From a virus, in IMG/VR virus record IMGVR_UViG_3300044837_000070, positions 1 to 42,905 of that record: a stretch of 42,905 bases of DNA; one strand, given 5' to 3'. The translations under genes and the position numbers were made by a program. Position 1 is the first letter of the stretch; each line of letters opens with the position of its first letter. The notes beneath the pieces are model-generated. The model saw only the letters and a list, made by a program, of their open reading frames with translations. It ran no database searches and had not been told where the DNA came from. Shown one piece after another: positions 1 to 42,905 of this stretch.

Positions 1-300
1 ACAGCATCGCCTACAGCACCGCCTACAGCACCGCCTACAGCATCGCGTACAGCACCGCCTACAGCACCGCGTACAGCATCGTCTACAGCACCGCCTATAG
101 CACCGCGTACAGCACCGCCTACAGCACCGCGTACAGCATCGTCTACAGCACCGTCTACAGCACCGTCTACAGCATCGTCTACAGCATCGCCTACAGCACC
201 GCCTACAGCACCGCCTATAGCACCGCCTATAGCACCGCCTACAGCATCGTCTACAGCACCGCCTACAGCACCGCGTATAGCACCGTCTACAGCATCGTCT
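1..300 (-). repeat. 12-nt tandem repeat array, 25 complete units (plus-strand consensus AYAGCAYCGYST), coding on the minus strand
   Basis: Read directly: 25 head-to-tail 12-mers fill 1-300 exactly. Only unit positions 2, 7, 10 and 11 vary. Same unit, strand and phase as the array at 42540-42905. Confidence 0.97.
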
Positions 301-548
301 TTTTTATTCAGATCGTTGATTAACTTGCTTGCAACTGGTGCAGCAAACGCCGCGACGATCGGTGACTGAACCCGAACGATCACTTTGGGTTGTGCCAGAC
401 CTGCCTTTTCGTAGGCTATCTTTACGGCTTTCTCGAATGTTTCCCAATCGGCCTCTCCAGTCTTTAAGCCAATGGCGATCCACTTATCTCGCCACTCCGC
501 AAACCTAGCTTCCTGCTCAGGGGTTAGTTTGTCTATTCTCTTTGCCAT
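1..548 (-). CDS. Tetrapeptide-repeat protein, 5' part (ATG at 548; ORF runs off the left edge and continues in frame at 42905)
   Basis: Hand translation from ATG 548-546: MAKRIDKLTPEQEARFAEWRDKWIAIGLKTGEADWETFEKAVKIAYEKAGLAQPKVIVRVQSPIVAAFAAPVASKLINDLNKK, then (G/D/R)(G/D)A(V/I) x25 with no stop down to position 1. Absent from the ORF track because it is open at the edge. The start lies 1 nt after the upstream stop (TAAcATG). Confidence 0.85.
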   Translation of the reverse strand, partial: MAKRIDKLTPEQEARFAEWRDKWIAIGLKTGEADWETFEKAVKIAYEKAGLAQPKVIVRVQSPIVAAFAAPVASKLINDLNKKDDAVDGAIRGAVGGAVDDAVGGAIGGAIGGAVGGAVGDAVDDAVDGAVDGAVDDAVRGAVGGAVRGAIGGAVDDAVRGAVGGAVRDAVGGAVGGAVGDA

Positions 549-549
549 G

Positions 550-870
550 TTAGTCCTTAACAGATTCGATTAATCGAGTAAATGGATTATATTCCGTGTC
601 GTGGAAACGTTTGTAGATTCCTTTACTAATCTTTAAATCTTTGTGGCGATCAACCTGTTTCTTGTGTACTAAACTCGTAGGGTTAGTAATGACGAAAAAC
701 ACCTCATCACCGTCGACGATTAGATCAAACCCTTTTGCTGATTCAAGAACGTGATTGTGCCCCGTCTCTGAGTGTCCAACAATATAGCTCTTTAGTGTCT
801 CTCGTTTACCTCCGGGTGCTGTCTCTACAGGGACAAGCATACATTCGCCGTGCCTAATTGGTTTGTTCAT
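550..870 (-). CDS. Conserved small phage protein, function unknown
   Basis: 106-aa track ORF, tightly packed (TAATG overlap at 870). The pattern RHGECMLVPV...GHSETGHNH resembles a recurrent small phage protein family whose name I cannot give. Confidence 0.75.
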   Translation of the reverse strand: MNKPIRHGECMLVPVETAPGGKRETLKSYIVGHSETGHNHVLESAKGFDLIVDGDEVFFVITNPTSLVHKKQVDRHKDLKISKGIYKRFHDTEYNPFTRLIESVKD

Positions 871-1097
871 TATTTATCCTCCTGTGACTTATACTTTTTT
901 ATTAGTGAATTAAGCTGAGCAACAAGTAGATCATCCAAAATACGCCTCTTGGGGGGGGTAGGAATTTTAACTCCTGCTTTTCTCATAGCATTTACCCTAT
1001 AAGATAGGCTTTGAAGGCTTATATTTAGCTCTTTGGCAGCAGCTTTACGGTCTGTTGAGTGTAGTACTGTTACTAATGTTTCTCTGTAATCTATCAT
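870..1097 (-). CDS. Small helix-turn-helix DNA-binding protein
   Basis: 75-aa ORF. AAAKELNISLQSLSYRVNAMRKAG looks like a classic HTH. RBS AAGGAAATATT precedes the ATG. Confidence 0.65.
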   Translation of the reverse strand: MIDYRETLVTVLHSTDRKAAAKELNISLQSLSYRVNAMRKAGVKIPTPPKRRILDDLLVAQLNSLIKKYKSQEDK

Positions 1098-1235
1098 AAT
1101 ATTTCCTTATTTAGTTTGATTATACTCTTCTAATTTTGCTTGTTCAGAAAGGGATAAAGATGTAATGTCCATGACGTAGGGGATTCTCGATCAATCTCTC
1201 AATGCCTTCACCTCTTTCGATTTTGACTGTGATTT

Positions 1236-1880
1236 TCACCCTTGGGCCTCCAGCTTATCTTTTAGTTCATTATAGTGTTGGTTGGTCTTAACTAGTTTCA
1301 ATCGGTTATTGATGGCTGCAGGAGTATATGATGAGTTCTCTAACATCTCTCTCAGTTCTAGAATTTGGTCTGGGGTAACTGGGGAGTCGAATGGTTCTTC
1401 AAACTTGCCTTTTGGTTTCTCGTCCATGAAGCTATCTACCACTGGGGGGCTTTTCTTGTACTCAGGGGTCTTTATCGAGTTATCTCGGCTATCTGCGTCC
1501 TTAGTGTTGTCAATTAAGAACAAACCACCAGCCGCGTACTTACGAGCGTATGAAGAACACGAACCCGTTAGTTGAGCGTCGTCCATCTTCGCTTTCGGGC
1601 TTATAGCCTCACGAGCGTAAGCACACTTGCGAATCTCGTCAACCCCATCTGATAAGATGGCCCAGGCTTTTACGTAAACCCTTCCTTCGATACCAATAAT
1701 CTCGTCCTCAAAGGTTAAGGTTAAATTATGTTCAAATAAGAATGGTTTAACTTTATCTTCAATATCCTCTAGGTTTCGGTATACGAACCCTCCAAAGTCA
1801 TTAGTAATATCTTTCGGCACTTTGAGTCTGTGTTGTATATTCACGAGACGATCGTGCAACGTCATTGGTTCTTCGTTCAT
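1236..1880 (-). CDS. erf: ERF-family single-strand annealing recombinase
   Basis: 214 aa. N-terminal LHDRLVNIQ..L.VPKDITNDFGGFVYRNLEDIEDKVKPFL and central DDAQLTGSCSSYARKYAAGGLFLID match ERF hallmarks from memory. First gene behind a strong promoter. Confidence 0.8.
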   Translation of the reverse strand: MNEEPMTLHDRLVNIQHRLKVPKDITNDFGGFVYRNLEDIEDKVKPFLFEHNLTLTFEDEIIGIEGRVYVKAWAILSDGVDEIRKCAYAREAISPKAKMDDAQLTGSCSSYARKYAAGGLFLIDNTKDADSRDNSIKTPEYKKSPPVVDSFMDEKPKGKFEEPFDSPVTPDQILELREMLENSSYTPAAINNRLKLVKTNQHYNELKDKLEAQG

Positions 1881-1908
1881 GTAATCCCTTCGTTTGATTT
1901 ATACCCTC

Positions 1909-1937
1909 AGTGTATCACATTCGCTTACTGAATGCAA
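1909..1937 (-). promoter_or_regulatory. Sigma70-like early promoter (TTGCAT-17 nt-TACACT) driving erf
   Basis: Minus strand reads TTGCAT TCAGTAAGCGAATGTGA TACACT, then AAACGAAGGG (RBS) and ATG at 1880. Same architecture as the promoters at 38363-38391 and 39578-39606. Confidence 0.7.
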
Positions 1938-2201
1938 ACATTGTATTACTTGACTTTATATAGTAAAGTATAAGTAGAACCCTCTCGGTGGATTCTTTGT
2001 AGGCGATGCCCACCCTTGCCTATATCCGAACCCTTCGGCCGAGGGGGATTTCTATTTGGCTTATGTTATGTTAGTATTCAAGTATCATCGGCCTACAAGC
2101 TGAGGTGTCCTTTCCACAGACGACACAAATAATCTTCGGATACCTACTTTTTTTGCTAGATACCTCGCTTCGTGTCGTCTAAAGCGGGGCAAAATAAACA
2201 T

Positions 2202-2238
2202 AAATAACCGCTCTCAATGGGGCGGTTATTTTGTTATT
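2202..2238. terminator. Intrinsic-terminator-like hairpin, T-rich on both sides
   Basis: AATAACCGC (2203-2211) pairs with GCGGTTATT (2222-2230) around a 10-nt loop. It is followed by TTGTTATT on the plus strand and by TATGTTTATTTT on the minus strand. Confidence 0.5.
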
Positions 2239-2359
2239 CCATTAAATAGATCAGATGGCAAATGATGTGGAATGCACAATACTACTAAGGATAGGCGAAA
2301 AATAATCTATTACTCTCTTCACTTTCCTGCCTTTGGTATGGTAATATTAACTTAACCGA

Positions 2360-2454
2360 AACGTCTTCACTTTGCAACGCGGAGACCGAGTAGGGGGTAT
2401 TTAACAGGGATAAAAGAAACCCGAGGTTTCCCTCGGGCAACGTCTTCACTTTGC
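2360..2454. repeat. Two perfect 16-nt direct repeats AACGTCTTCACTTTGC (2360-2375, 2439-2454) flanking a hairpin
   Basis: Read directly; spacing 79 nt. The core TCTTCACTTT also occurs at 2316-2325, where it contains the orphan GTG start. Confidence 0.9.
2411..2438 (-). terminator. Intrinsic terminator on the minus strand (CCCGAGG-GAAA-CCTCGGG then TTTCTTTTA)
   Basis: Perfect 7-bp GC-rich stem 2420-2426/2431-2437 with a 4-nt loop, followed by a U-rich tract on the minus strand. Confidence 0.65.
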
Positions 2455-2461
2455 TGTCTTA

Positions 2462-2490
2462 ATGATATCAAATGATCCTGATGAATGCAA
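2462..2490 (-). promoter_or_regulatory. Sigma70-like promoter TTGCAT-17 nt-TATCAT
   Basis: Minus strand reads TTGCAT TCATCAGGATCATTTGA TATCAT. The predicted start near 2455 coincides with the first 16-nt repeat, and the terminator follows about 20 nt later. Confidence 0.55.
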
Positions 2491-2580
2491 GCATTATTCC
2501 TAAGACCACAGCTGAGTTTTAGGCGTTAAACGAATACATAACTAGTTCGGGTTTATTCCCTATTGAAAGGATTATTAGAT

Positions 2581-2880
2581 ATGGCCACAAGTACAGCAGA
2601 CATCCTAGGAGATCATAGGATCAAAGGAAGTTTAAATATCCTAAATCCTAAGAATCCTATGAATAAATCAAGTAGTCAGGTGGATAACATGGTGGAATAC
2701 CTGGTGCAGAAATTCGGCTCGGCCGAAACTCACCTACCCTTTTATAGGAAAGCATCCTGGATGCTACCAGACGACACGATTAGGAGGCTTGTAGCGGCCG
2801 CATCGGAAAAGAAAGCGAATAACCCACGTGGGTACTTTGTGGCCTGTGTGAAACACGAGAAAGCGTATTATGGCAACTAA
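2581..2880 (+). CDS. Hypothetical protein A (99 aa); C-terminal half resembles DnaD/replisome-organizer-type DNA-binding tails
   Basis: The track ORF starts at TTG 2563. ATG 2581 has AAAGGA 9 nt upstream and is preferred. The similarity (AAASEKKANNPRGYFVACVKHE) is a weak recollection only. Confidence 0.7.
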   Translation: MATSTADILGDHRIKGSLNILNPKNPMNKSSSQVDNMVEYLVQKFGSAETHLPFYRKASWMLPDDTIRRLVAAASEKKANNPRGYFVACVKHEKAYYGN

Positions 2881-2899
2881 GCTGACAGGAGGATAAGTA

Positions 2900-3196
2900 A
2901 TGAAGATAGTGGAGATAGATGAAAACGTCAACAATAGGCTGGACGTTATAAAGCAACATGGCCTCGATAACTACGGCACCCCTATAATTACCTACGCGTT
3001 TGCAAACGGGAAGATATCTGTCGTAGCACAGGGGAATCAGCTCAACCCGAAACAGGGTTACTCTTTCGTTAAGATATACAACAAATTTGACGCTAGCCGT
3101 AACGGTGCCTGGAACTTCAGCCTTGAATACATGGACATAATGGCAGAGATTGTCGAGGATATTAGGAAGACAAATAGTTCACTGCAGATCGACTGA
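2900..3196 (+). CDS. Hypothetical protein B (98 aa)
   Basis: Strong RBS (GGAGGATAAGTA before ATG), 19 nt after gene A, followed by a terminator. Confidence 0.8.
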   Translation: MKIVEIDENVNNRLDVIKQHGLDNYGTPIITYAFANGKISVVAQGNQLNPKQGYSFVKIYNKFDASRNGAWNFSLEYMDIMAEIVEDIRKTNSSLQID

Positions 3197-3213
3197 CCTA
3201 CGCTATATGTAGC

Positions 3214-3242
3214 AAAAAAGAGGCTTTTTCGGCCTCTTTTTG
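3214..3242. terminator. Bidirectional intrinsic terminator between convergent genes
   Basis: AAAAAGAGGC-TTTTTCG-GCCTCTTTTT: a GC core stem extended by A/T runs on both sides. It lies between the stop of B (3196) and the stop of C (3314). Confidence 0.8.
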
Positions 3243-3313
3243 TATTGGAATGGTAGTCCGCCTCTGTTAATTAACGTCGCACAACATTTATTTTACGATC
3301 CATCACTACACTA

Positions 3314-3592
3314 CTATAGAACCCAGTCAACGAAGCCATTTATAAGGAGTTTTATGGTGTCAAAATGAGTCAGCATGACGACTATTAATATTAATACCAG
3401 TAAGGGCCACGCGAGACCGACGACAGCTCCACCAATCAGGGCGGGGAGCCATCCGAAGAGCAGCCCGAATAGTAACCCCCATTGAGTGATCGCGTAGAGC
3501 CAAACACAGAGGAACCCTATGGCTCCAACAATTGCAGCACCAATAAGATACTCGGTTAGGCCACTCTTAGTGTCTTTACCTTTCACTGACAA
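3314..3592 (-). CDS. Integral membrane protein C (92 aa, about 3 TM segments)
   Basis: Hydrophobic stretches LIGAAIVGAIGFLCVWLYAI, WGLLFGLLFGWLPALIGGAVVGL and LLVLILIVVML. Its start overlaps the end of D by 10 nt. Confidence 0.8.
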   Translation of the reverse strand: MSVKGKDTKSGLTEYLIGAAIVGAIGFLCVWLYAITQWGLLFGLLFGWLPALIGGAVVGLAWPLLVLILIVVMLTHFDTIKLLINGFVDWVL

Positions 3593-3792
3593 TTATCCCC
3601 GATGTACCGGCTCTCGTAATCTTTCTGTTTAATACCTCTGACCGAAGTGTCCGGATACTGGTCGATCGGGTAGGCATCGACGCTCGCATTGAGTGCAGCT
3701 GTTCTGCAGGAGTTGTCTTGAGTAGCCTGGTAGCTTATGAACACAATGAGGGCGAGCAAAAGGATACCAGCAACCGTCCAGACTTTACTCAT
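3583..3792 (-). CDS. Small N-terminally anchored membrane/exported protein D (69 aa)
   Basis: N-terminal TM (VWTVAGILLLALIVFISY) then a polar domain with two Cys. Overlaps E by 8 nt. Confidence 0.75.
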   Translation of the reverse strand: MSKVWTVAGILLLALIVFISYQATQDNSCRTAALNASVDAYPIDQYPDTSVRGIKQKDYESRYIGDNCQ

Positions 3793-4270
3793 AATGACTA
3801 GTATCTACCCCCACATATTTGCCCAGGTTTATCCATGTCCTAACCTTATCTTCACCCCTGGTGAGCATAGCATTGAAGCAATAAGAAATGTTCTGGCCGT
3901 TCCTAGTGCAGACATCATCCAAATATTTGAATGCCGTGACTCGTTCGGTATCTGTGAAGTATTGCGGTACCATCTGCATCATAGCCCTAATAGATGTTGC
4001 ATACGGGTCGGTGTCCCAACCATACTGTATGATCAGATCTTCGTTTGTTGGTGTTGTTGGTTCTTCTGCCTTCTGAACAGGCGCAGGGGCTGTTTTAGAG
4101 GCTTCTGGAGCCGGTTCGGCTACTTGTGCCACTCTGGATTCGATAGGTGCCTGTGGGGCTTCTGGTGAGGTCACGATGTTCTCCTTCGGTTGGTTCAAAG
4201 CGAAGAGTGTCGTGGTGGCTGCACCAGCGACGATGACTGATATGGATGCGATGATTATTACTCTCTTCAC
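3785..4270 (-). CDS. N-terminally anchored protein E (161 aa) with a Pro/Ala-rich linker and a Cys-containing C-terminal domain
   Basis: GTG start at 4270 behind AGGCAGGAAA. TM segment IIIASISVIVAGAATTTLFAL, then PEAPQAPIES...APAPVQKAEEPTTP. This copy lacks the native promoter seen at 6251-6279. Confidence 0.75.
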   Translation of the reverse strand: MKRVIIIASISVIVAGAATTTLFALNQPKENIVTSPEAPQAPIESRVAQVAEPAPEASKTAPAPVQKAEEPTTPTNEDLIIQYGWDTDPYATSIRAMMQMVPQYFTDTERVTAFKYLDDVCTRNGQNISYCFNAMLTRGEDKVRTWINLGKYVGVDTSHYE

Positions 4271-4307
4271 TTTCCTGCCTTTGGTATGGTAATATTAACT
4301 TAACCGA

Positions 4308-4402
4308 AACGTCTTCACTTTGCAACGCGGAGACCGAGTAGGGGGTATTTAACAGGGATAAAAGAAACCCGAGGTTTCCCTCGGGCAACGTCTTCACTTT
4401 GC
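4308..4402. repeat. Copy 2 of the 16-nt direct-repeat pair (4308-4323, 4387-4402)
   Basis: Identical to 2360-2454 at offset 1,948. Confidence 0.9.
4359..4386 (-). terminator. Copy 2 of the minus-strand intrinsic terminator
   Basis: Identical to 2411-2438. Here it lies between the TTGCAT promoter and gene E copy 1. Confidence 0.65.
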
Positions 4403-4409
4403 TGTCTTA

Positions 4410-4438
4410 ATGATATCAAATGATCCTGATGAATGCAA
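4410..4438 (-). promoter_or_regulatory. Copy 2 of promoter TTGCAT-17-TATCAT
   Basis: Identical to 2462-2490. It is the only recognisable promoter upstream of the E-D-C copy at 4270-3314. Confidence 0.55.
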
Positions 4439-4528
4439 GCATTATTCCTAAGACCACAGCTGAGTTTTAGGCGTTAAACGAATACATAACTAGTTCGGGT
4501 TTATTCCCTATTGAAAGGATTATTAGAT

Positions 4529-4828
4529 ATGGCCACAAGTACAGCAGACATCCTAGGAGATCATAGGATCAAAGGAAGTTTAAATATCCTAAATCCTAAG
4601 AATCCTATGAATAAATCAAGTAGTCAGGTGGATAACATGGTGGAATACCTGGTGCAGAAATTCGGCTCGGCCGAAACTCACCTACCCTTTTATAGGAAAG
4701 CATCCTGGATGCTACCAGACGACACGATTAGGAGGCTTGTAGCGGCCGCATCGGAAAAGAAAGCGAATAACCCACGTGGGTACTTTGTGGCCTGTGTGAA
4801 ACACGAGAAAGCGTATTATGGCAACTAA
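4529..4828 (+). CDS. Hypothetical protein A, duplicate copy
   Basis: Translation identical to 2581-2880. Confidence 0.7.
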   Translation: MATSTADILGDHRIKGSLNILNPKNPMNKSSSQVDNMVEYLVQKFGSAETHLPFYRKASWMLPDDTIRRLVAAASEKKANNPRGYFVACVKHEKAYYGN

Positions 4829-4847
4829 GCTGACAGGAGGATAAGTA

Positions 4848-5144
4848 ATGAAGATAGTGGAGATAGATGAAAACGTCAACAATAGGCTGGACGTTATAAA
4901 GCAACATGGCCTCGATAACTACGGCACCCCTATAATTACCTACGCGTTTGCAAACGGGAAGATATCTGTCGTAGCACAGGGGAATCAGCTCAACCCGAAA
5001 CAGGGTTACTCTTTCGTTAAGATATACAACAAATTTGACGCTAGCCGTAACGGTGCCTGGAACTTCAGCCTTGAATACATGGACATAATGGCAGAGATTG
5101 TCGAGGATATTAGGAAGACAAATAGTTCACTGCAGATCGACTGA
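4848..5144 (+). CDS. Hypothetical protein B, duplicate copy
   Basis: Translation identical to 2900-3196. Confidence 0.8.
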   Translation: MKIVEIDENVNNRLDVIKQHGLDNYGTPIITYAFANGKISVVAQGNQLNPKQGYSFVKIYNKFDASRNGAWNFSLEYMDIMAEIVEDIRKTNSSLQID

Positions 5145-5161
5145 CCTACGCTATATGTAGC

Positions 5162-5190
5162 AAAAAAGAGGCTTTTTCGGCCTCTTTTTG
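5162..5190. terminator. Bidirectional terminator, duplicate copy
   Basis: Identical to 3214-3242. Confidence 0.8.
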
Positions 5191-5261
5191 TATTGGAATG
5201 GTAGTCCGCCTCTGTTAATTAACGTCGCACAACATTTATTTTACGATCCATCACTACACTA

Positions 5262-5540
5262 CTATAGAACCCAGTCAACGAAGCCATTTATAAGGAGTTT
5301 TATGGTGTCAAAATGAGTCAGCATGACGACTATTAATATTAATACCAGTAAGGGCCACGCGAGACCGACGACAGCTCCACCAATCAGGGCGGGGAGCCAT
5401 CCGAAGAGCAGCCCGAATAGTAACCCCCATTGAGTGATCGCGTAGAGCCAAACACAGAGGAACCCTATGGCTCCAACAATTGCAGCACCAATAAGATACT
5501 CGGTTAGGCCACTCTTAGTGTCTTTACCTTTCACTGACAA
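5262..5540 (-). CDS. Membrane protein C, duplicate copy
   Basis: Translation identical to 3314-3592. Confidence 0.8.
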   Translation of the reverse strand: MSVKGKDTKSGLTEYLIGAAIVGAIGFLCVWLYAITQWGLLFGLLFGWLPALIGGAVVGLAWPLLVLILIVVMLTHFDTIKLLINGFVDWVL

Positions 5541-5740
5541 TTATCCCCGATGTACCGGCTCTCGTAATCTTTCTGTTTAATACCTCTGACCGAAGTGTCC
5601 GGATACTGGTCGATCGGGTAGGCATCGACGCTCGCATTGAGTGCAGCTGTTCTGCAGGAGTTGTCTTGAGTAGCCTGGTAGCTTATGAACACAATGAGGG
5701 CGAGCAAAAGGATACCAGCAACCGTCCAGACTTTACTCAT
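5531..5740 (-). CDS. Membrane/exported protein D, duplicate copy
   Basis: Translation identical to 3583-3792. Confidence 0.75.
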   Translation of the reverse strand: MSKVWTVAGILLLALIVFISYQATQDNSCRTAALNASVDAYPIDQYPDTSVRGIKQKDYESRYIGDNCQ

Positions 5741-6218
5741 AATGACTAGTATCTACCCCCACATATTTGCCCAGGTTTATCCATGTCCTAACCTTATCTT
5801 CACCCCTGGTGAGCATAGCATTGAAGCAATAAGAAATGTTCTGGCCGTTCCTAGTGCAGACATCATCCAAATATTTGAATGCCGTGACTCGTTCGGTATC
5901 TGTGAAGTATTGCGGTACCATCTGCATCATAGCCCTAATAGATGTTGCATACGGGTCGGTGTCCCAACCATACTGTATGATCAGATCTTCGTTTGTTGGT
6001 GTTGTTGGTTCTTCTGCCTTCTGAACAGGCGCAGGGGCTGTTTTAGAGGCTTCTGGAGCCGGTTCGGCTACTTGTGCCACTCTGGATTCGATAGGTGCCT
6101 GTGGGGCTTCTGGTGAGGTCACGATGTTCTCCTTCGGTTGGTTCAAAGCGAAGAGTGTCGTGGTGGCTGCACCAGCGACGATGACTGATATGGATGCGAT
6201 GATTATTACTCTCTTCAC
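5733..6218 (-). CDS. Anchored protein E, duplicate copy (GTG start at 6218)
   Basis: Same GTG and RBS as copy 1. The track extension to ATG 6260 would begin upstream of the -10 box at 6251-6256, so the shorter form is preferred. Confidence 0.75.
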   Translation of the reverse strand: MKRVIIIASISVIVAGAATTTLFALNQPKENIVTSPEAPQAPIESRVAQVAEPAPEASKTAPAPVQKAEEPTTPTNEDLIIQYGWDTDPYATSIRAMMQMVPQYFTDTERVTAFKYLDDVCTRNGQNISYCFNAMLTRGEDKVRTWINLGKYVGVDTSHYE

Positions 6219-6250
6219 TTTCCTGCCTTTGGTATTAATTGATAACAGAG

Positions 6251-6279
6251 AGTATACCATCGTTTGACCCGTAAGTCAA
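6251..6279 (-). promoter_or_regulatory. Sigma70-like promoter TTGACT-17 nt-TATACT for the E-D-C operon (right-hand copy only)
   Basis: Minus strand reads TTGACT TACGGGTCAAACGATGG TATACT, about 30 nt upstream of GTG 6218. It lies outside the duplicated unit. Confidence 0.7.
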
Positions 6280-6316
6280 TGAGTGATAGACTGGATTCAT
6301 AAAATAGGAGGTCAAT

Positions 6317-6529
6317 ATGCTTTCAATCTTAAAGAGAATCGCTCTAGCAATTATATTCGGGGTAATCGTGGCATTCGCATTTTGGTTTGTCGGATTTCTA
6401 CTCGTGAATCTGTTAACGATCGCACCCCCAGCCGTGTTAGTAGGTCAGGTACTGATTAACGTCTCCTACTGGGCAGGGTTGATCGCTGGAGTAGTATTCC
6501 TCTTAACAGGACGCGATCGACTCTGGTAG
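6317..6529 (+). CDS. Small integral membrane protein (70 aa, 2-3 TM)
   Basis: RBS TAGGAGGTCAAT before the ATG. The sequence is almost entirely hydrophobic. Confidence 0.75.
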   Translation: MLSILKRIALAIIFGVIVAFAFWFVGFLLVNLLTIAPPAVLVGQVLINVSYWAGLIAGVVFLLTGRDRLW

Positions 6530-6570
6530 AATTAAAAGACCGCCCGTATAGGCGGCAGTAGAGACAAAAT

Positions 6571-6593
6571 AAGCTCGGTATTTAGCCGAGCTT
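6571..6593. terminator. Hairpin terminator between convergent genes (one of three hairpins in 6540-6626)
   Basis: AAGCTCGG (6571-6578) pairs with CCGAGCTT (6586-6593), with T-rich flanks in both directions. Further stems at 6540-6555 and 6608-6625. Confidence 0.55.
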
Positions 6594-6632
6594 TGTCTTA
6601 CCATTGAAACCGCAGCCAAGCGGTTCTTTAAT

Positions 6633-7022
6633 TTATTCTTCTGAGGCTACTTTCTTGTATCGAGTGGTTGCCCAGCGCTCATAATCGTCCTGGCCAGCTT
6701 GCTCTAGTGGTGCCTTTGCCTCACTTGCGGGGTATAGTTCGAACCCGAGCGCGAGGGTGAGACCCCTAATGTCCGAGTGGGGGCTAAGCATTGGGCCTTG
6801 ATCATCTACGCGCCCCTCACTCCACCATTGCCCCTGTACGAGGTCTTTGATGGCCTTACGTTGGTTTGGGTCGGCAATACTAGCGTCCACAATGGTAAGA
6901 ACACGACCAAGCTTATAACGCCGGTCATCGTTGATGTACTTGCCTAGGTCCTCGTTGAATCGCTGCAATAATTTGCGCAATCGCTTTACTTCTACATTTT
7001 CTACATTCTCTTTTTCTGACAT
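6633..7022 (-). CDS. Hypothetical protein (129 aa)
   Basis: The track ORF extends to 7040. ATG 7022 is preceded by AAGGAGAATGTT and is preferred. Last gene of the minus-strand lysis-side block. Confidence 0.75.
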   Translation of the reverse strand: MSEKENVENVEVKRLRKLLQRFNEDLGKYINDDRRYKLGRVLTIVDASIADPNQRKAIKDLVQGQWWSEGRVDDQGPMLSPHSDIRGLTLALGFELYPASEAKAPLEQAGQDDYERWATTRYKKVASEE

Positions 7023-7114
7023 AACATTCTCCTTTAACATGACACGACTTGGCTGCAGATGTAAAGGTACTATAGTTCTATTGTACTACAAGCTCTTCGT
7101 CATTTTACCAGGCA

Positions 7115-7261
7115 TCAGTCTTCTCCTCTAACAATATTAGGGTTCTCAACTGCTAGTCCACCCATAATCTTCTGAAACACTGCAATATTTGCAATACCTA
7201 ACTCACTGACGGGTTCAAGTGGCTCTAGAACACGTTCGGGGAAGGGAATGAGCTCACCCAT
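7115..7261 (-). CDS. Small ORF (48 aa) translationally coupled to the holin-like gene
   Basis: Hand translation MGELIPFPERVLEPLEPVSELGIANIAVFQKIMGGLAVENPNIVRGED. Its ATG overlaps the upstream stop (TAATG). Below the track length cut-off. Confidence 0.45.
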   Translation of the reverse strand: MGELIPFPERVLEPLEPVSELGIANIAVFQKIMGGLAVENPNIVRGED

Positions 7262-7497
7262 TATTTGTACTCAGGTGTCTTGGCGACGATAAGTAAATGA
7301 CCTAGTTTCGGCCACTTAGCTTCCAGTTTACGGACGATGTAATAATACAAAGTACCGATAGCAAGCGTTAGGAGGGCTTCCAGCTGCCCTTTGATCTCAG
7401 CTGGTATATCCAGCCCCCATGACGCTAAAAGCGATACAAGGTACCCTATAACGTATGGTACGGCGGTTCTGATGAGACTTACAATCTGGTCTGACAT
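7261..7497 (-). CDS. Holin-like two-TM membrane protein (78 aa)
   Basis: Two hydrophobic helices (IRTAVPYVIGYLVSLLASWGL and LEALLTLAIGTLYYYIV) and a basic C-terminus. Immediately downstream of the endolysin. Confidence 0.5.
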   Translation of the reverse strand: MSDQIVSLIRTAVPYVIGYLVSLLASWGLDIPAEIKGQLEALLTLAIGTLYYYIVRKLEAKWPKLGHLLIVAKTPEYK

Positions 7498-7568
7498 TTT
7501 ATATCTTCTATTCTCTCTCGCCTGGGCGATTATCTTTAATACTTGTTTCTCTATTTTAGGGAAGGGAT

Positions 7569-8225
7569 CTATTTCTTTACGAATAATGGGCCTACTGGGG
7601 TGAATCCCTCACCGACTTGTTTCTCAAGCTCGGCAATCCTGGCATCCTTCTCGTCAAGCTGCTTCTGCTTGGCTACGACATCGTTCTTAAAATTCACCAA
7701 GTCGACAAAGACCTTCCCGTTTAATAGGTCGCTACCTGAGTTAACAGGGATGGTAGTGTAAGCTGAGATCTCGTCTGGCGTGGCCACACGGTCGTTAGCT
7801 TTTAAGTATGCGTTGTTTACTGCTCCTGCATCGTACATAGTTTCCTCCTTAATGATGACTACTTCTTCTAGCGTTTCAGTCCAGCCCAAATATCCCAGAG
7901 TTCCATGCCAGTATGCTTGCATTGCTGCAAGGTTAGGATGGTGAACAGGAGTGTGGGAGGTTGGACTACTTGATGAATAAATTGAATGATCGGGGGCCAT
8001 GATCGCAACGTGCCCCGCAGGAACACCTTTAACCGTAAAGAAGACAGGAAACCAATTACTAGGCCAATCTTGATCTCTATGTTGAGTTGGATTCGTTTCC
8101 CAGGCACGGCTGGCGGTGGGTTGCTTCACGTAAGGGTAGTTCCCAAAACCATCTTGAACGTACACTAGACAAAGGTCAGGAATGCAGGGGACGTTAGGGT
8201 TGGGGGTGATAACTTGGACATACAT
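7569..8225 (-). CDS. Putative endolysin: N-terminal Cys/His peptidase (CHAP or NlpC/P60-like), C-terminal coiled coil
   Basis: Candidate catalytic Cys in PDLCLVYVQDGFG and His in PAGHVAIMAPDHS. The C-terminus KQKQLDEKDARIAELEKQ is coiled-coil-like. Sits between XhlA-like and holin-like genes. Confidence 0.5.
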   Translation of the reverse strand: MYVQVITPNPNVPCIPDLCLVYVQDGFGNYPYVKQPTASRAWETNPTQHRDQDWPSNWFPVFFTVKGVPAGHVAIMAPDHSIYSSSSPTSHTPVHHPNLAAMQAYWHGTLGYLGWTETLEEVVIIKEETMYDAGAVNNAYLKANDRVATPDEISAYTTIPVNSGSDLLNGKVFVDLVNFKNDVVAKQKQLDEKDARIAELEKQVGEGFTPVGPLFVKK

Positions 8226-8226
8226 A

Positions 8227-8502
8227 TCATTTAAAATAGTTCTGTATTAGCACAGTTAGTATAACACCGAACGCCGCCGAGAGTGTCCCAACTAGCCACG
8301 TTTGAAGGGTGTGAGCCTTTCTCAAATTGTCTATTTTAGTATCGACCTCAGACTTTGTGGCGTAGGTCGGTAATAAGACATCTACTTTATCGGTAAAGGT
8401 TTTCAAACTAGCACTTTGTTCTTTTTGGCTTTTAATAACAGCGTCTAGTTTCGTTTCTAACACAATCAATCTCTCCCCGTCCGTAAGGCCATTACTGCTC
8501 AT
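8227..8502 (-). CDS. XhlA-like lysis-associated protein (coiled-coil N-terminus, single C-terminal TM)
   Basis: 91 aa. The architecture matches what I recall of Bacillus prophage XhlA. The call rests on architecture and position only. Confidence 0.4.
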   Translation of the reverse strand: MSSNGLTDGERLIVLETKLDAVIKSQKEQSASLKTFTDKVDVLLPTYATKSEVDTKIDNLRKAHTLQTWLVGTLSAAFGVILTVLIQNYFK

Positions 8503-8917
8503 TCCCGACCTCGCAAGGCTTCGGTAGCTGAGCTAAGACTTGCCATAGGTCATCACCCTCGTAACGTGATTTTAATAAGCAGTTTATATCAACCGAAACA
8601 AATAATTTGGGACTAGCTTCACCGACTGGCCCCACAACGGGGATATTAGTGGTAATGTTATTTACAGTGGTGCCACCATCTTTTCCGGCTGGGCCGACGA
8701 TAGACTCTCCACTCGGGCCGATTAAACCTTGAGGGCCGATAATAGACTGGCCGTTCTTTCCGTCTTTCCCAACATAGTTGTAGATTTCTACATCTTTAGG
8801 CTTGTTGATACTCAGTACTAACAGGCCAACGGCAATGATTAACAGGGTCAGCACCATAACCATCGCTAAGATAAGCCGTCGGTACTGCCACTTGTTCACC
8901 TTAGTTTCCACACTCAA
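8492..8917 (-). CDS. Membrane-anchored protein with a short collagen-like Gly-rich segment
   Basis: N-terminal TM (LILAMVMVLTLLIIAVGLLVL), then GKDGKNGQSIIGPQGLIGPSGESIVGPAGKDGG. Start uncertain: TTG 8917, GVG-type alternatives GTG 8911 or GTG 8899. Confidence 0.6.
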   Translation of the reverse strand: MSVETKVNKWQYRRLILAMVMVLTLLIIAVGLLVLSINKPKDVEIYNYVGKDGKNGQSIIGPQGLIGPSGESIVGPAGKDGGTTVNNITTNIPVVGPVGEASPKLFVSVDINCLLKSRYEGDDLWQVLAQLPKPCEVGNEQ

Positions 8918-9269
8918 CGGTCACTTTATAGTTTGCGCTTGCTGTTGAGGCGTTGATTGTGAACCCATCAGCATCGAAAGAGGTCAAGGTGCAAGCTAAT
9001 ATCTCGGTTAAAGTTCCAGCGACCCTTTCCCAATGAGAGATGAGCTTTGTATTAAAGTCATCCGTTTTTGAGCTTGTAGAGTCTGAGTAGATATACGAAC
9101 AGTTCATATTCGTGCCATCTGTCGCACCTAAACAAAGATGTGAACAGGTCTCCGTTGTACCGTTCTTTTTAGAGACTCTAATCCTAATCCAGGTAGGTTG
9201 AAACCCCACACCTGTAAAGGCGTTATTCCCTGTACCACTGACTGTAACTCGTCCTGTCCAAAAACTCAT
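8901..9269 (-). CDS. Hypothetical protein (122 aa)
   Basis: RBS AAAGGAGATCACT before the ATG. First gene behind the promoter/hairpin module at 9283-9349. Confidence 0.75.
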   Translation of the reverse strand: MSFWTGRVTVSGTGNNAFTGVGFQPTWIRIRVSKKNGTTETCSHLCLGATDGTNMNCSYIYSDSTSSKTDDFNTKLISHWERVAGTLTEILACTLTSFDADGFTINASTASANYKVTVECGN

Positions 9270-9282
9270 AGTGATCTCCTTT

Positions 9283-9349
9283 AAATAAAATAAGTCCCAT
9301 TAGGGGACTCCGCTATCTAAACTATAGCTTATTGACCATACATGTTCAA
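9283..9349 (-). promoter_or_regulatory. Promoter (TTGAAC-17-TATAGT, 9321-9349) followed by a GC hairpin (9293-9309) and U-tract
   Basis: -35 at 9344-9349 and -10 at 9321-9326. The hairpin AGTCCC/GGGACT begins 11 nt after the -10, then TTATTTTATTT, the RBS and ATG 9269. Confidence 0.55.
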
Positions 9350-9359
9350 GCTGTATAAT
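9332..9359 (+). promoter_or_regulatory. Near-consensus sigma70 promoter TTGACC-16 nt-TATAAT for the chaperonin operon
   Basis: Read directly. It overlaps back-to-back with the divergent minus-strand promoter. Confidence 0.75.
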
Positions 9360-9373
9360 GATGCTTATGAATT

Positions 9374-9428
9374 CCGCAGCTTATAATTTAATTAAGGGGA
9401 CTATCAGCGCTGCGGTTGATGTCCCCTT
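9374..9428 (+). promoter_or_regulatory. Structured 5' leader of the chaperonin operon with two mutually crossing stems
   Basis: 8-bp stem AAGGGGAC (9394-9401)/GTCCCCTT (9421-9428). Competing 7-bp stem CCGCAGC (9374-9380)/GCTGCGG (9409-9415). Confidence 0.35.
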
Positions 9429-9450
9429 ATTTGTACTATAGGAGGTTTTT

Positions 9451-9828
9451 ATGGCTCTAGTGCCCGTAGGTGACAAAGTAAAGGTTTTGGTAGCGAAGGA
9501 TCAATTTGGTCTGAAATCTAACAGTGGAGCCCAACATGGCACAGTAGTAGCTGTGCCAGAAGATATATTATACTTTGGTTTTCACTCATTCGGTTTCGAT
9601 AACTCACTTGGCAATAAGGAAGTGTCCAAATCAATCCAGGAATATTATAGTAACTTCCTTGGGAAGATTGTATTCTGGGAAGAATTACAAGACCGAGGTC
9701 GTAGGTTCCAAGATGGGGAAGAAGAGTTCGTACTATTGAATATGTCTGATATTATTGCTTACGAAGAAAATGAAGAAACAACTGCTTATCTGATCCAGGA
9801 TGTGCGATCAGGTGGATTTAAGGTCTAG
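9451..9828 (+). CDS. groES: GroES-like co-chaperonin (125 aa, longer than canonical GroES)
   Basis: N-terminal LVPVGDKVKVLV and C-terminal DGEEEFVLLNMSDIIAYE mirror GroES (GDRVLV ... DGEEYLIL.E.DILA). Directly upstream of the GroEL-like gene. Confidence 0.65.
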   Translation: MALVPVGDKVKVLVAKDQFGLKSNSGAQHGTVVAVPEDILYFGFHSFGFDNSLGNKEVSKSIQEYYSNFLGKIVFWEELQDRGRRFQDGEEEFVLLNMSDIIAYEENEETTAYLIQDVRSGGFKV

Positions 9829-9836
9829 GAGGACAG

Positions 9837-11438
9837 ATGGCTACACGTAAGGAAAACCGAGTTATTGTTAGAGATAAAGCAGCACGTGCGAAGATACTAG
9901 AAGGAGCCAGGGGAGTCTACCAGACTGTTGCTAGCACCTATGGTCCTAGAGGTATGAATGTTTTAATTGAACAGACCTTTGGACGCCCTGTAGTTACAAG
10001 GGATGGCGTGACGGTTGCCCGTGCTATCTACTTCTCTGATCGTGCTAAAAATGTCGGTGCTCAGGTCATCACTGAGGCGTCAGAAACCACTAATAGAATT
10101 GCAGGGGACGCTACAAGTGCCACGGCCGTTCTGAGTGGACATCTTTTAGAGAATAGTTATAGGGCTATAGATAACGGGATGCATCCGATGGATGTCAGTG
10201 CTATCTTGAAACGAGATCACGAACTTATCCTTGAAAGAATCGAAGAACTTGGGAGTCCTGTTAGTGAAGGCCAGCTTGAGCAAGTCGCTACGGTATCATC
10301 GGGAGACCCTCTCCTCGGAAGGTTAATCGCTGAAGCCATCGAGTATGTAGGGCCAGATGGCGGTATCATTTCTGAGAAGGCCCCTGTTAATTCAGTCGAA
10401 CGTGAGTATGTTGACGGATACTATATCCAGTCGGGTTTTGGAGCGCTACAGTCCGGTAAGAAAGAACTTATTGACCCAACAACTGTTGTGTGTATACGCC
10501 CCGTTAAATCGAGAGCTGACGCCTTTGAGTTGCTTGAGAACATTGCCAAAAGCTTAGGGATTCAGCCAGGATCTGGCGTTATTCCTCGAATACTGTTTAT
10601 CGGAAATATCGAGGAAGATGCATATGTTTCACTGGTAGACGCAATCAATAGAGGAGTCATTGATGGAGTTATTATTACACCTCCGCCTTCGTTTGGATCA
10701 ATGGCAAAAGAACTTCTCGAAGATATTGCTATTTACGCACGCTGCCAACCTATTACAGATATGACAAACATGAGAGAGTTTGATATTCGCTACCTTGGCT
10801 CAGTAGCCCGGGTTGTCTCTACTAAAGTGGAAGCTACGATCTTTGGCGATGGAGCCTCAGAGGATATCGACGTCCGTATCGCAGATATTAAAGAGGCTAT
10901 TAAACTCGAAGTCTCTGATCTCGTTATTGAACGTCTAAAAGATCGGGTGGCTAAGCTAGAAGGTAAGATTGCTCTTTTTAGGATTGGGGCTCCGACCGAC
11001 TCGGCTAAAGAGGAACTAGAATTCCGTGTTGAAGATGCTATTAACACCACAAGGGCGGCGGCTCAATCTGGTATTGTTGCTGGAGGAGGAGTAACTTTAC
11101 TAGAAGTCAGTAAGCTTCCTATTAGTGACATTTACAGAGAAGCGCTCAGATCTAATCTGAAACAACTCCTTATTAATGCCAATACCCGACATATAACCTA
11201 TAGAAAGTGGTACGAGTTCTGGAAACCTCGTGTAAGTGTAGATATTTCAGAACTATTGAATGCTCCGGTAGGGTACGGTATCAATCTACGCAAGAGTGAT
11301 GACCTGGTGGACATCATTAAGGATGGAGTTATTGACGCTAAGCTAGCTGCTCAACAGACTATTATTAACGCTACCGACTCGGTTGCCACTCTAATTACTA
11401 CTGATCGTGTGATTATATTTGAGGATGAAGAAAGATAA
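9837..11438 (+). CDS. groEL: GroEL-like group I chaperonin (533 aa)
   Basis: ARAKILEGA..V...V..TYGPRGMNV, PVVTRDGVTVA, AGDATSATAVLS (canonical AGDGTTTATVLA), VAGGGVTLL and VIDAKLAAQQTI..A.SVATLITT are all collinear with GroEL. There is no GGM tail. Confidence 0.9.
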   Translation: MATRKENRVIVRDKAARAKILEGARGVYQTVASTYGPRGMNVLIEQTFGRPVVTRDGVTVARAIYFSDRAKNVGAQVITEASETTNRIAGDATSATAVLSGHLLENSYRAIDNGMHPMDVSAILKRDHELILERIEELGSPVSEGQLEQVATVSSGDPLLGRLIAEAIEYVGPDGGIISEKAPVNSVEREYVDGYYIQSGFGALQSGKKELIDPTTVVCIRPVKSRADAFELLENIAKSLGIQPGSGVIPRILFIGNIEEDAYVSLVDAINRGVIDGVIITPPPSFGSMAKELLEDIAIYARCQPITDMTNMREFDIRYLGSVARVVSTKVEATIFGDGASEDIDVRIADIKEAIKLEVSDLVIERLKDRVAKLEGKIALFRIGAPTDSAKEELEFRVEDAINTTRAAAQSGIVAGGGVTLLEVSKLPISDIYREALRSNLKQLLINANTRHITYRKWYEFWKPRVSVDISELLNAPVGYGINLRKSDDLVDIIKDGVIDAKLAAQQTIINATDSVATLITTDRVIIFEDEER

Positions 11439-11683
11439 TGATACTGGCTTGGATTGTATCAGTCCTGGCCTCCCTCGCTATAGGAAGTATAGTAGGGTTT
11501 AGATATAGAGAACTGCGAGACTCTATGTCTAAAATCCTTGAGACTCTTAAAGAGAAGGCCGATAAAAAGTCTTCTGTGGAAAGTAATACAAGTGCCCTCA
11601 TAGATCCTTACTCGCCCCTCTATCAGGCTCAGGAAGAACACGAAAAACTAATGGAACGCCTGAATCCAGGCTCTAAGAAGTGA
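11438..11683 (+). CDS. Small N-terminally anchored membrane protein (81 aa)
   Basis: Start overlaps the groEL stop (ATAATG). One TM segment (ILAWIVSVLASLAIGSIVGF). Confidence 0.65.
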   Translation: MILAWIVSVLASLAIGSIVGFRYRELRDSMSKILETLKEKADKKSSVESNTSALIDPYSPLYQAQEEHEKLMERLNPGSKK

Positions 11684-11952
11684 TCTGTACGAATTGTGGT
11701 AAAGAAACTGACGCTTTAAAGAGCATCATTGTTAAAGGTGAGATCAAGTCTGGTTGTTCCTTTTGTCTGGGTTCTAACCTGCAAAAGGCCAATGATCGCT
11801 CCGCCAAATACTACAAGCAGGAGCAACAGAGGAAGTTCAAGAGAGAACTCGTCCAGCATGTTGATCAGAGAGAATTTATACAGGTCTACGGGGCAGAGAA
11901 AGCTCGTGAGAAGGGCTTTTCGGACGAAGACATAAGGAAATACTCTATTTAG
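11680..11952 (+). CDS. Small zinc-ribbon-like basic protein (90 aa)
   Basis: CTNCG...CSFC pair of Cys dyads. 4-nt overlap with the upstream gene. Confidence 0.6.
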   Translation: MICTNCGKETDALKSIIVKGEIKSGCSFCLGSNLQKANDRSAKYYKQEQQRKFKRELVQHVDQREFIQVYGAEKAREKGFSDEDIRKYSI

Positions 11953-12067
11953 AGAGTGGGTGGTTTGGGAGGTTTTGGCATTTCAGACTTGAGGGCTTGC
12001 CCCGTTTTGTAGGGATTCACAACCTTCTTATAGAGGGTGTTTTTGATCGCACCAGTTAGACCTGGGC

Positions 12068-14287
12068 TCATTGGGATGCCGCCTGGTTTGCTGCGAGGTC
12101 TTCCAAGGTAGTACCGCCTCCTACGATTGAGGTATAGTTGGTAGATTTAAGGGCAAGTTGCTTCTGAATAGCATCGATCTTTGCTAGGGCGACATCTTTC
12201 GTATCTGATGTGGTAGGGAGAATCTTTTTGTACTTTTCCTCATCCTCTTTACGAAGCACACCGCCTTCGAGCGCTTTACCAACAATCTGACGAGTCTTGT
12301 CGATTAGAGCCTGAAGAGTTTGTTGGTCCGTGTCGTATGGGTTGAGAGAACGTAGTCGTCCTAGGATTGGGTCGGTTGTACCCTTTCCACTATCAATGAA
12401 GTCACGAAGGTTTCCAAGTTCACTGAGAGAACTTTGAAAGTCCGATATGTTACCTGCTGCTGTAGAGTTGAACTTCTGCCCTTCTGCCTTCTTGCCAAAA
12501 GTATCATATAGTTTTAACAACGTGGCGATATTCTTTCCTCCGTTTTTCTGTAAGTCCTGAATAATCAAATTCTGGACATTGCCTTTAGAAAAAGCGTCAG
12601 ATGTTCCTTCTATGGGTGCCACAAACCCTCCGCCAGCCCAATCACTTAGCGCCTCGTCAGGGGTGGGTGTTGTATCCGAAGGTTGAGACCCGTCGTTAGA
12701 TACAGCACGTCCCACTCCCTGACGGGTGATAGTACCGAGTATCCCAGCCCCTTGCGCGGCATTAAGGAGTCCCGCTATCGGGGCTTTAGAGGGGCCAAAA
12801 GCATCCGCTACTTCTGGAGATACAACCGGCTGCCCTTTCTGTGCGGGCGCTTTAGGGAGTTCAAGTCGTTTCAGTACACTTCCGAGCTTTGACTTTGCAG
12901 ACTCAGCCGGTTCGCCAGACAGGACACGACTGATGATACCACTGCCACCTTGTCCCTGGCTCATATCTGCTATAGCCTTAGAGCCGCCCTTCAGGAAACC
13001 TGAAGCCGTAGACAGGTTATGATATGAGTCGTTCAGAGCTTGTAAGTCTGGTGCTCGCTCGTTCACGGCGTTCTTCAGGGTATCACGGAAGACTGTACTA
13101 GCTAACTGCCTGTCACCAGTTGCGGCATCGGTGCTAGCCCTATAATTAATCGCATTCTTATCTAGTCCTCGTTTGAAATCTACAACGCCTTTTAGGTCAC
13201 CGCTTTTACTATTTAAGAAGGTCGTGACTTCTTGTTTTCCATGTCTGATGGCTCCTTGCGTGACTCCTGGTGTATGTTCGAGAGCATCCATGAACTGTGT
13301 AGCTATCTGGTGTCTTTCAGTCTCAGTCAGGGAAGTATTGCTGCTTTTAATGGCCGTATCAATGTCTTTTCCGTACTGTTGCAGTTTATCCTCGACTTGC
13401 TTGAGACGAGCTGTCGGTGAGCCTCCCCTTATTCCTTCAGCCGAGAGACTGTCCCCGATGGCCTTACTATCGTAGAACCCTAGTTGTTTTCCAGCGTTTT
13501 CCTCGCCTACTCCGAAGCCCCCAGCCCTTGCTTCCATAGCAGTACCGACATCGGCGATCTTTGATCTCACAGAGGGTTTAACCGTACCATCAGGGGTTTT
13601 CCTACTCAGTACGCCACCAGCTTTCCCAGTAATCTTGCTACCTACATTTAGCGCACCCCCAAGTCCACCACCCACGAGGCCACCGACGAGAGCACTGGTC
13701 AGAGCGTTGTCTACGACCTCGCCGCCGGTAACATCTTTCCCCTTCTCTTGTATAGGCCTGAGCGCTCCGTAAGCTCCACTGTATACTGCGCCCTCTCCTA
13801 CGCCGCGCTTAATGGCATCTTTTATTGTCGCCTTACCGATAGCTGCTTTAAGTCCAGTCTGCACTGCGCCTTTGACTAAACCAGCGGCCCCTAGTGTCCC
13901 GACAGTCAACGCCGTGTCGGTAGCGTCAGCGGCGGCTTTAAGAGGGTCAATTTCTTGTAGGGGCTTTGCCTGTTTATCTGCTTCTTTGTTAACTACCCTT
14001 AAACCACTATTTAGTTCATTTATCTTCCTAGCTGCCTCTTCTTGGCCAATCCGGCCAGCATCTCTATCTTCGGTGAGCTTCTTCTGTGCCTGAAGAGTGG
14101 CGGTGACCGCCTTCTGTCGAGCATCGTTAGCACCGAAGGAAGAACCAGCTGATATGATATTCTGTCCAGTCCTAGCAATTCCGCCTACGGCTCCTCCCAG
14201 AGCGTTTTTAATGAAGTCTAAAGGCCCTCCACTGGTTTGTTGTGGTACTGGAGCGGTCGGTGTTTGGTAGCCATCCCAAAAAGCCAT
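12068..14287 (-). CDS. Large Gly/Ala-rich virion protein (739 aa), internal/ejection or tape-measure-like
   Basis: Last and largest gene of the virion block, with ATGA-type overlap to the upstream gene. The CDS is secure; the function is inferred from size, composition and position only. Confidence 0.5.
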   Translation of the reverse strand: MAFWDGYQTPTAPVPQQTSGGPLDFIKNALGGAVGGIARTGQNIISAGSSFGANDARQKAVTATLQAQKKLTEDRDAGRIGQEEAARKINELNSGLRVVNKEADKQAKPLQEIDPLKAAADATDTALTVGTLGAAGLVKGAVQTGLKAAIGKATIKDAIKRGVGEGAVYSGAYGALRPIQEKGKDVTGGEVVDNALTSALVGGLVGGGLGGALNVGSKITGKAGGVLSRKTPDGTVKPSVRSKIADVGTAMEARAGGFGVGEENAGKQLGFYDSKAIGDSLSAEGIRGGSPTARLKQVEDKLQQYGKDIDTAIKSSNTSLTETERHQIATQFMDALEHTPGVTQGAIRHGKQEVTTFLNSKSGDLKGVVDFKRGLDKNAINYRASTDAATGDRQLASTVFRDTLKNAVNERAPDLQALNDSYHNLSTASGFLKGGSKAIADMSQGQGGSGIISRVLSGEPAESAKSKLGSVLKRLELPKAPAQKGQPVVSPEVADAFGPSKAPIAGLLNAAQGAGILGTITRQGVGRAVSNDGSQPSDTTPTPDEALSDWAGGGFVAPIEGTSDAFSKGNVQNLIIQDLQKNGGKNIATLLKLYDTFGKKAEGQKFNSTAAGNISDFQSSLSELGNLRDFIDSGKGTTDPILGRLRSLNPYDTDQQTLQALIDKTRQIVGKALEGGVLRKEDEEKYKKILPTTSDTKDVALAKIDAIQKQLALKSTNYTSIVGGGTTLEDLAANQAASQ

Positions 14288-15057
14288 TACACGCCTCCAA
14301 AGATATATGAGTACTTATCTTGAAGTTGAGCAGGAGTGAATTTACCCGATATAAGGTCGTTATACGCTTGCTGGCTGTTTTTATCCTGTTTCAAGAAGTT
14401 GGCAACGTCCTGAATACCACCACCTTTTCCCGAGAAATACTGGGCAGCTGTGATAGGCTTACCTTGTAGTGTAAACTGTGTACCACCGTTCTGATCCGTT
14501 GAAGTGGCGTATTGATCGCTACCTCCTCCAAGTAATGAAGATAGGTCATAACCGCCTGAGCCTTTTGCAGCCTGCGCCGCTTGAATATCGAACTGACGCT
14601 TTTGTTCAGCTTGGGTAGTTGCATCTTGCTCCCTCTGATAGAGATTATTGTAGACATTCTGGAGGTAACTGAGTTTGTCTTGTTGTCCCTGATATTGCCC
14701 AGCGGCGGCTTGGGAAGCCTGGTCTTGTAGTCGGGAAAGACTTTGGTTGGCCTCGTTATATTGACCACCTTGATCTGTGAGGGTGGCAGAGATAGGAGCT
14801 TGTTCATTGGCAATTTGCCTTTGGGCCTGACCTGCATTCACCAGTGAACTAGCGGTGCGACCCATAATTGAAGGAGCTACTTGTTGGAGTAGCTTGGTGG
14901 TGTTGTTTATTGCCCCTCTAAGTCCTGTAACGGTGTTCTGGGCATCATTAACACCTAGCTGCTGGCGCTGTTGAGAAAGGTAGGCATTCGGATCTTGAGC
15001 CTGACTCTGAGCCTGTTGTACGGCGGTCAAGGCTTCGGCTGAGTTTGCTGGATTCAT
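14287..15057 (-). CDS. Gln-rich virion protein (256 aa)
   Basis: Long ORF behind the promoter/hairpin module. Low-complexity Q/A/N-rich composition. Confidence 0.7.
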   Translation of the reverse strand: MNPANSAEALTAVQQAQSQAQDPNAYLSQQRQQLGVNDAQNTVTGLRGAINNTTKLLQQVAPSIMGRTASSLVNAGQAQRQIANEQAPISATLTDQGGQYNEANQSLSRLQDQASQAAAGQYQGQQDKLSYLQNVYNNLYQREQDATTQAEQKRQFDIQAAQAAKGSGGYDLSSLLGGGSDQYATSTDQNGGTQFTLQGKPITAAQYFSGKGGGIQDVANFLKQDKNSQQAYNDLISGKFTPAQLQDKYSYIFGGV

Positions 15058-15071
15058 TTAGTCGTCCTCAT

Positions 15072-15137
15072 AAAATAAAAAGGCCCTATTAGGGCCGCCA
15101 TTAGCCTCAGTATAATGCCCCGCTAAAGAATTATCAA
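15072..15137 (-). promoter_or_regulatory. Promoter (TTGATA-17-TATACT, 15109-15137), GCTAATGGC box, GC hairpin (15082-15096) and U-tract
   Basis: The -35 overlaps the end of the upstream gene. The hairpin GGCCC-TAATA-GGGCC starts 12 nt after the -10, then TTTTTATTTTA. The layout is nearly identical to the capsid-gene module. Confidence 0.6.
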
Positions 15138-15140
15138 TAG

Positions 15141-15572
15141 TTATGCGTAAGGTGGAATGAAAGTGTTTACATAGAAGGTGAAAGTTTCGTTACCCGCTTC
15201 GGTCGTAAGAGGATCGGCATTAGGATTCTGAATGTAGACCTGGCAGCGAAGAGTGGTAGGCCCTACTCGGTAGGTGAAGGCGACTACGCTGTAGATTGCG
15301 GGCATTCCCAAAACCGTTCCGGTCCTATCAAGTGATAGAGTCCTCGTACTATATACAATATTGGACTGTTTAGAGCTGGATATCTGAAGTCTTGTGATTG
15401 ATCCCTGTACTCCCACTTCGAGATCAGTGTGATACTCTAAATACCCACCTAGTGGCCCGACAGCTGCAGGAACCACTTGCGCTCCAGGAGCAGTAACAGA
15501 GGTAGAATCAGCGTCGTCGTTTTTCAACGTCGCATAGTCTGTAGTAAGTATAAATTGGCTAGGTTTCACCAT
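15141..15572 (-). CDS. Virion-block hypothetical protein (143 aa)
   Basis: Track ORF with its start codon overlapping the upstream stop. Confidence 0.75.
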   Translation of the reverse strand: MVKPSQFILTTDYATLKNDDADSTSVTAPGAQVVPAAVGPLGGYLEYHTDLEVGVQGSITRLQISSSKQSNIVYSTRTLSLDRTGTVLGMPAIYSVVAFTYRVGPTTLRCQVYIQNPNADPLTTEAGNETFTFYVNTFIPPYA

Positions 15573-16279
15573 TATGCATTCTCGTCTATATATATTCTCG
15601 TATCAATCCTTGTGACCGTTGACAAGGCATCTAGCTGGTAGTCGACGGTATTCACAGTTATAACCACCCCATAATCTACCGGGGTACCACCAGCGGATAT
15701 CTGTGTGTAATCTACAGGTAGCCGATTACCTAAAGAGTTAGATAGCCAGGGCATCACCTGCGGTCTGTAGTTCAGGTTGGTTAGTATGGTCTGGGTACTT
15801 GGCTTAGAAGGGCTCGTTATAACCTCTTCGACATATAGTTTGGTATAGTTGAAGTCCGTATTCAAGACGAAAGAATCACCAGCCGAAGCGGTGAAAGGTA
15901 AGTCTGCCTGAGAGTCTGAAGGTTCTAGCCCGAATATCCTATAGTAAATGACTGCAGGTGATCCTGATACGTTTACAGGGCTAACATACACATTAGTAGC
16001 GTCCGCGTAGATGTCCATTTTTATATTGAATAATTGAGCACCAGCATTGTTAGAAGGAAACGTTCCAGATCCGTACTCGTAAGATACAGAGAAGTTACTC
16101 GTTAAAGCCCAGTTACCGCTCACTAAAGGGGTAAAGGGAAGGTGATGGGGAATAGTGACTAGGAAACCTGCCGTTGGGAAGGGGACTGTGGCCGATCCAC
16201 TATTAAGATAAACGACCTTATCCAAAGGATAATCAGTCGTAAGAAGAAAATTCTTTGCTCTCTGTACGTCGGCTGGCAT
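15572..16279 (-). CDS. Virion-block hypothetical protein (235 aa)
   Basis: Track ORF with overlapping stop/start on both sides. Confidence 0.75.
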   Translation of the reverse strand: MPADVQRAKNFLLTTDYPLDKVVYLNSGSATVPFPTAGFLVTIPHHLPFTPLVSGNWALTSNFSVSYEYGSGTFPSNNAGAQLFNIKMDIYADATNVYVSPVNVSGSPAVIYYRIFGLEPSDSQADLPFTASAGDSFVLNTDFNYTKLYVEEVITSPSKPSTQTILTNLNYRPQVMPWLSNSLGNRLPVDYTQISAGGTPVDYGVVITVNTVDYQLDALSTVTRIDTRIYIDENA

Positions 16280-16701
16280 TAGCTTAGAAGCTCCGTGACA
16301 TCAAACCCAGGCTTGGCTACCCAGATACCAGGACGCCCATCATCAGGAGCGAAGCCTATAAGGGTACTGTTAACGTAGTCATCACTCTGATTATAGAGGT
16401 AAGTCGTACCGTTGACTAACTTATAAATCAAACTATCAGATGAATCTGTCTGAAAGAACCCGTTTTCATTAGAAACATCAGGAATGTTCCCAATGCCACT
16501 TATACCAATAGACGAAGTGATTGAGATGGTGTTATTGGCCCCATCAATGTTGATTCCGCCCTGACCAACCATTAAACTTCCTCTGGTGAATCCGGTAGAG
16601 TTTTGCCTAGCTAATACCCGACCTAGGTTAGAGCCTCTGATCTCGGGCCTTGAAACAGGGGCAGAGTCAGACACTTTTGAGTAATCAATATTCTTAGCCA
16701 T
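16279..16701 (-). CDS. Virion-block hypothetical protein (140 aa)
   Basis: Track ORF with an 8-nt overlap to the upstream gene. Confidence 0.75.
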   Translation of the reverse strand: MAKNIDYSKVSDSAPVSRPEIRGSNLGRVLARQNSTGFTRGSLMVGQGGINIDGANNTISITSSIGISGIGNIPDVSNENGFFQTDSSDSLIYKLVNGTTYLYNQSDDYVNSTLIGFAPDDGRPGIWVAKPGFDVTELLS

Positions 16702-18724
16702 TTGAAAGTGCCTCGTCGATTAAATCATCGTAGATCAACGTAATACTTGTAACCGTCGGGGTCTCATAGATTCCTTCCTCCGAGTAAACGTCAATCCCTA
16801 CCTGGATTTCGTTAAACCTTGCCTGTTGAGACTCTTGCCCGATTGAGAAGCTGGCGTAAGTGGCAGGATTGCCCTCAAACCAGGGATCAGAATTAGAGAA
16901 GTAAGGGGAGTATTGCCAGTCACCTCTATCAATTGAGTACTTTAACCTAATCTGTACTCCATCTGGAAGGGGAAGCCACGTCGCATTCATATAGTCGGCT
17001 TCCTTTAGTTTCCCGACATACCCGTTATCAAAGATTAAGGACTCCCATGTCGCGTAGAGAGGAAGAGGCGAAGTAGAGTTAACCACATCTATCCCATAAT
17101 CCCCTGTTGGGTTGGAATCGTCCCTCCATGAGATATGTAAAGTATCCCCGAAGCTTTTCACCATTCCAATTGTGAGGTTATTTGCACCTGAGTACCGTGT
17201 AGAACCTGTCGAAAGAACATAACTATACCCAAAGGAATTAGGCAGAGTAGTATCTGTCTGCCCCCAGGAGTAAACCCCATAAGGGATATTCTCATTCTTA
17301 GTGATAGAAGGCCACGCCATTAACTGAATACCGTTCCTCGTAGTAGCAGCGTAGGGATAAACAACGGTCTGATTATTGTTATTGTTATAACCGTTCTCCC
17401 CGAAGGGTAGTGTTCTAATCTTCTGTGGTTGAGAGTCAGTTGAAGCTAAGGCATACCACGCTCCGCCCGCGTTGTAATAAACGACATTCTTATATGAGTG
17501 GATAGCGTATGGTGAGCCTTCAGGAATGGGGATAAAGTAGTTATAGGCTCCAGTAGTAACGTTTTGTTGAGTAGATGCTTTCTGAATCCCATCCCATACG
17601 AATATAACTCCACCTTGAGGGTTTTGGGTAGGGTCGTCTGAGACTACTTCACAGGCAATGTAAAGATACTCATTGTTGTGGGTTATCCCGCAGACCTCGT
17701 ATTCAGGCGGAAATTGTAAGTAGTGTCTTTGCCACTCCGCGTTGGAAGGGTCGGGATCACCTAGAGGTTCCCAAACACTTAGGTAACGCCCATTCCCGAT
17801 AACGACAAACTGTTGAATCTGATCCATCGGATGCATCCCGTTAGTAGTGTTAATAAGCCTATCGGCCCATAAGTTCATGTCAGCGGTAGAAAGGTCATTA
17901 GCAATTGTAGAATAGACAGTCCCATCACCCACCGTGGAGGTAAGATGGAAATGGTAGGTTTGAGCTGCTGGGGCGACGTTAACCCTCACTTGGGAAGAAA
18001 ATACGAAGTAGTTCCAGTCGTTATTAACAAGATTTGCATTAGTTACGGTCGAAGTGGCGAGTAAGCTTCCCAGTCCGTCGTGGACGGTGAGGGTCCAGTC
18101 CCCGGTGCCCTTAGAGACGACCCTCACCCCTATCTTATTGATAGGCTCGATGTCCGTTTGGAAGTAACGAGAGTCGCTCATTGCTCCTTCAACGTAACTA
18201 GTCTTGATCAAGGTGGTCTTCGTCCCACCAGATTGGTCTGAGTTAACGTTGAGACCTGGAGTGTTGGAGTTGTTATTATAGGTGGATTTAGAAATCCCAT
18301 AATAGTCTGCATTTAGGGCTGGAACTGTATCAACGGTGGTGATAGATGAGACAGAAGTATCACTGGCTAGGTAAACTGAGGACTGATCTTTACGGTATAA
18401 CATCCCAAAGGCACCACTGCCGACATTCCCAGTTGAGCCAATATTACCGAAGTTTCCCCACATTCCATCTGTATCTCTGTAATATACATAACCTTTATCA
18501 CCTAGCCCGTATATCTTCCCAGAGTTGGTCATCACCTCGTTTTGGACAAGATCCACGACGGCGTTGTTATCTTCCTTAGTTGGACGTCCCAGAAGAGTGA
18601 ATTGGGAGGGTGAAGACCTGAAGTCAATAGACTGAGATTTAGAGAAAGAGTACTTAATACCTATCTTTTTATCAGTCGCTTCCCCACCCGCGAACACCTC
18701 ATTGATAAAGGGTTTTTTAGTCAT
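16694..18724 (-). CDS. Large tail/baseplate-type structural protein (676 aa)
   Basis: Second-largest virion ORF, following a 304-aa gene. The order resembles the tubular A/B pair of podoviruses. Function is positional inference. Confidence 0.5.
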   Translation of the reverse strand: MTKKPFINEVFAGGEATDKKIGIKYSFSKSQSIDFRSSPSQFTLLGRPTKEDNNAVVDLVQNEVMTNSGKIYGLGDKGYVYYRDTDGMWGNFGNIGSTGNVGSGAFGMLYRKDQSSVYLASDTSVSSITTVDTVPALNADYYGISKSTYNNNSNTPGLNVNSDQSGGTKTTLIKTSYVEGAMSDSRYFQTDIEPINKIGVRVVSKGTGDWTLTVHDGLGSLLATSTVTNANLVNNDWNYFVFSSQVRVNVAPAAQTYHFHLTSTVGDGTVYSTIANDLSTADMNLWADRLINTTNGMHPMDQIQQFVVIGNGRYLSVWEPLGDPDPSNAEWQRHYLQFPPEYEVCGITHNNEYLYIACEVVSDDPTQNPQGGVIFVWDGIQKASTQQNVTTGAYNYFIPIPEGSPYAIHSYKNVVYYNAGGAWYALASTDSQPQKIRTLPFGENGYNNNNNQTVVYPYAATTRNGIQLMAWPSITKNENIPYGVYSWGQTDTTLPNSFGYSYVLSTGSTRYSGANNLTIGMVKSFGDTLHISWRDDSNPTGDYGIDVVNSTSPLPLYATWESLIFDNGYVGKLKEADYMNATWLPLPDGVQIRLKYSIDRGDWQYSPYFSNSDPWFEGNPATYASFSIGQESQQARFNEIQVGIDVYSEEGIYETPTVTSITLIYDDLIDEALSNG

Positions 18725-18726
18725 GG

Positions 18727-19641
18727 TTAACCTATGCTTGGGTTAGGGGGATACATCCAAACGTTTCCTATACGAGAATCATCAGTGAATACCGAGCCCG
18801 TTTGAGAGCTGGCGTAATCTTGGTCACAGTCCTCTTGAAGTTTTTCAAACAATCCTCTGTAGTAAGTGGCTCGTGGCTCATTTCCCTTAGATGAGAAATA
18901 GTTCCCCAGCGCGTAGTACATAGGAGCATCAACATACTCTTGAGGAATAATAGATATTTGGCCTACCCTCCAATTCTGCCCACTACCCGTGTAGCCAACA
19001 AAAGCCGACTTTAAGATAAGTGTTGAAGGAGTTGGTACATCCACAATCTCATAGAAAGTGAGATCGGTAACACCTGTGATTTGAAACCAAAGCCCTCTCA
19101 TATTCTGGTTAAATATCCCAGTAGTAGCTGTGACGAGGGTATTCCCGTTCGTAACGGTCACTGTGGCGCTCGTAGAGGTGCTCGTAACGTCGTCTACCGA
19201 TAAATCAAAGTCCTGGGGCTGGTAATACAGTCTAAAGCCGTTAGTAACGTCCTGAGAAGGAATTGGCCATACTTGAAACTTATCATTGCCTAGAGACATG
19301 TACCACGAAGGCCAGTTGTTAGAGGTTCTATAAGAAACAATCTCACGCCAGCGGTGTTCGCTGCTGACCTCATCGAGAGGCCACGAATACGAAGTAGCCG
19401 TTGTCCCCCCTACTAATGAGGTTAGCCCTGTAATCCTTAAACAGTCTACAGGTGTTTGATAGATTGACTGGTTAACCTTAATATCAGTGAATTGTTGTTT
19501 GCGCGTATAATAACGGGCTAGTCGAGCGTTAAAGAGGTGATAACCAGTATTGTAGTCCTGTTGCAGTTGTTCAAGAGTACCAGGAGAGTTGTCTCTGGCT
19601 ATTCTTTGGGTTGAGTTCTGTACGTCCGTCCAGGTCTTCAT
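18727..19641 (-). CDS. Tail-associated structural protein (304 aa)
   Basis: Track ORF, TAATG-coupled to the fibre gene upstream. Confidence 0.55.
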   Translation of the reverse strand: MKTWTDVQNSTQRIARDNSPGTLEQLQQDYNTGYHLFNARLARYYTRKQQFTDIKVNQSIYQTPVDCLRITGLTSLVGGTTATSYSWPLDEVSSEHRWREIVSYRTSNNWPSWYMSLGNDKFQVWPIPSQDVTNGFRLYYQPQDFDLSVDDVTSTSTSATVTVTNGNTLVTATTGIFNQNMRGLWFQITGVTDLTFYEIVDVPTPSTLILKSAFVGYTGSGQNWRVGQISIIPQEYVDAPMYYALGNYFSSKGNEPRATYYRGLFEKLQEDCDQDYASSQTGSVFTDDSRIGNVWMYPPNPSIG

Positions 19642-20627
19642 TAGACACCCTCATATGATCCGCTAATTTGTATGCTATCATTCGCAGCCCAGGTTGCCGG
19701 GGTTGTAGAAGTGACCCCACCATCCGATACGTAAGTACCACTCGCCAAAAGTGAGATGAGCGCAGCAGTAGTTGTAGAGTTTTGACGAACATATCCGAAG
19801 AAACCACCACCAGCGGCCACCATTCGCATCTGTCCTATCGGAGTTCCACCCGTATAGTTGGCAGTTGTTGTGACCGGTAAGGTAAAGGTCGGCGAAGAAC
19901 CTACAGACTGTCCACTGCTACCTAGAGTCGAAGTTAAGACGAAGAATACCGTCTTACCGATCTGAATGTAGTGGGCGCTCGTTCCCGCGCTTCCGCCAGT
20001 TCCAATGCTCCAGTTGGTGAAGGTTGGCACCCAAGACTGCCAGACCCAGCTACTGCCTGTACCGCTTTGTAACTTAGCAGGGGTGACTGCTGAGTCTGTT
20101 ATATTAGATGTTACTACCGAGTTAACCGTATTGAGCTTAGCATCCTTAATATTTAGACCGTCAATGGTCACTCCGTTAGCAGCGGTGAACTCACTAATAC
20201 TATCCACTGATATGGTGCTGTTGCTGATTGACCCACCCGTGATAGCCGGTGAGGTTAGAGTCTTATTGGTGAAAGTCTGGGCAGTCGATATATCCGCCAA
20301 AGTACTGGAGGCGTTTGGAAGAGTATAAGTCCTCGTGGTCGAAACAGATATACCCGAGAGCTGGAACTGCGCCATCTTAGTGGGGTCACTGTTATCTTGA
20401 AGTGTAAATAGATTATCGAGCAAGCTAACGGTGTTGGATACACCAATAGTCTTGTTACCGATAGATTGGACATCAGAAGTCCCTACGGGGTTTCCCGTAA
20501 TTCCCAAGAAGACGTTTCGGTTAATCTGTTGCGTATCATCGAGCGCGTCATCAACAATTGGAAAAGTATCTGCTATCGGGTCGATGCTAACAGCTACAGG
20601 CAGGTCAGTGATTCTCACTTCATCCAT
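19641..20627 (-). CDS. Tail fibre/spike protein (328 aa)
   Basis: Contains [15 protein letters not shown], a motif shared with two other ORFs here and typical of phage fibre proteins. RBS GAAGGAGAATAAT. Confidence 0.65.
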   Translation of the reverse strand: MDEVRITDLPVAVSIDPIADTFPIVDDALDDTQQINRNVFLGITGNPVGTSDVQSIGNKTIGVSNTVSLLDNLFTLQDNSDPTKMAQFQLSGISVSTTRTYTLPNASSTLADISTAQTFTNKTLTSPAITGGSISNSTISVDSISEFTAANGVTIDGLNIKDAKLNTVNSVVTSNITDSAVTPAKLQSGTGSSWVWQSWVPTFTNWSIGTGGSAGTSAHYIQIGKTVFFVLTSTLGSSGQSVGSSPTFTLPVTTTANYTGGTPIGQMRMVAAGGGFFGYVRQNSTTTAALISLLASGTYVSDGGVTSTTPATWAANDSIQISGSYEGV

Positions 20628-20628
20628 A

Positions 20629-20820
20629 TTATTCTCCTTCGCTCTCTACCCAGTCGGTTGGGGCCAATTTTGTATACGCTGCTGGCTGTATCTGAAGCTG
20701 CAAGCCGTCTTGTGTTATTAAAATAAAATCATCCTGTGTTGTTATGACTGCATCATCAGATTGGAAGGCTTCACCATTCCCACTAGTAGGTCGCCATACT
20801 GTCGAATCTAAATCAGTCAT
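20629..20820 (-). CDS. Small virion-block ORF (63 aa)
   Basis: Fills the gap between two coupled genes. No motif recognised. Confidence 0.55.
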   Translation of the reverse strand: MTDLDSTVWRPTSGNGEAFQSDDAVITTQDDFILITQDGLQLQIQPAAYTKLAPTDWVESEGE

Positions 20821-20822
20821 AG

Positions 20823-21089
20823 TTAACTCGGCTGTTTGTTAGATTGCCAGTTCACAGTCACATCTGTCGTAGTTGAAAGGATAACCCGTAGACCTGTTTT
20901 AAGTCCCCAATACTCATACCCTCCCGGGGCTGTAGGGTTAGTGATGATTCCCACAACAGGAGTAGAACCAGCAGTATTGTCTACGACCGTGATAGTCCCC
21001 GTAAACCCCGCATTAACTGTAATTTTAGCTGAGTAGACTGGTCGGGGAACGACTGTTGTTGTACCGCTCGTGAGATGTGCATAAGGCAT
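20823..21089 (-). CDS. Small virion-block protein (88 aa)
   Basis: RBS TTAGGAGAAACAC before the ATG. Preceded by a hairpin/U-tract. Confidence 0.7.
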   Translation of the reverse strand: MPYAHLTSGTTTVVPRPVYSAKITVNAGFTGTITVVDNTAGSTPVVGIITNPTAPGGYEYWGLKTGLRVILSTTTDVTVNWQSNKQPS

Positions 21090-21100
21090 GTGTTTCTCCT

Positions 21101-21171
21101 AAATAAATAAAGGCTCCCTCTGGGGAAGCCTCTTATAGGTTAATTGTATACTAGGCCATAGAGAATGACAA
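21101..21171 (-). promoter_or_regulatory. Weaker instance of the promoter-hairpin-U-tract module
   Basis: TTGTCA (21166-21171) and TATACA (21145-21150), but with only a 15-nt spacer. Imperfect hairpin at 21111-21131, then TTTATTTATTT. Confidence 0.35.
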
Positions 21172-21177
21172 TACGGT

Positions 21178-21726
21178 TCATGTCCCAATTACAAATAGAA
21201 ATACTGGCTCAGTACCAGACCCTGCGCCTGCTGTCAGGGCAACTGTGAGCCCTGTAGCAGTGATTGACTGGACTTCTGGTGTGTAAACGGCAGCGGTACC
21301 AGCAGCTGTCCCAATGCCTGCACTAGCGTATTGAATTGTACTAAAGAACGAAGTTGGGAATGTGACCGTCTTCGGCGTACCTGTTGGCACAGCCCCACCT
21401 GTCATCCAAAGCATCTTTATGCCACCGAGGTCAATATATTTCATCGTCCCACCAGCCGTCCCAGCATTGGCCTGAGAAGATACCCCTGGGCTGAACTGGA
21501 AGGTATTAGAGCTGATGGATATTGTTTTGTTAGTCAGTGTGTCAGTGCTATCTCTACTCACAAGTGTTCCTGTGGCCGCCGGGAGCGTATAAGTATTGGA
21601 GCCTCCCGCACTCAAGGTAACATTTCCAGCTGTAATCGTTAAGGTACGGGGTGTCGTTCCTCCAGCTATGCTATAGCCATCCGCGTTGGGCGTTATATCG
21701 AGGTTTACTGCTGAATTTTTCGTCAT
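21178..21726 (-). CDS. Tail-fibre-like protein (182 aa)
   Basis: DTLTNKTISISSNTF motif. Gly/Thr/Ala-rich. RBS TAGGAGAATAAA. Confidence 0.6.
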   Translation of the reverse strand: MTKNSAVNLDITPNADGYSIAGGTTPRTLTITAGNVTLSAGGSNTYTLPAATGTLVSRDSTDTLTNKTISISSNTFQFSPGVSSQANAGTAGGTMKYIDLGGIKMLWMTGGAVPTGTPKTVTFPTSFFSTIQYASAGIGTAAGTAAVYTPEVQSITATGLTVALTAGAGSGTEPVFLFVIGT

Positions 21727-21735
21727 TTTATTCTC

Positions 21736-22413
21736 CTATGAAGTGGTTATTGTCGTTACATTGGCAAGGCTGGATATGTTGTTTACAGAGAGAGTCGGAA
21801 AAGTACGAGAGTAACTTACGACCAGGACGGGGTTGGCTGTGCCATCTGATAAAGCATCAATCTCAGTAACCTGGTTACTGACCCACGCTCCAGTGAAGCT
21901 ATTGTTTAGATCCCACCCCAGCCTGAGTCCGAATTTGCTAATACCATTCACGGTGATGTTAGATAGTCCACTGGCATTAAGGGAGATCACGTTGTCGGCT
22001 CCCACAGTCCAGCTCGCGTAAGATACCGAACCGAAGGATGTAGACCCTAGTGTCGAGTAGTCCGCAGCAACAATACTTGAAGTGCTGGCCGGATTGGCCG
22101 ACACCAACTCAAGAGTATCTGTCCCTAGACCGCTAGATTTAAAGTAGCCTCTTAGAGTCAAAGTGGCCGATGTCACTGTCGCTCCGGCCGGTATAGAAGT
22201 AGTATCAAATACCATTATAGTTCGTTTCAGCTCCGAGTATTGATTAGTCGTGCTGGTGGCTGTCAATCTGCCGTATATCAAACCATCAACAGAGACGGAT
22301 GTCCCAGCCCCTCCTCTAATAGTTGCGAAAGATTCGTTGACACCACTACGTGTTGGGCTTCCGTAAACGCTCTGAACAAATCTCGTTGTGTAGAAGTTAG
22401 TGACAGTCGCCAT
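21736..22413 (-). CDS. Virion-block protein (225 aa), beta-rich Ser/Thr-rich
   Basis: The track ORF extends to 22455. ATG 22413 overlaps the upstream stop (TAATG) and gives MATVTNFY... as the preferred start. Confidence 0.7.
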   Translation of the reverse strand: MATVTNFYTTRFVQSVYGSPTRSGVNESFATIRGGAGTSVSVDGLIYGRLTATSTTNQYSELKRTIMVFDTTSIPAGATVTSATLTLRGYFKSSGLGTDTLELVSANPASTSSIVAADYSTLGSTSFGSVSYASWTVGADNVISLNASGLSNITVNGISKFGLRLGWDLNNSFTGAWVSNQVTEIDALSDGTANPVLVVSYSRTFPTLSVNNISSLANVTTITTS

Positions 22414-24257
22414 TATACAACCGTAATGTTTCCGATCGAGCTTTGAACAACCCAATCCGTGTTAGCAGTTATACATACCATACTTACACTGTCGTATCTT
22501 TGAAGGCTTGCGAGTGTCCCCGTTACTCCCGTAGTTGTGTTCAAGGCCCCGAAGTGGATGGTCAAACCGCTTGGTTGTGCGATCGTCCAGCCCCCAGCCC
22601 CCTTTCCGACTACCTGGACAACATCCCCCACCGCCGCGGTCGCTGGCATTGTCACTGTAGCTGTTGGGCTAGCACTATTCATTATGTAGCCATTATTAAC
22701 ACTCGCAGTCCCAGTCGTTGTTATAGTCGTCCAGGGCATATTACCAGTTGAAGCTATAGTTATAGAGCCATTTCCATTGGTAACGCTTATGCCATTCCCC
22801 GCGGTTATTGTCGCTTTAGTTAGGGTATTACCCGAAGTGTTGCCTATAAGAAGTTGGCCATCCGTGTAAGTTGTTTGACCTGTACCTCCGTTCCCTACGG
22901 GAAGAGTTCCTGTCACACCAGACGTCAAGGGAAGCCCGGTCACGTTAGTCATCACACCCGATGCTGGAGTTCCGAGTGCCGGTGTAGTCAGGATTGGACT
23001 GGTTAGGGTCTTGTTCGTAAGGGTTTGGGCGGTTGTCTTGTCTACGGTCACTGAAGTGTCGATGGCAATCGTTAATCCCGTAATACTGATTCCATTCCCC
23101 GCAATAATGGAGCCAGGCCCTGCAACCTGTACAAACGTTATAGCATCTGTTCCTATAGTTGGCATCGTAATACCTGTATATGTCCACGTCGTTGCAGCAA
23201 GAGTATTACCTGCGCTCACGAAGAGAGTGTCTCCTGTGTCTATATCAGCTGATTGATCAAAGTCTGCTGCACGAGTCATCACAAAGACAGCCGCAACAGT
23301 ACCTACGGCTGTAACAACATAGATACCATTTTGAAAGGCAGAAACTTGGTTTTTGACCAAGATCCTATCGCCTACAGATGGGGTAGTACTATCAATACTT
23401 AACGCCCCAAAAGAAACTCCCGTAAGAGTCGCGCCCACTCCCGAAGAGCCATTTGAATAAACCAAGGTCGGCAAAGCCGCAATAGTCGCGTATTTCGCAG
23501 CCTCTTTATAGTCGCCGCCCTGCACAGCGCTGTCCACATAGGCTGTAGTGGCTATTTTAGTGGAGTTATCGCCTTGAGTCTGGGTGGTGGTTGTAGGGCT
23601 ACCTGCGAGGGCTACACTTGACTTAATAGTGGTTGCGAACGACCCAGTTCCAGAACCGGTTACATCACTCGTTAGGGTGATAGTCTGATCACCAGTATTG
23701 ACCCCTGAGATGTCGGCATTGTTCAGGACTGTGAGAGTTTTTCCAGCGACAACCACGAGCGCCCCTGCCGCACCAGAACTAATAGATAAAGCGTTTATAG
23801 TTGTTGCTGTTGCCACACCTAAAGAAGGTGTCGTAAAAGCCGGGGAAGTTGTCATCGCTACATTCCCCGAACCAGAGATTGTATACTCCCCTAGTACGCC
23901 AGCGTTGTCGAATAGCACCCTGGTGGTAGTGCCGCTTGCTATCGTTGTAGTACCAACCACCAAGCCACCGGAAGGTGGGCTGACCCACTTCAGGCCCGTT
24001 GTCTCACCTGAATCGGAGGCCAGGACTTCACCGTCTGCGCCTACGGGAAGACGAGTATCCAGTGATGAGAAAGTATAGAGGTCGCCTTTAGTTGTTAGAG
24101 GTGAAGCACCACCACCTGTTGACGCAATAGAAATATCCTGACCGGTCTGTGTCAGAGTAATATTTGCTCCCTGGGATAACGTCACTGCCCCAATGAGAGG
24201 GGTTGAACCTGTCTTATTGATCCGCGATACTCGTGAGGAAGAAGCTTGGTTACTCAT
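22413..24257 (-). CDS. Long tail fibre protein (614 aa)
   Basis: [24 protein letters not shown] and [22 protein letters not shown] are classic fibre-repeat motifs. Thr/Gly/Ser-rich. Confidence 0.75.
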
Positions 24258-24814
24258 CAGCTAGAAATATAAGAGACGCCTTCCCCGTTCACACTACTGT
24301 CGAGGAAGATAGTCGCAAGGTTAGAAATGTCTAACGAGACAGTATCACCAGCAGAGAGCTGAAACCCATTAGAGGACGCCACAGCACTATCCCCTACATA
24401 GATAAAGCCCGTATTCCCCACTAGCGCCTTGATTGCCACCGATTTAATGGCTTGAGAGGAAGCAAGTGATACTCTCACTCCTGCCGTCGTGACAGCCTTC
24501 CTGCCGTTATATATTGTTGTAGGTGCCGCTGAAGTGGTCGTGACGCTCCAGCTTCCACTTTGACTTACAGGCAATGCGCTTTGGTCACTAGCTATAGTAA
24601 TAGGTAGCGAGTTGGCCATCGTTTTCTGACCGAGAGTTATGGGACTCCCACCAATCTCGGTGATATTGCTATCCGTCGTTCCGACTGATCCTGCAATGTT
24701 AACGTTGATCGCCCCTGTCGCCGAAGTCCCCTCTACATAGAAGAAGCCACCCGTGATAGAGTCGATGGCACCGATTGATTCTCTGCTGTTGGGACTCATT
24801 ACGCCGTCAGACAT
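24257..24814 (-). CDS. Virion-block protein (185 aa)
   Basis: RBS TTAGGAGAAAC before the ATG. Its stop overlaps the fibre gene start (ATGA). Confidence 0.75.
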
Positions 24815-24825
24815 GTTTCTCCTAA

Positions 24826-24865
24826 ATAAAAAAAGCCCTGCGAGGGCTGCCTTTCCACTAGTATA
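24826..24865 (-). promoter_or_regulatory. Hairpin (24834-24848) plus U-tract preceded by a -10-like TATACT (24860-24865); no convincing -35
   Basis: AGCCCT-GCG-AGGGCT then TTTTTTTATTT. Spacing from the -10 to the hairpin is 11 nt, as in the stronger modules. Confidence 0.35.
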
Positions 24866-25633
24866 CTATAAACCTGTAAACTTGGTATAGTTAAAGACAC
24901 GTTTCTCTTGCTGAGCGACTTTCGCTTCACGCGCATTAATGGCTTGTTCCCTCTTACCTAGCTGCATCGAGAGATCGGCGAGATCAGATCGGATGGTATC
25001 TTCTTCAGTCTTTACCTCGTGAAGAGATCGAGCTGCGTCGTTTAGTTGAGAATTCACTAGGCTTAACCGCTTCTTTGAGAGTTCCTCTTCACGATCGTAA
25101 GTAGCCTTTTGGAAGTCGAATTCTACATTGGCCTGTTCTAGATTAAGCTCTAGAACACTTTTCTGATCTGTGATGATACGTACTTTCTCCTGTGTATCTG
25201 CCAGTTCAGTGTGAAGACGGTCGATATCTGTCATTAAGGAGGTTTTCTCGCTTGTTAAGAGGGTCTTCTCCCCTTCTAAGGTGAGCTTCTCGCTATTAAG
25301 ACGTGCAACAATCTCAAGAATGACGCCTTTTTCTCTTTCAAGGCGTTTATCCTGCTCTTCCAGTTCCCGCTCTTTAAGGATTGATCTCTCTTCAAGGGCT
25401 TTGAGAGCTTCTTCTTTATTTACCAGCGAGGATTCTAACTCTTTCAAGGTCTTTGCCTGAGTCTTGAGCGCCTTATCAATAGATAACTTGGCGTTGCTAG
25501 CCTTCCCCTTTAGTTCTTCGTCGAAATTAAGACGTAGCTTTTCATGCTGCTCCAATAATGCTGCGGTGGCCCGCGAAAGAGTCTCAAACTCTGCCTGTTT
25601 GCTCTCTAGCTTTGCATCTATATCTTTAGGCAT
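24866..25633 (-). CDS. Coiled-coil protein (255 aa)
   Basis: E/K/L-rich and heptad-like throughout. TAATG coupling to the upstream gene. Confidence 0.75.
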   Translation of the reverse strand: MPKDIDAKLESKQAEFETLSRATAALLEQHEKLRLNFDEELKGKASNAKLSIDKALKTQAKTLKELESSLVNKEEALKALEERSILKERELEEQDKRLEREKGVILEIVARLNSEKLTLEGEKTLLTSEKTSLMTDIDRLHTELADTQEKVRIITDQKSVLELNLEQANVEFDFQKATYDREEELSKKRLSLVNSQLNDAARSLHEVKTEEDTIRSDLADLSMQLGKREQAINAREAKVAQQEKRVFNYTKFTGL

Positions 25634-26232
25634 TAAATCTTCTTTGTGACTGGGGATATAGTAACTGGACTCTCGACAGTAGGGAAAGCCACCTCTTCGT
25701 TCTTCTGTTTAAGAGCAATGTCTACTAGCTCACCTCGGGTTGCTACTGGGCCACCTAGTAAGTCGTCAATGCTCTTACGACCGGTGATAACTTCATCTTC
25801 CACTGATTTACGGTAGGTTGGCGCACCGATCTTTAGAGTGTTTCCACGGTAATGAAGGACCTCGTTAACTAGTTGTTTAATAACCACTTGGGCTTCGTCC
25901 CCACGAAGGTTAATAGAGGCCCCAGACTTAATCTCAATGATATTCGTGACGTGAGCGTTACTGGGATGATCTTGGTTTCGCAAGTCTAGTCCTGCCGCCC
26001 TTAAACTCGCTTCGTCAATCCCTTTGTCTTGGCCACCAACAATACGAATAGGAGCATTGACGGGACGACTCTGGGCTACTCTGCCCTTAAAGGTAAAAGG
26101 AAGGGGATTTGTTAAAGTCACATATTCATACTCACTTGCGCCATCTAGTGAGGCTCCTGGATTGACTTGGGACTCTTCGACAGCACCAACGCCTACCTCT
26201 GTTAAACCTGCGTACTTAGGGTTATTAGCCAT
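25633..26232 (-). CDS. Virion-block hypothetical protein (199 aa)
   Basis: Track ORF with an 8-nt overlap to the upstream small gene. Confidence 0.75.
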   Translation of the reverse strand: MANNPKYAGLTEVGVGAVEESQVNPGASLDGASEYEYVTLTNPLPFTFKGRVAQSRPVNAPIRIVGGQDKGIDEASLRAAGLDLRNQDHPSNAHVTNIIEIKSGASINLRGDEAQVVIKQLVNEVLHYRGNTLKIGAPTYRKSVEDEVITGRKSIDDLLGGPVATRGELVDIALKQKNEEVAFPTVESPVTISPVTKKI

Positions 26233-26437
26233 TTTTCTTACTCACTTTTTTAGGTTCTACTACGATCGTATTAGCTTCTTCTGGCTTTGGTTCTGACTCT
26301 TCAATCAAAGAAGTGAGAGAACGATACTCTCCCTGTAGTTTAAGCAGTTCTTCGTCAATCTGCTTCTTCTGTTCTACCAATTCGTTAAACTTTGCTTCTG
26401 CGACGCTACGTTTCTGTTTAAGAGATTCTGTATTCAT
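26225..26437 (-). CDS. Small coiled-coil protein (70 aa)
   Basis: Track ORF. No clear SD sequence. Confidence 0.55.
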   Translation of the reverse strand: MNTESLKQKRSVAEAKFNELVEQKKQIDEELLKLQGEYRSLTSLIEESEPKPEEANTIVVEPKKVSKKNG

Positions 26438-26462
26438 GACACGAGTTTATCATAACCATTTC

Positions 26463-26498
26463 TAAAACAAAAGAGCACCCCTAATAGAAGATGCTCTT
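26463..26498 (-). terminator. Possible minus-strand terminator after the 218-aa gene
   Basis: AGAGCA (26472-26477) pairs with TGCTCT (26492-26497) around a 14-nt loop, followed by TTTGTTTT on the minus strand. Confidence 0.35.
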
Positions 26499-26505
26499 TA
26501 TACTG

Positions 26506-27162
26506 CTAAGACTGGCTGTTATAGAGAGGGATGTATTTGGTTGTAGAACCAATAATCACCTTGATGTAACCAGCTTGAGTCGCTGTTGTACCTGTAGTGT
26601 TGGCCATTTGTCCGCCGCTTGGTAGGCGAGCAAAGGCTGTCCATCCTTGTGTAGAACCAGCATCATCAATCTTGATTGCCAGGACGTTCCCAGTGACAGT
26701 CTGGGAGGCCATATTCAAGTAACCTCGGAAAGCGACTATATCACCACTTACGGTGTTGCCCGAAGTCTGACTATCTGTCAGAGCCGCTTGGAAGCCTTCA
26801 AAGTTCCCGGAAATGGTTGAACCAGTTCCTTTAAATAGAGGCGTTGAAAGCACACCAACTATTGTGGCTGCGTTAATCCCAGTAGCAACCCGAGGGCTGA
26901 ACTCCGCACCGTTAATTGAACCAGTAGTGGTGACTGTTTGCTGTGGCTTAGTCTGAATGGCCGTACCTGTTCCACTCGTTTGAGCGTAGTTTCGGCTATT
27001 AACTTTTACTGTTTTGTTATCACTGGTGGTGTTGATCAAGAGATCTGAACCTGATGGAACGCTCCATCCTCCTGTAGTAACTATAGGGTAATCAGAGTTG
27101 TATCCTTCGTTCTGTCGAACGTAAGGTAGGTAACTCTCTGCTTTTCTATTTCCGGCTGCCAT
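26506..27162 (-). CDS. Head-proximal structural protein (218 aa)
   Basis: RBS TAAGGAGTCAAAAAT. Second gene after the capsid gene. Function unknown (decoration or connector are possibilities). Confidence 0.7.
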   Translation of the reverse strand: MAAGNRKAESYLPYVRQNEGYNSDYPIVTTGGWSVPSGSDLLINTTSDNKTVKVNSRNYAQTSGTGTAIQTKPQQTVTTTGSINGAEFSPRVATGINAATIVGVLSTPLFKGTGSTISGNFEGFQAALTDSQTSGNTVSGDIVAFRGYLNMASQTVTGNVLAIKIDDAGSTQGWTAFARLPSGGQMANTTGTTATQAGYIKVIIGSTTKYIPLYNSQS

Positions 27163-27193
27163 ATTTTTGACTCCTTAGAGTTTAGGCTTAATA

Positions 27194-27931
27194 TTATGCA
27201 AGTGTTAGGACGAATGGTGAATATTCTGTCGAGACAGTAAGCTCAGGCGCGTATCCGACTGGATTCACAACCGTTGCGTCTACCCGCGTTTCAACCGCTC
27301 CGTCCGTTCCGTTTGAAGGGATACCTTGAACATTCTTGGCAATCGCACCATCTGAAAGGACCGAGGCATAGCCACCGACTTGGTTCCAGAAGTAAGCGTT
27401 AGCTACGACAGCGACTGCTGGGACACCTGTGATAGGGATTCCAGGGCCTGAGCCAGATGCTGATAGAATGACTGCACTGTTCAGGTTGGGCATCAGGGAT
27501 GCTTCACTCGTAGCCGCCAGAGCGACTGTGAGAGGCTCTGCAAGGTTAATGGTAATCGAGTAGCTATTCGTAGAAGTAGCTGCCGTGTTACCAAGAATCA
27601 GTGAGTATTGGCCCTGACCTGTTCCGTCGTTAACCACAAAGTAACCGCCAGCGTATTCATCTTCTGCTACTGCGGTAGCACCAATAGTGTAGGTTAGTTG
27701 AGTTGTACCGATTGGCCAAATAGCGTCGACGGTTTGGTTCACACTGTTCGTGACTTGAGCTGGAGCCTGGGTAATAAGCCCTGGGGCGAGTGCGACTGCA
27801 CCGTTACGACTGTACACGAAGGTACGGCCATCAGGTGTTCCCGCGTATTGACCCAAGTATTCGCCACCACGACTCAGTGAGGTAGTGTGAATGTCTTGGT
27901 CGGTGATCTGAATTGCTGCTGCTAAACTCAT
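27194..27931 (-). CDS. Head-proximal structural protein (245 aa)
   Basis: RBS TAAGGAGATAAT. Immediately downstream of the capsid gene. Confidence 0.7.
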   Translation of the reverse strand: MSLAAAIQITDQDIHTTSLSRGGEYLGQYAGTPDGRTFVYSRNGAVALAPGLITQAPAQVTNSVNQTVDAIWPIGTTQLTYTIGATAVAEDEYAGGYFVVNDGTGQGQYSLILGNTAATSTNSYSITINLAEPLTVALAATSEASLMPNLNSAVILSASGSGPGIPITGVPAVAVVANAYFWNQVGGYASVLSDGAIAKNVQGIPSNGTDGAVETRVDATVVNPVGYAPELTVSTEYSPFVLTLA

Positions 27932-27951
27932 ATTATCTCCTTATATCTTTC

Positions 27952-29025
27952 TTAGACACCTGTGATGCCGCTAATTTTAGCTGTTCGGTTAGGGTTCAGG
28001 CAGATCAAGTTACCGTACATAACGAAGATACCGACTTCAGCAAGTTGACCAACGGGTTGGATGTACTTGCGGAATTGGAAGGCCGAAACCTTGTACTTGT
28101 CGTATGCACCAGTCGTAACGGTCTCAGTCGTCGCAACCATATCAAGGGTATTGATTGGAAGTGAGCGGAATTGGAACCATTTCTCGTTGATGAACCACTG
28201 CGTACCTGCTGGAGCTTTTTGATCGCGGACGTAGTTCTTGCCTCGGAAGTCAACGCTGGTTGCGCCACCCTTAAGGTTAAGACCTGCACTCGCTTGTACT
28301 GGCTGTCCAACACCCGTTGAGCCGTTTGTGAACTCACCGCCCAATGCACCATAAGTGGCAAACTGTGAAGGAGTTAACAGGCTTGAGTAGTACGACCAAA
28401 CGGTAGGGTCGCTCAAGATCAAGTTAGTAGTCTCTGAGAGATCACCTGAAATTGTCGAGCCGTCGTCTGCCGCGTACATTGTCTCAAGATCGAGTGCTCC
28501 TGCTGGGGCACCGACTAGGAAGGCGTTAATAGTAGGAAAGGCTGATCGTGAAAGACCTGCGTAAGTAGAAGTCGAAGTACCGTCATCTACAATGTTTCCC
28601 AAACCATCAAAGTCATTACCCGTGCCGTATCCGTAGAAGATTTGGCCTAATGCGGTAATCATTGAGTTCTGCGCGTATTGGTATGAACCATCCGTCAGAT
28701 TAACGACACCTGCTGGAGTTTTGTTGATTGATTGTTCAATCAAGCTAACACCGACTGGTTGTGCGTATCCTGTTGGATACCAGGTGAACTTCTGGGTATT
28801 GAAGTCGATAGTTGTATCGAACGTTTCAGTCCCCTTAAAGCTACGACCTAAGTTAGAGTTGTTAGTAAAGATCGGAGCTTGGAAACTTCGGCCATTCCAG
28901 GGTTTTGGATTGGCGACGACTCGCTTCATAATCTCGCTCGATTTGTTTACGGTGTCAACGATACTAGAGTTAATGTCCTCTAAGGTGATGTTGTTGACCC
29001 TATCGTTCTGGGGCGTTGCTGCCAT
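27952..29025 (-). CDS. Major capsid protein (357 aa)
   Basis: Follows portal and scaffold in canonical order. Strong RBS (TAAGGAGAAAAGT) at the internal ATG 29025, which lies 24 codons inside the track ORF. The extension to 29097 would run through the leader hairpin. No fold-level evidence available. Confidence 0.6.
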   Translation of the reverse strand: MAATPQNDRVNNITLEDINSSIVDTVNKSSEIMKRVVANPKPWNGRSFQAPIFTNNSNLGRSFKGTETFDTTIDFNTQKFTWYPTGYAQPVGVSLIEQSINKTPAGVVNLTDGSYQYAQNSMITALGQIFYGYGTGNDFDGLGNIVDDGTSTSTYAGLSRSAFPTINAFLVGAPAGALDLETMYAADDGSTISGDLSETTNLILSDPTVWSYYSSLLTPSQFATYGALGGEFTNGSTGVGQPVQASAGLNLKGGATSVDFRGKNYVRDQKAPAGTQWFINEKWFQFRSLPINTLDMVATTETVTTGAYDKYKVSAFQFRKYIQPVGQLAEVGIFVMYGNLICLNPNRTAKISGITGV

Positions 29026-29065
29026 ACTTTTCTCCTTATATTTTAGGCTTCTATGGGGATTTTCT

Positions 29066-29133
29066 AATAAAAAAAGCGCCCCTGATAGGGCGGCCATTAG
29101 CTTAATAATAACGCAGGGTTATTAACTATGCAA
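29066..29133 (-). promoter_or_regulatory. Promoter (TTGCAT-17-TATTAT, 29105-29133), GCTAATGGC box, GC hairpin (29077-29092) and U-tract ahead of the capsid gene
   Basis: -35 at 29128-29133 and -10 at 29105-29110. GCTAATGGC at 29093-29101. Stem CGCCC/GGGCG, then CTTTTTTTATT, about 40 nt before ATG 29025. Confidence 0.6.
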
Positions 29134-29149
29134 TAGCTTTTTAGCTTTT

Positions 29150-30028
29150 TTAGAAAGTCTCTAGATCGGTGAGATTCATAGCTCTACCAACTGCAATGCC
29201 TTTGGGAGCAAGACTGACAGGATTAGGCGAGCTACCAGATACTCTTGCTCCTGCTGCCTTACGAGCAGCGGCAGCTTGTTTTTTAGTATCGTCCTCTTCT
29301 GAGTTCTTTTCTTCTAATTGCCAAGCATTCCAGGCATCAATGGCCGAAGTAATAGGCTTCAGGCCTGCTTTCTCTCGTACTATATTCTCGTCCCTCATGT
29401 AATTGAGGAGAGATACCTGCTCCTTAACCCCGGGCTGTTTAGCAATCTCTTTATCAGTCCAGTCTGCACTCAGATACTGAGGGTCGACTTTGGGAAGCTT
29501 TCCCTTAGAGACGAGGTAAGTAATCTCTGCAGCAATAGTATTGATAGATTCTTGCTGAGCGTCTGCCTCAGATTTCTTTTCGTTATACTCAGCTTTCTTA
29601 TCATCGTAATCGGCTTTATCTGAAGCTAGTTTGTTCTCCATACTCTGTGACTGTCTCAAGAACGACAGGATCTGAGCACTCGTGAACTTATCAGCATTCT
29701 CATCAGCAAACTCAGCAGCCTGTTCAGGAGTAGTGATCTTGGTTTTTTTGCCTTCAACCTCTACTTCAAACGAATAATCTGCCGGGGTATACTCGCCAGG
29801 GTCTACCAGTTGAACAGGGGCCTCAATAAAAGGGGCTTCTTTGGGTTCTTCAACTTCAGGAGTCTCAGGTTCTTCTTCCTCGGCTTCTTCGTCTTTGGGG
29901 TGTCCTGAGACTGAGACGTCAGCCCAATCTAAGGCCTGACTCGGATCGAGACGTACTTCACGCTCTCCTTCGGTTGAGGCCTCTGTTACTGGTTGATCAA
30001 CAATTGGTGCATCTGTTACATCGGTCAT
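29150..30028 (-). CDS. Scaffolding protein (292 aa, acidic, helical)
   Basis: Sits between the portal and capsid genes. Very acidic N-terminus (EEAEEEEPETPEVEEPKE). RBS AAAGGAGAAACGCAG. Confidence 0.5.
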   Translation of the reverse strand: MTDVTDAPIVDQPVTEASTEGEREVRLDPSQALDWADVSVSGHPKDEEAEEEEPETPEVEEPKEAPFIEAPVQLVDPGEYTPADYSFEVEVEGKKTKITTPEQAAEFADENADKFTSAQILSFLRQSQSMENKLASDKADYDDKKAEYNEKKSEADAQQESINTIAAEITYLVSKGKLPKVDPQYLSADWTDKEIAKQPGVKEQVSLLNYMRDENIVREKAGLKPITSAIDAWNAWQLEEKNSEEDDTKKQAAAARKAAGARVSGSSPNPVSLAPKGIAVGRAMNLTDLETF

Positions 30029-30057
30029 CTGCGTTTCTCCTTTTTCTTAGTATAACA

Positions 30058-32163
30058 TTACTGCGTTGGTACTGGTGGGGTAGCCTCTCCTGGCCCCGCT
30101 ACTGGTGCTGCGGTGGTCGAAAGTGCTATGTCAGGCGGCGGAGCCATACCAGGGACGCCTTGTGGTGGCACTCCTGAAGGCACTGGAGCTGTCGTGGGAG
30201 CTGTCGGAGTTATAGGAGCGGGCGAAGGTTGTACCATTCCCGCGTCGTCTATTAAGAGGGCTGTGAGGTTAGCAGTGTTTGTAGCTACGTGCTGGACAGC
30301 CATCAGGAATGCGGTGAGTTTCTCTTGAGCTTGGATGTCAAGCTTTTGGAATCTGTTGGAAGCCATGAATGAGTTGTAATAGTTGAGATAGTCAGCTGAA
30401 TAGTTGTCTCTCTCTTCAGGAACTTTGCCCATGATAAGGAGTTGTATATCTGCCTCAGCGTCGGTATTGATCTGATCCAATTCGATAGACTTAAGGTAAG
30501 CCTGTGGGTCAAGATTAGATTTCAGGTATCTCTCTGCTCGTATCTCAGGATCAGGAAGGCCCAGGTCTTGCATCAGCGTCAGGTAGTCAATGGCATTACC
30601 AGACTGCCACAGTTCCATTGCTGTTGAACGGATATTCTGCTTGTCTAATGGAAGAGTTGAATCGGTCTGAACACCAATTTTTACATTAGAGTCGATATTC
30701 TCACCATTCAAGAGGATAAAGGTATACTTCCCGTCTCCGCCTTTGCAAGCGAACCAATGGTCTTCTGCGTAGTAGACTCTCATCATCTGAAGCTTAATTT
30801 TGTAGTAGGTTTCAGCGGCATCTGAGATAGCTAGTACTAAATCGTCTTGCAAAGCCCCCGCTTGGTTCTTTACTAATAGATCCCGTGTCGCGGTATCTTG
30901 AGACTGTGGCTGTGCGCCCCTAAACTGAGCAGGAGTACCCATAATGTTATCAATCTCATTCCGGGCGTCGAACATCGTATTAACCGCGTAAGCGGGGAGT
31001 TCGCTTGAGCCGACGTTCACAAAGGCCTTAGAAATGTCGTCACCCTTAGCCATTAAGACCGTTCGAGCACCCTTATTAACTAGTTTTTGGGTGTCTTCTT
31101 CGTTGAAAGCGTCTTTGGAAGCAATATAACGGCCATTCACATAGTCAGCGTTCTCCATGATCTGACGGCCACGCTTGTTCAACATCTCTTGCTGGTCTCT
31201 GGCCTGTTCAAATAAGGACGTTTCATCAATATAAGACTCTCCCATGTTCATGTAATTAAACGGAACAAAAGGTTTAGGTGGCATTGAGAGTAGATTGGCC
31301 TCTTTTTCCTTCTTATCTGATCCCGTATATACCCAGTTAGGGTTGGGTTGTTTGTCTAAGATGATATCTTCATCAGGAAGAAACCAACAGACACCTTCTT
31401 TAGGCTTGCCGTTTTCTATATAAGTGAACCACGCCTCGAAGTAAGTAATAAATCGAGACATCTGTGTATAGCGTCCTTGGACAATTCCAAAAGCTTTTTT
31501 AATTTCGTCAGCCTTACCAGGGAATTTCATAATCAGTTCATCAACGGAGCAACGTAACCGGTGATAGATAACGTTAGGATTGTCTAGGTATTTAGCGTTC
31601 CTATCAATGATAATGTCTTCTGGGTTACAGACTTCTGTCACGACATCCCCATCATATCCAGCGTTGGGGTCCCATCGTAGCTTAAGGAAACCACGTTTAC
31701 GGATAATAAGGTTCATTGCCGCCGCTCTAAACTTACGATCTGCCTTCTCGTCTAGAGAGTGCTGGTAGAGGGCCATTTGCAAGTCCCTAGCGCCCTTTAT
31801 ATAGATTTCATCGCTCTTGCTAGGGGTTAATTCAGGCTTAGCCATCTGTCCTGTTGCGTAAGCTAGAATAGCCCTTACCGCTGTGAACAGGCGGTTGTCC
31901 TTATACCTAATATCGTATCGAGTATATTCGGAGTCGTTCAGCTGATCACCCAAAAAGAATGAGACATTGGCCTTATCGTTCTCTTCTAAGCTCCAGGGAG
32001 CTTGATTCCAGTGTGCTCTGTTCTCGTTTAAAGAAGTAACTAACATCTGTTTTAGTTTCTCATCAGGGAGGGTGAGGTTGAAAGTCTCGTAATCTTCGGG
32101 AGGAAGGTAGAGAGTAGAGAATCTCTCAGTATAAGCGTTTTGATCGCGTTGTCTTGGTTCCAC
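30058..32163 (-). CDS. Portal protein (701 aa)
   Basis: Large ORF immediately after TerL and a small gene. GTG start at 32163 with TGAGGA 9 nt upstream. Assignment by position and size. Confidence 0.6.
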   Translation of the reverse strand: MEPRQRDQNAYTERFSTLYLPPEDYETFNLTLPDEKLKQMLVTSLNENRAHWNQAPWSLEENDKANVSFFLGDQLNDSEYTRYDIRYKDNRLFTAVRAILAYATGQMAKPELTPSKSDEIYIKGARDLQMALYQHSLDEKADRKFRAAAMNLIIRKRGFLKLRWDPNAGYDGDVVTEVCNPEDIIIDRNAKYLDNPNVIYHRLRCSVDELIMKFPGKADEIKKAFGIVQGRYTQMSRFITYFEAWFTYIENGKPKEGVCWFLPDEDIILDKQPNPNWVYTGSDKKEKEANLLSMPPKPFVPFNYMNMGESYIDETSLFEQARDQQEMLNKRGRQIMENADYVNGRYIASKDAFNEEDTQKLVNKGARTVLMAKGDDISKAFVNVGSSELPAYAVNTMFDARNEIDNIMGTPAQFRGAQPQSQDTATRDLLVKNQAGALQDDLVLAISDAAETYYKIKLQMMRVYYAEDHWFACKGGDGKYTFILLNGENIDSNVKIGVQTDSTLPLDKQNIRSTAMELWQSGNAIDYLTLMQDLGLPDPEIRAERYLKSNLDPQAYLKSIELDQINTDAEADIQLLIMGKVPEERDNYSADYLNYYNSFMASNRFQKLDIQAQEKLTAFLMAVQHVATNTANLTALLIDDAGMVQPSPAPITPTAPTTAPVPSGVPPQGVPGMAPPPDIALSTTAAPVAGPGEATPPVPTQ

Positions 32164-32408
32164 TATTTAGTATCCTCAAAGTAATACCAGGCATTACAGT
32201 GTCCACCACGATAGCGGCCAGGACATCTGATGCCTTTGGTAGTTTTAACATACATATCAGCCATATCATCGAAGGCTAGGACAGTAGACCCAGATAATTC
32301 GCAGACCTTCATTTGGCATAAAAAACAATGGAAGTCGAAGTACTTAATACGGTCTGACTTCCTCAGCATTACCAGTATTCTATATCGAAAGTCGCTAACG
32401 TCAGCCAT
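32163..32408 (-). CDS. Small Cys/His-rich (zinc-binding?) protein between TerL and portal
   Basis: HCFLCQMKVCE ... CPGRYRGGHC. ATG 32408 follows TAAGGAGTTT. The track start at 32450 has no SD sequence. Confidence 0.55.
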   Translation of the reverse strand: MADVSDFRYRILVMLRKSDRIKYFDFHCFLCQMKVCELSGSTVLAFDDMADMYVKTTKGIRCPGRYRGGHCNAWYYFEDTK

Positions 32409-32488
32409 AAACTCCTTAGTCCTCTGGCTGCGGGCTGAGGTATTACCCATATTCTACACTACGCTTACGTTAATTGAAAGCTTTTGAC

Positions 32489-34072
32489 TCAGGGGTCGAG
32501 CTCATTTAGTGTCTCAGATATCACATTTCCGAGCGACGTATCTCCGCTGACTTCAGACTTACTACTATCCGGCTCAATAAACAGACTCTCTGATCCTAAG
32601 ACTTTAGAAAGCCCTATACGATAGTAGGCAGTGGCAAAGGAATAGTCCGAGTTCTTGCCTTCTTTCTTGAGCCATTCCGATTTGGAACGTCCGTCATCCT
32701 TCTCGACAGTCGTTCGATAAAGATTCCCCCAGTCCGCGATGTACTCTTCTAGTTCGCTCGGATGCATCCTGAAAAGTAACTTGGCCTCAGTGATTTCACT
32801 GGCTACCATATCTAATAACCTCGTTCTATCAGCATTAACAGTTTGGCCCTTCCAGTTAACAATATGCATACCCTTCTGCTCTTGAAAGTAACACAGGTAA
32901 ACGTCATTATATTTATCGGCTAGCTGCTTAGGCTTGGTTGGATAAGGATTCGGGTCGATTACTACGATAGCCTTGTACATTAACTTCAATCTTTCAATCT
33001 CTTCCCACGACTCGTACTTCCCATAGGCGAAGATTCCATCAGGTGTCCCTACAACATATATCTGGTTGTTGACATTCTGATCCACTCCGATGACTACGTT
33101 CCTCTTGGGGATATTTGAAGGCGCACAAGCCCTTAGAATAGCCACGCGGTCTACGATCATGTCTGAAGGCGTATAGGCTTTCCCGATAACGAAGTTCATA
33201 AAGAAATCAATCGAAGACTCTTCGTATTGTTCAATGATCCTTCTAGCTGTTACCCAGGGAGCCATCATCTGAGAGATCCAGTAGCCATGTCTCTTCCGGT
33301 CGGGGTACTTAGTAACCCAGTGCCCCATCCTACGAGCCTCGTCACTTATCTCTTCACTACACGCCCCACAAGCATATATTCCCTTTGCCCTATCAACATA
33401 GTGACACCTTCCGTCTGGCTCCCAGTCCATGAACCAGTCGTGCCCACAGTGATCGCATTTGACGAACCAATGTCTCATATCCGACTCGTTATATAATCCG
33501 TCTACTCCAAAACCTACTTGTGAAGGATTAGAGAACCGCCACCGCTTAGGCCGCAAGCTCGCTTGCAAACGGGAGTCGAAAGTATTCACAACAGCCATAG
33601 AAGGCATACGATCGTATTCATCTATTACAAGGATATCTCCCGTAATAGAAATAGCCTCTCTGTCTGAGAAGCCACCTTTAAAGAATAGGTTCCTATCGCC
33701 TACTCGTTTATACGTAACAGAATCATCTTTTACAATTATATTGATTGCTGGGTTAGTCGAGATCAGAGGGTTAACCTTCGGTTTTACGAAGTCATTAACC
33801 ACGTTGTTAGTAGGAAGGGCGTAGATAACATTCCAGCCCCCATACTTAGCTTCCCAGATTGAACGAAGGATAGCGAAAACGGAGAAGCCTACTTGGGCTG
33901 ACTTACGACAAACGATATCGTCAGACTCATCAGCATAGATATCAATCATAAACCTATGGGAGTCGAACTCAATAAGTGACTGGTTCTCGTTCTTGAACTT
34001 ATTAAGGGTTATCCAGGCAAGGACTGATGAGGCTATGAGGTCTTCGTTTGTTGGTGTTTTAGCTATTGACAC
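32489..34072 (-). CDS. terL: Terminase large subunit, GpA-like
   Basis: 527 aa. N-terminal ATPase-like KSAQVGFS, acidic ILVIDEYD (Walker-B-like) and FVKCDHCGHDWFMDW ... CGACSEE, the Cys cluster I recall in lambda GpA-type terminases. GTG start with GAGGT upstream. Confidence 0.75.
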   Translation of the reverse strand: MSIAKTPTNEDLIASSVLAWITLNKFKNENQSLIEFDSHRFMIDIYADESDDIVCRKSAQVGFSVFAILRSIWEAKYGGWNVIYALPTNNVVNDFVKPKVNPLISTNPAINIIVKDDSVTYKRVGDRNLFFKGGFSDREAISITGDILVIDEYDRMPSMAVVNTFDSRLQASLRPKRWRFSNPSQVGFGVDGLYNESDMRHWFVKCDHCGHDWFMDWEPDGRCHYVDRAKGIYACGACSEEISDEARRMGHWVTKYPDRKRHGYWISQMMAPWVTARRIIEQYEESSIDFFMNFVIGKAYTPSDMIVDRVAILRACAPSNIPKRNVVIGVDQNVNNQIYVVGTPDGIFAYGKYESWEEIERLKLMYKAIVVIDPNPYPTKPKQLADKYNDVYLCYFQEQKGMHIVNWKGQTVNADRTRLLDMVASEITEAKLLFRMHPSELEEYIADWGNLYRTTVEKDDGRSKSEWLKKEGKNSDYSFATAYYRIGLSKVLGSESLFIEPDSSKSEVSGDTSLGNVISETLNELDP

Positions 34073-34111
34073 ATTACCTCTATTATTTATGTTATAAAAA
34101 CTTATTTAATG

Positions 34112-34333
34112 TCAAATCTGTGAAAGTTCACCCAAGTTGTCAAGTAGTACTTTTCTAAAATTAGGAGAGAGCATGAGCCACTTGAATATCTCACTCCTTA
34201 CCCTCAAGTTCTGCGCTTTAATAACTTCTTGTGAGTATAGCTCGTCTTTCTTGTGTGGGGGGTACTCGTAGTTCGTAGCGGCTTCAATAATCTCAATGAC
34301 TGCACGTAACTCTTGGTTTTTGATAAATGGCAT
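34112..34333 (-). CDS. Hypothetical protein (73 aa)
   Basis: Track ORF between the TerS-like and TerL genes. Its start abuts the upstream stop. Confidence 0.65.
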   Translation of the reverse strand: MPFIKNQELRAVIEIIEAATNYEYPPHKKDELYSQEVIKAQNLRVRSEIFKWLMLSPNFRKVLLDNLGELSQI

Positions 34334-34699
34334 TTACTTCTCCTTATTCTTCAAGTACTCTGCGAATCCACTTGCCAATTCAGGATCAGCCACGCCAGTT
34401 ACAATTTCCCCCGAGTGTTCTAGTTCAAACTTCTGCCCATAGCCGTATTTAGCTAACCATTCAGCCCACTTAGTATCACCAGCGGAAGCGTGCCTCACTG
34501 CAACGGTGATAATAGCTTTAATAGGGACACCTTCAAACTTCTTAAAGCCCTCTATCCTATCTTCCAGTAGCAGTTCAAAGTCTGGGTCATTGAGCATGTT
34601 CTGAATATGGGTAGAGAGGTGAATAGTACCAGGCTTCTTCCCTTCTGGATTACCGCTCTGTCCTGGTTGAAACTGTGTGTCTGGATTTGGAAAAGGCAT
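34334..34699 (-). CDS. Terminase small-subunit-like protein
   Basis: The N-terminal FQPGQSGNPEGKKPG motif is typical of small phage proteins encoded next to terminases (SGNP.GRPKG type). Position upstream of TerL. Confidence 0.45.
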   Translation of the reverse strand: MPFPNPDTQFQPGQSGNPEGKKPGTIHLSTHIQNMLNDPDFELLLEDRIEGFKKFEGVPIKAIITVAVRHASAGDTKWAEWLAKYGYGQKFELEHSGEIVTGVADPELASGFAEYLKNKEK

Positions 34700-34732
34700 A
34701 CCTGCAAAGTACCTGCATTATTTAGTAATTAA

Positions 34733-34761
34733 AGTATACCATTAGCTCTATTGTTTATCTA
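34733..34761 (-). promoter_or_regulatory. Candidate promoter TAGATA-17-TATACT at the early/late boundary
   Basis: In the only sizeable gap (34700-34801) before the packaging genes. GCTAATGG lies just upstream of the -10. Confidence 0.4.
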
Positions 34762-34801
34762 GTCCTGGGCCCTGGCACTTGGCCGTTAGATTTTAACTCT
34801 G

Positions 34802-35017
34802 TTAAGGCTCGAAAATTCGGGTCGTAGAATTGTCGTAGAATTCGTTAGGCTCCATCTGCTGCATTGCTGGTTCTTCGTATTTAACCATAGCCTGCTCACC
34901 GACGTATTTTCCGTCCCTATACGTAAAGTTGGTCGGGGCATTCCAAGGCTGCCAACCATTGACGATGTAGTTCGGAACATCTATTGTGTAGACAACTGTA
35001 TACTCTACTATCTTCAC
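34802..35017 (-). CDS. Early hypothetical protein (71 aa)
   Basis: GTG start overlapping the upstream stop (GTGA). Preferred over the alternative-frame ORF 34786-34980. Confidence 0.6.
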   Translation of the reverse strand: MKIVEYTVVYTIDVPNYIVNGWQPWNAPTNFTYRDGKYVGEQAMVKYEEPAMQQMEPNEFYDNSTTRIFEP

Positions 35018-35250
35018 TTCTTCTCCTTTGGTTCATAATAATTCCTGAAAGCGTTCCATAAGAATATACCCGTATCCTCACTAATGCGGAAGCCTTCTTC
35101 TGTAAGCTTAGTCACATCTTTAAGACTACGAGCTGTTCTTGTGTCATAAACAGGATTAGAGAATAAACCTCCAGATGATATAAGCGTCTTCATCTCTAAG
35201 CCTCGGTCTGATATGTGCTGCTCCATGGCAGCTTTCATTGGGTTATTCAT
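35014..35250 (-). CDS. Early hypothetical protein (78 aa)
   Basis: Track ORF, coupled on both sides. Confidence 0.7.
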   Translation of the reverse strand: MNNPMKAAMEQHISDRGLEMKTLISSGGLFSNPVYDTRTARSLKDVTKLTEEGFRISEDTGIFLWNAFRNYYEPKEKK

Positions 35251-35371
35251 TTGGCCACTCAGTATCTACCGTTAAGGTCATAAATTTATGGTTAATATGA
35301 ACTAACCCTGATTTTCCAATACCCCATGTTAAGAAGTATTTTGCGAAAGAGTTAATATCCTTCTTTCGCAT
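35243..35371 (-). CDS. Small early ORF (42 aa)
   Basis: Hand translation MRKKDINSFAKYFLTWGIGKSGLVHINHKFMTLTVDTEWPNE. Its stop overlaps the next start (ATGAATAA). Confidence 0.45.
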   Translation of the reverse strand: MRKKDINSFAKYFLTWGIGKSGLVHINHKFMTLTVDTEWPNE

Positions 35372-35390
35372 GTCTTTCTGCCACGATATT

Positions 35391-35723
35391 CTAAAGCTCA
35401 TCTTTATCTCCTTTTATGTTAGTTAGCTCCCCTGCATCATGTAATGCGAGAGTGAGCTTTAGGAGCGCCTTTGATGGGGTGTCAGCAAAGCCAGTTAACC
35501 CTTCAATATCCTCGTCGTTTCCCATAGTCTTATAAGATGCAACCCAATTGCCACCTATCCCGCCCGTATGTAGTAAGTTACGGTATGTCGCATCTTGCAG
35601 TGTTTCGTGCCACCAGCTGCGGGGCAATTTCTCTAGCAGGTATGAGGTCAAGTCCATTACCGCTAAATCCCAACCAGTAACCTTAGTGGCTTCGGCTTTT
35701 AGGTCTTCCAACTCTTTATCCAT
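35391..35723 (-). CDS. Early hypothetical protein (110 aa)
   Basis: ATG 35723 overlaps the upstream stop (TAATG) and follows GGGAGAAG. The track start at 35735 is the alternative. Confidence 0.7.
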   Translation of the reverse strand: MDKELEDLKAEATKVTGWDLAVMDLTSYLLEKLPRSWWHETLQDATYRNLLHTGGIGGNWVASYKTMGNDEDIEGLTGFADTPSKALLKLTLALHDAGELTNIKGDKDEL

Positions 35724-35998
35724 TACTTCTCCCATAATGTTTTACGTTGATCTTTACGCACAGAGTTACGCCACTGGTGCAGCTCCGACTTGGTTTTAAT
35801 ACCGCCAGTGTTATATACCTCCTTGTCGTCTTCTCCGATAATATACTGATCTATCGCTTGCTTGATAACTTCGACCTCTGCTTCTGGCTTATACTCAACC
35901 TCCGTGGTGTAACGAACTTCGCCCACTGCAAGTCCTATGGAAAAAGCATTATCAAGGGCACGTCTTATCTCTTTATCAAACTCTGTAGGGGTACTCAT
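35723..35998 (-). CDS. Early hypothetical protein (91 aa)
   Basis: Track ORF with RBS GAGGAGGAG upstream. Confidence 0.7.
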   Translation of the reverse strand: MSTPTEFDKEIRRALDNAFSIGLAVGEVRYTTEVEYKPEAEVEVIKQAIDQYIIGEDDKEVYNTGGIKTKSELHQWRNSVRKDQRKTLWEK

Positions 35999-36141
35999 GA
36001 CTCCTCCTCTGTGGTGTAGGGTTTAACATAGCGAGGTATTGTGTTCTTGTAATGAATTGTTCGACTATTTGAGTATACGGTTACCCCAATAGGCCCTAGT
36101 CTATCTCGCATCTCCTCGTACGCACGTTCTAAAGCGCTCAT
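35995..36141 (-). CDS. Small early ORF (48 aa)
   Basis: Hand translation MSALERAYEEMRDRLGPIGVTVYSNSRTIHYKNTIPRYVKPYTTEEES. ATGA overlaps at both ends. Confidence 0.5.
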   Translation of the reverse strand: MSALERAYEEMRDRLGPIGVTVYSNSRTIHYKNTIPRYVKPYTTEEES

Positions 36142-36572
36142 GCTTCCTCCTTAAATGTCTTACTCTGTAACAGCTCAGGGTCTTCGTATATGTTACTGAC
36201 GACCTCAAGTTGTGATGATGGGTGTAGTCCACGCAAAGGTGCTGATTCTTTCCCTAGCGAGTGATCTTTCAGACCAAAAGCTGCATAAAGCTTATTCCAC
36301 TTAACTTCAAATATTCGTCCATTATTACCTCTCAGTAAGTCTCCTTCATAAATCTCTCTTCCGTTCTTATCGAGGAGTCCTGTGAACTGCTGAATAGGCG
36401 CGAGACAACCACAACCGATCATATTCTCAGGTAGTTTATCCTTAGCATAGTCGTAGCCGTTCTTCGGATAGTGATGATGTACGACCTGACCACTCCCCTC
36501 AAGTGTTACCTCCGTTGACCAACACCAACGCTTTTGGTTCTGCTCCCAAACCCTGAATTTAATAGTTCTCAT
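36138..36572 (-). CDS. YopX-family protein
   Basis: MRTIKFRVWEQ ... QFTGLLDKNGREIYEGDLL ... FEVKW match the YopX pattern (IKFRAW ... QYTGLKDKNGKEIYEGD). ATG 36572 follows GGAG. The track TTG start is at 36584. Confidence 0.75.
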   Translation of the reverse strand: MRTIKFRVWEQNQKRWCWSTEVTLEGSGQVVHHHYPKNGYDYAKDKLPENMIGCGCLAPIQQFTGLLDKNGREIYEGDLLRGNNGRIFEVKWNKLYAAFGLKDHSLGKESAPLRGLHPSSQLEVVSNIYEDPELLQSKTFKEEA

Positions 36573-36629
36573 TTCCCACTCCAAACTACCTTACGTACAG
36601 TAATAAACCTTACCTTATATCGTTCGAGG

Positions 36630-36890
36630 CTATTTGCTTTCACGTTTCGCCTTGTATGCTTCCCGCCCTTTGGCTTGAATTTCTCTCGCTAAGCTAGGAT
36701 CTATTGCTCCAAACCCTCTAGGAGTTTCGGTAAACCTTTTAGGGATATTACCCAGCTTTGAAAAGTGTTCGGGATCTTCCGCCTTCTGGCGTGCTGCCCT
36801 GGCTTTAGCACTCTGGCTGCGTTTACTCTTATAGAAGGTGACGTCTATAACGTCCTTCCGGCTTGCTTCGTGTGCTTGTTGTTTATTCAT
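36630..36890 (-). CDS. Small basic protein with a KGG/stress-protein-like motif
   Basis: PRGFGAIDPSLAREIQAKGREA resembles the RGFA.MDPE..REIASKGG repeat of small general-stress proteins. Weak recollection. Confidence 0.3.
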   Translation of the reverse strand: MNKQQAHEASRKDVIDVTFYKSKRSQSAKARAARQKAEDPEHFSKLGNIPKRFTETPRGFGAIDPSLAREIQAKGREAYKAKRESK

Positions 36891-37687
36891 TGTATCCTCT
36901 CTGGGCGTTCAACGCCTCTCGTCATACTCTGTATGTCTGCCTCAGTAAGTTGGTACATTCGAGCCACATCGTCGTCTGTAAATCCATCTCCATATAGCCT
37001 CATCATCCTTCCCTTAGTGAACCAGCCTAGACTCAGCCTGTCATTCGGAAGATTGATGTAAGCAAACTCTCCGAAGAGAAGGCGTGCGTAACCGTCATAG
37101 GCTAAAGCTGCGTCTCTCTCGTTATTGAACGTACCCATTCTGTACGTTCTCCCATCCATTTTGATACTCGCTTTCCAGCGATTCACCCCTGCTATCTTGA
37201 CAACACCTTTGTGAGCAGAGCTGACACCCTTCTTACTCCCTTGGTTTATGTTGTTGTGTTGACGAGTTACGAACCTAAGATTCCCCATTCTATTATCGAG
37301 GGAGTTCCTATTAACATGGTCAACGACTTCACCGTTCTGTGGCTTACCCATGATAATATGGTGTAAGTAGAAACCCTGTTGAAGTCTCATCGTTATAGCA
37401 TAGCCATGACCGTCATCCGACCACTTGTATCTATCGAGCCATGCGTTCTCTTCGTCCACAATAGCATAGCCGCCCTTTGCATTTAACCCCAGAGGCAACA
37501 ACGCATAACCAATACCTTTAACGACTATAGCGGGTCTTTTGTCTCCTGTAAGCACAGTGGCCGCATCACCATATTTCTTGAATCTATAATAGTGGTTTGG
37601 ACAATAGCCCTTGGCCAAGTATGACTTGTCACGACCAATGAACGGGTTATACGCACATCCTTCTACCAGACAAACAGGGTCAGTCAT
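36887..37687 (-). CDS. HNH homing endonuclease with a C-terminal AP2-type DNA-binding domain
   Basis: LHHIIMG...VDHVNRNSLDNRMGNLRFVTRQHNNIN is an HNH_3-type core. KGV..IAGVNRWKASIKMDGRTYRMGTFNNERDAALAYDGYARLLFGEFAYIN is AP2-like. Confidence 0.8.
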   Translation of the reverse strand: MTDPVCLVEGCAYNPFIGRDKSYLAKGYCPNHYYRFKKYGDAATVLTGDKRPAIVVKGIGYALLPLGLNAKGGYAIVDEENAWLDRYKWSDDGHGYAITMRLQQGFYLHHIIMGKPQNGEVVDHVNRNSLDNRMGNLRFVTRQHNNINQGSKKGVSSAHKGVVKIAGVNRWKASIKMDGRTYRMGTFNNERDAALAYDGYARLLFGEFAYINLPNDRLSLGWFTKGRMMRLYGDGFTDDDVARMYQLTEADIQSMTRGVERPERIQ

Positions 37688-38045
37688 CTTGCACCATCAC
37701 TGGCTGACCGTATGCCATTTCTATATGGTAACTATGCTTCACTATCGAAGCTTTTACCTGTTCGTGGTCTGAGTGGATGTTAACTTCCTTCCTGAAAGCC
37801 TCTGTACGGGACTTTAAGGCTTCAGGTGAGTATTCTATCAGGTTCATGTTGAACAGCTCCCTGCGGCGTCTTTCTATGGTCGCTGGGCGTGTCATATGAG
37901 ATAAGTTCCAGTACAGACTCTTAGTATCGTCCCAGCCGTCCACTTCGACCCAGTATCGCTCTAATAGGAGGGCGTCGTCGTTAGCGGCCTCTGGTGTGCG
38001 CTGGATAACCTCATGTACTAGTTGTTGCTTCTTATTGAGATTCAT
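37680..38045 (-). CDS. Conserved early phage protein (121 aa)
   Basis: Track ORF. RTPEAANDDALLLERYW ... PATIERRRRELF resembles a common small phage protein family. No function known to me. Confidence 0.7.
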   Translation of the reverse strand: MNLNKKQQLVHEVIQRTPEAANDDALLLERYWVEVDGWDDTKSLYWNLSHMTRPATIERRRRELFNMNLIEYSPEALKSRTEAFRKEVNIHSDHEQVKASIVKHSYHIEMAYGQPVMVQDD

Positions 38046-38104
38046 TAGTTTTCAAATCCCCACCAAATCAGAAGCGCACCGATCCCGAGCGATTTCAGCA
38101 CCCA

Positions 38105-38338
38105 TTAGTAACTTCTTTCATCTTTCACAACAGCATCGTTATAGGCGTCGTCCTTACTCTCTTCGGCTTCAATAACGAGCTTCTGAAAGGCCTCGTCTAG
38201 AATGTATGACTCACTAGCCACATCGTCGAATGAAATCTGGCTAGAAGCCTGTAGTAAGACCTCCCCATCCTCGTTGATAGCCGTGAGAGTGAATTTAACT
38301 CCGTTTCGTTCTATATACTGTTCAGTTGCTTCTTGCAT
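38105..38338 (-). CDS. Small acidic early protein (77 aa)
   Basis: First gene behind the early promoter at 38363-38391, with RBS AAACGAAGGG. Asp/Glu-rich. Confidence 0.75.
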   Translation of the reverse strand: MQEATEQYIERNGVKFTLTAINEDGEVLLQASSQISFDDVASESYILDEAFQKLVIEAEESKDDAYNDAVVKDERSY

Positions 38339-38362
38339 AGTGTTCCCTTCGTTTATTATCTT

Positions 38363-38391
38363 AGTCTAGCATACTCAGTAAGCGAATGCAA
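38363..38391 (-). promoter_or_regulatory. Early promoter TTGCAT-17-TAGACT
   Basis: TTGCAT TCGCTTACTGAGTATGC TAGACT. The -35 and spacer are identical to the promoter at 39578-39606. Confidence 0.7.
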
Positions 38392-38392
38392 A

Positions 38393-38506
38393 CTATTCTC
38401 TTTCCAGCCACTCACGCCATAATTGTTCAAAGGTCAGGTACTTCCGACCGACACGTTTTAAACGGTACAGTCTTAAGTCTTCGTTCGCTTCTGATAACCA
38501 GTCCAT
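38393..38506 (-). CDS. Small ORF (37 aa)
   Basis: RBS GAAGGAGAACT before the ATG. MDWLSEANEDLRLYRLKRVGRKYLTFEQLWREWLERE. Its 3' end overlaps the promoter -35. Confidence 0.5.
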   Translation of the reverse strand: MDWLSEANEDLRLYRLKRVGRKYLTFEQLWREWLERE

Positions 38507-38795
38507 AGTTCTCCTTCTCATTAAGCGTATGGTGCTAGTAGCAAATGTGGACCCCCTTTTTCAGCCGCTAAGCTGTTTTGTCGGTAAAGATACTCTCACG
38601 GTAATTACTCCGCTACCATTTCTCGTTAAGGGGGTTAACCGACTGATAATAAAGGTGCTCAGTCACCAACGCCAATCAACATGGATAGATGTTTCTTACT
38701 ACCAGCACTACTACGCTTAATTGTTAAATGTACTTGGGCTAGTAGTGAACCTGGCTGTTCTTTAGTTTGGCCCGAAGACCGCACGAAGCCGCAGA

Positions 38796-39230
38796 TCACT
38801 CAGCCGTTCTGTACTTCTTTTTCAAGAGATTTGTACAGGTTCGACAATTACGTGTTCCGTTTTTACGGATAATCGTGTTCGCTGTATTAAACTCATGTCC
38901 ATTCTTACAGTGCGACTTGGCTCTGCTGGTTGCTGCAATCGTATCACCTCGATAGAGGTTCTCAGCTTGCGTGACAAGTTCTAAATGCTCTGGATTCACA
39001 CAGGCTCGTACCTTACAGAGATGGTCTATGACCAAACCCGTAGGTATATCGCCAATGTAAATTGTATAGGCATACCGATGAGCTTTGTGGGTCTTACCGT
39101 TTTTACGATAATATCCGTAGCCACCGATATTCTTAGCTCCTATCCACAACCAGCAGGAATCAGTTTTGATGATATGTGATTCAAATATTGTATCCATATC
39201 CTGATTATACCATTTTGGCAGCCCTTCCAC
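38796..39230 (-). CDS. HNH endonuclease (144 aa)
   Basis: GYGYY...HKAHRYAY...VIDHLCKVRACVNPEHLELVTQAEN plus a C-terminal HCKNGHEF...NCRTC zinc motif. GTG start. Confidence 0.8.
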   Translation of the reverse strand: MEGLPKWYNQDMDTIFESHIIKTDSCWLWIGAKNIGGYGYYRKNGKTHKAHRYAYTIYIGDIPTGLVIDHLCKVRACVNPEHLELVTQAENLYRGDTIAATSRAKSHCKNGHEFNTANTIIRKNGTRNCRTCTNLLKKKYRTAE

Positions 39231-39263
39231 TACTAGCTTTGTTGCCGTGCCTAAGCACTCGGT

Positions 39264-39461
39264 CTAACGGGCAACACTTAATGATTCTAATTTATATTCG
39301 GTCTTACGTTGTTTCTTCAAGAGCTGGTGCATTTTTATCGCACGCTTAGCTTCCTTGATAACTTTACGCTGCTCTTTAATTCTTGCGTCGTGGCCATCTA
39401 AACTTATTAGGTAGTTCTGGCGACGTTTCTTTGCTTCTTCGTGTGTGTTTTTCTTAGCCAT
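39264..39461 (-). CDS. Small highly basic protein (65 aa)
   Basis: RBS AAAAAGGAGCTATA. Lys/Arg-rich helical sequence. Confidence 0.7.
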   Translation of the reverse strand: MAKKNTHEEAKKRRQNYLISLDGHDARIKEQRKVIKEAKRAIKMHQLLKKQRKTEYKLESLSVAR

Positions 39462-39577
39462 TATAGCTCCTTTTTATTTAGTTGAACCGTTTAGCTGCCT
39501 TGTGCCTAGCGTGCGGGAGCATATCATCCCTTGTGCTAATTTGGTTCTTGTGACCCCTTCGTTTCGGTCGTGCCCTT

Positions 39578-39606
39578 ATAATAGCATACTCAGTAAGCGA
39601 ATGCAA
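39578..39606 (-). promoter_or_regulatory. Early promoter TTGCAT-17-TATTAT
   Basis: TTGCAT TCGCTTACTGAGTATGC TATTAT, directly after the NinG stop. Followed by AAACGAAGGGG and a leader of about 110 nt. Confidence 0.7.
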
Positions 39607-39609
39607 TAG

Positions 39610-40026
39610 TTAGGCCAATAATGCTTTCGCTTTCTCTTTATATTCAGCCTCTATCTCTATAAACTGATAAAGCTTATACTGTTTTGTCTCTCTTTTAAGG
39701 TTCATAAACTCTAGAACTTTCTCTCTGCCCCATTCGTCAATCATAAATAAGGTGTAGGCCTTATAATTCCCTCCGAGGCCTCTAGGAGGTTTACCATTAC
39801 AGAAGCCGCACTGGGAGTAGACAATCCTCTCGTCAAATAGAACAGCGTTACCTCTGCCTTCTACGAAATGCCCCGCTTGAAGGGCCTTTTTTGGCATAAA
39901 TCTCTTACAGGTAATACACATACCGTTATCAGGATCACCCGTGAACCTAAGACAATCCCTTATGCGGATAAACTGACTGAAGCTTTCCCACGCCCTATCT
40001 TTAGCTATAGCTCTAGGAGTCTTCAC
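39610..40026 (-). CDS. ninG: NinG-family protein (138 aa from GTG 40026)
   Basis: FSQFIRIRDC...GMCITCKR...QAGHFV...SQCGFCNG fits lambda NinG-type proteins. GTG 40026 has AAGGAG 7 nt upstream. The track start ATG 40071 lacks an SD and overlaps a well-signalled small ORF. Confidence 0.7.
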   Translation of the reverse strand: MKTPRAIAKDRAWESFSQFIRIRDCLRFTGDPDNGMCITCKRFMPKKALQAGHFVEGRGNAVLFDERIVYSQCGFCNGKPPRGLGGNYKAYTLFMIDEWGREKVLEFMNLKRETKQYKLYQFIEIEAEYKEKAKALLA

Positions 40027-40153
40027 GCGCCAACTCCTTGATGGCTTTTGCTGCATACTGAATTGGATCATTTAATACATGCTTCCCTCTACCAGCAGAC
40101 ACTCCTGCATCGTAGAGGTTCTTGAGAATTCTGAATAATTTAGAACCGTTCAT
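40013..40153 (-). CDS. Small early ORF (46 aa)
   Basis: RBS AGAGAGGACAA before ATG 40153. MNGSKLFRILKNLYDAGVSAGRGKHVLNDPIQYAAKAIKELAREDS. Ends 14 nt inside ninG. Confidence 0.45.
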   Translation of the reverse strand: MNGSKLFRILKNLYDAGVSAGRGKHVLNDPIQYAAKAIKELAREDS

Positions 40154-40185
40154 CTTGTCCTCTCTTACTGTCTAAGTGGGTGGGG

Positions 40186-40416
40186 TTAGTCATCACTACT
40201 AGCTTCTTCGGTTAAGAATTGGCTTTGTATTTGTCTGATGTGCATATTCTGTTTGCCTAGTTTGTGCCATTCTCGGATAGACAAGACAATGACAAGCCCT
40301 CCGACATTCATTCCGATATTCCCCTCGGCTGTAACGTGAATAGAGGGTGCGTAATAATCTTCCCGTTCTCTAAACAGCTCAACATCTGTATTCTTGATTG
40401 GTGCGTTTTCTTTCAT
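40186..40416 (-). CDS. Early hypothetical protein (76 aa)
   Basis: Track ORF in the co-directional early block. Confidence 0.7.
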   Translation of the reverse strand: MKENAPIKNTDVELFREREDYYAPSIHVTAEGNIGMNVGGLVIVLSIREWHKLGKQNMHIRQIQSQFLTEEASSDD

Positions 40417-40461
40417 ATCTTCTCTTTCCCCGCGGGATTTCCGCGGTGTAGCGTCTTTTAT

Positions 40462-40638
40462 TTATTGAAGTTCTACCAAAGCTTTATTCACAGCTTGCAT
40501 CAATTCAAGTCTATTCATCTCATCGGCTCTAATCGCGATGAACTTTTCACCGCAAGATACAGTTACAACAGAAATATACTCTTCTGTCTCATCATCAAAG
40601 ACACGCTGGTTGTACTCCACATAAATCTGCTTAGACAT
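40462..40638 (-). CDS. Early hypothetical protein (58 aa from ATG 40638)
   Basis: ATG 40638 overlaps the upstream stop (ATGTCTAA) with GAGGG upstream. The track start is at 40659. Confidence 0.6.
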   Translation of the reverse strand: MSKQIYVEYNQRVFDDETEEYISVVTVSCGEKFIAIRADEMNRLELMQAVNKALVELQ

Positions 40639-40891
40639 CTTTTCTGCCCTCATCATCAAAATAATACATAGTTAACCGCATTCTCATCACACTCTCTTCA
40701 ACTCCATACTTCTGAGCTAAAAACCTAATCTTATCTTTCGTCTCTATATCTTCGCCCGTTAAATCTAAACCACCTATATCTTCTTTAAGAAACTTCTGAG
40801 GCATAAGTAGGTGCATAGCAAACTTATTAGCTTTTATTTCTTTAGCTCTATGAACAGGGTCTTCAAGCCGTTTATCAATTGTCTTCATCAT
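40631..40891 (-). CDS. ImmA/IrrE-like fragment (86 aa) without an HExxH motif
   Basis: EIKANKFAMHLLMPQKFL matches the E..AN.FA..LLMP helix of ImmA/IrrE metallopeptidases. No HExxH is present upstream of it. Confidence 0.35.
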   Translation of the reverse strand: MMKTIDKRLEDPVHRAKEIKANKFAMHLLMPQKFLKEDIGGLDLTGEDIETKDKIRFLAQKYGVEESVMRMRLTMYYFDDEGRKDV

Positions 40892-40925
40892 AGCACTCCT
40901 TATACTTGTAGTTAGGCACGGTCAT

Positions 40926-41180
40926 TTAGTCTTCGTCCAGTGGTGATACCATAGTTTCAATCATGTTGTAGTTCGGTTGTGTAATTCGGGTGAGGACGTC
41001 TTTAACACCATAGTAGATAGCTTCTGACTTTTGAAGTTGCTCGATTTCCCATTCATTAGGCTTCAAACTGGACGCTTCTGTAGTTGGTCTATCGTGCATA
41101 TGCTCACTTATTAGTAATTTCACTCGGCGGCGTTCGTGTTTCACACCTAATTCGTAAATGAATCTAATCGTTTTAAACAT
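40926..41180 (-). CDS. Early hypothetical protein (84 aa)
   Basis: RBS TAAAGGAGAAACAAG. Confidence 0.7.
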   Translation of the reverse strand: MFKTIRFIYELGVKHERRRVKLLISEHMHDRPTTEASSLKPNEWEIEQLQKSEAIYYGVKDVLTRITQPNYNMIETMVSPLDED

Positions 41181-41192
41181 CTTGTTTCTCCT

Positions 41193-41477
41193 TTAAGTTA
41201 CTCTGTATGTCTGTGGGACGGTTCGTTTCTCCGCCTTTGTCTTTACGAAACGCCCCTTTAAGTCACGAACAACAAACTCCATTGTGCCGACTTGTCCATC
41301 TTGTATAGCTTGAGCATTAGCCATATACCCGTTATGAATTGTAAGATTTGGCGTACCACAGTTTGGGCATGGTACCTCTAGTAGTGTCTTACCGAACTCT
41401 ATAACTATCCTTGACCCAAATAGCCCACCATAACCACAATTATTGCACTTCGCATTTGTTAGATATTGTTTTTCCAT
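41193..41477 (-). CDS. Zinc-ribbon protein (94 aa)
   Basis: CNNCG ... CPNCG Cys dyads. RBS ACAGGAGGAAAAGTA. Confidence 0.7.
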   Translation of the reverse strand: MEKQYLTNAKCNNCGYGGLFGSRIVIEFGKTLLEVPCPNCGTPNLTIHNGYMANAQAIQDGQVGTMEFVVRDLKGRFVKTKAEKRTVPQTYRVT

Positions 41478-41507
41478 TACTTTTCCTCCTGTATGTCTGT
41501 TAAACCG

Positions 41508-41830
41508 TTAGTCATGGTAAACCACCTTCTCACTTAGGGGCTTGTCCGTATCGATTAGGAAGTACTCATATGGCGGGATTGTTAGCTCATTCAACCCATC
41601 TGATATGGTGAGGGATTCAATCTTCCGCCCAAGTAACCCTTTGAATTTTACTCTTACAAAGAACGCTCTGTCTCTCCAAAAGCCTTAGCTATGATTTTTA
41701 GTGCCAAGTCAAACTTCTTTTTCTCACCATTACGAACAGAGATGTACATGTCCATTCCGAGTACTGTTCCTGCATACCAGAGTTTCGGCTTTAGGTATTC
41801 TACGGGTGTTATAGATAGAGGCTTAGACAT
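41508..41830 (-). pseudogene. Apparently frameshifted small gene: 58-aa ORF (41654-41830) plus a start-less -1-frame continuation (41508-41684)
   Basis: ATG 41830 abuts the upstream stop. The ORF ends ...FGETERSL*, while the -1 frame stays open for 58 codons with no ATG/GTG near its beginning. The frames overlap at a T4 run (GCTTTTGG). Confidence 0.35.
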
Positions 41831-42905
41831 CTAGGCTTCTTGCTCGATTAGTAAGTAATCTTCTAGTGGGAGTGAGTTCCCCTGTTCATCTTGGTAGCCG
41901 TTAGCTGTAGCAAGGTCTGCGTCCCCCTTTGCCCCTACTTCGGGCGGAACGAACTTTATAAACTCACGAGGGGTAGAAGCATCTGTCATAACAAGGGCAT
42001 ACTCAGTTACCCCAGTCCCTCGGAAATCTTTACACTCGTATAGTCGATTGCCCTTAACACCCGTATGGATTAACTTAGCTTTGAGTCCTTTAAGCATTTC
42101 TTTTGAGCCTAGCATCGAGAAAGCAATCTCACGCTTATCTGAGTCTTTTATTTCCAAAACTTCTTCTGCTGTAATTTTCTGACTAACAATCTTTTTCCAC
42201 AATTCTACTTCGCCTTCTCCATCGAATCTTTCACCTCTTAAAGCGTGAAACCCCCATCCATCAGGCCATTCGATTGCTTGCCCTATTTCGGAATGTAATT
42301 GTCCCTGTTCGTTTCTTTGAATAATCGAGGGTCGGTTACAGACCATCACAAAGTTAGTATATGGATACCACCATGAGACAGATTTCGCAATATCTTGATA
42401 AGATTCAGCTCTTTCTTTTATGTCTATAGTTGTTTCAAGTCCTGCTACTTCTGTCATAAAACTTACATAGCTCGGTGAGCCTCGCCACCAACCACCAACC
42501 CAGAACTGGCCACCCAGACGGTTATACCAGCTGTTTTCTACAGCACCGTCTACAGCACCGCCTATAGCACCGCGTACAGCACCGTCTACAGCACCGCCTA
42601 CAGCATCGCGTACAGCATCGTCTACAGCACCGCCTACAGCACCGCCTACAGCACCGCGTACAGCACCGCCTACAGCACCGCCTATAGCACCGCCTATAGC
42701 ACCGCGTATAGCACCGTCTACAGCACCGCCTACAGCATCGCGTACAGCACCGCCTACAGCATCGTCTACAGCATCGTCTACAGCACCGTCTACAGCACCG
42801 TCTACAGCACCGCCTATAGCACCGCGTACAGCACCGTCTACAGCACCGCCTACAGCATCGCGTACAGCATCGTCTACAGCATCGCCTACAGCACCGCCTA
42901 CAGCA
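41831..42905 (-). CDS. Tetrapeptide-repeat protein, 3' part (enters from the right window edge; stop at 41831)
   Basis: The frame of track ORF 41831-42457 stays open upstream through ...AVENSWYNRLGGQFWVGGWWRGSPSYVSF-MTEV... and all 30.5 repeat units to 42905. The codon phase matches the fragment at 1-548. Confidence 0.85.
   Translation of the reverse strand, partial: AVGGAVGDAVDDAVRDAVGGAVDGAVRGAIGGAVDGAVDGAVDDAVDDAVGGAVRDAVGGAVDGAIRGAIGGAIGGAVGGAVRGAVGGAVGGAVDDAVRDAVGGAVDGAVRGAIGGAVDGAVENSWYNRLGGQFWVGGWWRGSPSYVSFMTEVAGLETTIDIKERAESYQDIAKSVSWWYPYTNFVMVCNRPSIIQRNEQGQLHSEIGQAIEWPDGWGFHALRGERFDGEGEVELWKKIVSQKITAEEVLEIKDSDKREIAFSMLGSKEMLKGLKAKLIHTGVKGNRLYECKDFRGTGVTEYALVMTDASTPREFIKFVPPEVGAKGDADLATANGYQDEQGNSLPLEDYLLIEQEA
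42540..42905 (-). repeat. 12-nt tandem repeat array, 30 complete units plus a 6-nt partial unit
   Basis: Units start at 42540+12k with the same consensus AYAGCAYCGYST and the same four variable positions as 1-300. Confidence 0.97.

Follow-up and report, generated by a model that had tools for sequence, protein, structure and literature searches.

The window (the whole stretch of DNA analysed, 42,905 nt) is the contig of a tailed phage of about 43 kb, on which large terminase, portal, major head protein and several DNA-metabolism genes were located (table 1). The genome is almost wholly coded on the minus strand, apart from a short plus-strand block (9451-11952) within which the GroEL-like gene lies. 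The SU10-type adaptor gives a hint of a podovirus-like virion module, and no tRNA was found in a tRNA search. An exact (100%) tandem duplication with a unit of 1,948 nt is present at 2308-6235 (2308-4255 equals 4256-6203, and the identity continues to 6235). The duplicated block holds about six ORFs, including some for small membrane-like proteins, and the duplication could be either real or an assembly artefact.

Table 1. Location of the repeat-containing gene and of other features in the window
Feature	Position	Strand	Remarks
Array, promoter-proximal part	1..299	-	24 complete units, plus one cut 1 nt short by the window edge; DDAV DGAI RGAV ... GDA
N-terminal domain, 83 aa (MAKRIDKLTPEQEARFAEWRDKW...LNKK)	300..548	-	ATG at 548-546; reads directly into the array
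106-aa ORF	550..870	-	Stop 2 nt from the DUF6745 start codon
Erf-like annealing protein	1236-1880		
GroEL-like chaperonin	9837-11438	+	phrog_5725, E = 2.5e-91
SU10-type adaptor	18727-19641	-	PF24175, E = 1.3e-12
Major head protein	27952-29097		
Portal	30058-32163		
Large terminase	32489-34072		
HNH endonuclease	36887-37687		
NinG/Rap	39610-40071		
C-terminal DUF6745 domain, 235 aa (ENSWYNRLGGQFWVGGWW...LLIEQEA)	41831..42538	-	Pfam PF20530; stop at 41831-41833
Array, distal part	42539..42905	-	Half unit and 30 complete units; the ...DGAV end abuts the C-domain
Terminal overlap	42876..42905	.	Last 30 nt identical to nt 1-30; within the array, probably from circular closure or a terminal overlap

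Tandem Repeats Finder reported period-12 repeats at 1-294 (24.5 copies, 87% matches) and 42538-42905 (30.7 copies, 88% matches), and no other tandem array in the whole window; the 12-nt unit is confined to these regions. The two blocks form one array in one minus-strand gene, which runs from 548 down to 1 and then from 42905 down to 41831. The contig is probably circular and was linearised or broken inside the repeat, which is why the gene lies in two parts. Given unit composition and phase, the chance of the 30-nt match between the ends is about 0.0015, and joining the ends preserves the reading frame with a 30-nt overlap, with a 6-nt overlap or with none. If the 30-nt closure is right, the array has about 53 units. 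A reading made from the sequence alone (hereafter the sequence-only reading) had counted 25 and 30 units plus a half in two blocks. These counts agree with ours at the nucleotide level, and both blocks are present as described, but they belong to a single array.

The joined protein thus consists of the N-domain, an array ([G/D/R][G/D]A[V/I])n with n of about 53-55 as assembled, and the C-domain. The match to PF20530 (DUF6745) covers residues 336-458 of this protein (57.9 bits against a gathering cut-off of 27, E = 1.1e-15). The N-domain (also given as MAKRIDKLTPEQEARF...LNKK), whose open frame continues through the array off position 1, is kept in all full-length members of the family and is predicted with high confidence to be helical. 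The gene is located among small early-type ORFs in the early/recombination region, between Erf and NinG/Rap. The 106-aa ORF next to it is also found directly upstream of the homologous gene in six related contigs (L008, L017, L021, L022, L023, and L040). Its family occurs on many contigs of 35-56 kb (35 matches with 46-64% identity, the window's own copy P0187 excepted) and gave no match in Pfam or PHROG. It is possible that this ORF encodes a functional partner of the DUF6745 protein.

Read on the minus strand in the frame set by the flanking protein, the units of the array have the form [GGC/GAC/CGC][GGT/GAT]GCT[GTA/ATA]. Coding-strand unit positions 3, 4, 6, 7, 8, 9, 11, and 12 are constant in all 54 complete units, and the remaining four are each biallelic (position 1, G42/C12; position 2, G36/A18; position 5, G39/A15; position 10, G45/A9). 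All four variable sites are non-synonymous and no wobble position varies, as the sequence-only reading had stated. Nine unit types occur: GGAV (19), DDAV (9), DGAV (7), RDAV, RGAI, and RGAV (4 each), GGAI (3), DGAI (2), and GDAV (2 complete and one truncated at position 1); these numbers match those reported before, save for the truncated unit. The GC content of the array is 60% vs. 45.6%, and the longest exact internal repeat reported for it is 91 nt.

The order of units is strongly non-random. A GG unit follows each of the 12 Arg units (0/100,000 shuffles), and a block of 7 units is repeated 21 units downstream. With regard to the first residue of adjacent units, D is followed by R eight times and R is never followed by D. 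The Arg-then-GG rule was not seen in other arrays (e.g., L011 and L012), and thus it probably records block duplication in the lineage of the window. The earlier remark that Ile never occurs together with Asp at the second position describes the array correctly, but its significance is marginal (hypergeometric P = 0.040, uncorrected).

Several known types of repeats were compared with this array. CRISPR arrays have unique spacers, whereas the 12-mers here are arranged head to tail with none between them. Pentapeptide, collagen, and heptad repeats have periods of 5, 3, and 7 residues, whereas the period in the window is 12 nt or 4 residues. The Gly-zipper_OmpA family (PF13436) scored 26.1 bits against a gathering cut-off of 27, and Gly is absent from homologous arrays. 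A target of a diversity-generating retroelement was also considered and rejected: no reverse transcriptase was detected among the ORFs that were scanned (a part of all ORFs), no template repeat was found, the coding strand has G/A and G/C at the variable sites, and the unit occurs in the array only.

The contrast of dozens of non-synonymous differences with no synonymous ones had been offered as a sign of selection. This contrast counts cells rather than events and is pseudo-replicated: four point mutations, together with unit duplication and chimeric units, account for the whole window array, and the probability that all four miss the wobble positions is C(8,4)/C(12,4) = 0.14. Thus, the window alone is not decisive, and selection is unproven by its array. 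One alternative is that a neutral and very recent slippage expansion from a few unit variants produced the array, the non-synonymous bias being due to chance. The small number of mutational events needed is compatible with this, the block duplications and rigid unit order indicate recent growth, and the relative with the most similar N-domain (P0006, 81% identity to that of the window) holds an array of 7 units. Under neutral turnover, wobble sites should vary at equal density or more.

To compare codon positions, we analyzed the arrays of related phages. Of the polymorphic sites in 22 arrays (minor allele seen at least twice), 70 fell on a first or second codon position and 5 on a wobble position; nearly all of the variation within arrays was located in one or two variable residues. 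In 21 non-redundant arrays with edge units trimmed, the mean unit diversity was 0.346 at the first and second positions of the two variable codons (63/84 site-arrays polymorphic), 0.026 at wobble positions (5/84), and 0.013 at the first and second positions of the constant codons (4/84). Diversity was higher at variable codons than at wobble positions in 21/21 arrays (sign test, p = 4.8e-7), which are not fully independent, as arrays of related phages may share ancestral polymorphism. Synonymous polymorphism was observed in five arrays (L013, L017, L020, L024, and L031). The sequence-only reading had named ordinary synonymous variation in homologous arrays as evidence against its view, and such variation is mostly lacking.

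The silent sites that are uniform within an array differ between arrays: the majority base is C, T, or G at position 3, C or T at position 6, G, T, A, or C at position 9, and T, C, G, or A at position 12. In the flanking domains, on the other hand, fourfold sites have reached saturation among the nearest relatives available, with matching third bases in 26-40% of conserved codons. Saturated flanks together with uniform silent sites within each array indicate that each array was homogenised or rebuilt well after the lineages split. The wobble variation predicted by neutral turnover is not seen, suggesting selection for variety, and a single mutational hot spot is an unlikely cause, given that each of the four bases is found at variable positions in one lineage or another. 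A chance origin of the bias is therefore improbable, considering that it recurs in all 21 arrays with different codon signatures and also in the cultured, Sanger-sequenced mycobacteriophage Tweety. Judged from sequence comparison, the pattern is one of concerted evolution with maintained hypervariable codons.

The interpretation first put forward, i.e., homogenisation with selection or shuffling of units, is in this respect partly supported at the sequence level. It appears to be largely right because of the comparison with relatives, in which wobble bases differ between arrays and the bias is general, and not because of the window array, which would be insufficient. Its suggestion of selection on charged positions does not hold, as the variable residues of relatives include W, Y, H, S, N, V, E, and K.

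The layout of the window protein (an LTxEQ-type N-domain, a short-period array, and the C-domain) is the norm of the family. It was also found in homologues retrieved with the C-domain alone, and PF20530 is present in homologues. A search of 1.84 billion representatives revealed 3,185 clusters matching DUF6745 at E <= 1e-3. At least 94 of the 186 retrieved proteins, which include many fragments, contain four period-4 units or more, with a maximum of 63. Members are present in phages including Microcystis phage LMM01 and GenBank MW202476, and a literature search for DUF6745 yielded no paper naming the family. In one further contig (L037, GCA_037024555.1, 3676-4716 and 6001-6657), an ArdA anti-restriction gene is followed, 1.3 kb downstream, by a gene with a DUF6745-like C-domain; this neighbourhood is phage-like, with a terminase, and is the single example of an anti-defence setting.

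Array length in the family ranges from 2 to at least 100 units, and the window member has one of the longest arrays seen. The shortest was found in P0008 (2-3 units) and the longest in JAEHJW020005244.1 (L025/L034, 36,762 nt), where 26 and 74 units lie at the two contig ends; in the window, too, the array is at both ends. The codon signature of the latter, GGC-GGT-GCT-GTA, is identical to that of the window though the flanking domains are strongly diverged; this likeness, also seen in L024 and L031, came from searching for that signature and is not evidence of array transfer. The constant pair is mostly AV, and QV, SV, AT, xSSL, or SQLx were found elsewhere. Ala-Val is kept across lineages via different codons (GCT GTA, GCG GTT, GCG GTC, GCC GTT, GCA GTT, and GCT GTG), and the variable residues across the family comprise, besides those listed above, G, D, and R. 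One homologue (L040, 3823-4914; ENA k141_432916, 43,775 nt) carries in the same place an array of 9-nt units encoding a tripeptide, SA[R/W/G] x24, in which a single nucleotide position varies. Its C-terminus is nearly the same and its N-domain is different, and a member of the same 106-aa ORF family adjoins it. A Logan contig with the same gene (L041) ends within the tripeptide array.

A role of the 12-mers as DNA was also considered, in which they would act as origin iterons or as a packaging or recombination site and the protein periodicity would be a by-product. It is known that ori-lambda is located inside gene O, and the array in the window adjoins Erf and other DNA-metabolism genes and forms a GC spike. 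The preservation of Ala-Val through different codons indicates a constraint at the protein level, the motifs of other family members are wholly different, and neither a GC-skew turning point at the array nor an AT-rich block beside it was found. We regard such a role as highly improbable.

AlphaFold2 predicted the N- and C-domains with confidence (block means mostly 77-95). The array was drawn as helices at low pLDDT: for the window protein most values were under 50, and for P0010 the block means were 37-59. In principle, the array may form a periodic fold, such as an alpha-helical stalk or a glycine-zipper-like helix with an Ala/Val stripe, whose two variable residues would provide a recognition surface, a repeat-variable di-residue code resembling that of TALE repeats or the hypervariable sites in WD40 repeats of fungal NLRs. 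Besides the predicted helices, the diversifying pattern at variable codons and the near-threshold glycine-zipper match are in line with such a fold. Across 62 arrays, acid(i)-base(i+4) pairs are enriched (64 vs. 48.7 +/- 5.1, z = +3.0) and base-base pairs are depleted (57 vs. 76.6 +/- 6.1, z = -3.2), a statistic that is inflated by non-independent duplicated blocks and is weakly informative. On the other hand, pLDDT stays below 50-60 across the array in both models, an exact period of 4 is by geometric reasoning unsuited to a canonical coiled-coil seam, and neither period nor Gly content is conserved (SA[R/W/G] in one homologue, and xSSL, xxQV, xxSV, or SQLx in others). That arrays with either 3 or 4 residues per unit can occupy one site in the protein speaks against a fixed periodic fold and for a tunable spacer or low-complexity surface. 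A single fixed periodic fold, together with the recognition surface it would offer, is thus unlikely.

Searches by sequence against PDB, Pfam, NCBIfam, and PADLOC, and Foldseek searches of two models against PDB, gave no match that would assign an activity to the DUF6745 protein. Foldseek matches in BFVD were solely to other DUF6745 proteins.

Arrays of this family differ even between contigs whose flanks are identical. Three contigs (L035, L003, and L002) share 2.5-3 kb of flank at 100% identity, and their arrays differ in unit number and order: compared with the fully bridged 13-unit array of L035 (43,985-nt contig), that of L003 is longer by two DGAV-RDAV blocks, and the units of L002 are ordered differently. 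True hypervariability, misassembly of short reads, or a combination of the two could account for these differences. In at least eight related contigs, the sequence breaks off within the array. It has been reported that Podospora HIC repeats are not recovered by Illumina assemblies (PMC12222747; PMC4986451). Considering this published failure and the possibility of misassembly, the unit count (53-55) and order of the window array should be regarded as provisional. More generally, DUF6745 arrays are a recurrent break point in phage assemblies of about 40 kb, and long reads are needed before the length and order given in an assembly can be relied upon.

A stronger claim would be that the printed feature is an assembly artefact, i.e., that short-read assembly through an existing repeat produced the unit number and order given here, and possibly the 30-nt closure as well. 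Both contig ends lie within the array, the longest exact internal repeat is 91 nt, and the broken contigs and identical-flank differences, the published experience with such repeats, and the exact 1,948-nt duplication, which hints at assembly problems, point in this direction. However, an artefact cannot generate the codon-position pattern. Moreover, arrays are fully bridged in L005, L007-L013, and L035 and in cultured Tweety, and the arrays of L009 and L016, which come from different assemblies, are identical over 219 nt. We therefore give this explanation very little weight.

The phenomenon itself is already known in kind, and the absence of precedent suggested by the sequence-only reading was mistaken. 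In gp54 of mycobacteriophage Tweety, the minimal unit is 12 bp with invariant Ala-Ala codons and a GC spike; third positions are invariant, and the first and second positions of the other two codons vary (Pham et al. 2007, PMC2884959). There are 48 copies in Tweety gp54, 26 in Che8 gp57, and 15 in PMC gp51, and the authors judged the pattern to be "consistent with selection for variation" (PMC2884959). We confirmed the codon-position pattern on the DNA of EF536069. The window array is similar in that its in-frame unit of 12 bp encodes two invariant and two variable residues, with third positions invariant, and in that it lies, with a GC spike, between unique N- and C-terminal regions of a non-structural early-region gene whose copy number varies in relatives. 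They differ in the unit (AA[G/W/Q][S/Y] there and [G/D/R][G/D]A[V/I] here) and in host lineage. In addition, the function of gp54 has been tested, whereas that of DUF6745 is suggested by analogy: a later review (PMC9262239, citing Dedrick et al. 2017) describes gp54 as a counter-defence against Phrann gp29/gp30 that is "tunable" by mutation. No homology between gp54 and DUF6745 was found, as gp54 had no Pfam match and hhalign gave a probability of 0.4%. Tweety gp54 is an analogue and no detectable homologue of DUF6745, and the analogy could be superficial.

Other repeat arrays show partial likeness. The circumsporozoite protein, a eukaryotic surface antigen at the host-parasite interface, contains a long tetrapeptide array with major and minor units, which is a beta-turn-type repeat. 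The window array is likewise long and tetrapeptide with major and minor unit types, a likeness by description; the repeat types in Plasmodium falciparum are NANP and NVDP (PMC12494720). The HIC repeats of fungal NLR proteins (het-d/het-e WD40 of Podospora; PMC12222747; PMC4986451) share concerted evolution, hypervariable codons, and length polymorphism with the arrays described here; in the fungal genes, unequal recombination keeps the units alike and diversifying selection acts on those codons. The window array and its relatives fit the HIC traits of near-identical units by concerted evolution and of a few hypervariable codons with excess non-synonymous variation. The fungal units are of 42 aa or similar, folded, and part of a beta-propeller sensor, whereas the unit here has 4 aa (3 in one homologue) and belongs to a phage protein with no NLR domain and an array of low pLDDT in place of folded WD40, ANK, or TPR repeats. 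VR2 in bbp36 of Bordetella phage BMP-1 is described as an in-frame tandem repeat of 9-20 copies in a non-essential gene of unknown role; unlike the window array, it is a 24-bp element with spacer variants (PMC2884959).

What is new here is, first, that the signature is the rule in a large and unstudied phage family; second, that this signature outlasts changes from lineage to lineage in the constant residues, in the variable ones, and even in the period; and third, that the arrays are a systematic assembly break point. The best explanation as a whole, which we hold to be fairly likely, is that the array is the repeat core of a split gene, undergoes concerted evolution with hypervariable sites, and may serve as a tunable spacer. 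Replication slippage or unequal recombination among 12-nt units or multi-unit blocks would expand, contract, and homogenise the array, and the frame is never lost because unit length is a multiple of three. Purifying selection would keep the Ala-Val pair, while selection may retain or renew variety at the other two residues. By analogy, the array may be a spacer tunable in length and composition that sets the juxtaposition of the N- and C-domains.

On the same analogy, the DUF6745 protein might be an accessory early protein in phage-host conflict, as repeat number tunes the counter-defence of Tweety gp54. That it is a tunable host-interaction or counter-defence protein is a tentative suggestion. 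Equally tentative is a broader form of it, in which DUF6745, found in thousands of clusters mostly on phage contigs of about 35-55 kb, would be a second, independently evolved and far wider class of mutationally tunable host-interaction or counter-defence proteins, with the 106-aa ORF as its partner. Slippage in a 9- or 12-nt in-frame array would then alter the length of the spacer as well as its small set of variable residues, and the protein would thereby be re-tuned against host systems.

The cross-array comparison provides a clean and assembly-independent case of concerted evolution with hypervariable codons in which the unit has only four residues. If the analogy with gp54 holds, it would offer a first testable hypothesis for DUF6745, and in-frame arrays with uniform silent sites and variable residue sites would flag rapidly tunable genes of phage-host conflict from sequence alone. 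If the broader suggestion is true, the single case of Tweety gp54 would be an instance of a strategy general among phages, in which an anti-defence gene contains a contingency locus.

Follow-up and report, generated by a model that had tools for sequence, protein, structure and literature searches.

A 1,948-nt tandem duplication bordered by a 32-nt direct repeat in a contig of a chaperonin-encoding phage

PeSL (promoter-early stem-loop) elements are mobile regulatory cassettes of the T4-type phages RB49 and phi1 (Arbiol, Comeau, Kutateladze, Adamia, Krisch 2010, PMC2839356; Comeau et al. 2014, PMC4122927), and the crossovers that give rise to PeSL mini-circles have been mapped between the -10 element and the ATG in T4-type phages (PMC2839356). 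Tandem amplification of phage genes is likewise documented: under selection by toxIN, T4 amplifies dmd-tifA in tandem (Srikant, Guegler, Laub 2022, PMC9391042), and such duplications are a classical finding in phages (Anderson & Roth 1977, as cited in PMC9391042).

Here we describe a duplicated five-ORF cassette in a 42,905-nt metagenome contig, analysed over its whole length (the window), from a group of chaperonin-encoding phages of about 40 kb. The PeSL cassettes and mini-circles of T4-type phages are its closest precedent. In both, repeats of a regulatory sequence (a terminator stem-loop with a sigma70-type early promoter) flank small genes without an assigned function, the apparent border exchange falls in the interval from the -10 element to the start codon, the products consist of one border plus the enclosed genes (for PeSL, monomer and dimer joints were detected), and recombination is ascribed to the machinery of the phage itself, there being no dedicated integrase. 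In contrast to PeSL, with which it shares no sequence relationship and whose hosts are an unrelated phage group, the identical part in the window is confined to the 5'UTR and the start of a single gene, with different promoters ahead of it (P_E versus P2); the repeat pair occupies one locus, whereas PeSL elements are dispersed through hyperplastic regions; within each genome the two border copies have remained identical despite long divergence; and circles are deduced from the assembly of one relative (L004), whereas PeSL circles were detected by PCR.

Structure and content of the duplicated tract

Direct comparison within the window bore out the initial annotation's claim of a perfect 1,948-bp tandem duplication: positions 2308-4255 and 4256-6203 are identical over 1,948 nt with 0 mismatches, and self-identity at a shift of 1,948 is unbroken over 2308-4287. 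The opening 32 nt of each unit (TATTACTCTCTTCACTTTCCTGCCTTTGGTAT, termed r) occur a third time at 6204-6235, and the whole repeated tract, 2308-6235, consists of two units plus 32 nt with the structure r-b-r-b-r (b, body), in agreement with the end coordinate of 6235 given earlier. Chance cannot be the source of this repetition. What the initial annotation missed was the meaning of the extra 32 nt, namely that a unit bordered by a direct repeat provides a concrete mechanism for its duplication. Beyond these three copies r was not found elsewhere in the genome, and the flanks have no similarity to the unit outside r. On the minus strand r reads ATACCAAAGGCAGGAAAGTGAAGAGAGTAATA and comprises the 5'UTR, an AAGG/AGGA ribosome-binding site, the GTG start and four further codons, thus spanning the 5'UTR, ribosome-binding site and codons 1-5 of the membrane-protein gene E; it begins 9 nt past the P2 -10 and 15 nt past the P_E -10, and ends 15 nt into E. 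That r stands at the joint as well as at each outer border reads as the signature of exchange between flanking direct repeats.

Table 1. Coordinates of the repeat, regulatory and coding features discussed in the text
Feature	Position	Second copy	Strand	Description
Unit copy 1	2308..4255		.	r + body, 1,948 nt; self-comparison
Unit copy 2	4256..6203		.	same as copy 1; self-comparison
r copy 1 (L side)	2308..2339		-	followed by L flank; self-comparison
r copy 2 (novel junction)	4256..4287		-	joins copy 2 regulatory end to copy 1 gene E
r copy 3 (R side)	6204..6235		-	holds right-hand E start; preceded by outside promoter P_E
P1 promoter	2462..2490	4410-4438	-	inside unit; TTGCAT-N17-TATCAT, TG-extended -10
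Box copy 1	2439-2454	4387-4402		at P1 transcription start
P1 terminator	2419..2438	4367-4386	-	GC-rich hairpin then T-run; intrinsic terminator just downstream of P1
Box copy 2	2360..2375	4308-4323	-	AACGTCTTCACTTTGC on plus strand; overlaps P2 -35
P2 promoter	2349..2377	4297-4325	-	inside unit; TTGCAA-N17-TAAGTT
P_E promoter	6251..6279		-	outside unit; TTGACT-17-TATACT, TG-extended
Intergenic hairpin	3214..3243	5162-5191	.	between convergent gene sets; A-run before, T-run after
L-flank terminator	2202..2231		.	strong hairpin
Gene A	2581..2880	4529-4828	+	ORF, 99 aa
Gene B	2900..3196	4848-5144	+	ORF, 98 aa, soluble
Gene C	3314..3592	5262-5540	-	ORF, 92 aa, about 3 hydrophobic segments
Gene D	3583..3792	5531-5740	-	ORF, 69 aa, one N-terminal hydrophobic segment
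Gene E	3785..4270	5733-6218	-	ORF, 161 aa, GTG start within r
Short ORF e'	2251..2322		-	23 aa, MKRVIDYFSPILSSIVHSTSFAI; from r copy 1 start codon into L flank
Erf-family protein	1236..1880		-	single-strand annealing protein; first gene of leftward early operon; E=7e-30 to PF04404
Erf promoter	1909-1937			leftward early operon
NinG/Rap-like protein	39610..40071		-	junction-specific endonuclease; second phage recombination function

The ORFs listed previously, A-E, are present in both copies, the second set at +1948, in the layout proposed for them: A and B on the plus strand, then a terminator hairpin, then the membrane-protein genes C, D and E in convergent orientation (all three with hydrophobic segments). 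Their description as five genes holds at the level of ORFs; homologues elsewhere were found for A and E only, and B, C and D are ORFs without detectable relatives. The product of A is small, basic and soluble, with four main helices over residues 31-97 in its AF2 model; its three relatives (two protein-search matches and an ORF in L011) are 51-81% identical, and no family or fold match was found for it. In the product of E, an N-terminal membrane anchor is followed by a linker rich in Pro and Glu and, at the C-terminus, by a conserved 5-helix domain; the protein belongs to a family of 31 clusters, its own counted. Comparison of A-E with Pfam and NCBIfam gave nothing above threshold, PHROGs and PADLOC gave only marginal matches, and fold searches with the cassette proteins gave no match; none of the five could be given a function, in anti-defence or otherwise, and no replication gene was recognised within the unit. 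The JGI gene calls for the 42,905-nt contig list both 161-aa and 175-aa readings of E, and the duplication therefore belongs to the public contig and was not made with the window. The 175-aa reading is unlikely, because its ATG at 6260 falls in the P_E spacer. Counterparts of the short ORF e', of 34 and 29 aa, start from the same place in the relatives L014 and L015.

Six leftward promoters of this genome form the family to which P1 belongs, and the hairpin downstream of P1 is kept among relatives with a varying stem sequence. P2, which ends 9 nt upstream of r, was called from its conserved position in L010, L011, L014 and L015, the consensus scan not having flagged it. P_E, outside the unit, would drive the right-hand E copy only. 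The intergenic hairpin (aaaaaagaggc-tttttcg-gcctcttttttg), not listed by the terminator scan, is read as a putative bidirectional terminator and opens an intergenic element of ~110 nt conserved in L010, L011 and L009; by eye, the flanks of L014 and L015 have hairpin-forming sequence at a position similar to that of the L-flank terminator.

On one side of the unit the late block ends, and on the other the leftward early operon starts. Its earlier placement in an accessory slot between the lysis genes and the early promoter is supported on the early-promoter side, where the Erf promoter lies, and only weakly on the lysis side, where the neighbours gave one weak holin match (E=0.009) and one 'membrane associated protein' family match. 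A scan of roughly 40 ORFs against family libraries yielded no integrase.

Bordered cassettes in relatives

Seven diverged cassettes, including that of the window, share the same build (E, one or two small membrane genes, a convergent small gene in five, then P1-box-hairpin-box/P2), each with a direct-repeat border of 21-111 nt. The border repeat measures 111 nt in L014, 49 nt in L015 and 21-24 nt, or 36-39 nt by a second reading, in four Logan contigs. In L010, L011, L014, L015 and the window, five of the seven, it lies over the E start; L008 has it upstream of that start by about 60-110 nt and L009 about 20-60 nt inside E, and the repeats of the latter two have no motif in common with r. This varying position fits homology-driven events but, as to how the repeat pair is maintained, tells against the explanation favoured below.

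The position of the r/L joint is homologous in the window, L014 and L015. Since in these three, where both copies are seen in context, the repeats are identical within each genome and different between genomes, and since E identity across all elements is only about 32-47%, we infer that exchange between the two border sites is probably still continuing.

In L014 and L015, which come from JGI samples, there is a single unit with its border repeat. L004 (MEGAHIT k141) closes on itself through an overlap of size k to form a cycle of 1,930 nt, cut at an arbitrary point away from the E start; closure of the b-r-b type thus exists elsewhere in the family. The four Logan contigs were dropped as proof of closure, as a k=31 simulation of a single-copy cassette bordered by 36-39-nt repeats gives the same shape, and L004 is therefore the one case of closure outside the window. 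Because the bordered architecture is common to the relatives and L004 forms a cycle, the locus appears to be a recurrent recombination substrate, and the shared architecture argues that the duplication is no one-off accident.

Origin of the joint

We favour, with a probability of roughly 0.55, the explanation that exchange between r copies at the borders of an early-gene cassette made the displayed r-b-r-b-r joint. On the minus strand, the single-copy order would have been R flank - P_E - r - E D C - terminator - (B A on the other strand) - P1 - box - stem-loop - box/P2 - r - short ORF - terminator - early promoter - erf. If the r at one border of such a cassette exchanges with the r at the other, exactly the observed junction results, with r linking gene E to the P2 end of the unit. 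The exchange may have proceeded by unequal pairing of sister or co-infecting genomes, or a 1,948-nt circle may have looped out and then re-entered a resident copy; Erf, the annealing protein that the phage itself encodes, and its Rap-like resolvase would be the most plausible catalysts. A length of 32 nt is at the low end for efficient recombination driven by annealing proteins, which counts against r x r exchange.

We infer that the joint existed in real molecules. At 32 nt, r is below the k of common metagenome assemblers, and by graph reasoning the assembly graph would have been linear without reads holding the new joint, so that a second copy could not have been written. That the joint was present in no molecule, and stems from read chimerism or from a mistake of the assembler or scaffolder where the 32-nt repeat lies, is consequently very improbable, even though this is a metagenome contig of unknown assembler settings, 32 nt is near small k values, the copies are perfectly identical and the contig ends in a repeat. 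By the same reasoning a k of 33 or more resolves a 32-nt repeat, and smaller-k unitigs create no new joints, which the k=31 simulation illustrates as general behaviour. The assembly artefact raised as an alternative by the initial annotation is further weakened by the deposited contig and gene calls, which hold the duplication, and by the closed cycle at the same locus in the independent assembly of L004.

Copy number is a separate matter. The contig breaks inside an array of 12-nt repeats of ~0.66 kb, which suggests short-read data, and short reads could not have spanned a 1.95-kb unit. Two copies are the shortest walk that uses the loop edge once; the true number could be one (plus circles), two or more. 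An unlikely alternative is that the genome carries one copy (R-r-b-r-L) and that the joint came from excised 1,948-nt circles or minority duplications, the loop edge being walked once. Such minimal traversal would produce two copies from an assembler that failed even at the 0.66-kb repeat, L004 is an isolated 1.93-kb cycle without flanks, L014 and L015 display the single unit, and PeSL mini-circles, monomer and dimer, occur in infected cells and phage stocks (PMC2839356). Conversely, a non-replicating circle would need about genome-level abundance to survive graph cleaning, the unit has no recognised replication gene, and L004 may be a long tandem array instead of a free circle.

The arrangement also resembles the 'a' sequences of herpes simplex virus, which are bounded by DR1 and lie at the genome termini and the L-S junction in variable copy number: in both, short repeats alternate with units and neighbours share one repeat. 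The 'a' sequences are non-coding and hold packaging signals, unlike the present unit, which encodes five ORFs. The likeness would extend to a position at the joint of genome ends if linear virion DNA had the form r-b-r-L...R-r-b-r, with a direct terminal repeat of ~1.98 kb bounded by r, whose extreme r copies annealed (with little resection, possibly by Erf) to give R-r-b-r-b-r-L circles or concatemers; a cell-derived metagenome would assemble this joined form. The unit does lie exactly where terminal repeats lie, with the last late-side genes on one side and the first early promoters on the other, it contains early promoters P1 and P2, and zero divergence of the copies with identical border repeats would follow naturally. 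Moreover, the nearest characterised large terminases are from Herelleviridae, which package long direct terminal repeats, although at about 25% identity the similarity is too weak for a packaging class. Ordinary terminal repeats, however, collapse to one copy in assemblies without a repeat-to-repeat joint, and this explanation therefore needs a special end-joining register; a conserved cleavage site is disfavoured by the repeats of L008 and L009, which are placed elsewhere and have no motif in common with r. We consider it rather improbable.

Gene dosage and biological meaning

The initial annotation proposed an adaptive accordion under host restriction, that is, a real duplication kept by selection for a higher dose of one cassette gene, for example against host defence. 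This would be a special case of the explanation by r x r exchange. Genomic accordions of poxviruses (K3L amplification) were observed experimentally to expand to many copies and later collapse, and they share with the present locus the principle that tandem gene amplification is a fast, reversible way to higher dose; they involve a different virus and recombination system, and only a two-copy snapshot is available here. The view that records of such amplification in phages are rare has to be qualified in light of T4 dmd-tifA and, as cited there, the classical phage tandem duplications (PMC9391042). Like the window, the T4 case involves head-to-tail short accessory segments with a promoter, short-homology recombination and a packaging size limit. 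There, however, the homologies are 2-10 bp and differ per population, whereas here a conserved 32-nt repeat pre-existed, and T4 copy number was taken from coverage with selection applied and gene function shown, against contig sequence alone here. Plausible promoters for all genes in both copies (P_E for the right E, copy 2 P1/P2 for the left E) and the T4 (PMC9391042) and poxvirus precedents are consistent with selection for dose. This proposal is nonetheless not sustained and seems quite improbable, as none of the searches assigned A-E a function, anti-defence or other, one contig cannot reveal copy-number variation or selection, and L014 and L015 have one unit.

Lastly, under the favoured explanation of exchange between border repeats, the r-bordered block of five small early genes, 1.95 kb in length and with a layout kept in relatives, appears built to duplicate, loop out or be lost.

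Structure and genomic setting of the duplicated tract

Direct comparison of positions 2308-4255 with 4256-6203 revealed a head-to-tail duplication of 1,948 nt with 0 mismatches, confirming the perfect tandem duplication described in the initial annotation, the interpretation of which proved only partly supported. The match at a shift of 1,948 nt extends to 4287, and therefore the first 32 nt of the unit, designated r, are present three times (at 2308, 4256 and 6204), once at the joint and once at each outer border, giving a tract of the form r-b-r-b-r with a cassette body b of 1,916 nt. Past r the flanks show no similarity to the unit; the edges are sharp, with no decayed homology suggesting an old partial duplication, and r was not found elsewhere in the genome, being confined to the duplicated locus. 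A hint of similarity, immediately upstream of r only, was seen between the contexts of the promoters P2, inside the unit, and P_E, outside it on the right. The window is an entire JGI metagenome contig (42,905 nt), for which the JGI gene calls list gene E of the cassette in two versions, 161 aa and 175 aa, i.e. from both copies; the duplication was therefore already in the deposited sequence.

The contig is a tailed-phage genome (see table) that also encodes two HNH endonucleases. Of the ~40 ORFs compared with family libraries, none was recognised as an integrase or a DNA polymerase. From 42457 down to 12068 almost every gene runs leftward, with the structural genes at 12068-34072, and the early operon runs leftward from a promoter (1909-1937) immediately left of the duplicated tract. 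The gene map and this early promoter bear out the earlier placement of the unit at the late/early joint; its right-hand neighbours are indeed late-side, but their description as lysis genes is doubtful, the only hits being weak and holin-like. Megablast against GenBank phages turned up no close relative at the level of the whole phage. The nearest GenBank match of the capsid protein, at 38% identity, is that of the TM7 phage DolZOral124_53_65, and the chaperonin occurs both in that phage (MG269973.1 15183-16625) and in L012, a 39-kb phage contig (7947-9527); from these similarities, Saccharibacteria (TM7) may be the hosts of the phage group. The promoter motif TTGCAT-N17-TAnnnT occurs six times in the genome versus 0.37 expected by chance, with two sites within the duplicated tract and one directly upstream of the major capsid gene. 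Three of the six sites belong to a 49-nt repeat family (1889-1937, 38343-38391 and 39558-39606) with the leader included (..AACGAAGGGA..).

Features of the cassette unit and of the phage genome
Feature	Position	Strand	Description
A		plus	99 aa, soluble
B		plus	98 aa, soluble
E		minus	161 aa; N-terminal anchor, Pro/Glu-rich linker, C-terminal five-helix domain
D		minus	69 aa, one hydrophobic segment
C		minus	92 aa, about three hydrophobic segments
Hairpin between A-run and T-run	about 3214-3243		read as bidirectional terminator; unlisted by terminator scan
P1	2462-2490, 4410-4438	minus	TTGCAT-N17-TATCAT, extended -10
First 16-nt box	2439-2454, 4387-4402		at P1 transcription start
GC-rich hairpin with T-run			in minus-strand order, follows first box; separated from second box by ~40 nt of spacer
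Second 16-nt box	2360-2375, 4308-4323		overlaps -35 of P2
P2		minus	TTGCAA-N17-TAAGTT
P_E	6279-6251	minus	TTGACT-17-TATACT; outside unit; best consensus match in region
TTGCAT-N17-TAnnnT sites	1909-1937, 2462-2490, 4410-4438, 29105-29133, 38363-38391, 39578-39606	minus	
Erf annealing protein	1236-1880		
GroEL/Cpn60-like chaperonin	9837-11438	+	phrog_5725, E=2.5e-91
Major capsid protein	27952-29097		
Portal	30058-32163		
Large terminase	32489-34072		
NinG/Rap-like endonuclease	39610-40071		

The border repeat and the genes of the cassette

Read on the minus strand, r (ATACCAAAGGCAGGAAAGTGAAGAGAGTAATA) consists of the 5'UTR, the ribosome-binding site and the GTG start of E with four further codons, beginning 9 nt (P2) or 15 nt (P_E) past the -10 element and ending 15 nt into E. 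The border repeat, and its identity with the 5' end of gene E, are additions to the initial annotation, as is a bordered architecture that appears to be conserved and self-homogenising across related phages. The right-hand copy of E has P_E as its upstream promoter, unlike the left-hand copy, upstream of which lie P1 and P2 of the second unit. The leftmost r continues into a 23-codon ORF followed by a strong terminator. This short ORF (2251-2322, minus strand, 23 aa), at the start codon of the border repeat on the early (Erf) side, has same-start counterparts in two related phage contigs, L014 (about 1279-1383, 34 aa) and L015 (about 1347-1436, 29 aa); the three N-termini are weakly similar, MK[KRS][VI][IF].[YFL][FL].[PS][IV], with conserved DNA TATTGYGCATTCYACAA inside, and the ORF may be a real leader peptide or merely conserved DNA. 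On the other side of the tract, a 70-aa, very hydrophobic ORF with a strong AGGAGG ribosome-binding site (6317-6529, plus strand) is directed away from P_E; its promoter-like site at 6264-6292 overlaps P_E back to back, and three hairpins lie downstream (6539-6625).

The regulatory layout is common to seven of seven cassettes, each of which has a stem-loop terminator and then P2 and r at the early-side border. Direct repeats of 9-16 nt, the boxes, bracket the terminator hairpin in the window and in L004, L009, L010, L011, L014 and L015, at about -132 and -52 from the start of E; six elements space them by 79-80 nt and the seventh, L009, by 76 nt. Within an element the boxes of a pair agree (exact or with 1-2 differences), and between elements they differ. 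The pair may serve as two operators of a co-evolving regulator, may be another case of local homogenisation, or may seed a short P1 transcript. A 39-nt stretch from the hairpin to P2 (2377-2415, minus strand, CCTCGGGTTTCTTTTATCCCTGTTAAATACCCCCTACTC) is identical in the window and L011, despite proteins that are only 60% (A) and 42% (E) identical, and an ACCCCCT core stands at its position in all seven elements. Between the convergent gene sets lies a ~110-nt non-coding element (about 3197-3300 and again about 5145-5248) containing AAAATAAATGTTGKGCGAC..TTAACAGRGG, the terminator hairpin, CTACATATAGCGT and then a second hairpin, which is 71-89% conserved in L010, L011 and L009 despite different neighbouring genes. 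The element has no match in Rfam, and no known RNA family or tRNA was found in the region.

Searches of the proteins A-E against Pfam and NCBIfam returned nothing, and matches elsewhere were marginal only (D to phrog_4696 of PHROGs, E=0.0078; B to PADLOC 2TM_IV, E=1.6e-4). A profile of A gave nothing significant against PDB sequences, and neither the AF2 model of E (pLDDT above 90 in the C-terminal domain) nor that of A (mean pLDDT 73) had a fold match in the PDB. The idea that the unit replicates autonomously, A being its initiator, found no support: A has no family, PDB-sequence or fold match, and the units of L014 and L015 have no A-type gene. Protein searches recovered three relatives of A. 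The E family comprises 31 clusters including its own (P0001, P0002, P0007-P0035), for which there is no Pfam, PHROG or NCBIfam model, and shares a build of membrane anchor, Pro/Glu-rich linker and ~90-aa five-helix domain with the conserved residues TNExLIxQYGW...PQxFTDxxR..SFxYL...W..LGK..GVDTSxYE.

Related cassettes and the reading of their assemblies

Nine E-bearing contigs were looked up, of which seven are 0.9-2.1 kb long, one is the 39-kb L012 and the ninth is the window's own. In L012 the E homologue follows the chaperonin operon, with no such structure at the late/early joint. IMG/VR contained neither the 32-mer r nor an A-type protein, proteins of the late-side flank or the conserved 23-mer; E and A were absent from GTDB genomes, and a metagenome scan with concatenated Erf, A to E and late-side flank proteins returned Erf relatives only, none with a cassette. 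The informative long relatives are the IMG/VR phage contigs L014 and L015 (37.7 and 38.1 kb), in which a segment at the contig start, comprising P2, the 5'UTR and the start of E, recurs one unit on (111-nt segment and 1,174-nt unit in L014; 49 nt and 1,307 nt in L015), its second copy leading, as in the window, into a flank with a Rad52/Erf-type early operon. Both carry one unit, in the order repeat-body-repeat-early flank, which is the single-copy layout r-b-r; a single-copy version of the window's own phage was not found in the collections searched, nor was the source contig itself among their DNA records. The initial annotation had proposed an adaptive, accordion-type amplification in which the duplication is kept for gene dose, and such amplification has been described for T4 dmd-tifA, as a tandem array under toxIN selection with compensating deletions (PMC9391042). 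The explanation is legitimate but has no support here, as no function is assigned to A-E and L014 and L015 carry one unit.

Four Logan contigs of 1.58-1.68 kb (L008-L011) end on both sides in the same 21-24 nt border repeat. A k=31 de Bruijn simulation of the structures that give this contig shape found two: a closure joint combined with a true repeat as long as the overlap, and a single-copy cassette with border repeats of 60 minus the overlap, i.e. 36-39 nt. We therefore read the Logan contigs as proof of a border repeat only, not of closure; their end overlaps were rejected as proof of a circle or tandem joint, the simulation having given this shape for a single-copy cassette too. L004 (MEGAHIT k141) has an end overlap of 141 nt, with its cut point away from the start of E, and is therefore a closed 1,930-nt cycle. 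Outside the window, L004 alone is evidence for an actual closure joint. It also has an extra gene (1156-1605) for a 149-aa helix-turn-helix and HNH endonuclease protein, which scores 21.8 bits against the Pfam curated HNH cut-off of 21.4; a relative of this protein is found in the early region of L015, and a homing-type nuclease within the cassette could promote cassette spread.

Under both readings of the Logan contigs, a direct repeat borders every family member seen at the locus. Of the seven elements, five have this repeat over the start of E, and the other two, L008 and L009, have it no more than about 110 nt away. In the window as in L014 and L015, r meets the early flank at a homologous position. 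In these three, where both border copies are in context, each genome has two identical copies, r varies from genome to genome, and the identity of E across all elements is only about 32-47%. Independent copies would not gain the same substitutions, and the border copies are therefore homogenised by exchange or re-made, either way repeatedly.

A 12-nt tandem array occupies both contig ends (1-294, 24.5 copies; 42538-42905, 30.7 copies). The ends overlap by 30 nt and, joined in frame, give a single minus-strand ORF that encodes an N-terminal domain, about 55 tetrapeptide repeats (x-[G/D]-A-[V/I]) and a Trp-rich C-terminal domain; the array as assembled may differ in length from the true one. The map is therefore circular, broken by the assembler inside a ~0.66-kb repeat. 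Such a break points to short-read assembly, and short reads could not span the 1.95-kb unit. The copy number of two has no independent support, because two is the shortest walk through the loop; both a real two-copy genome and one copy accompanied by circles or minority variants fit the sequence. That the joint is a pure artefact, present in no real molecule, is unlikely, since by our own graph reasoning a second copy could be written only if reads carried the new joint, r (32 nt) being shorter than the usual metagenome k. By the same reasoning, metaSPAdes and MEGAHIT at their usual k values have node overlaps other than 32 nt, and no loop can come from a sub-k repeat by itself, the simulation covering k=31 only.

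Proposed exchange at the border repeat and precedents in other viruses

The best-supported origin of the duplication would be a single-copy cassette whose two r copies exchanged with each other. One route would be unequal pairing between genomes; alternatively, the cassette would loop out as a circle and then re-enter a resident copy. Either exchange of r with r would create the new joint P2-r-E, and the phage itself could supply the enzymes, an annealing protein and a junction endonuclease. The homogenising exchange is the same process that yields duplications, deletions and circles. Site-specific recombination at r, as at att-flanked elements, was considered and set aside: no recombinase was found in the unit or among the ~40 scanned ORFs, and the border repeats of L008 and L009 have other positions and other sequences.

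A further explanation that fits the sequence, and is worth stating, is that the tract represents joined genome ends, virions ending in r-b-r whose extreme r copies anneal to give r-b-r-b-r. The unit is located where terminal repeats lie, between the last late genes and the first early ones. Among characterised terminases, those closest to the phage's own, with only about 25% identity, come from the Herelleviridae, which package long terminal repeats. The 'a' sequences of herpesviruses, which share one DR1, have the same layout as r-b-r-b-r. Two points count against end joining: assemblies of ordinary terminal repeats show no repeat-to-repeat joint, and r shares no motif with the border repeats of L008 and L009.

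For exchange between r copies, the closest precedent is provided by the PeSL cassettes of T4-type phages, ORFs bordered by a terminator stem-loop and an early promoter. Mapping placed their crossover in the interval from the -10 element to the ATG, and inverse PCR picked up both monomer and dimer joints, in infected cells as well as in phage stocks, with no integrase (PMC2839356). The window's r likewise lies in the -10 to start-codon region in which PeSL crossovers map, and a candidate circle exists in the closed cycle of L004, the Logan contigs being ambiguous. Conversely, PeSL cassettes have no sequence relationship to the window's cassette; their motif is many-copy and dispersed, whereas the window's repeat pair is found at one locus only; and the window repeats only the 5'UTR and start, its promoters (P_E versus P2) being different, unlike the repeated segments of L014 and L015, which include the promoter. 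The window locus appears to work like PeSL, yet is no member of the PeSL family.

We would give a probability of roughly one in five to the following reading: that phages of a little-known, ~38-43-kb chaperonin-encoding group with a capsid nearest to that of a Saccharibacteria (TM7) phage carry at the late/early joint a cassette with a self-homogenising 5'-end repeat, which would loop out regularly as a ~1.2-2-kb circle and re-enter or amplify in a recombinase-free, PeSL-like manner in an unrelated lineage, or else that the repeat-unit-repeat would be an end-joining or packaging joint resembling the herpesvirus a/DR1 arrangement.

The cassette family lies nearly always on contigs of 2 kb or less, so assemblies break there, and the copy number that a contig shows at loci of this kind should not be relied on as written. 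Through the family pattern, namely the bordered layout, border copies identical within each of the three genomes that show both but different between genomes, and one cycle, one unusual contig becomes a hypothesis that can be tested. If the joint is real, the locus would be a natural, sequence-defined case of the gain, loss and multiplication of small accessory genes by exchange through short regulatory repeats at cassette borders with no dedicated recombinase, a form of exchange experimentally shown so far only for the PeSL cassettes of T4-type phages.
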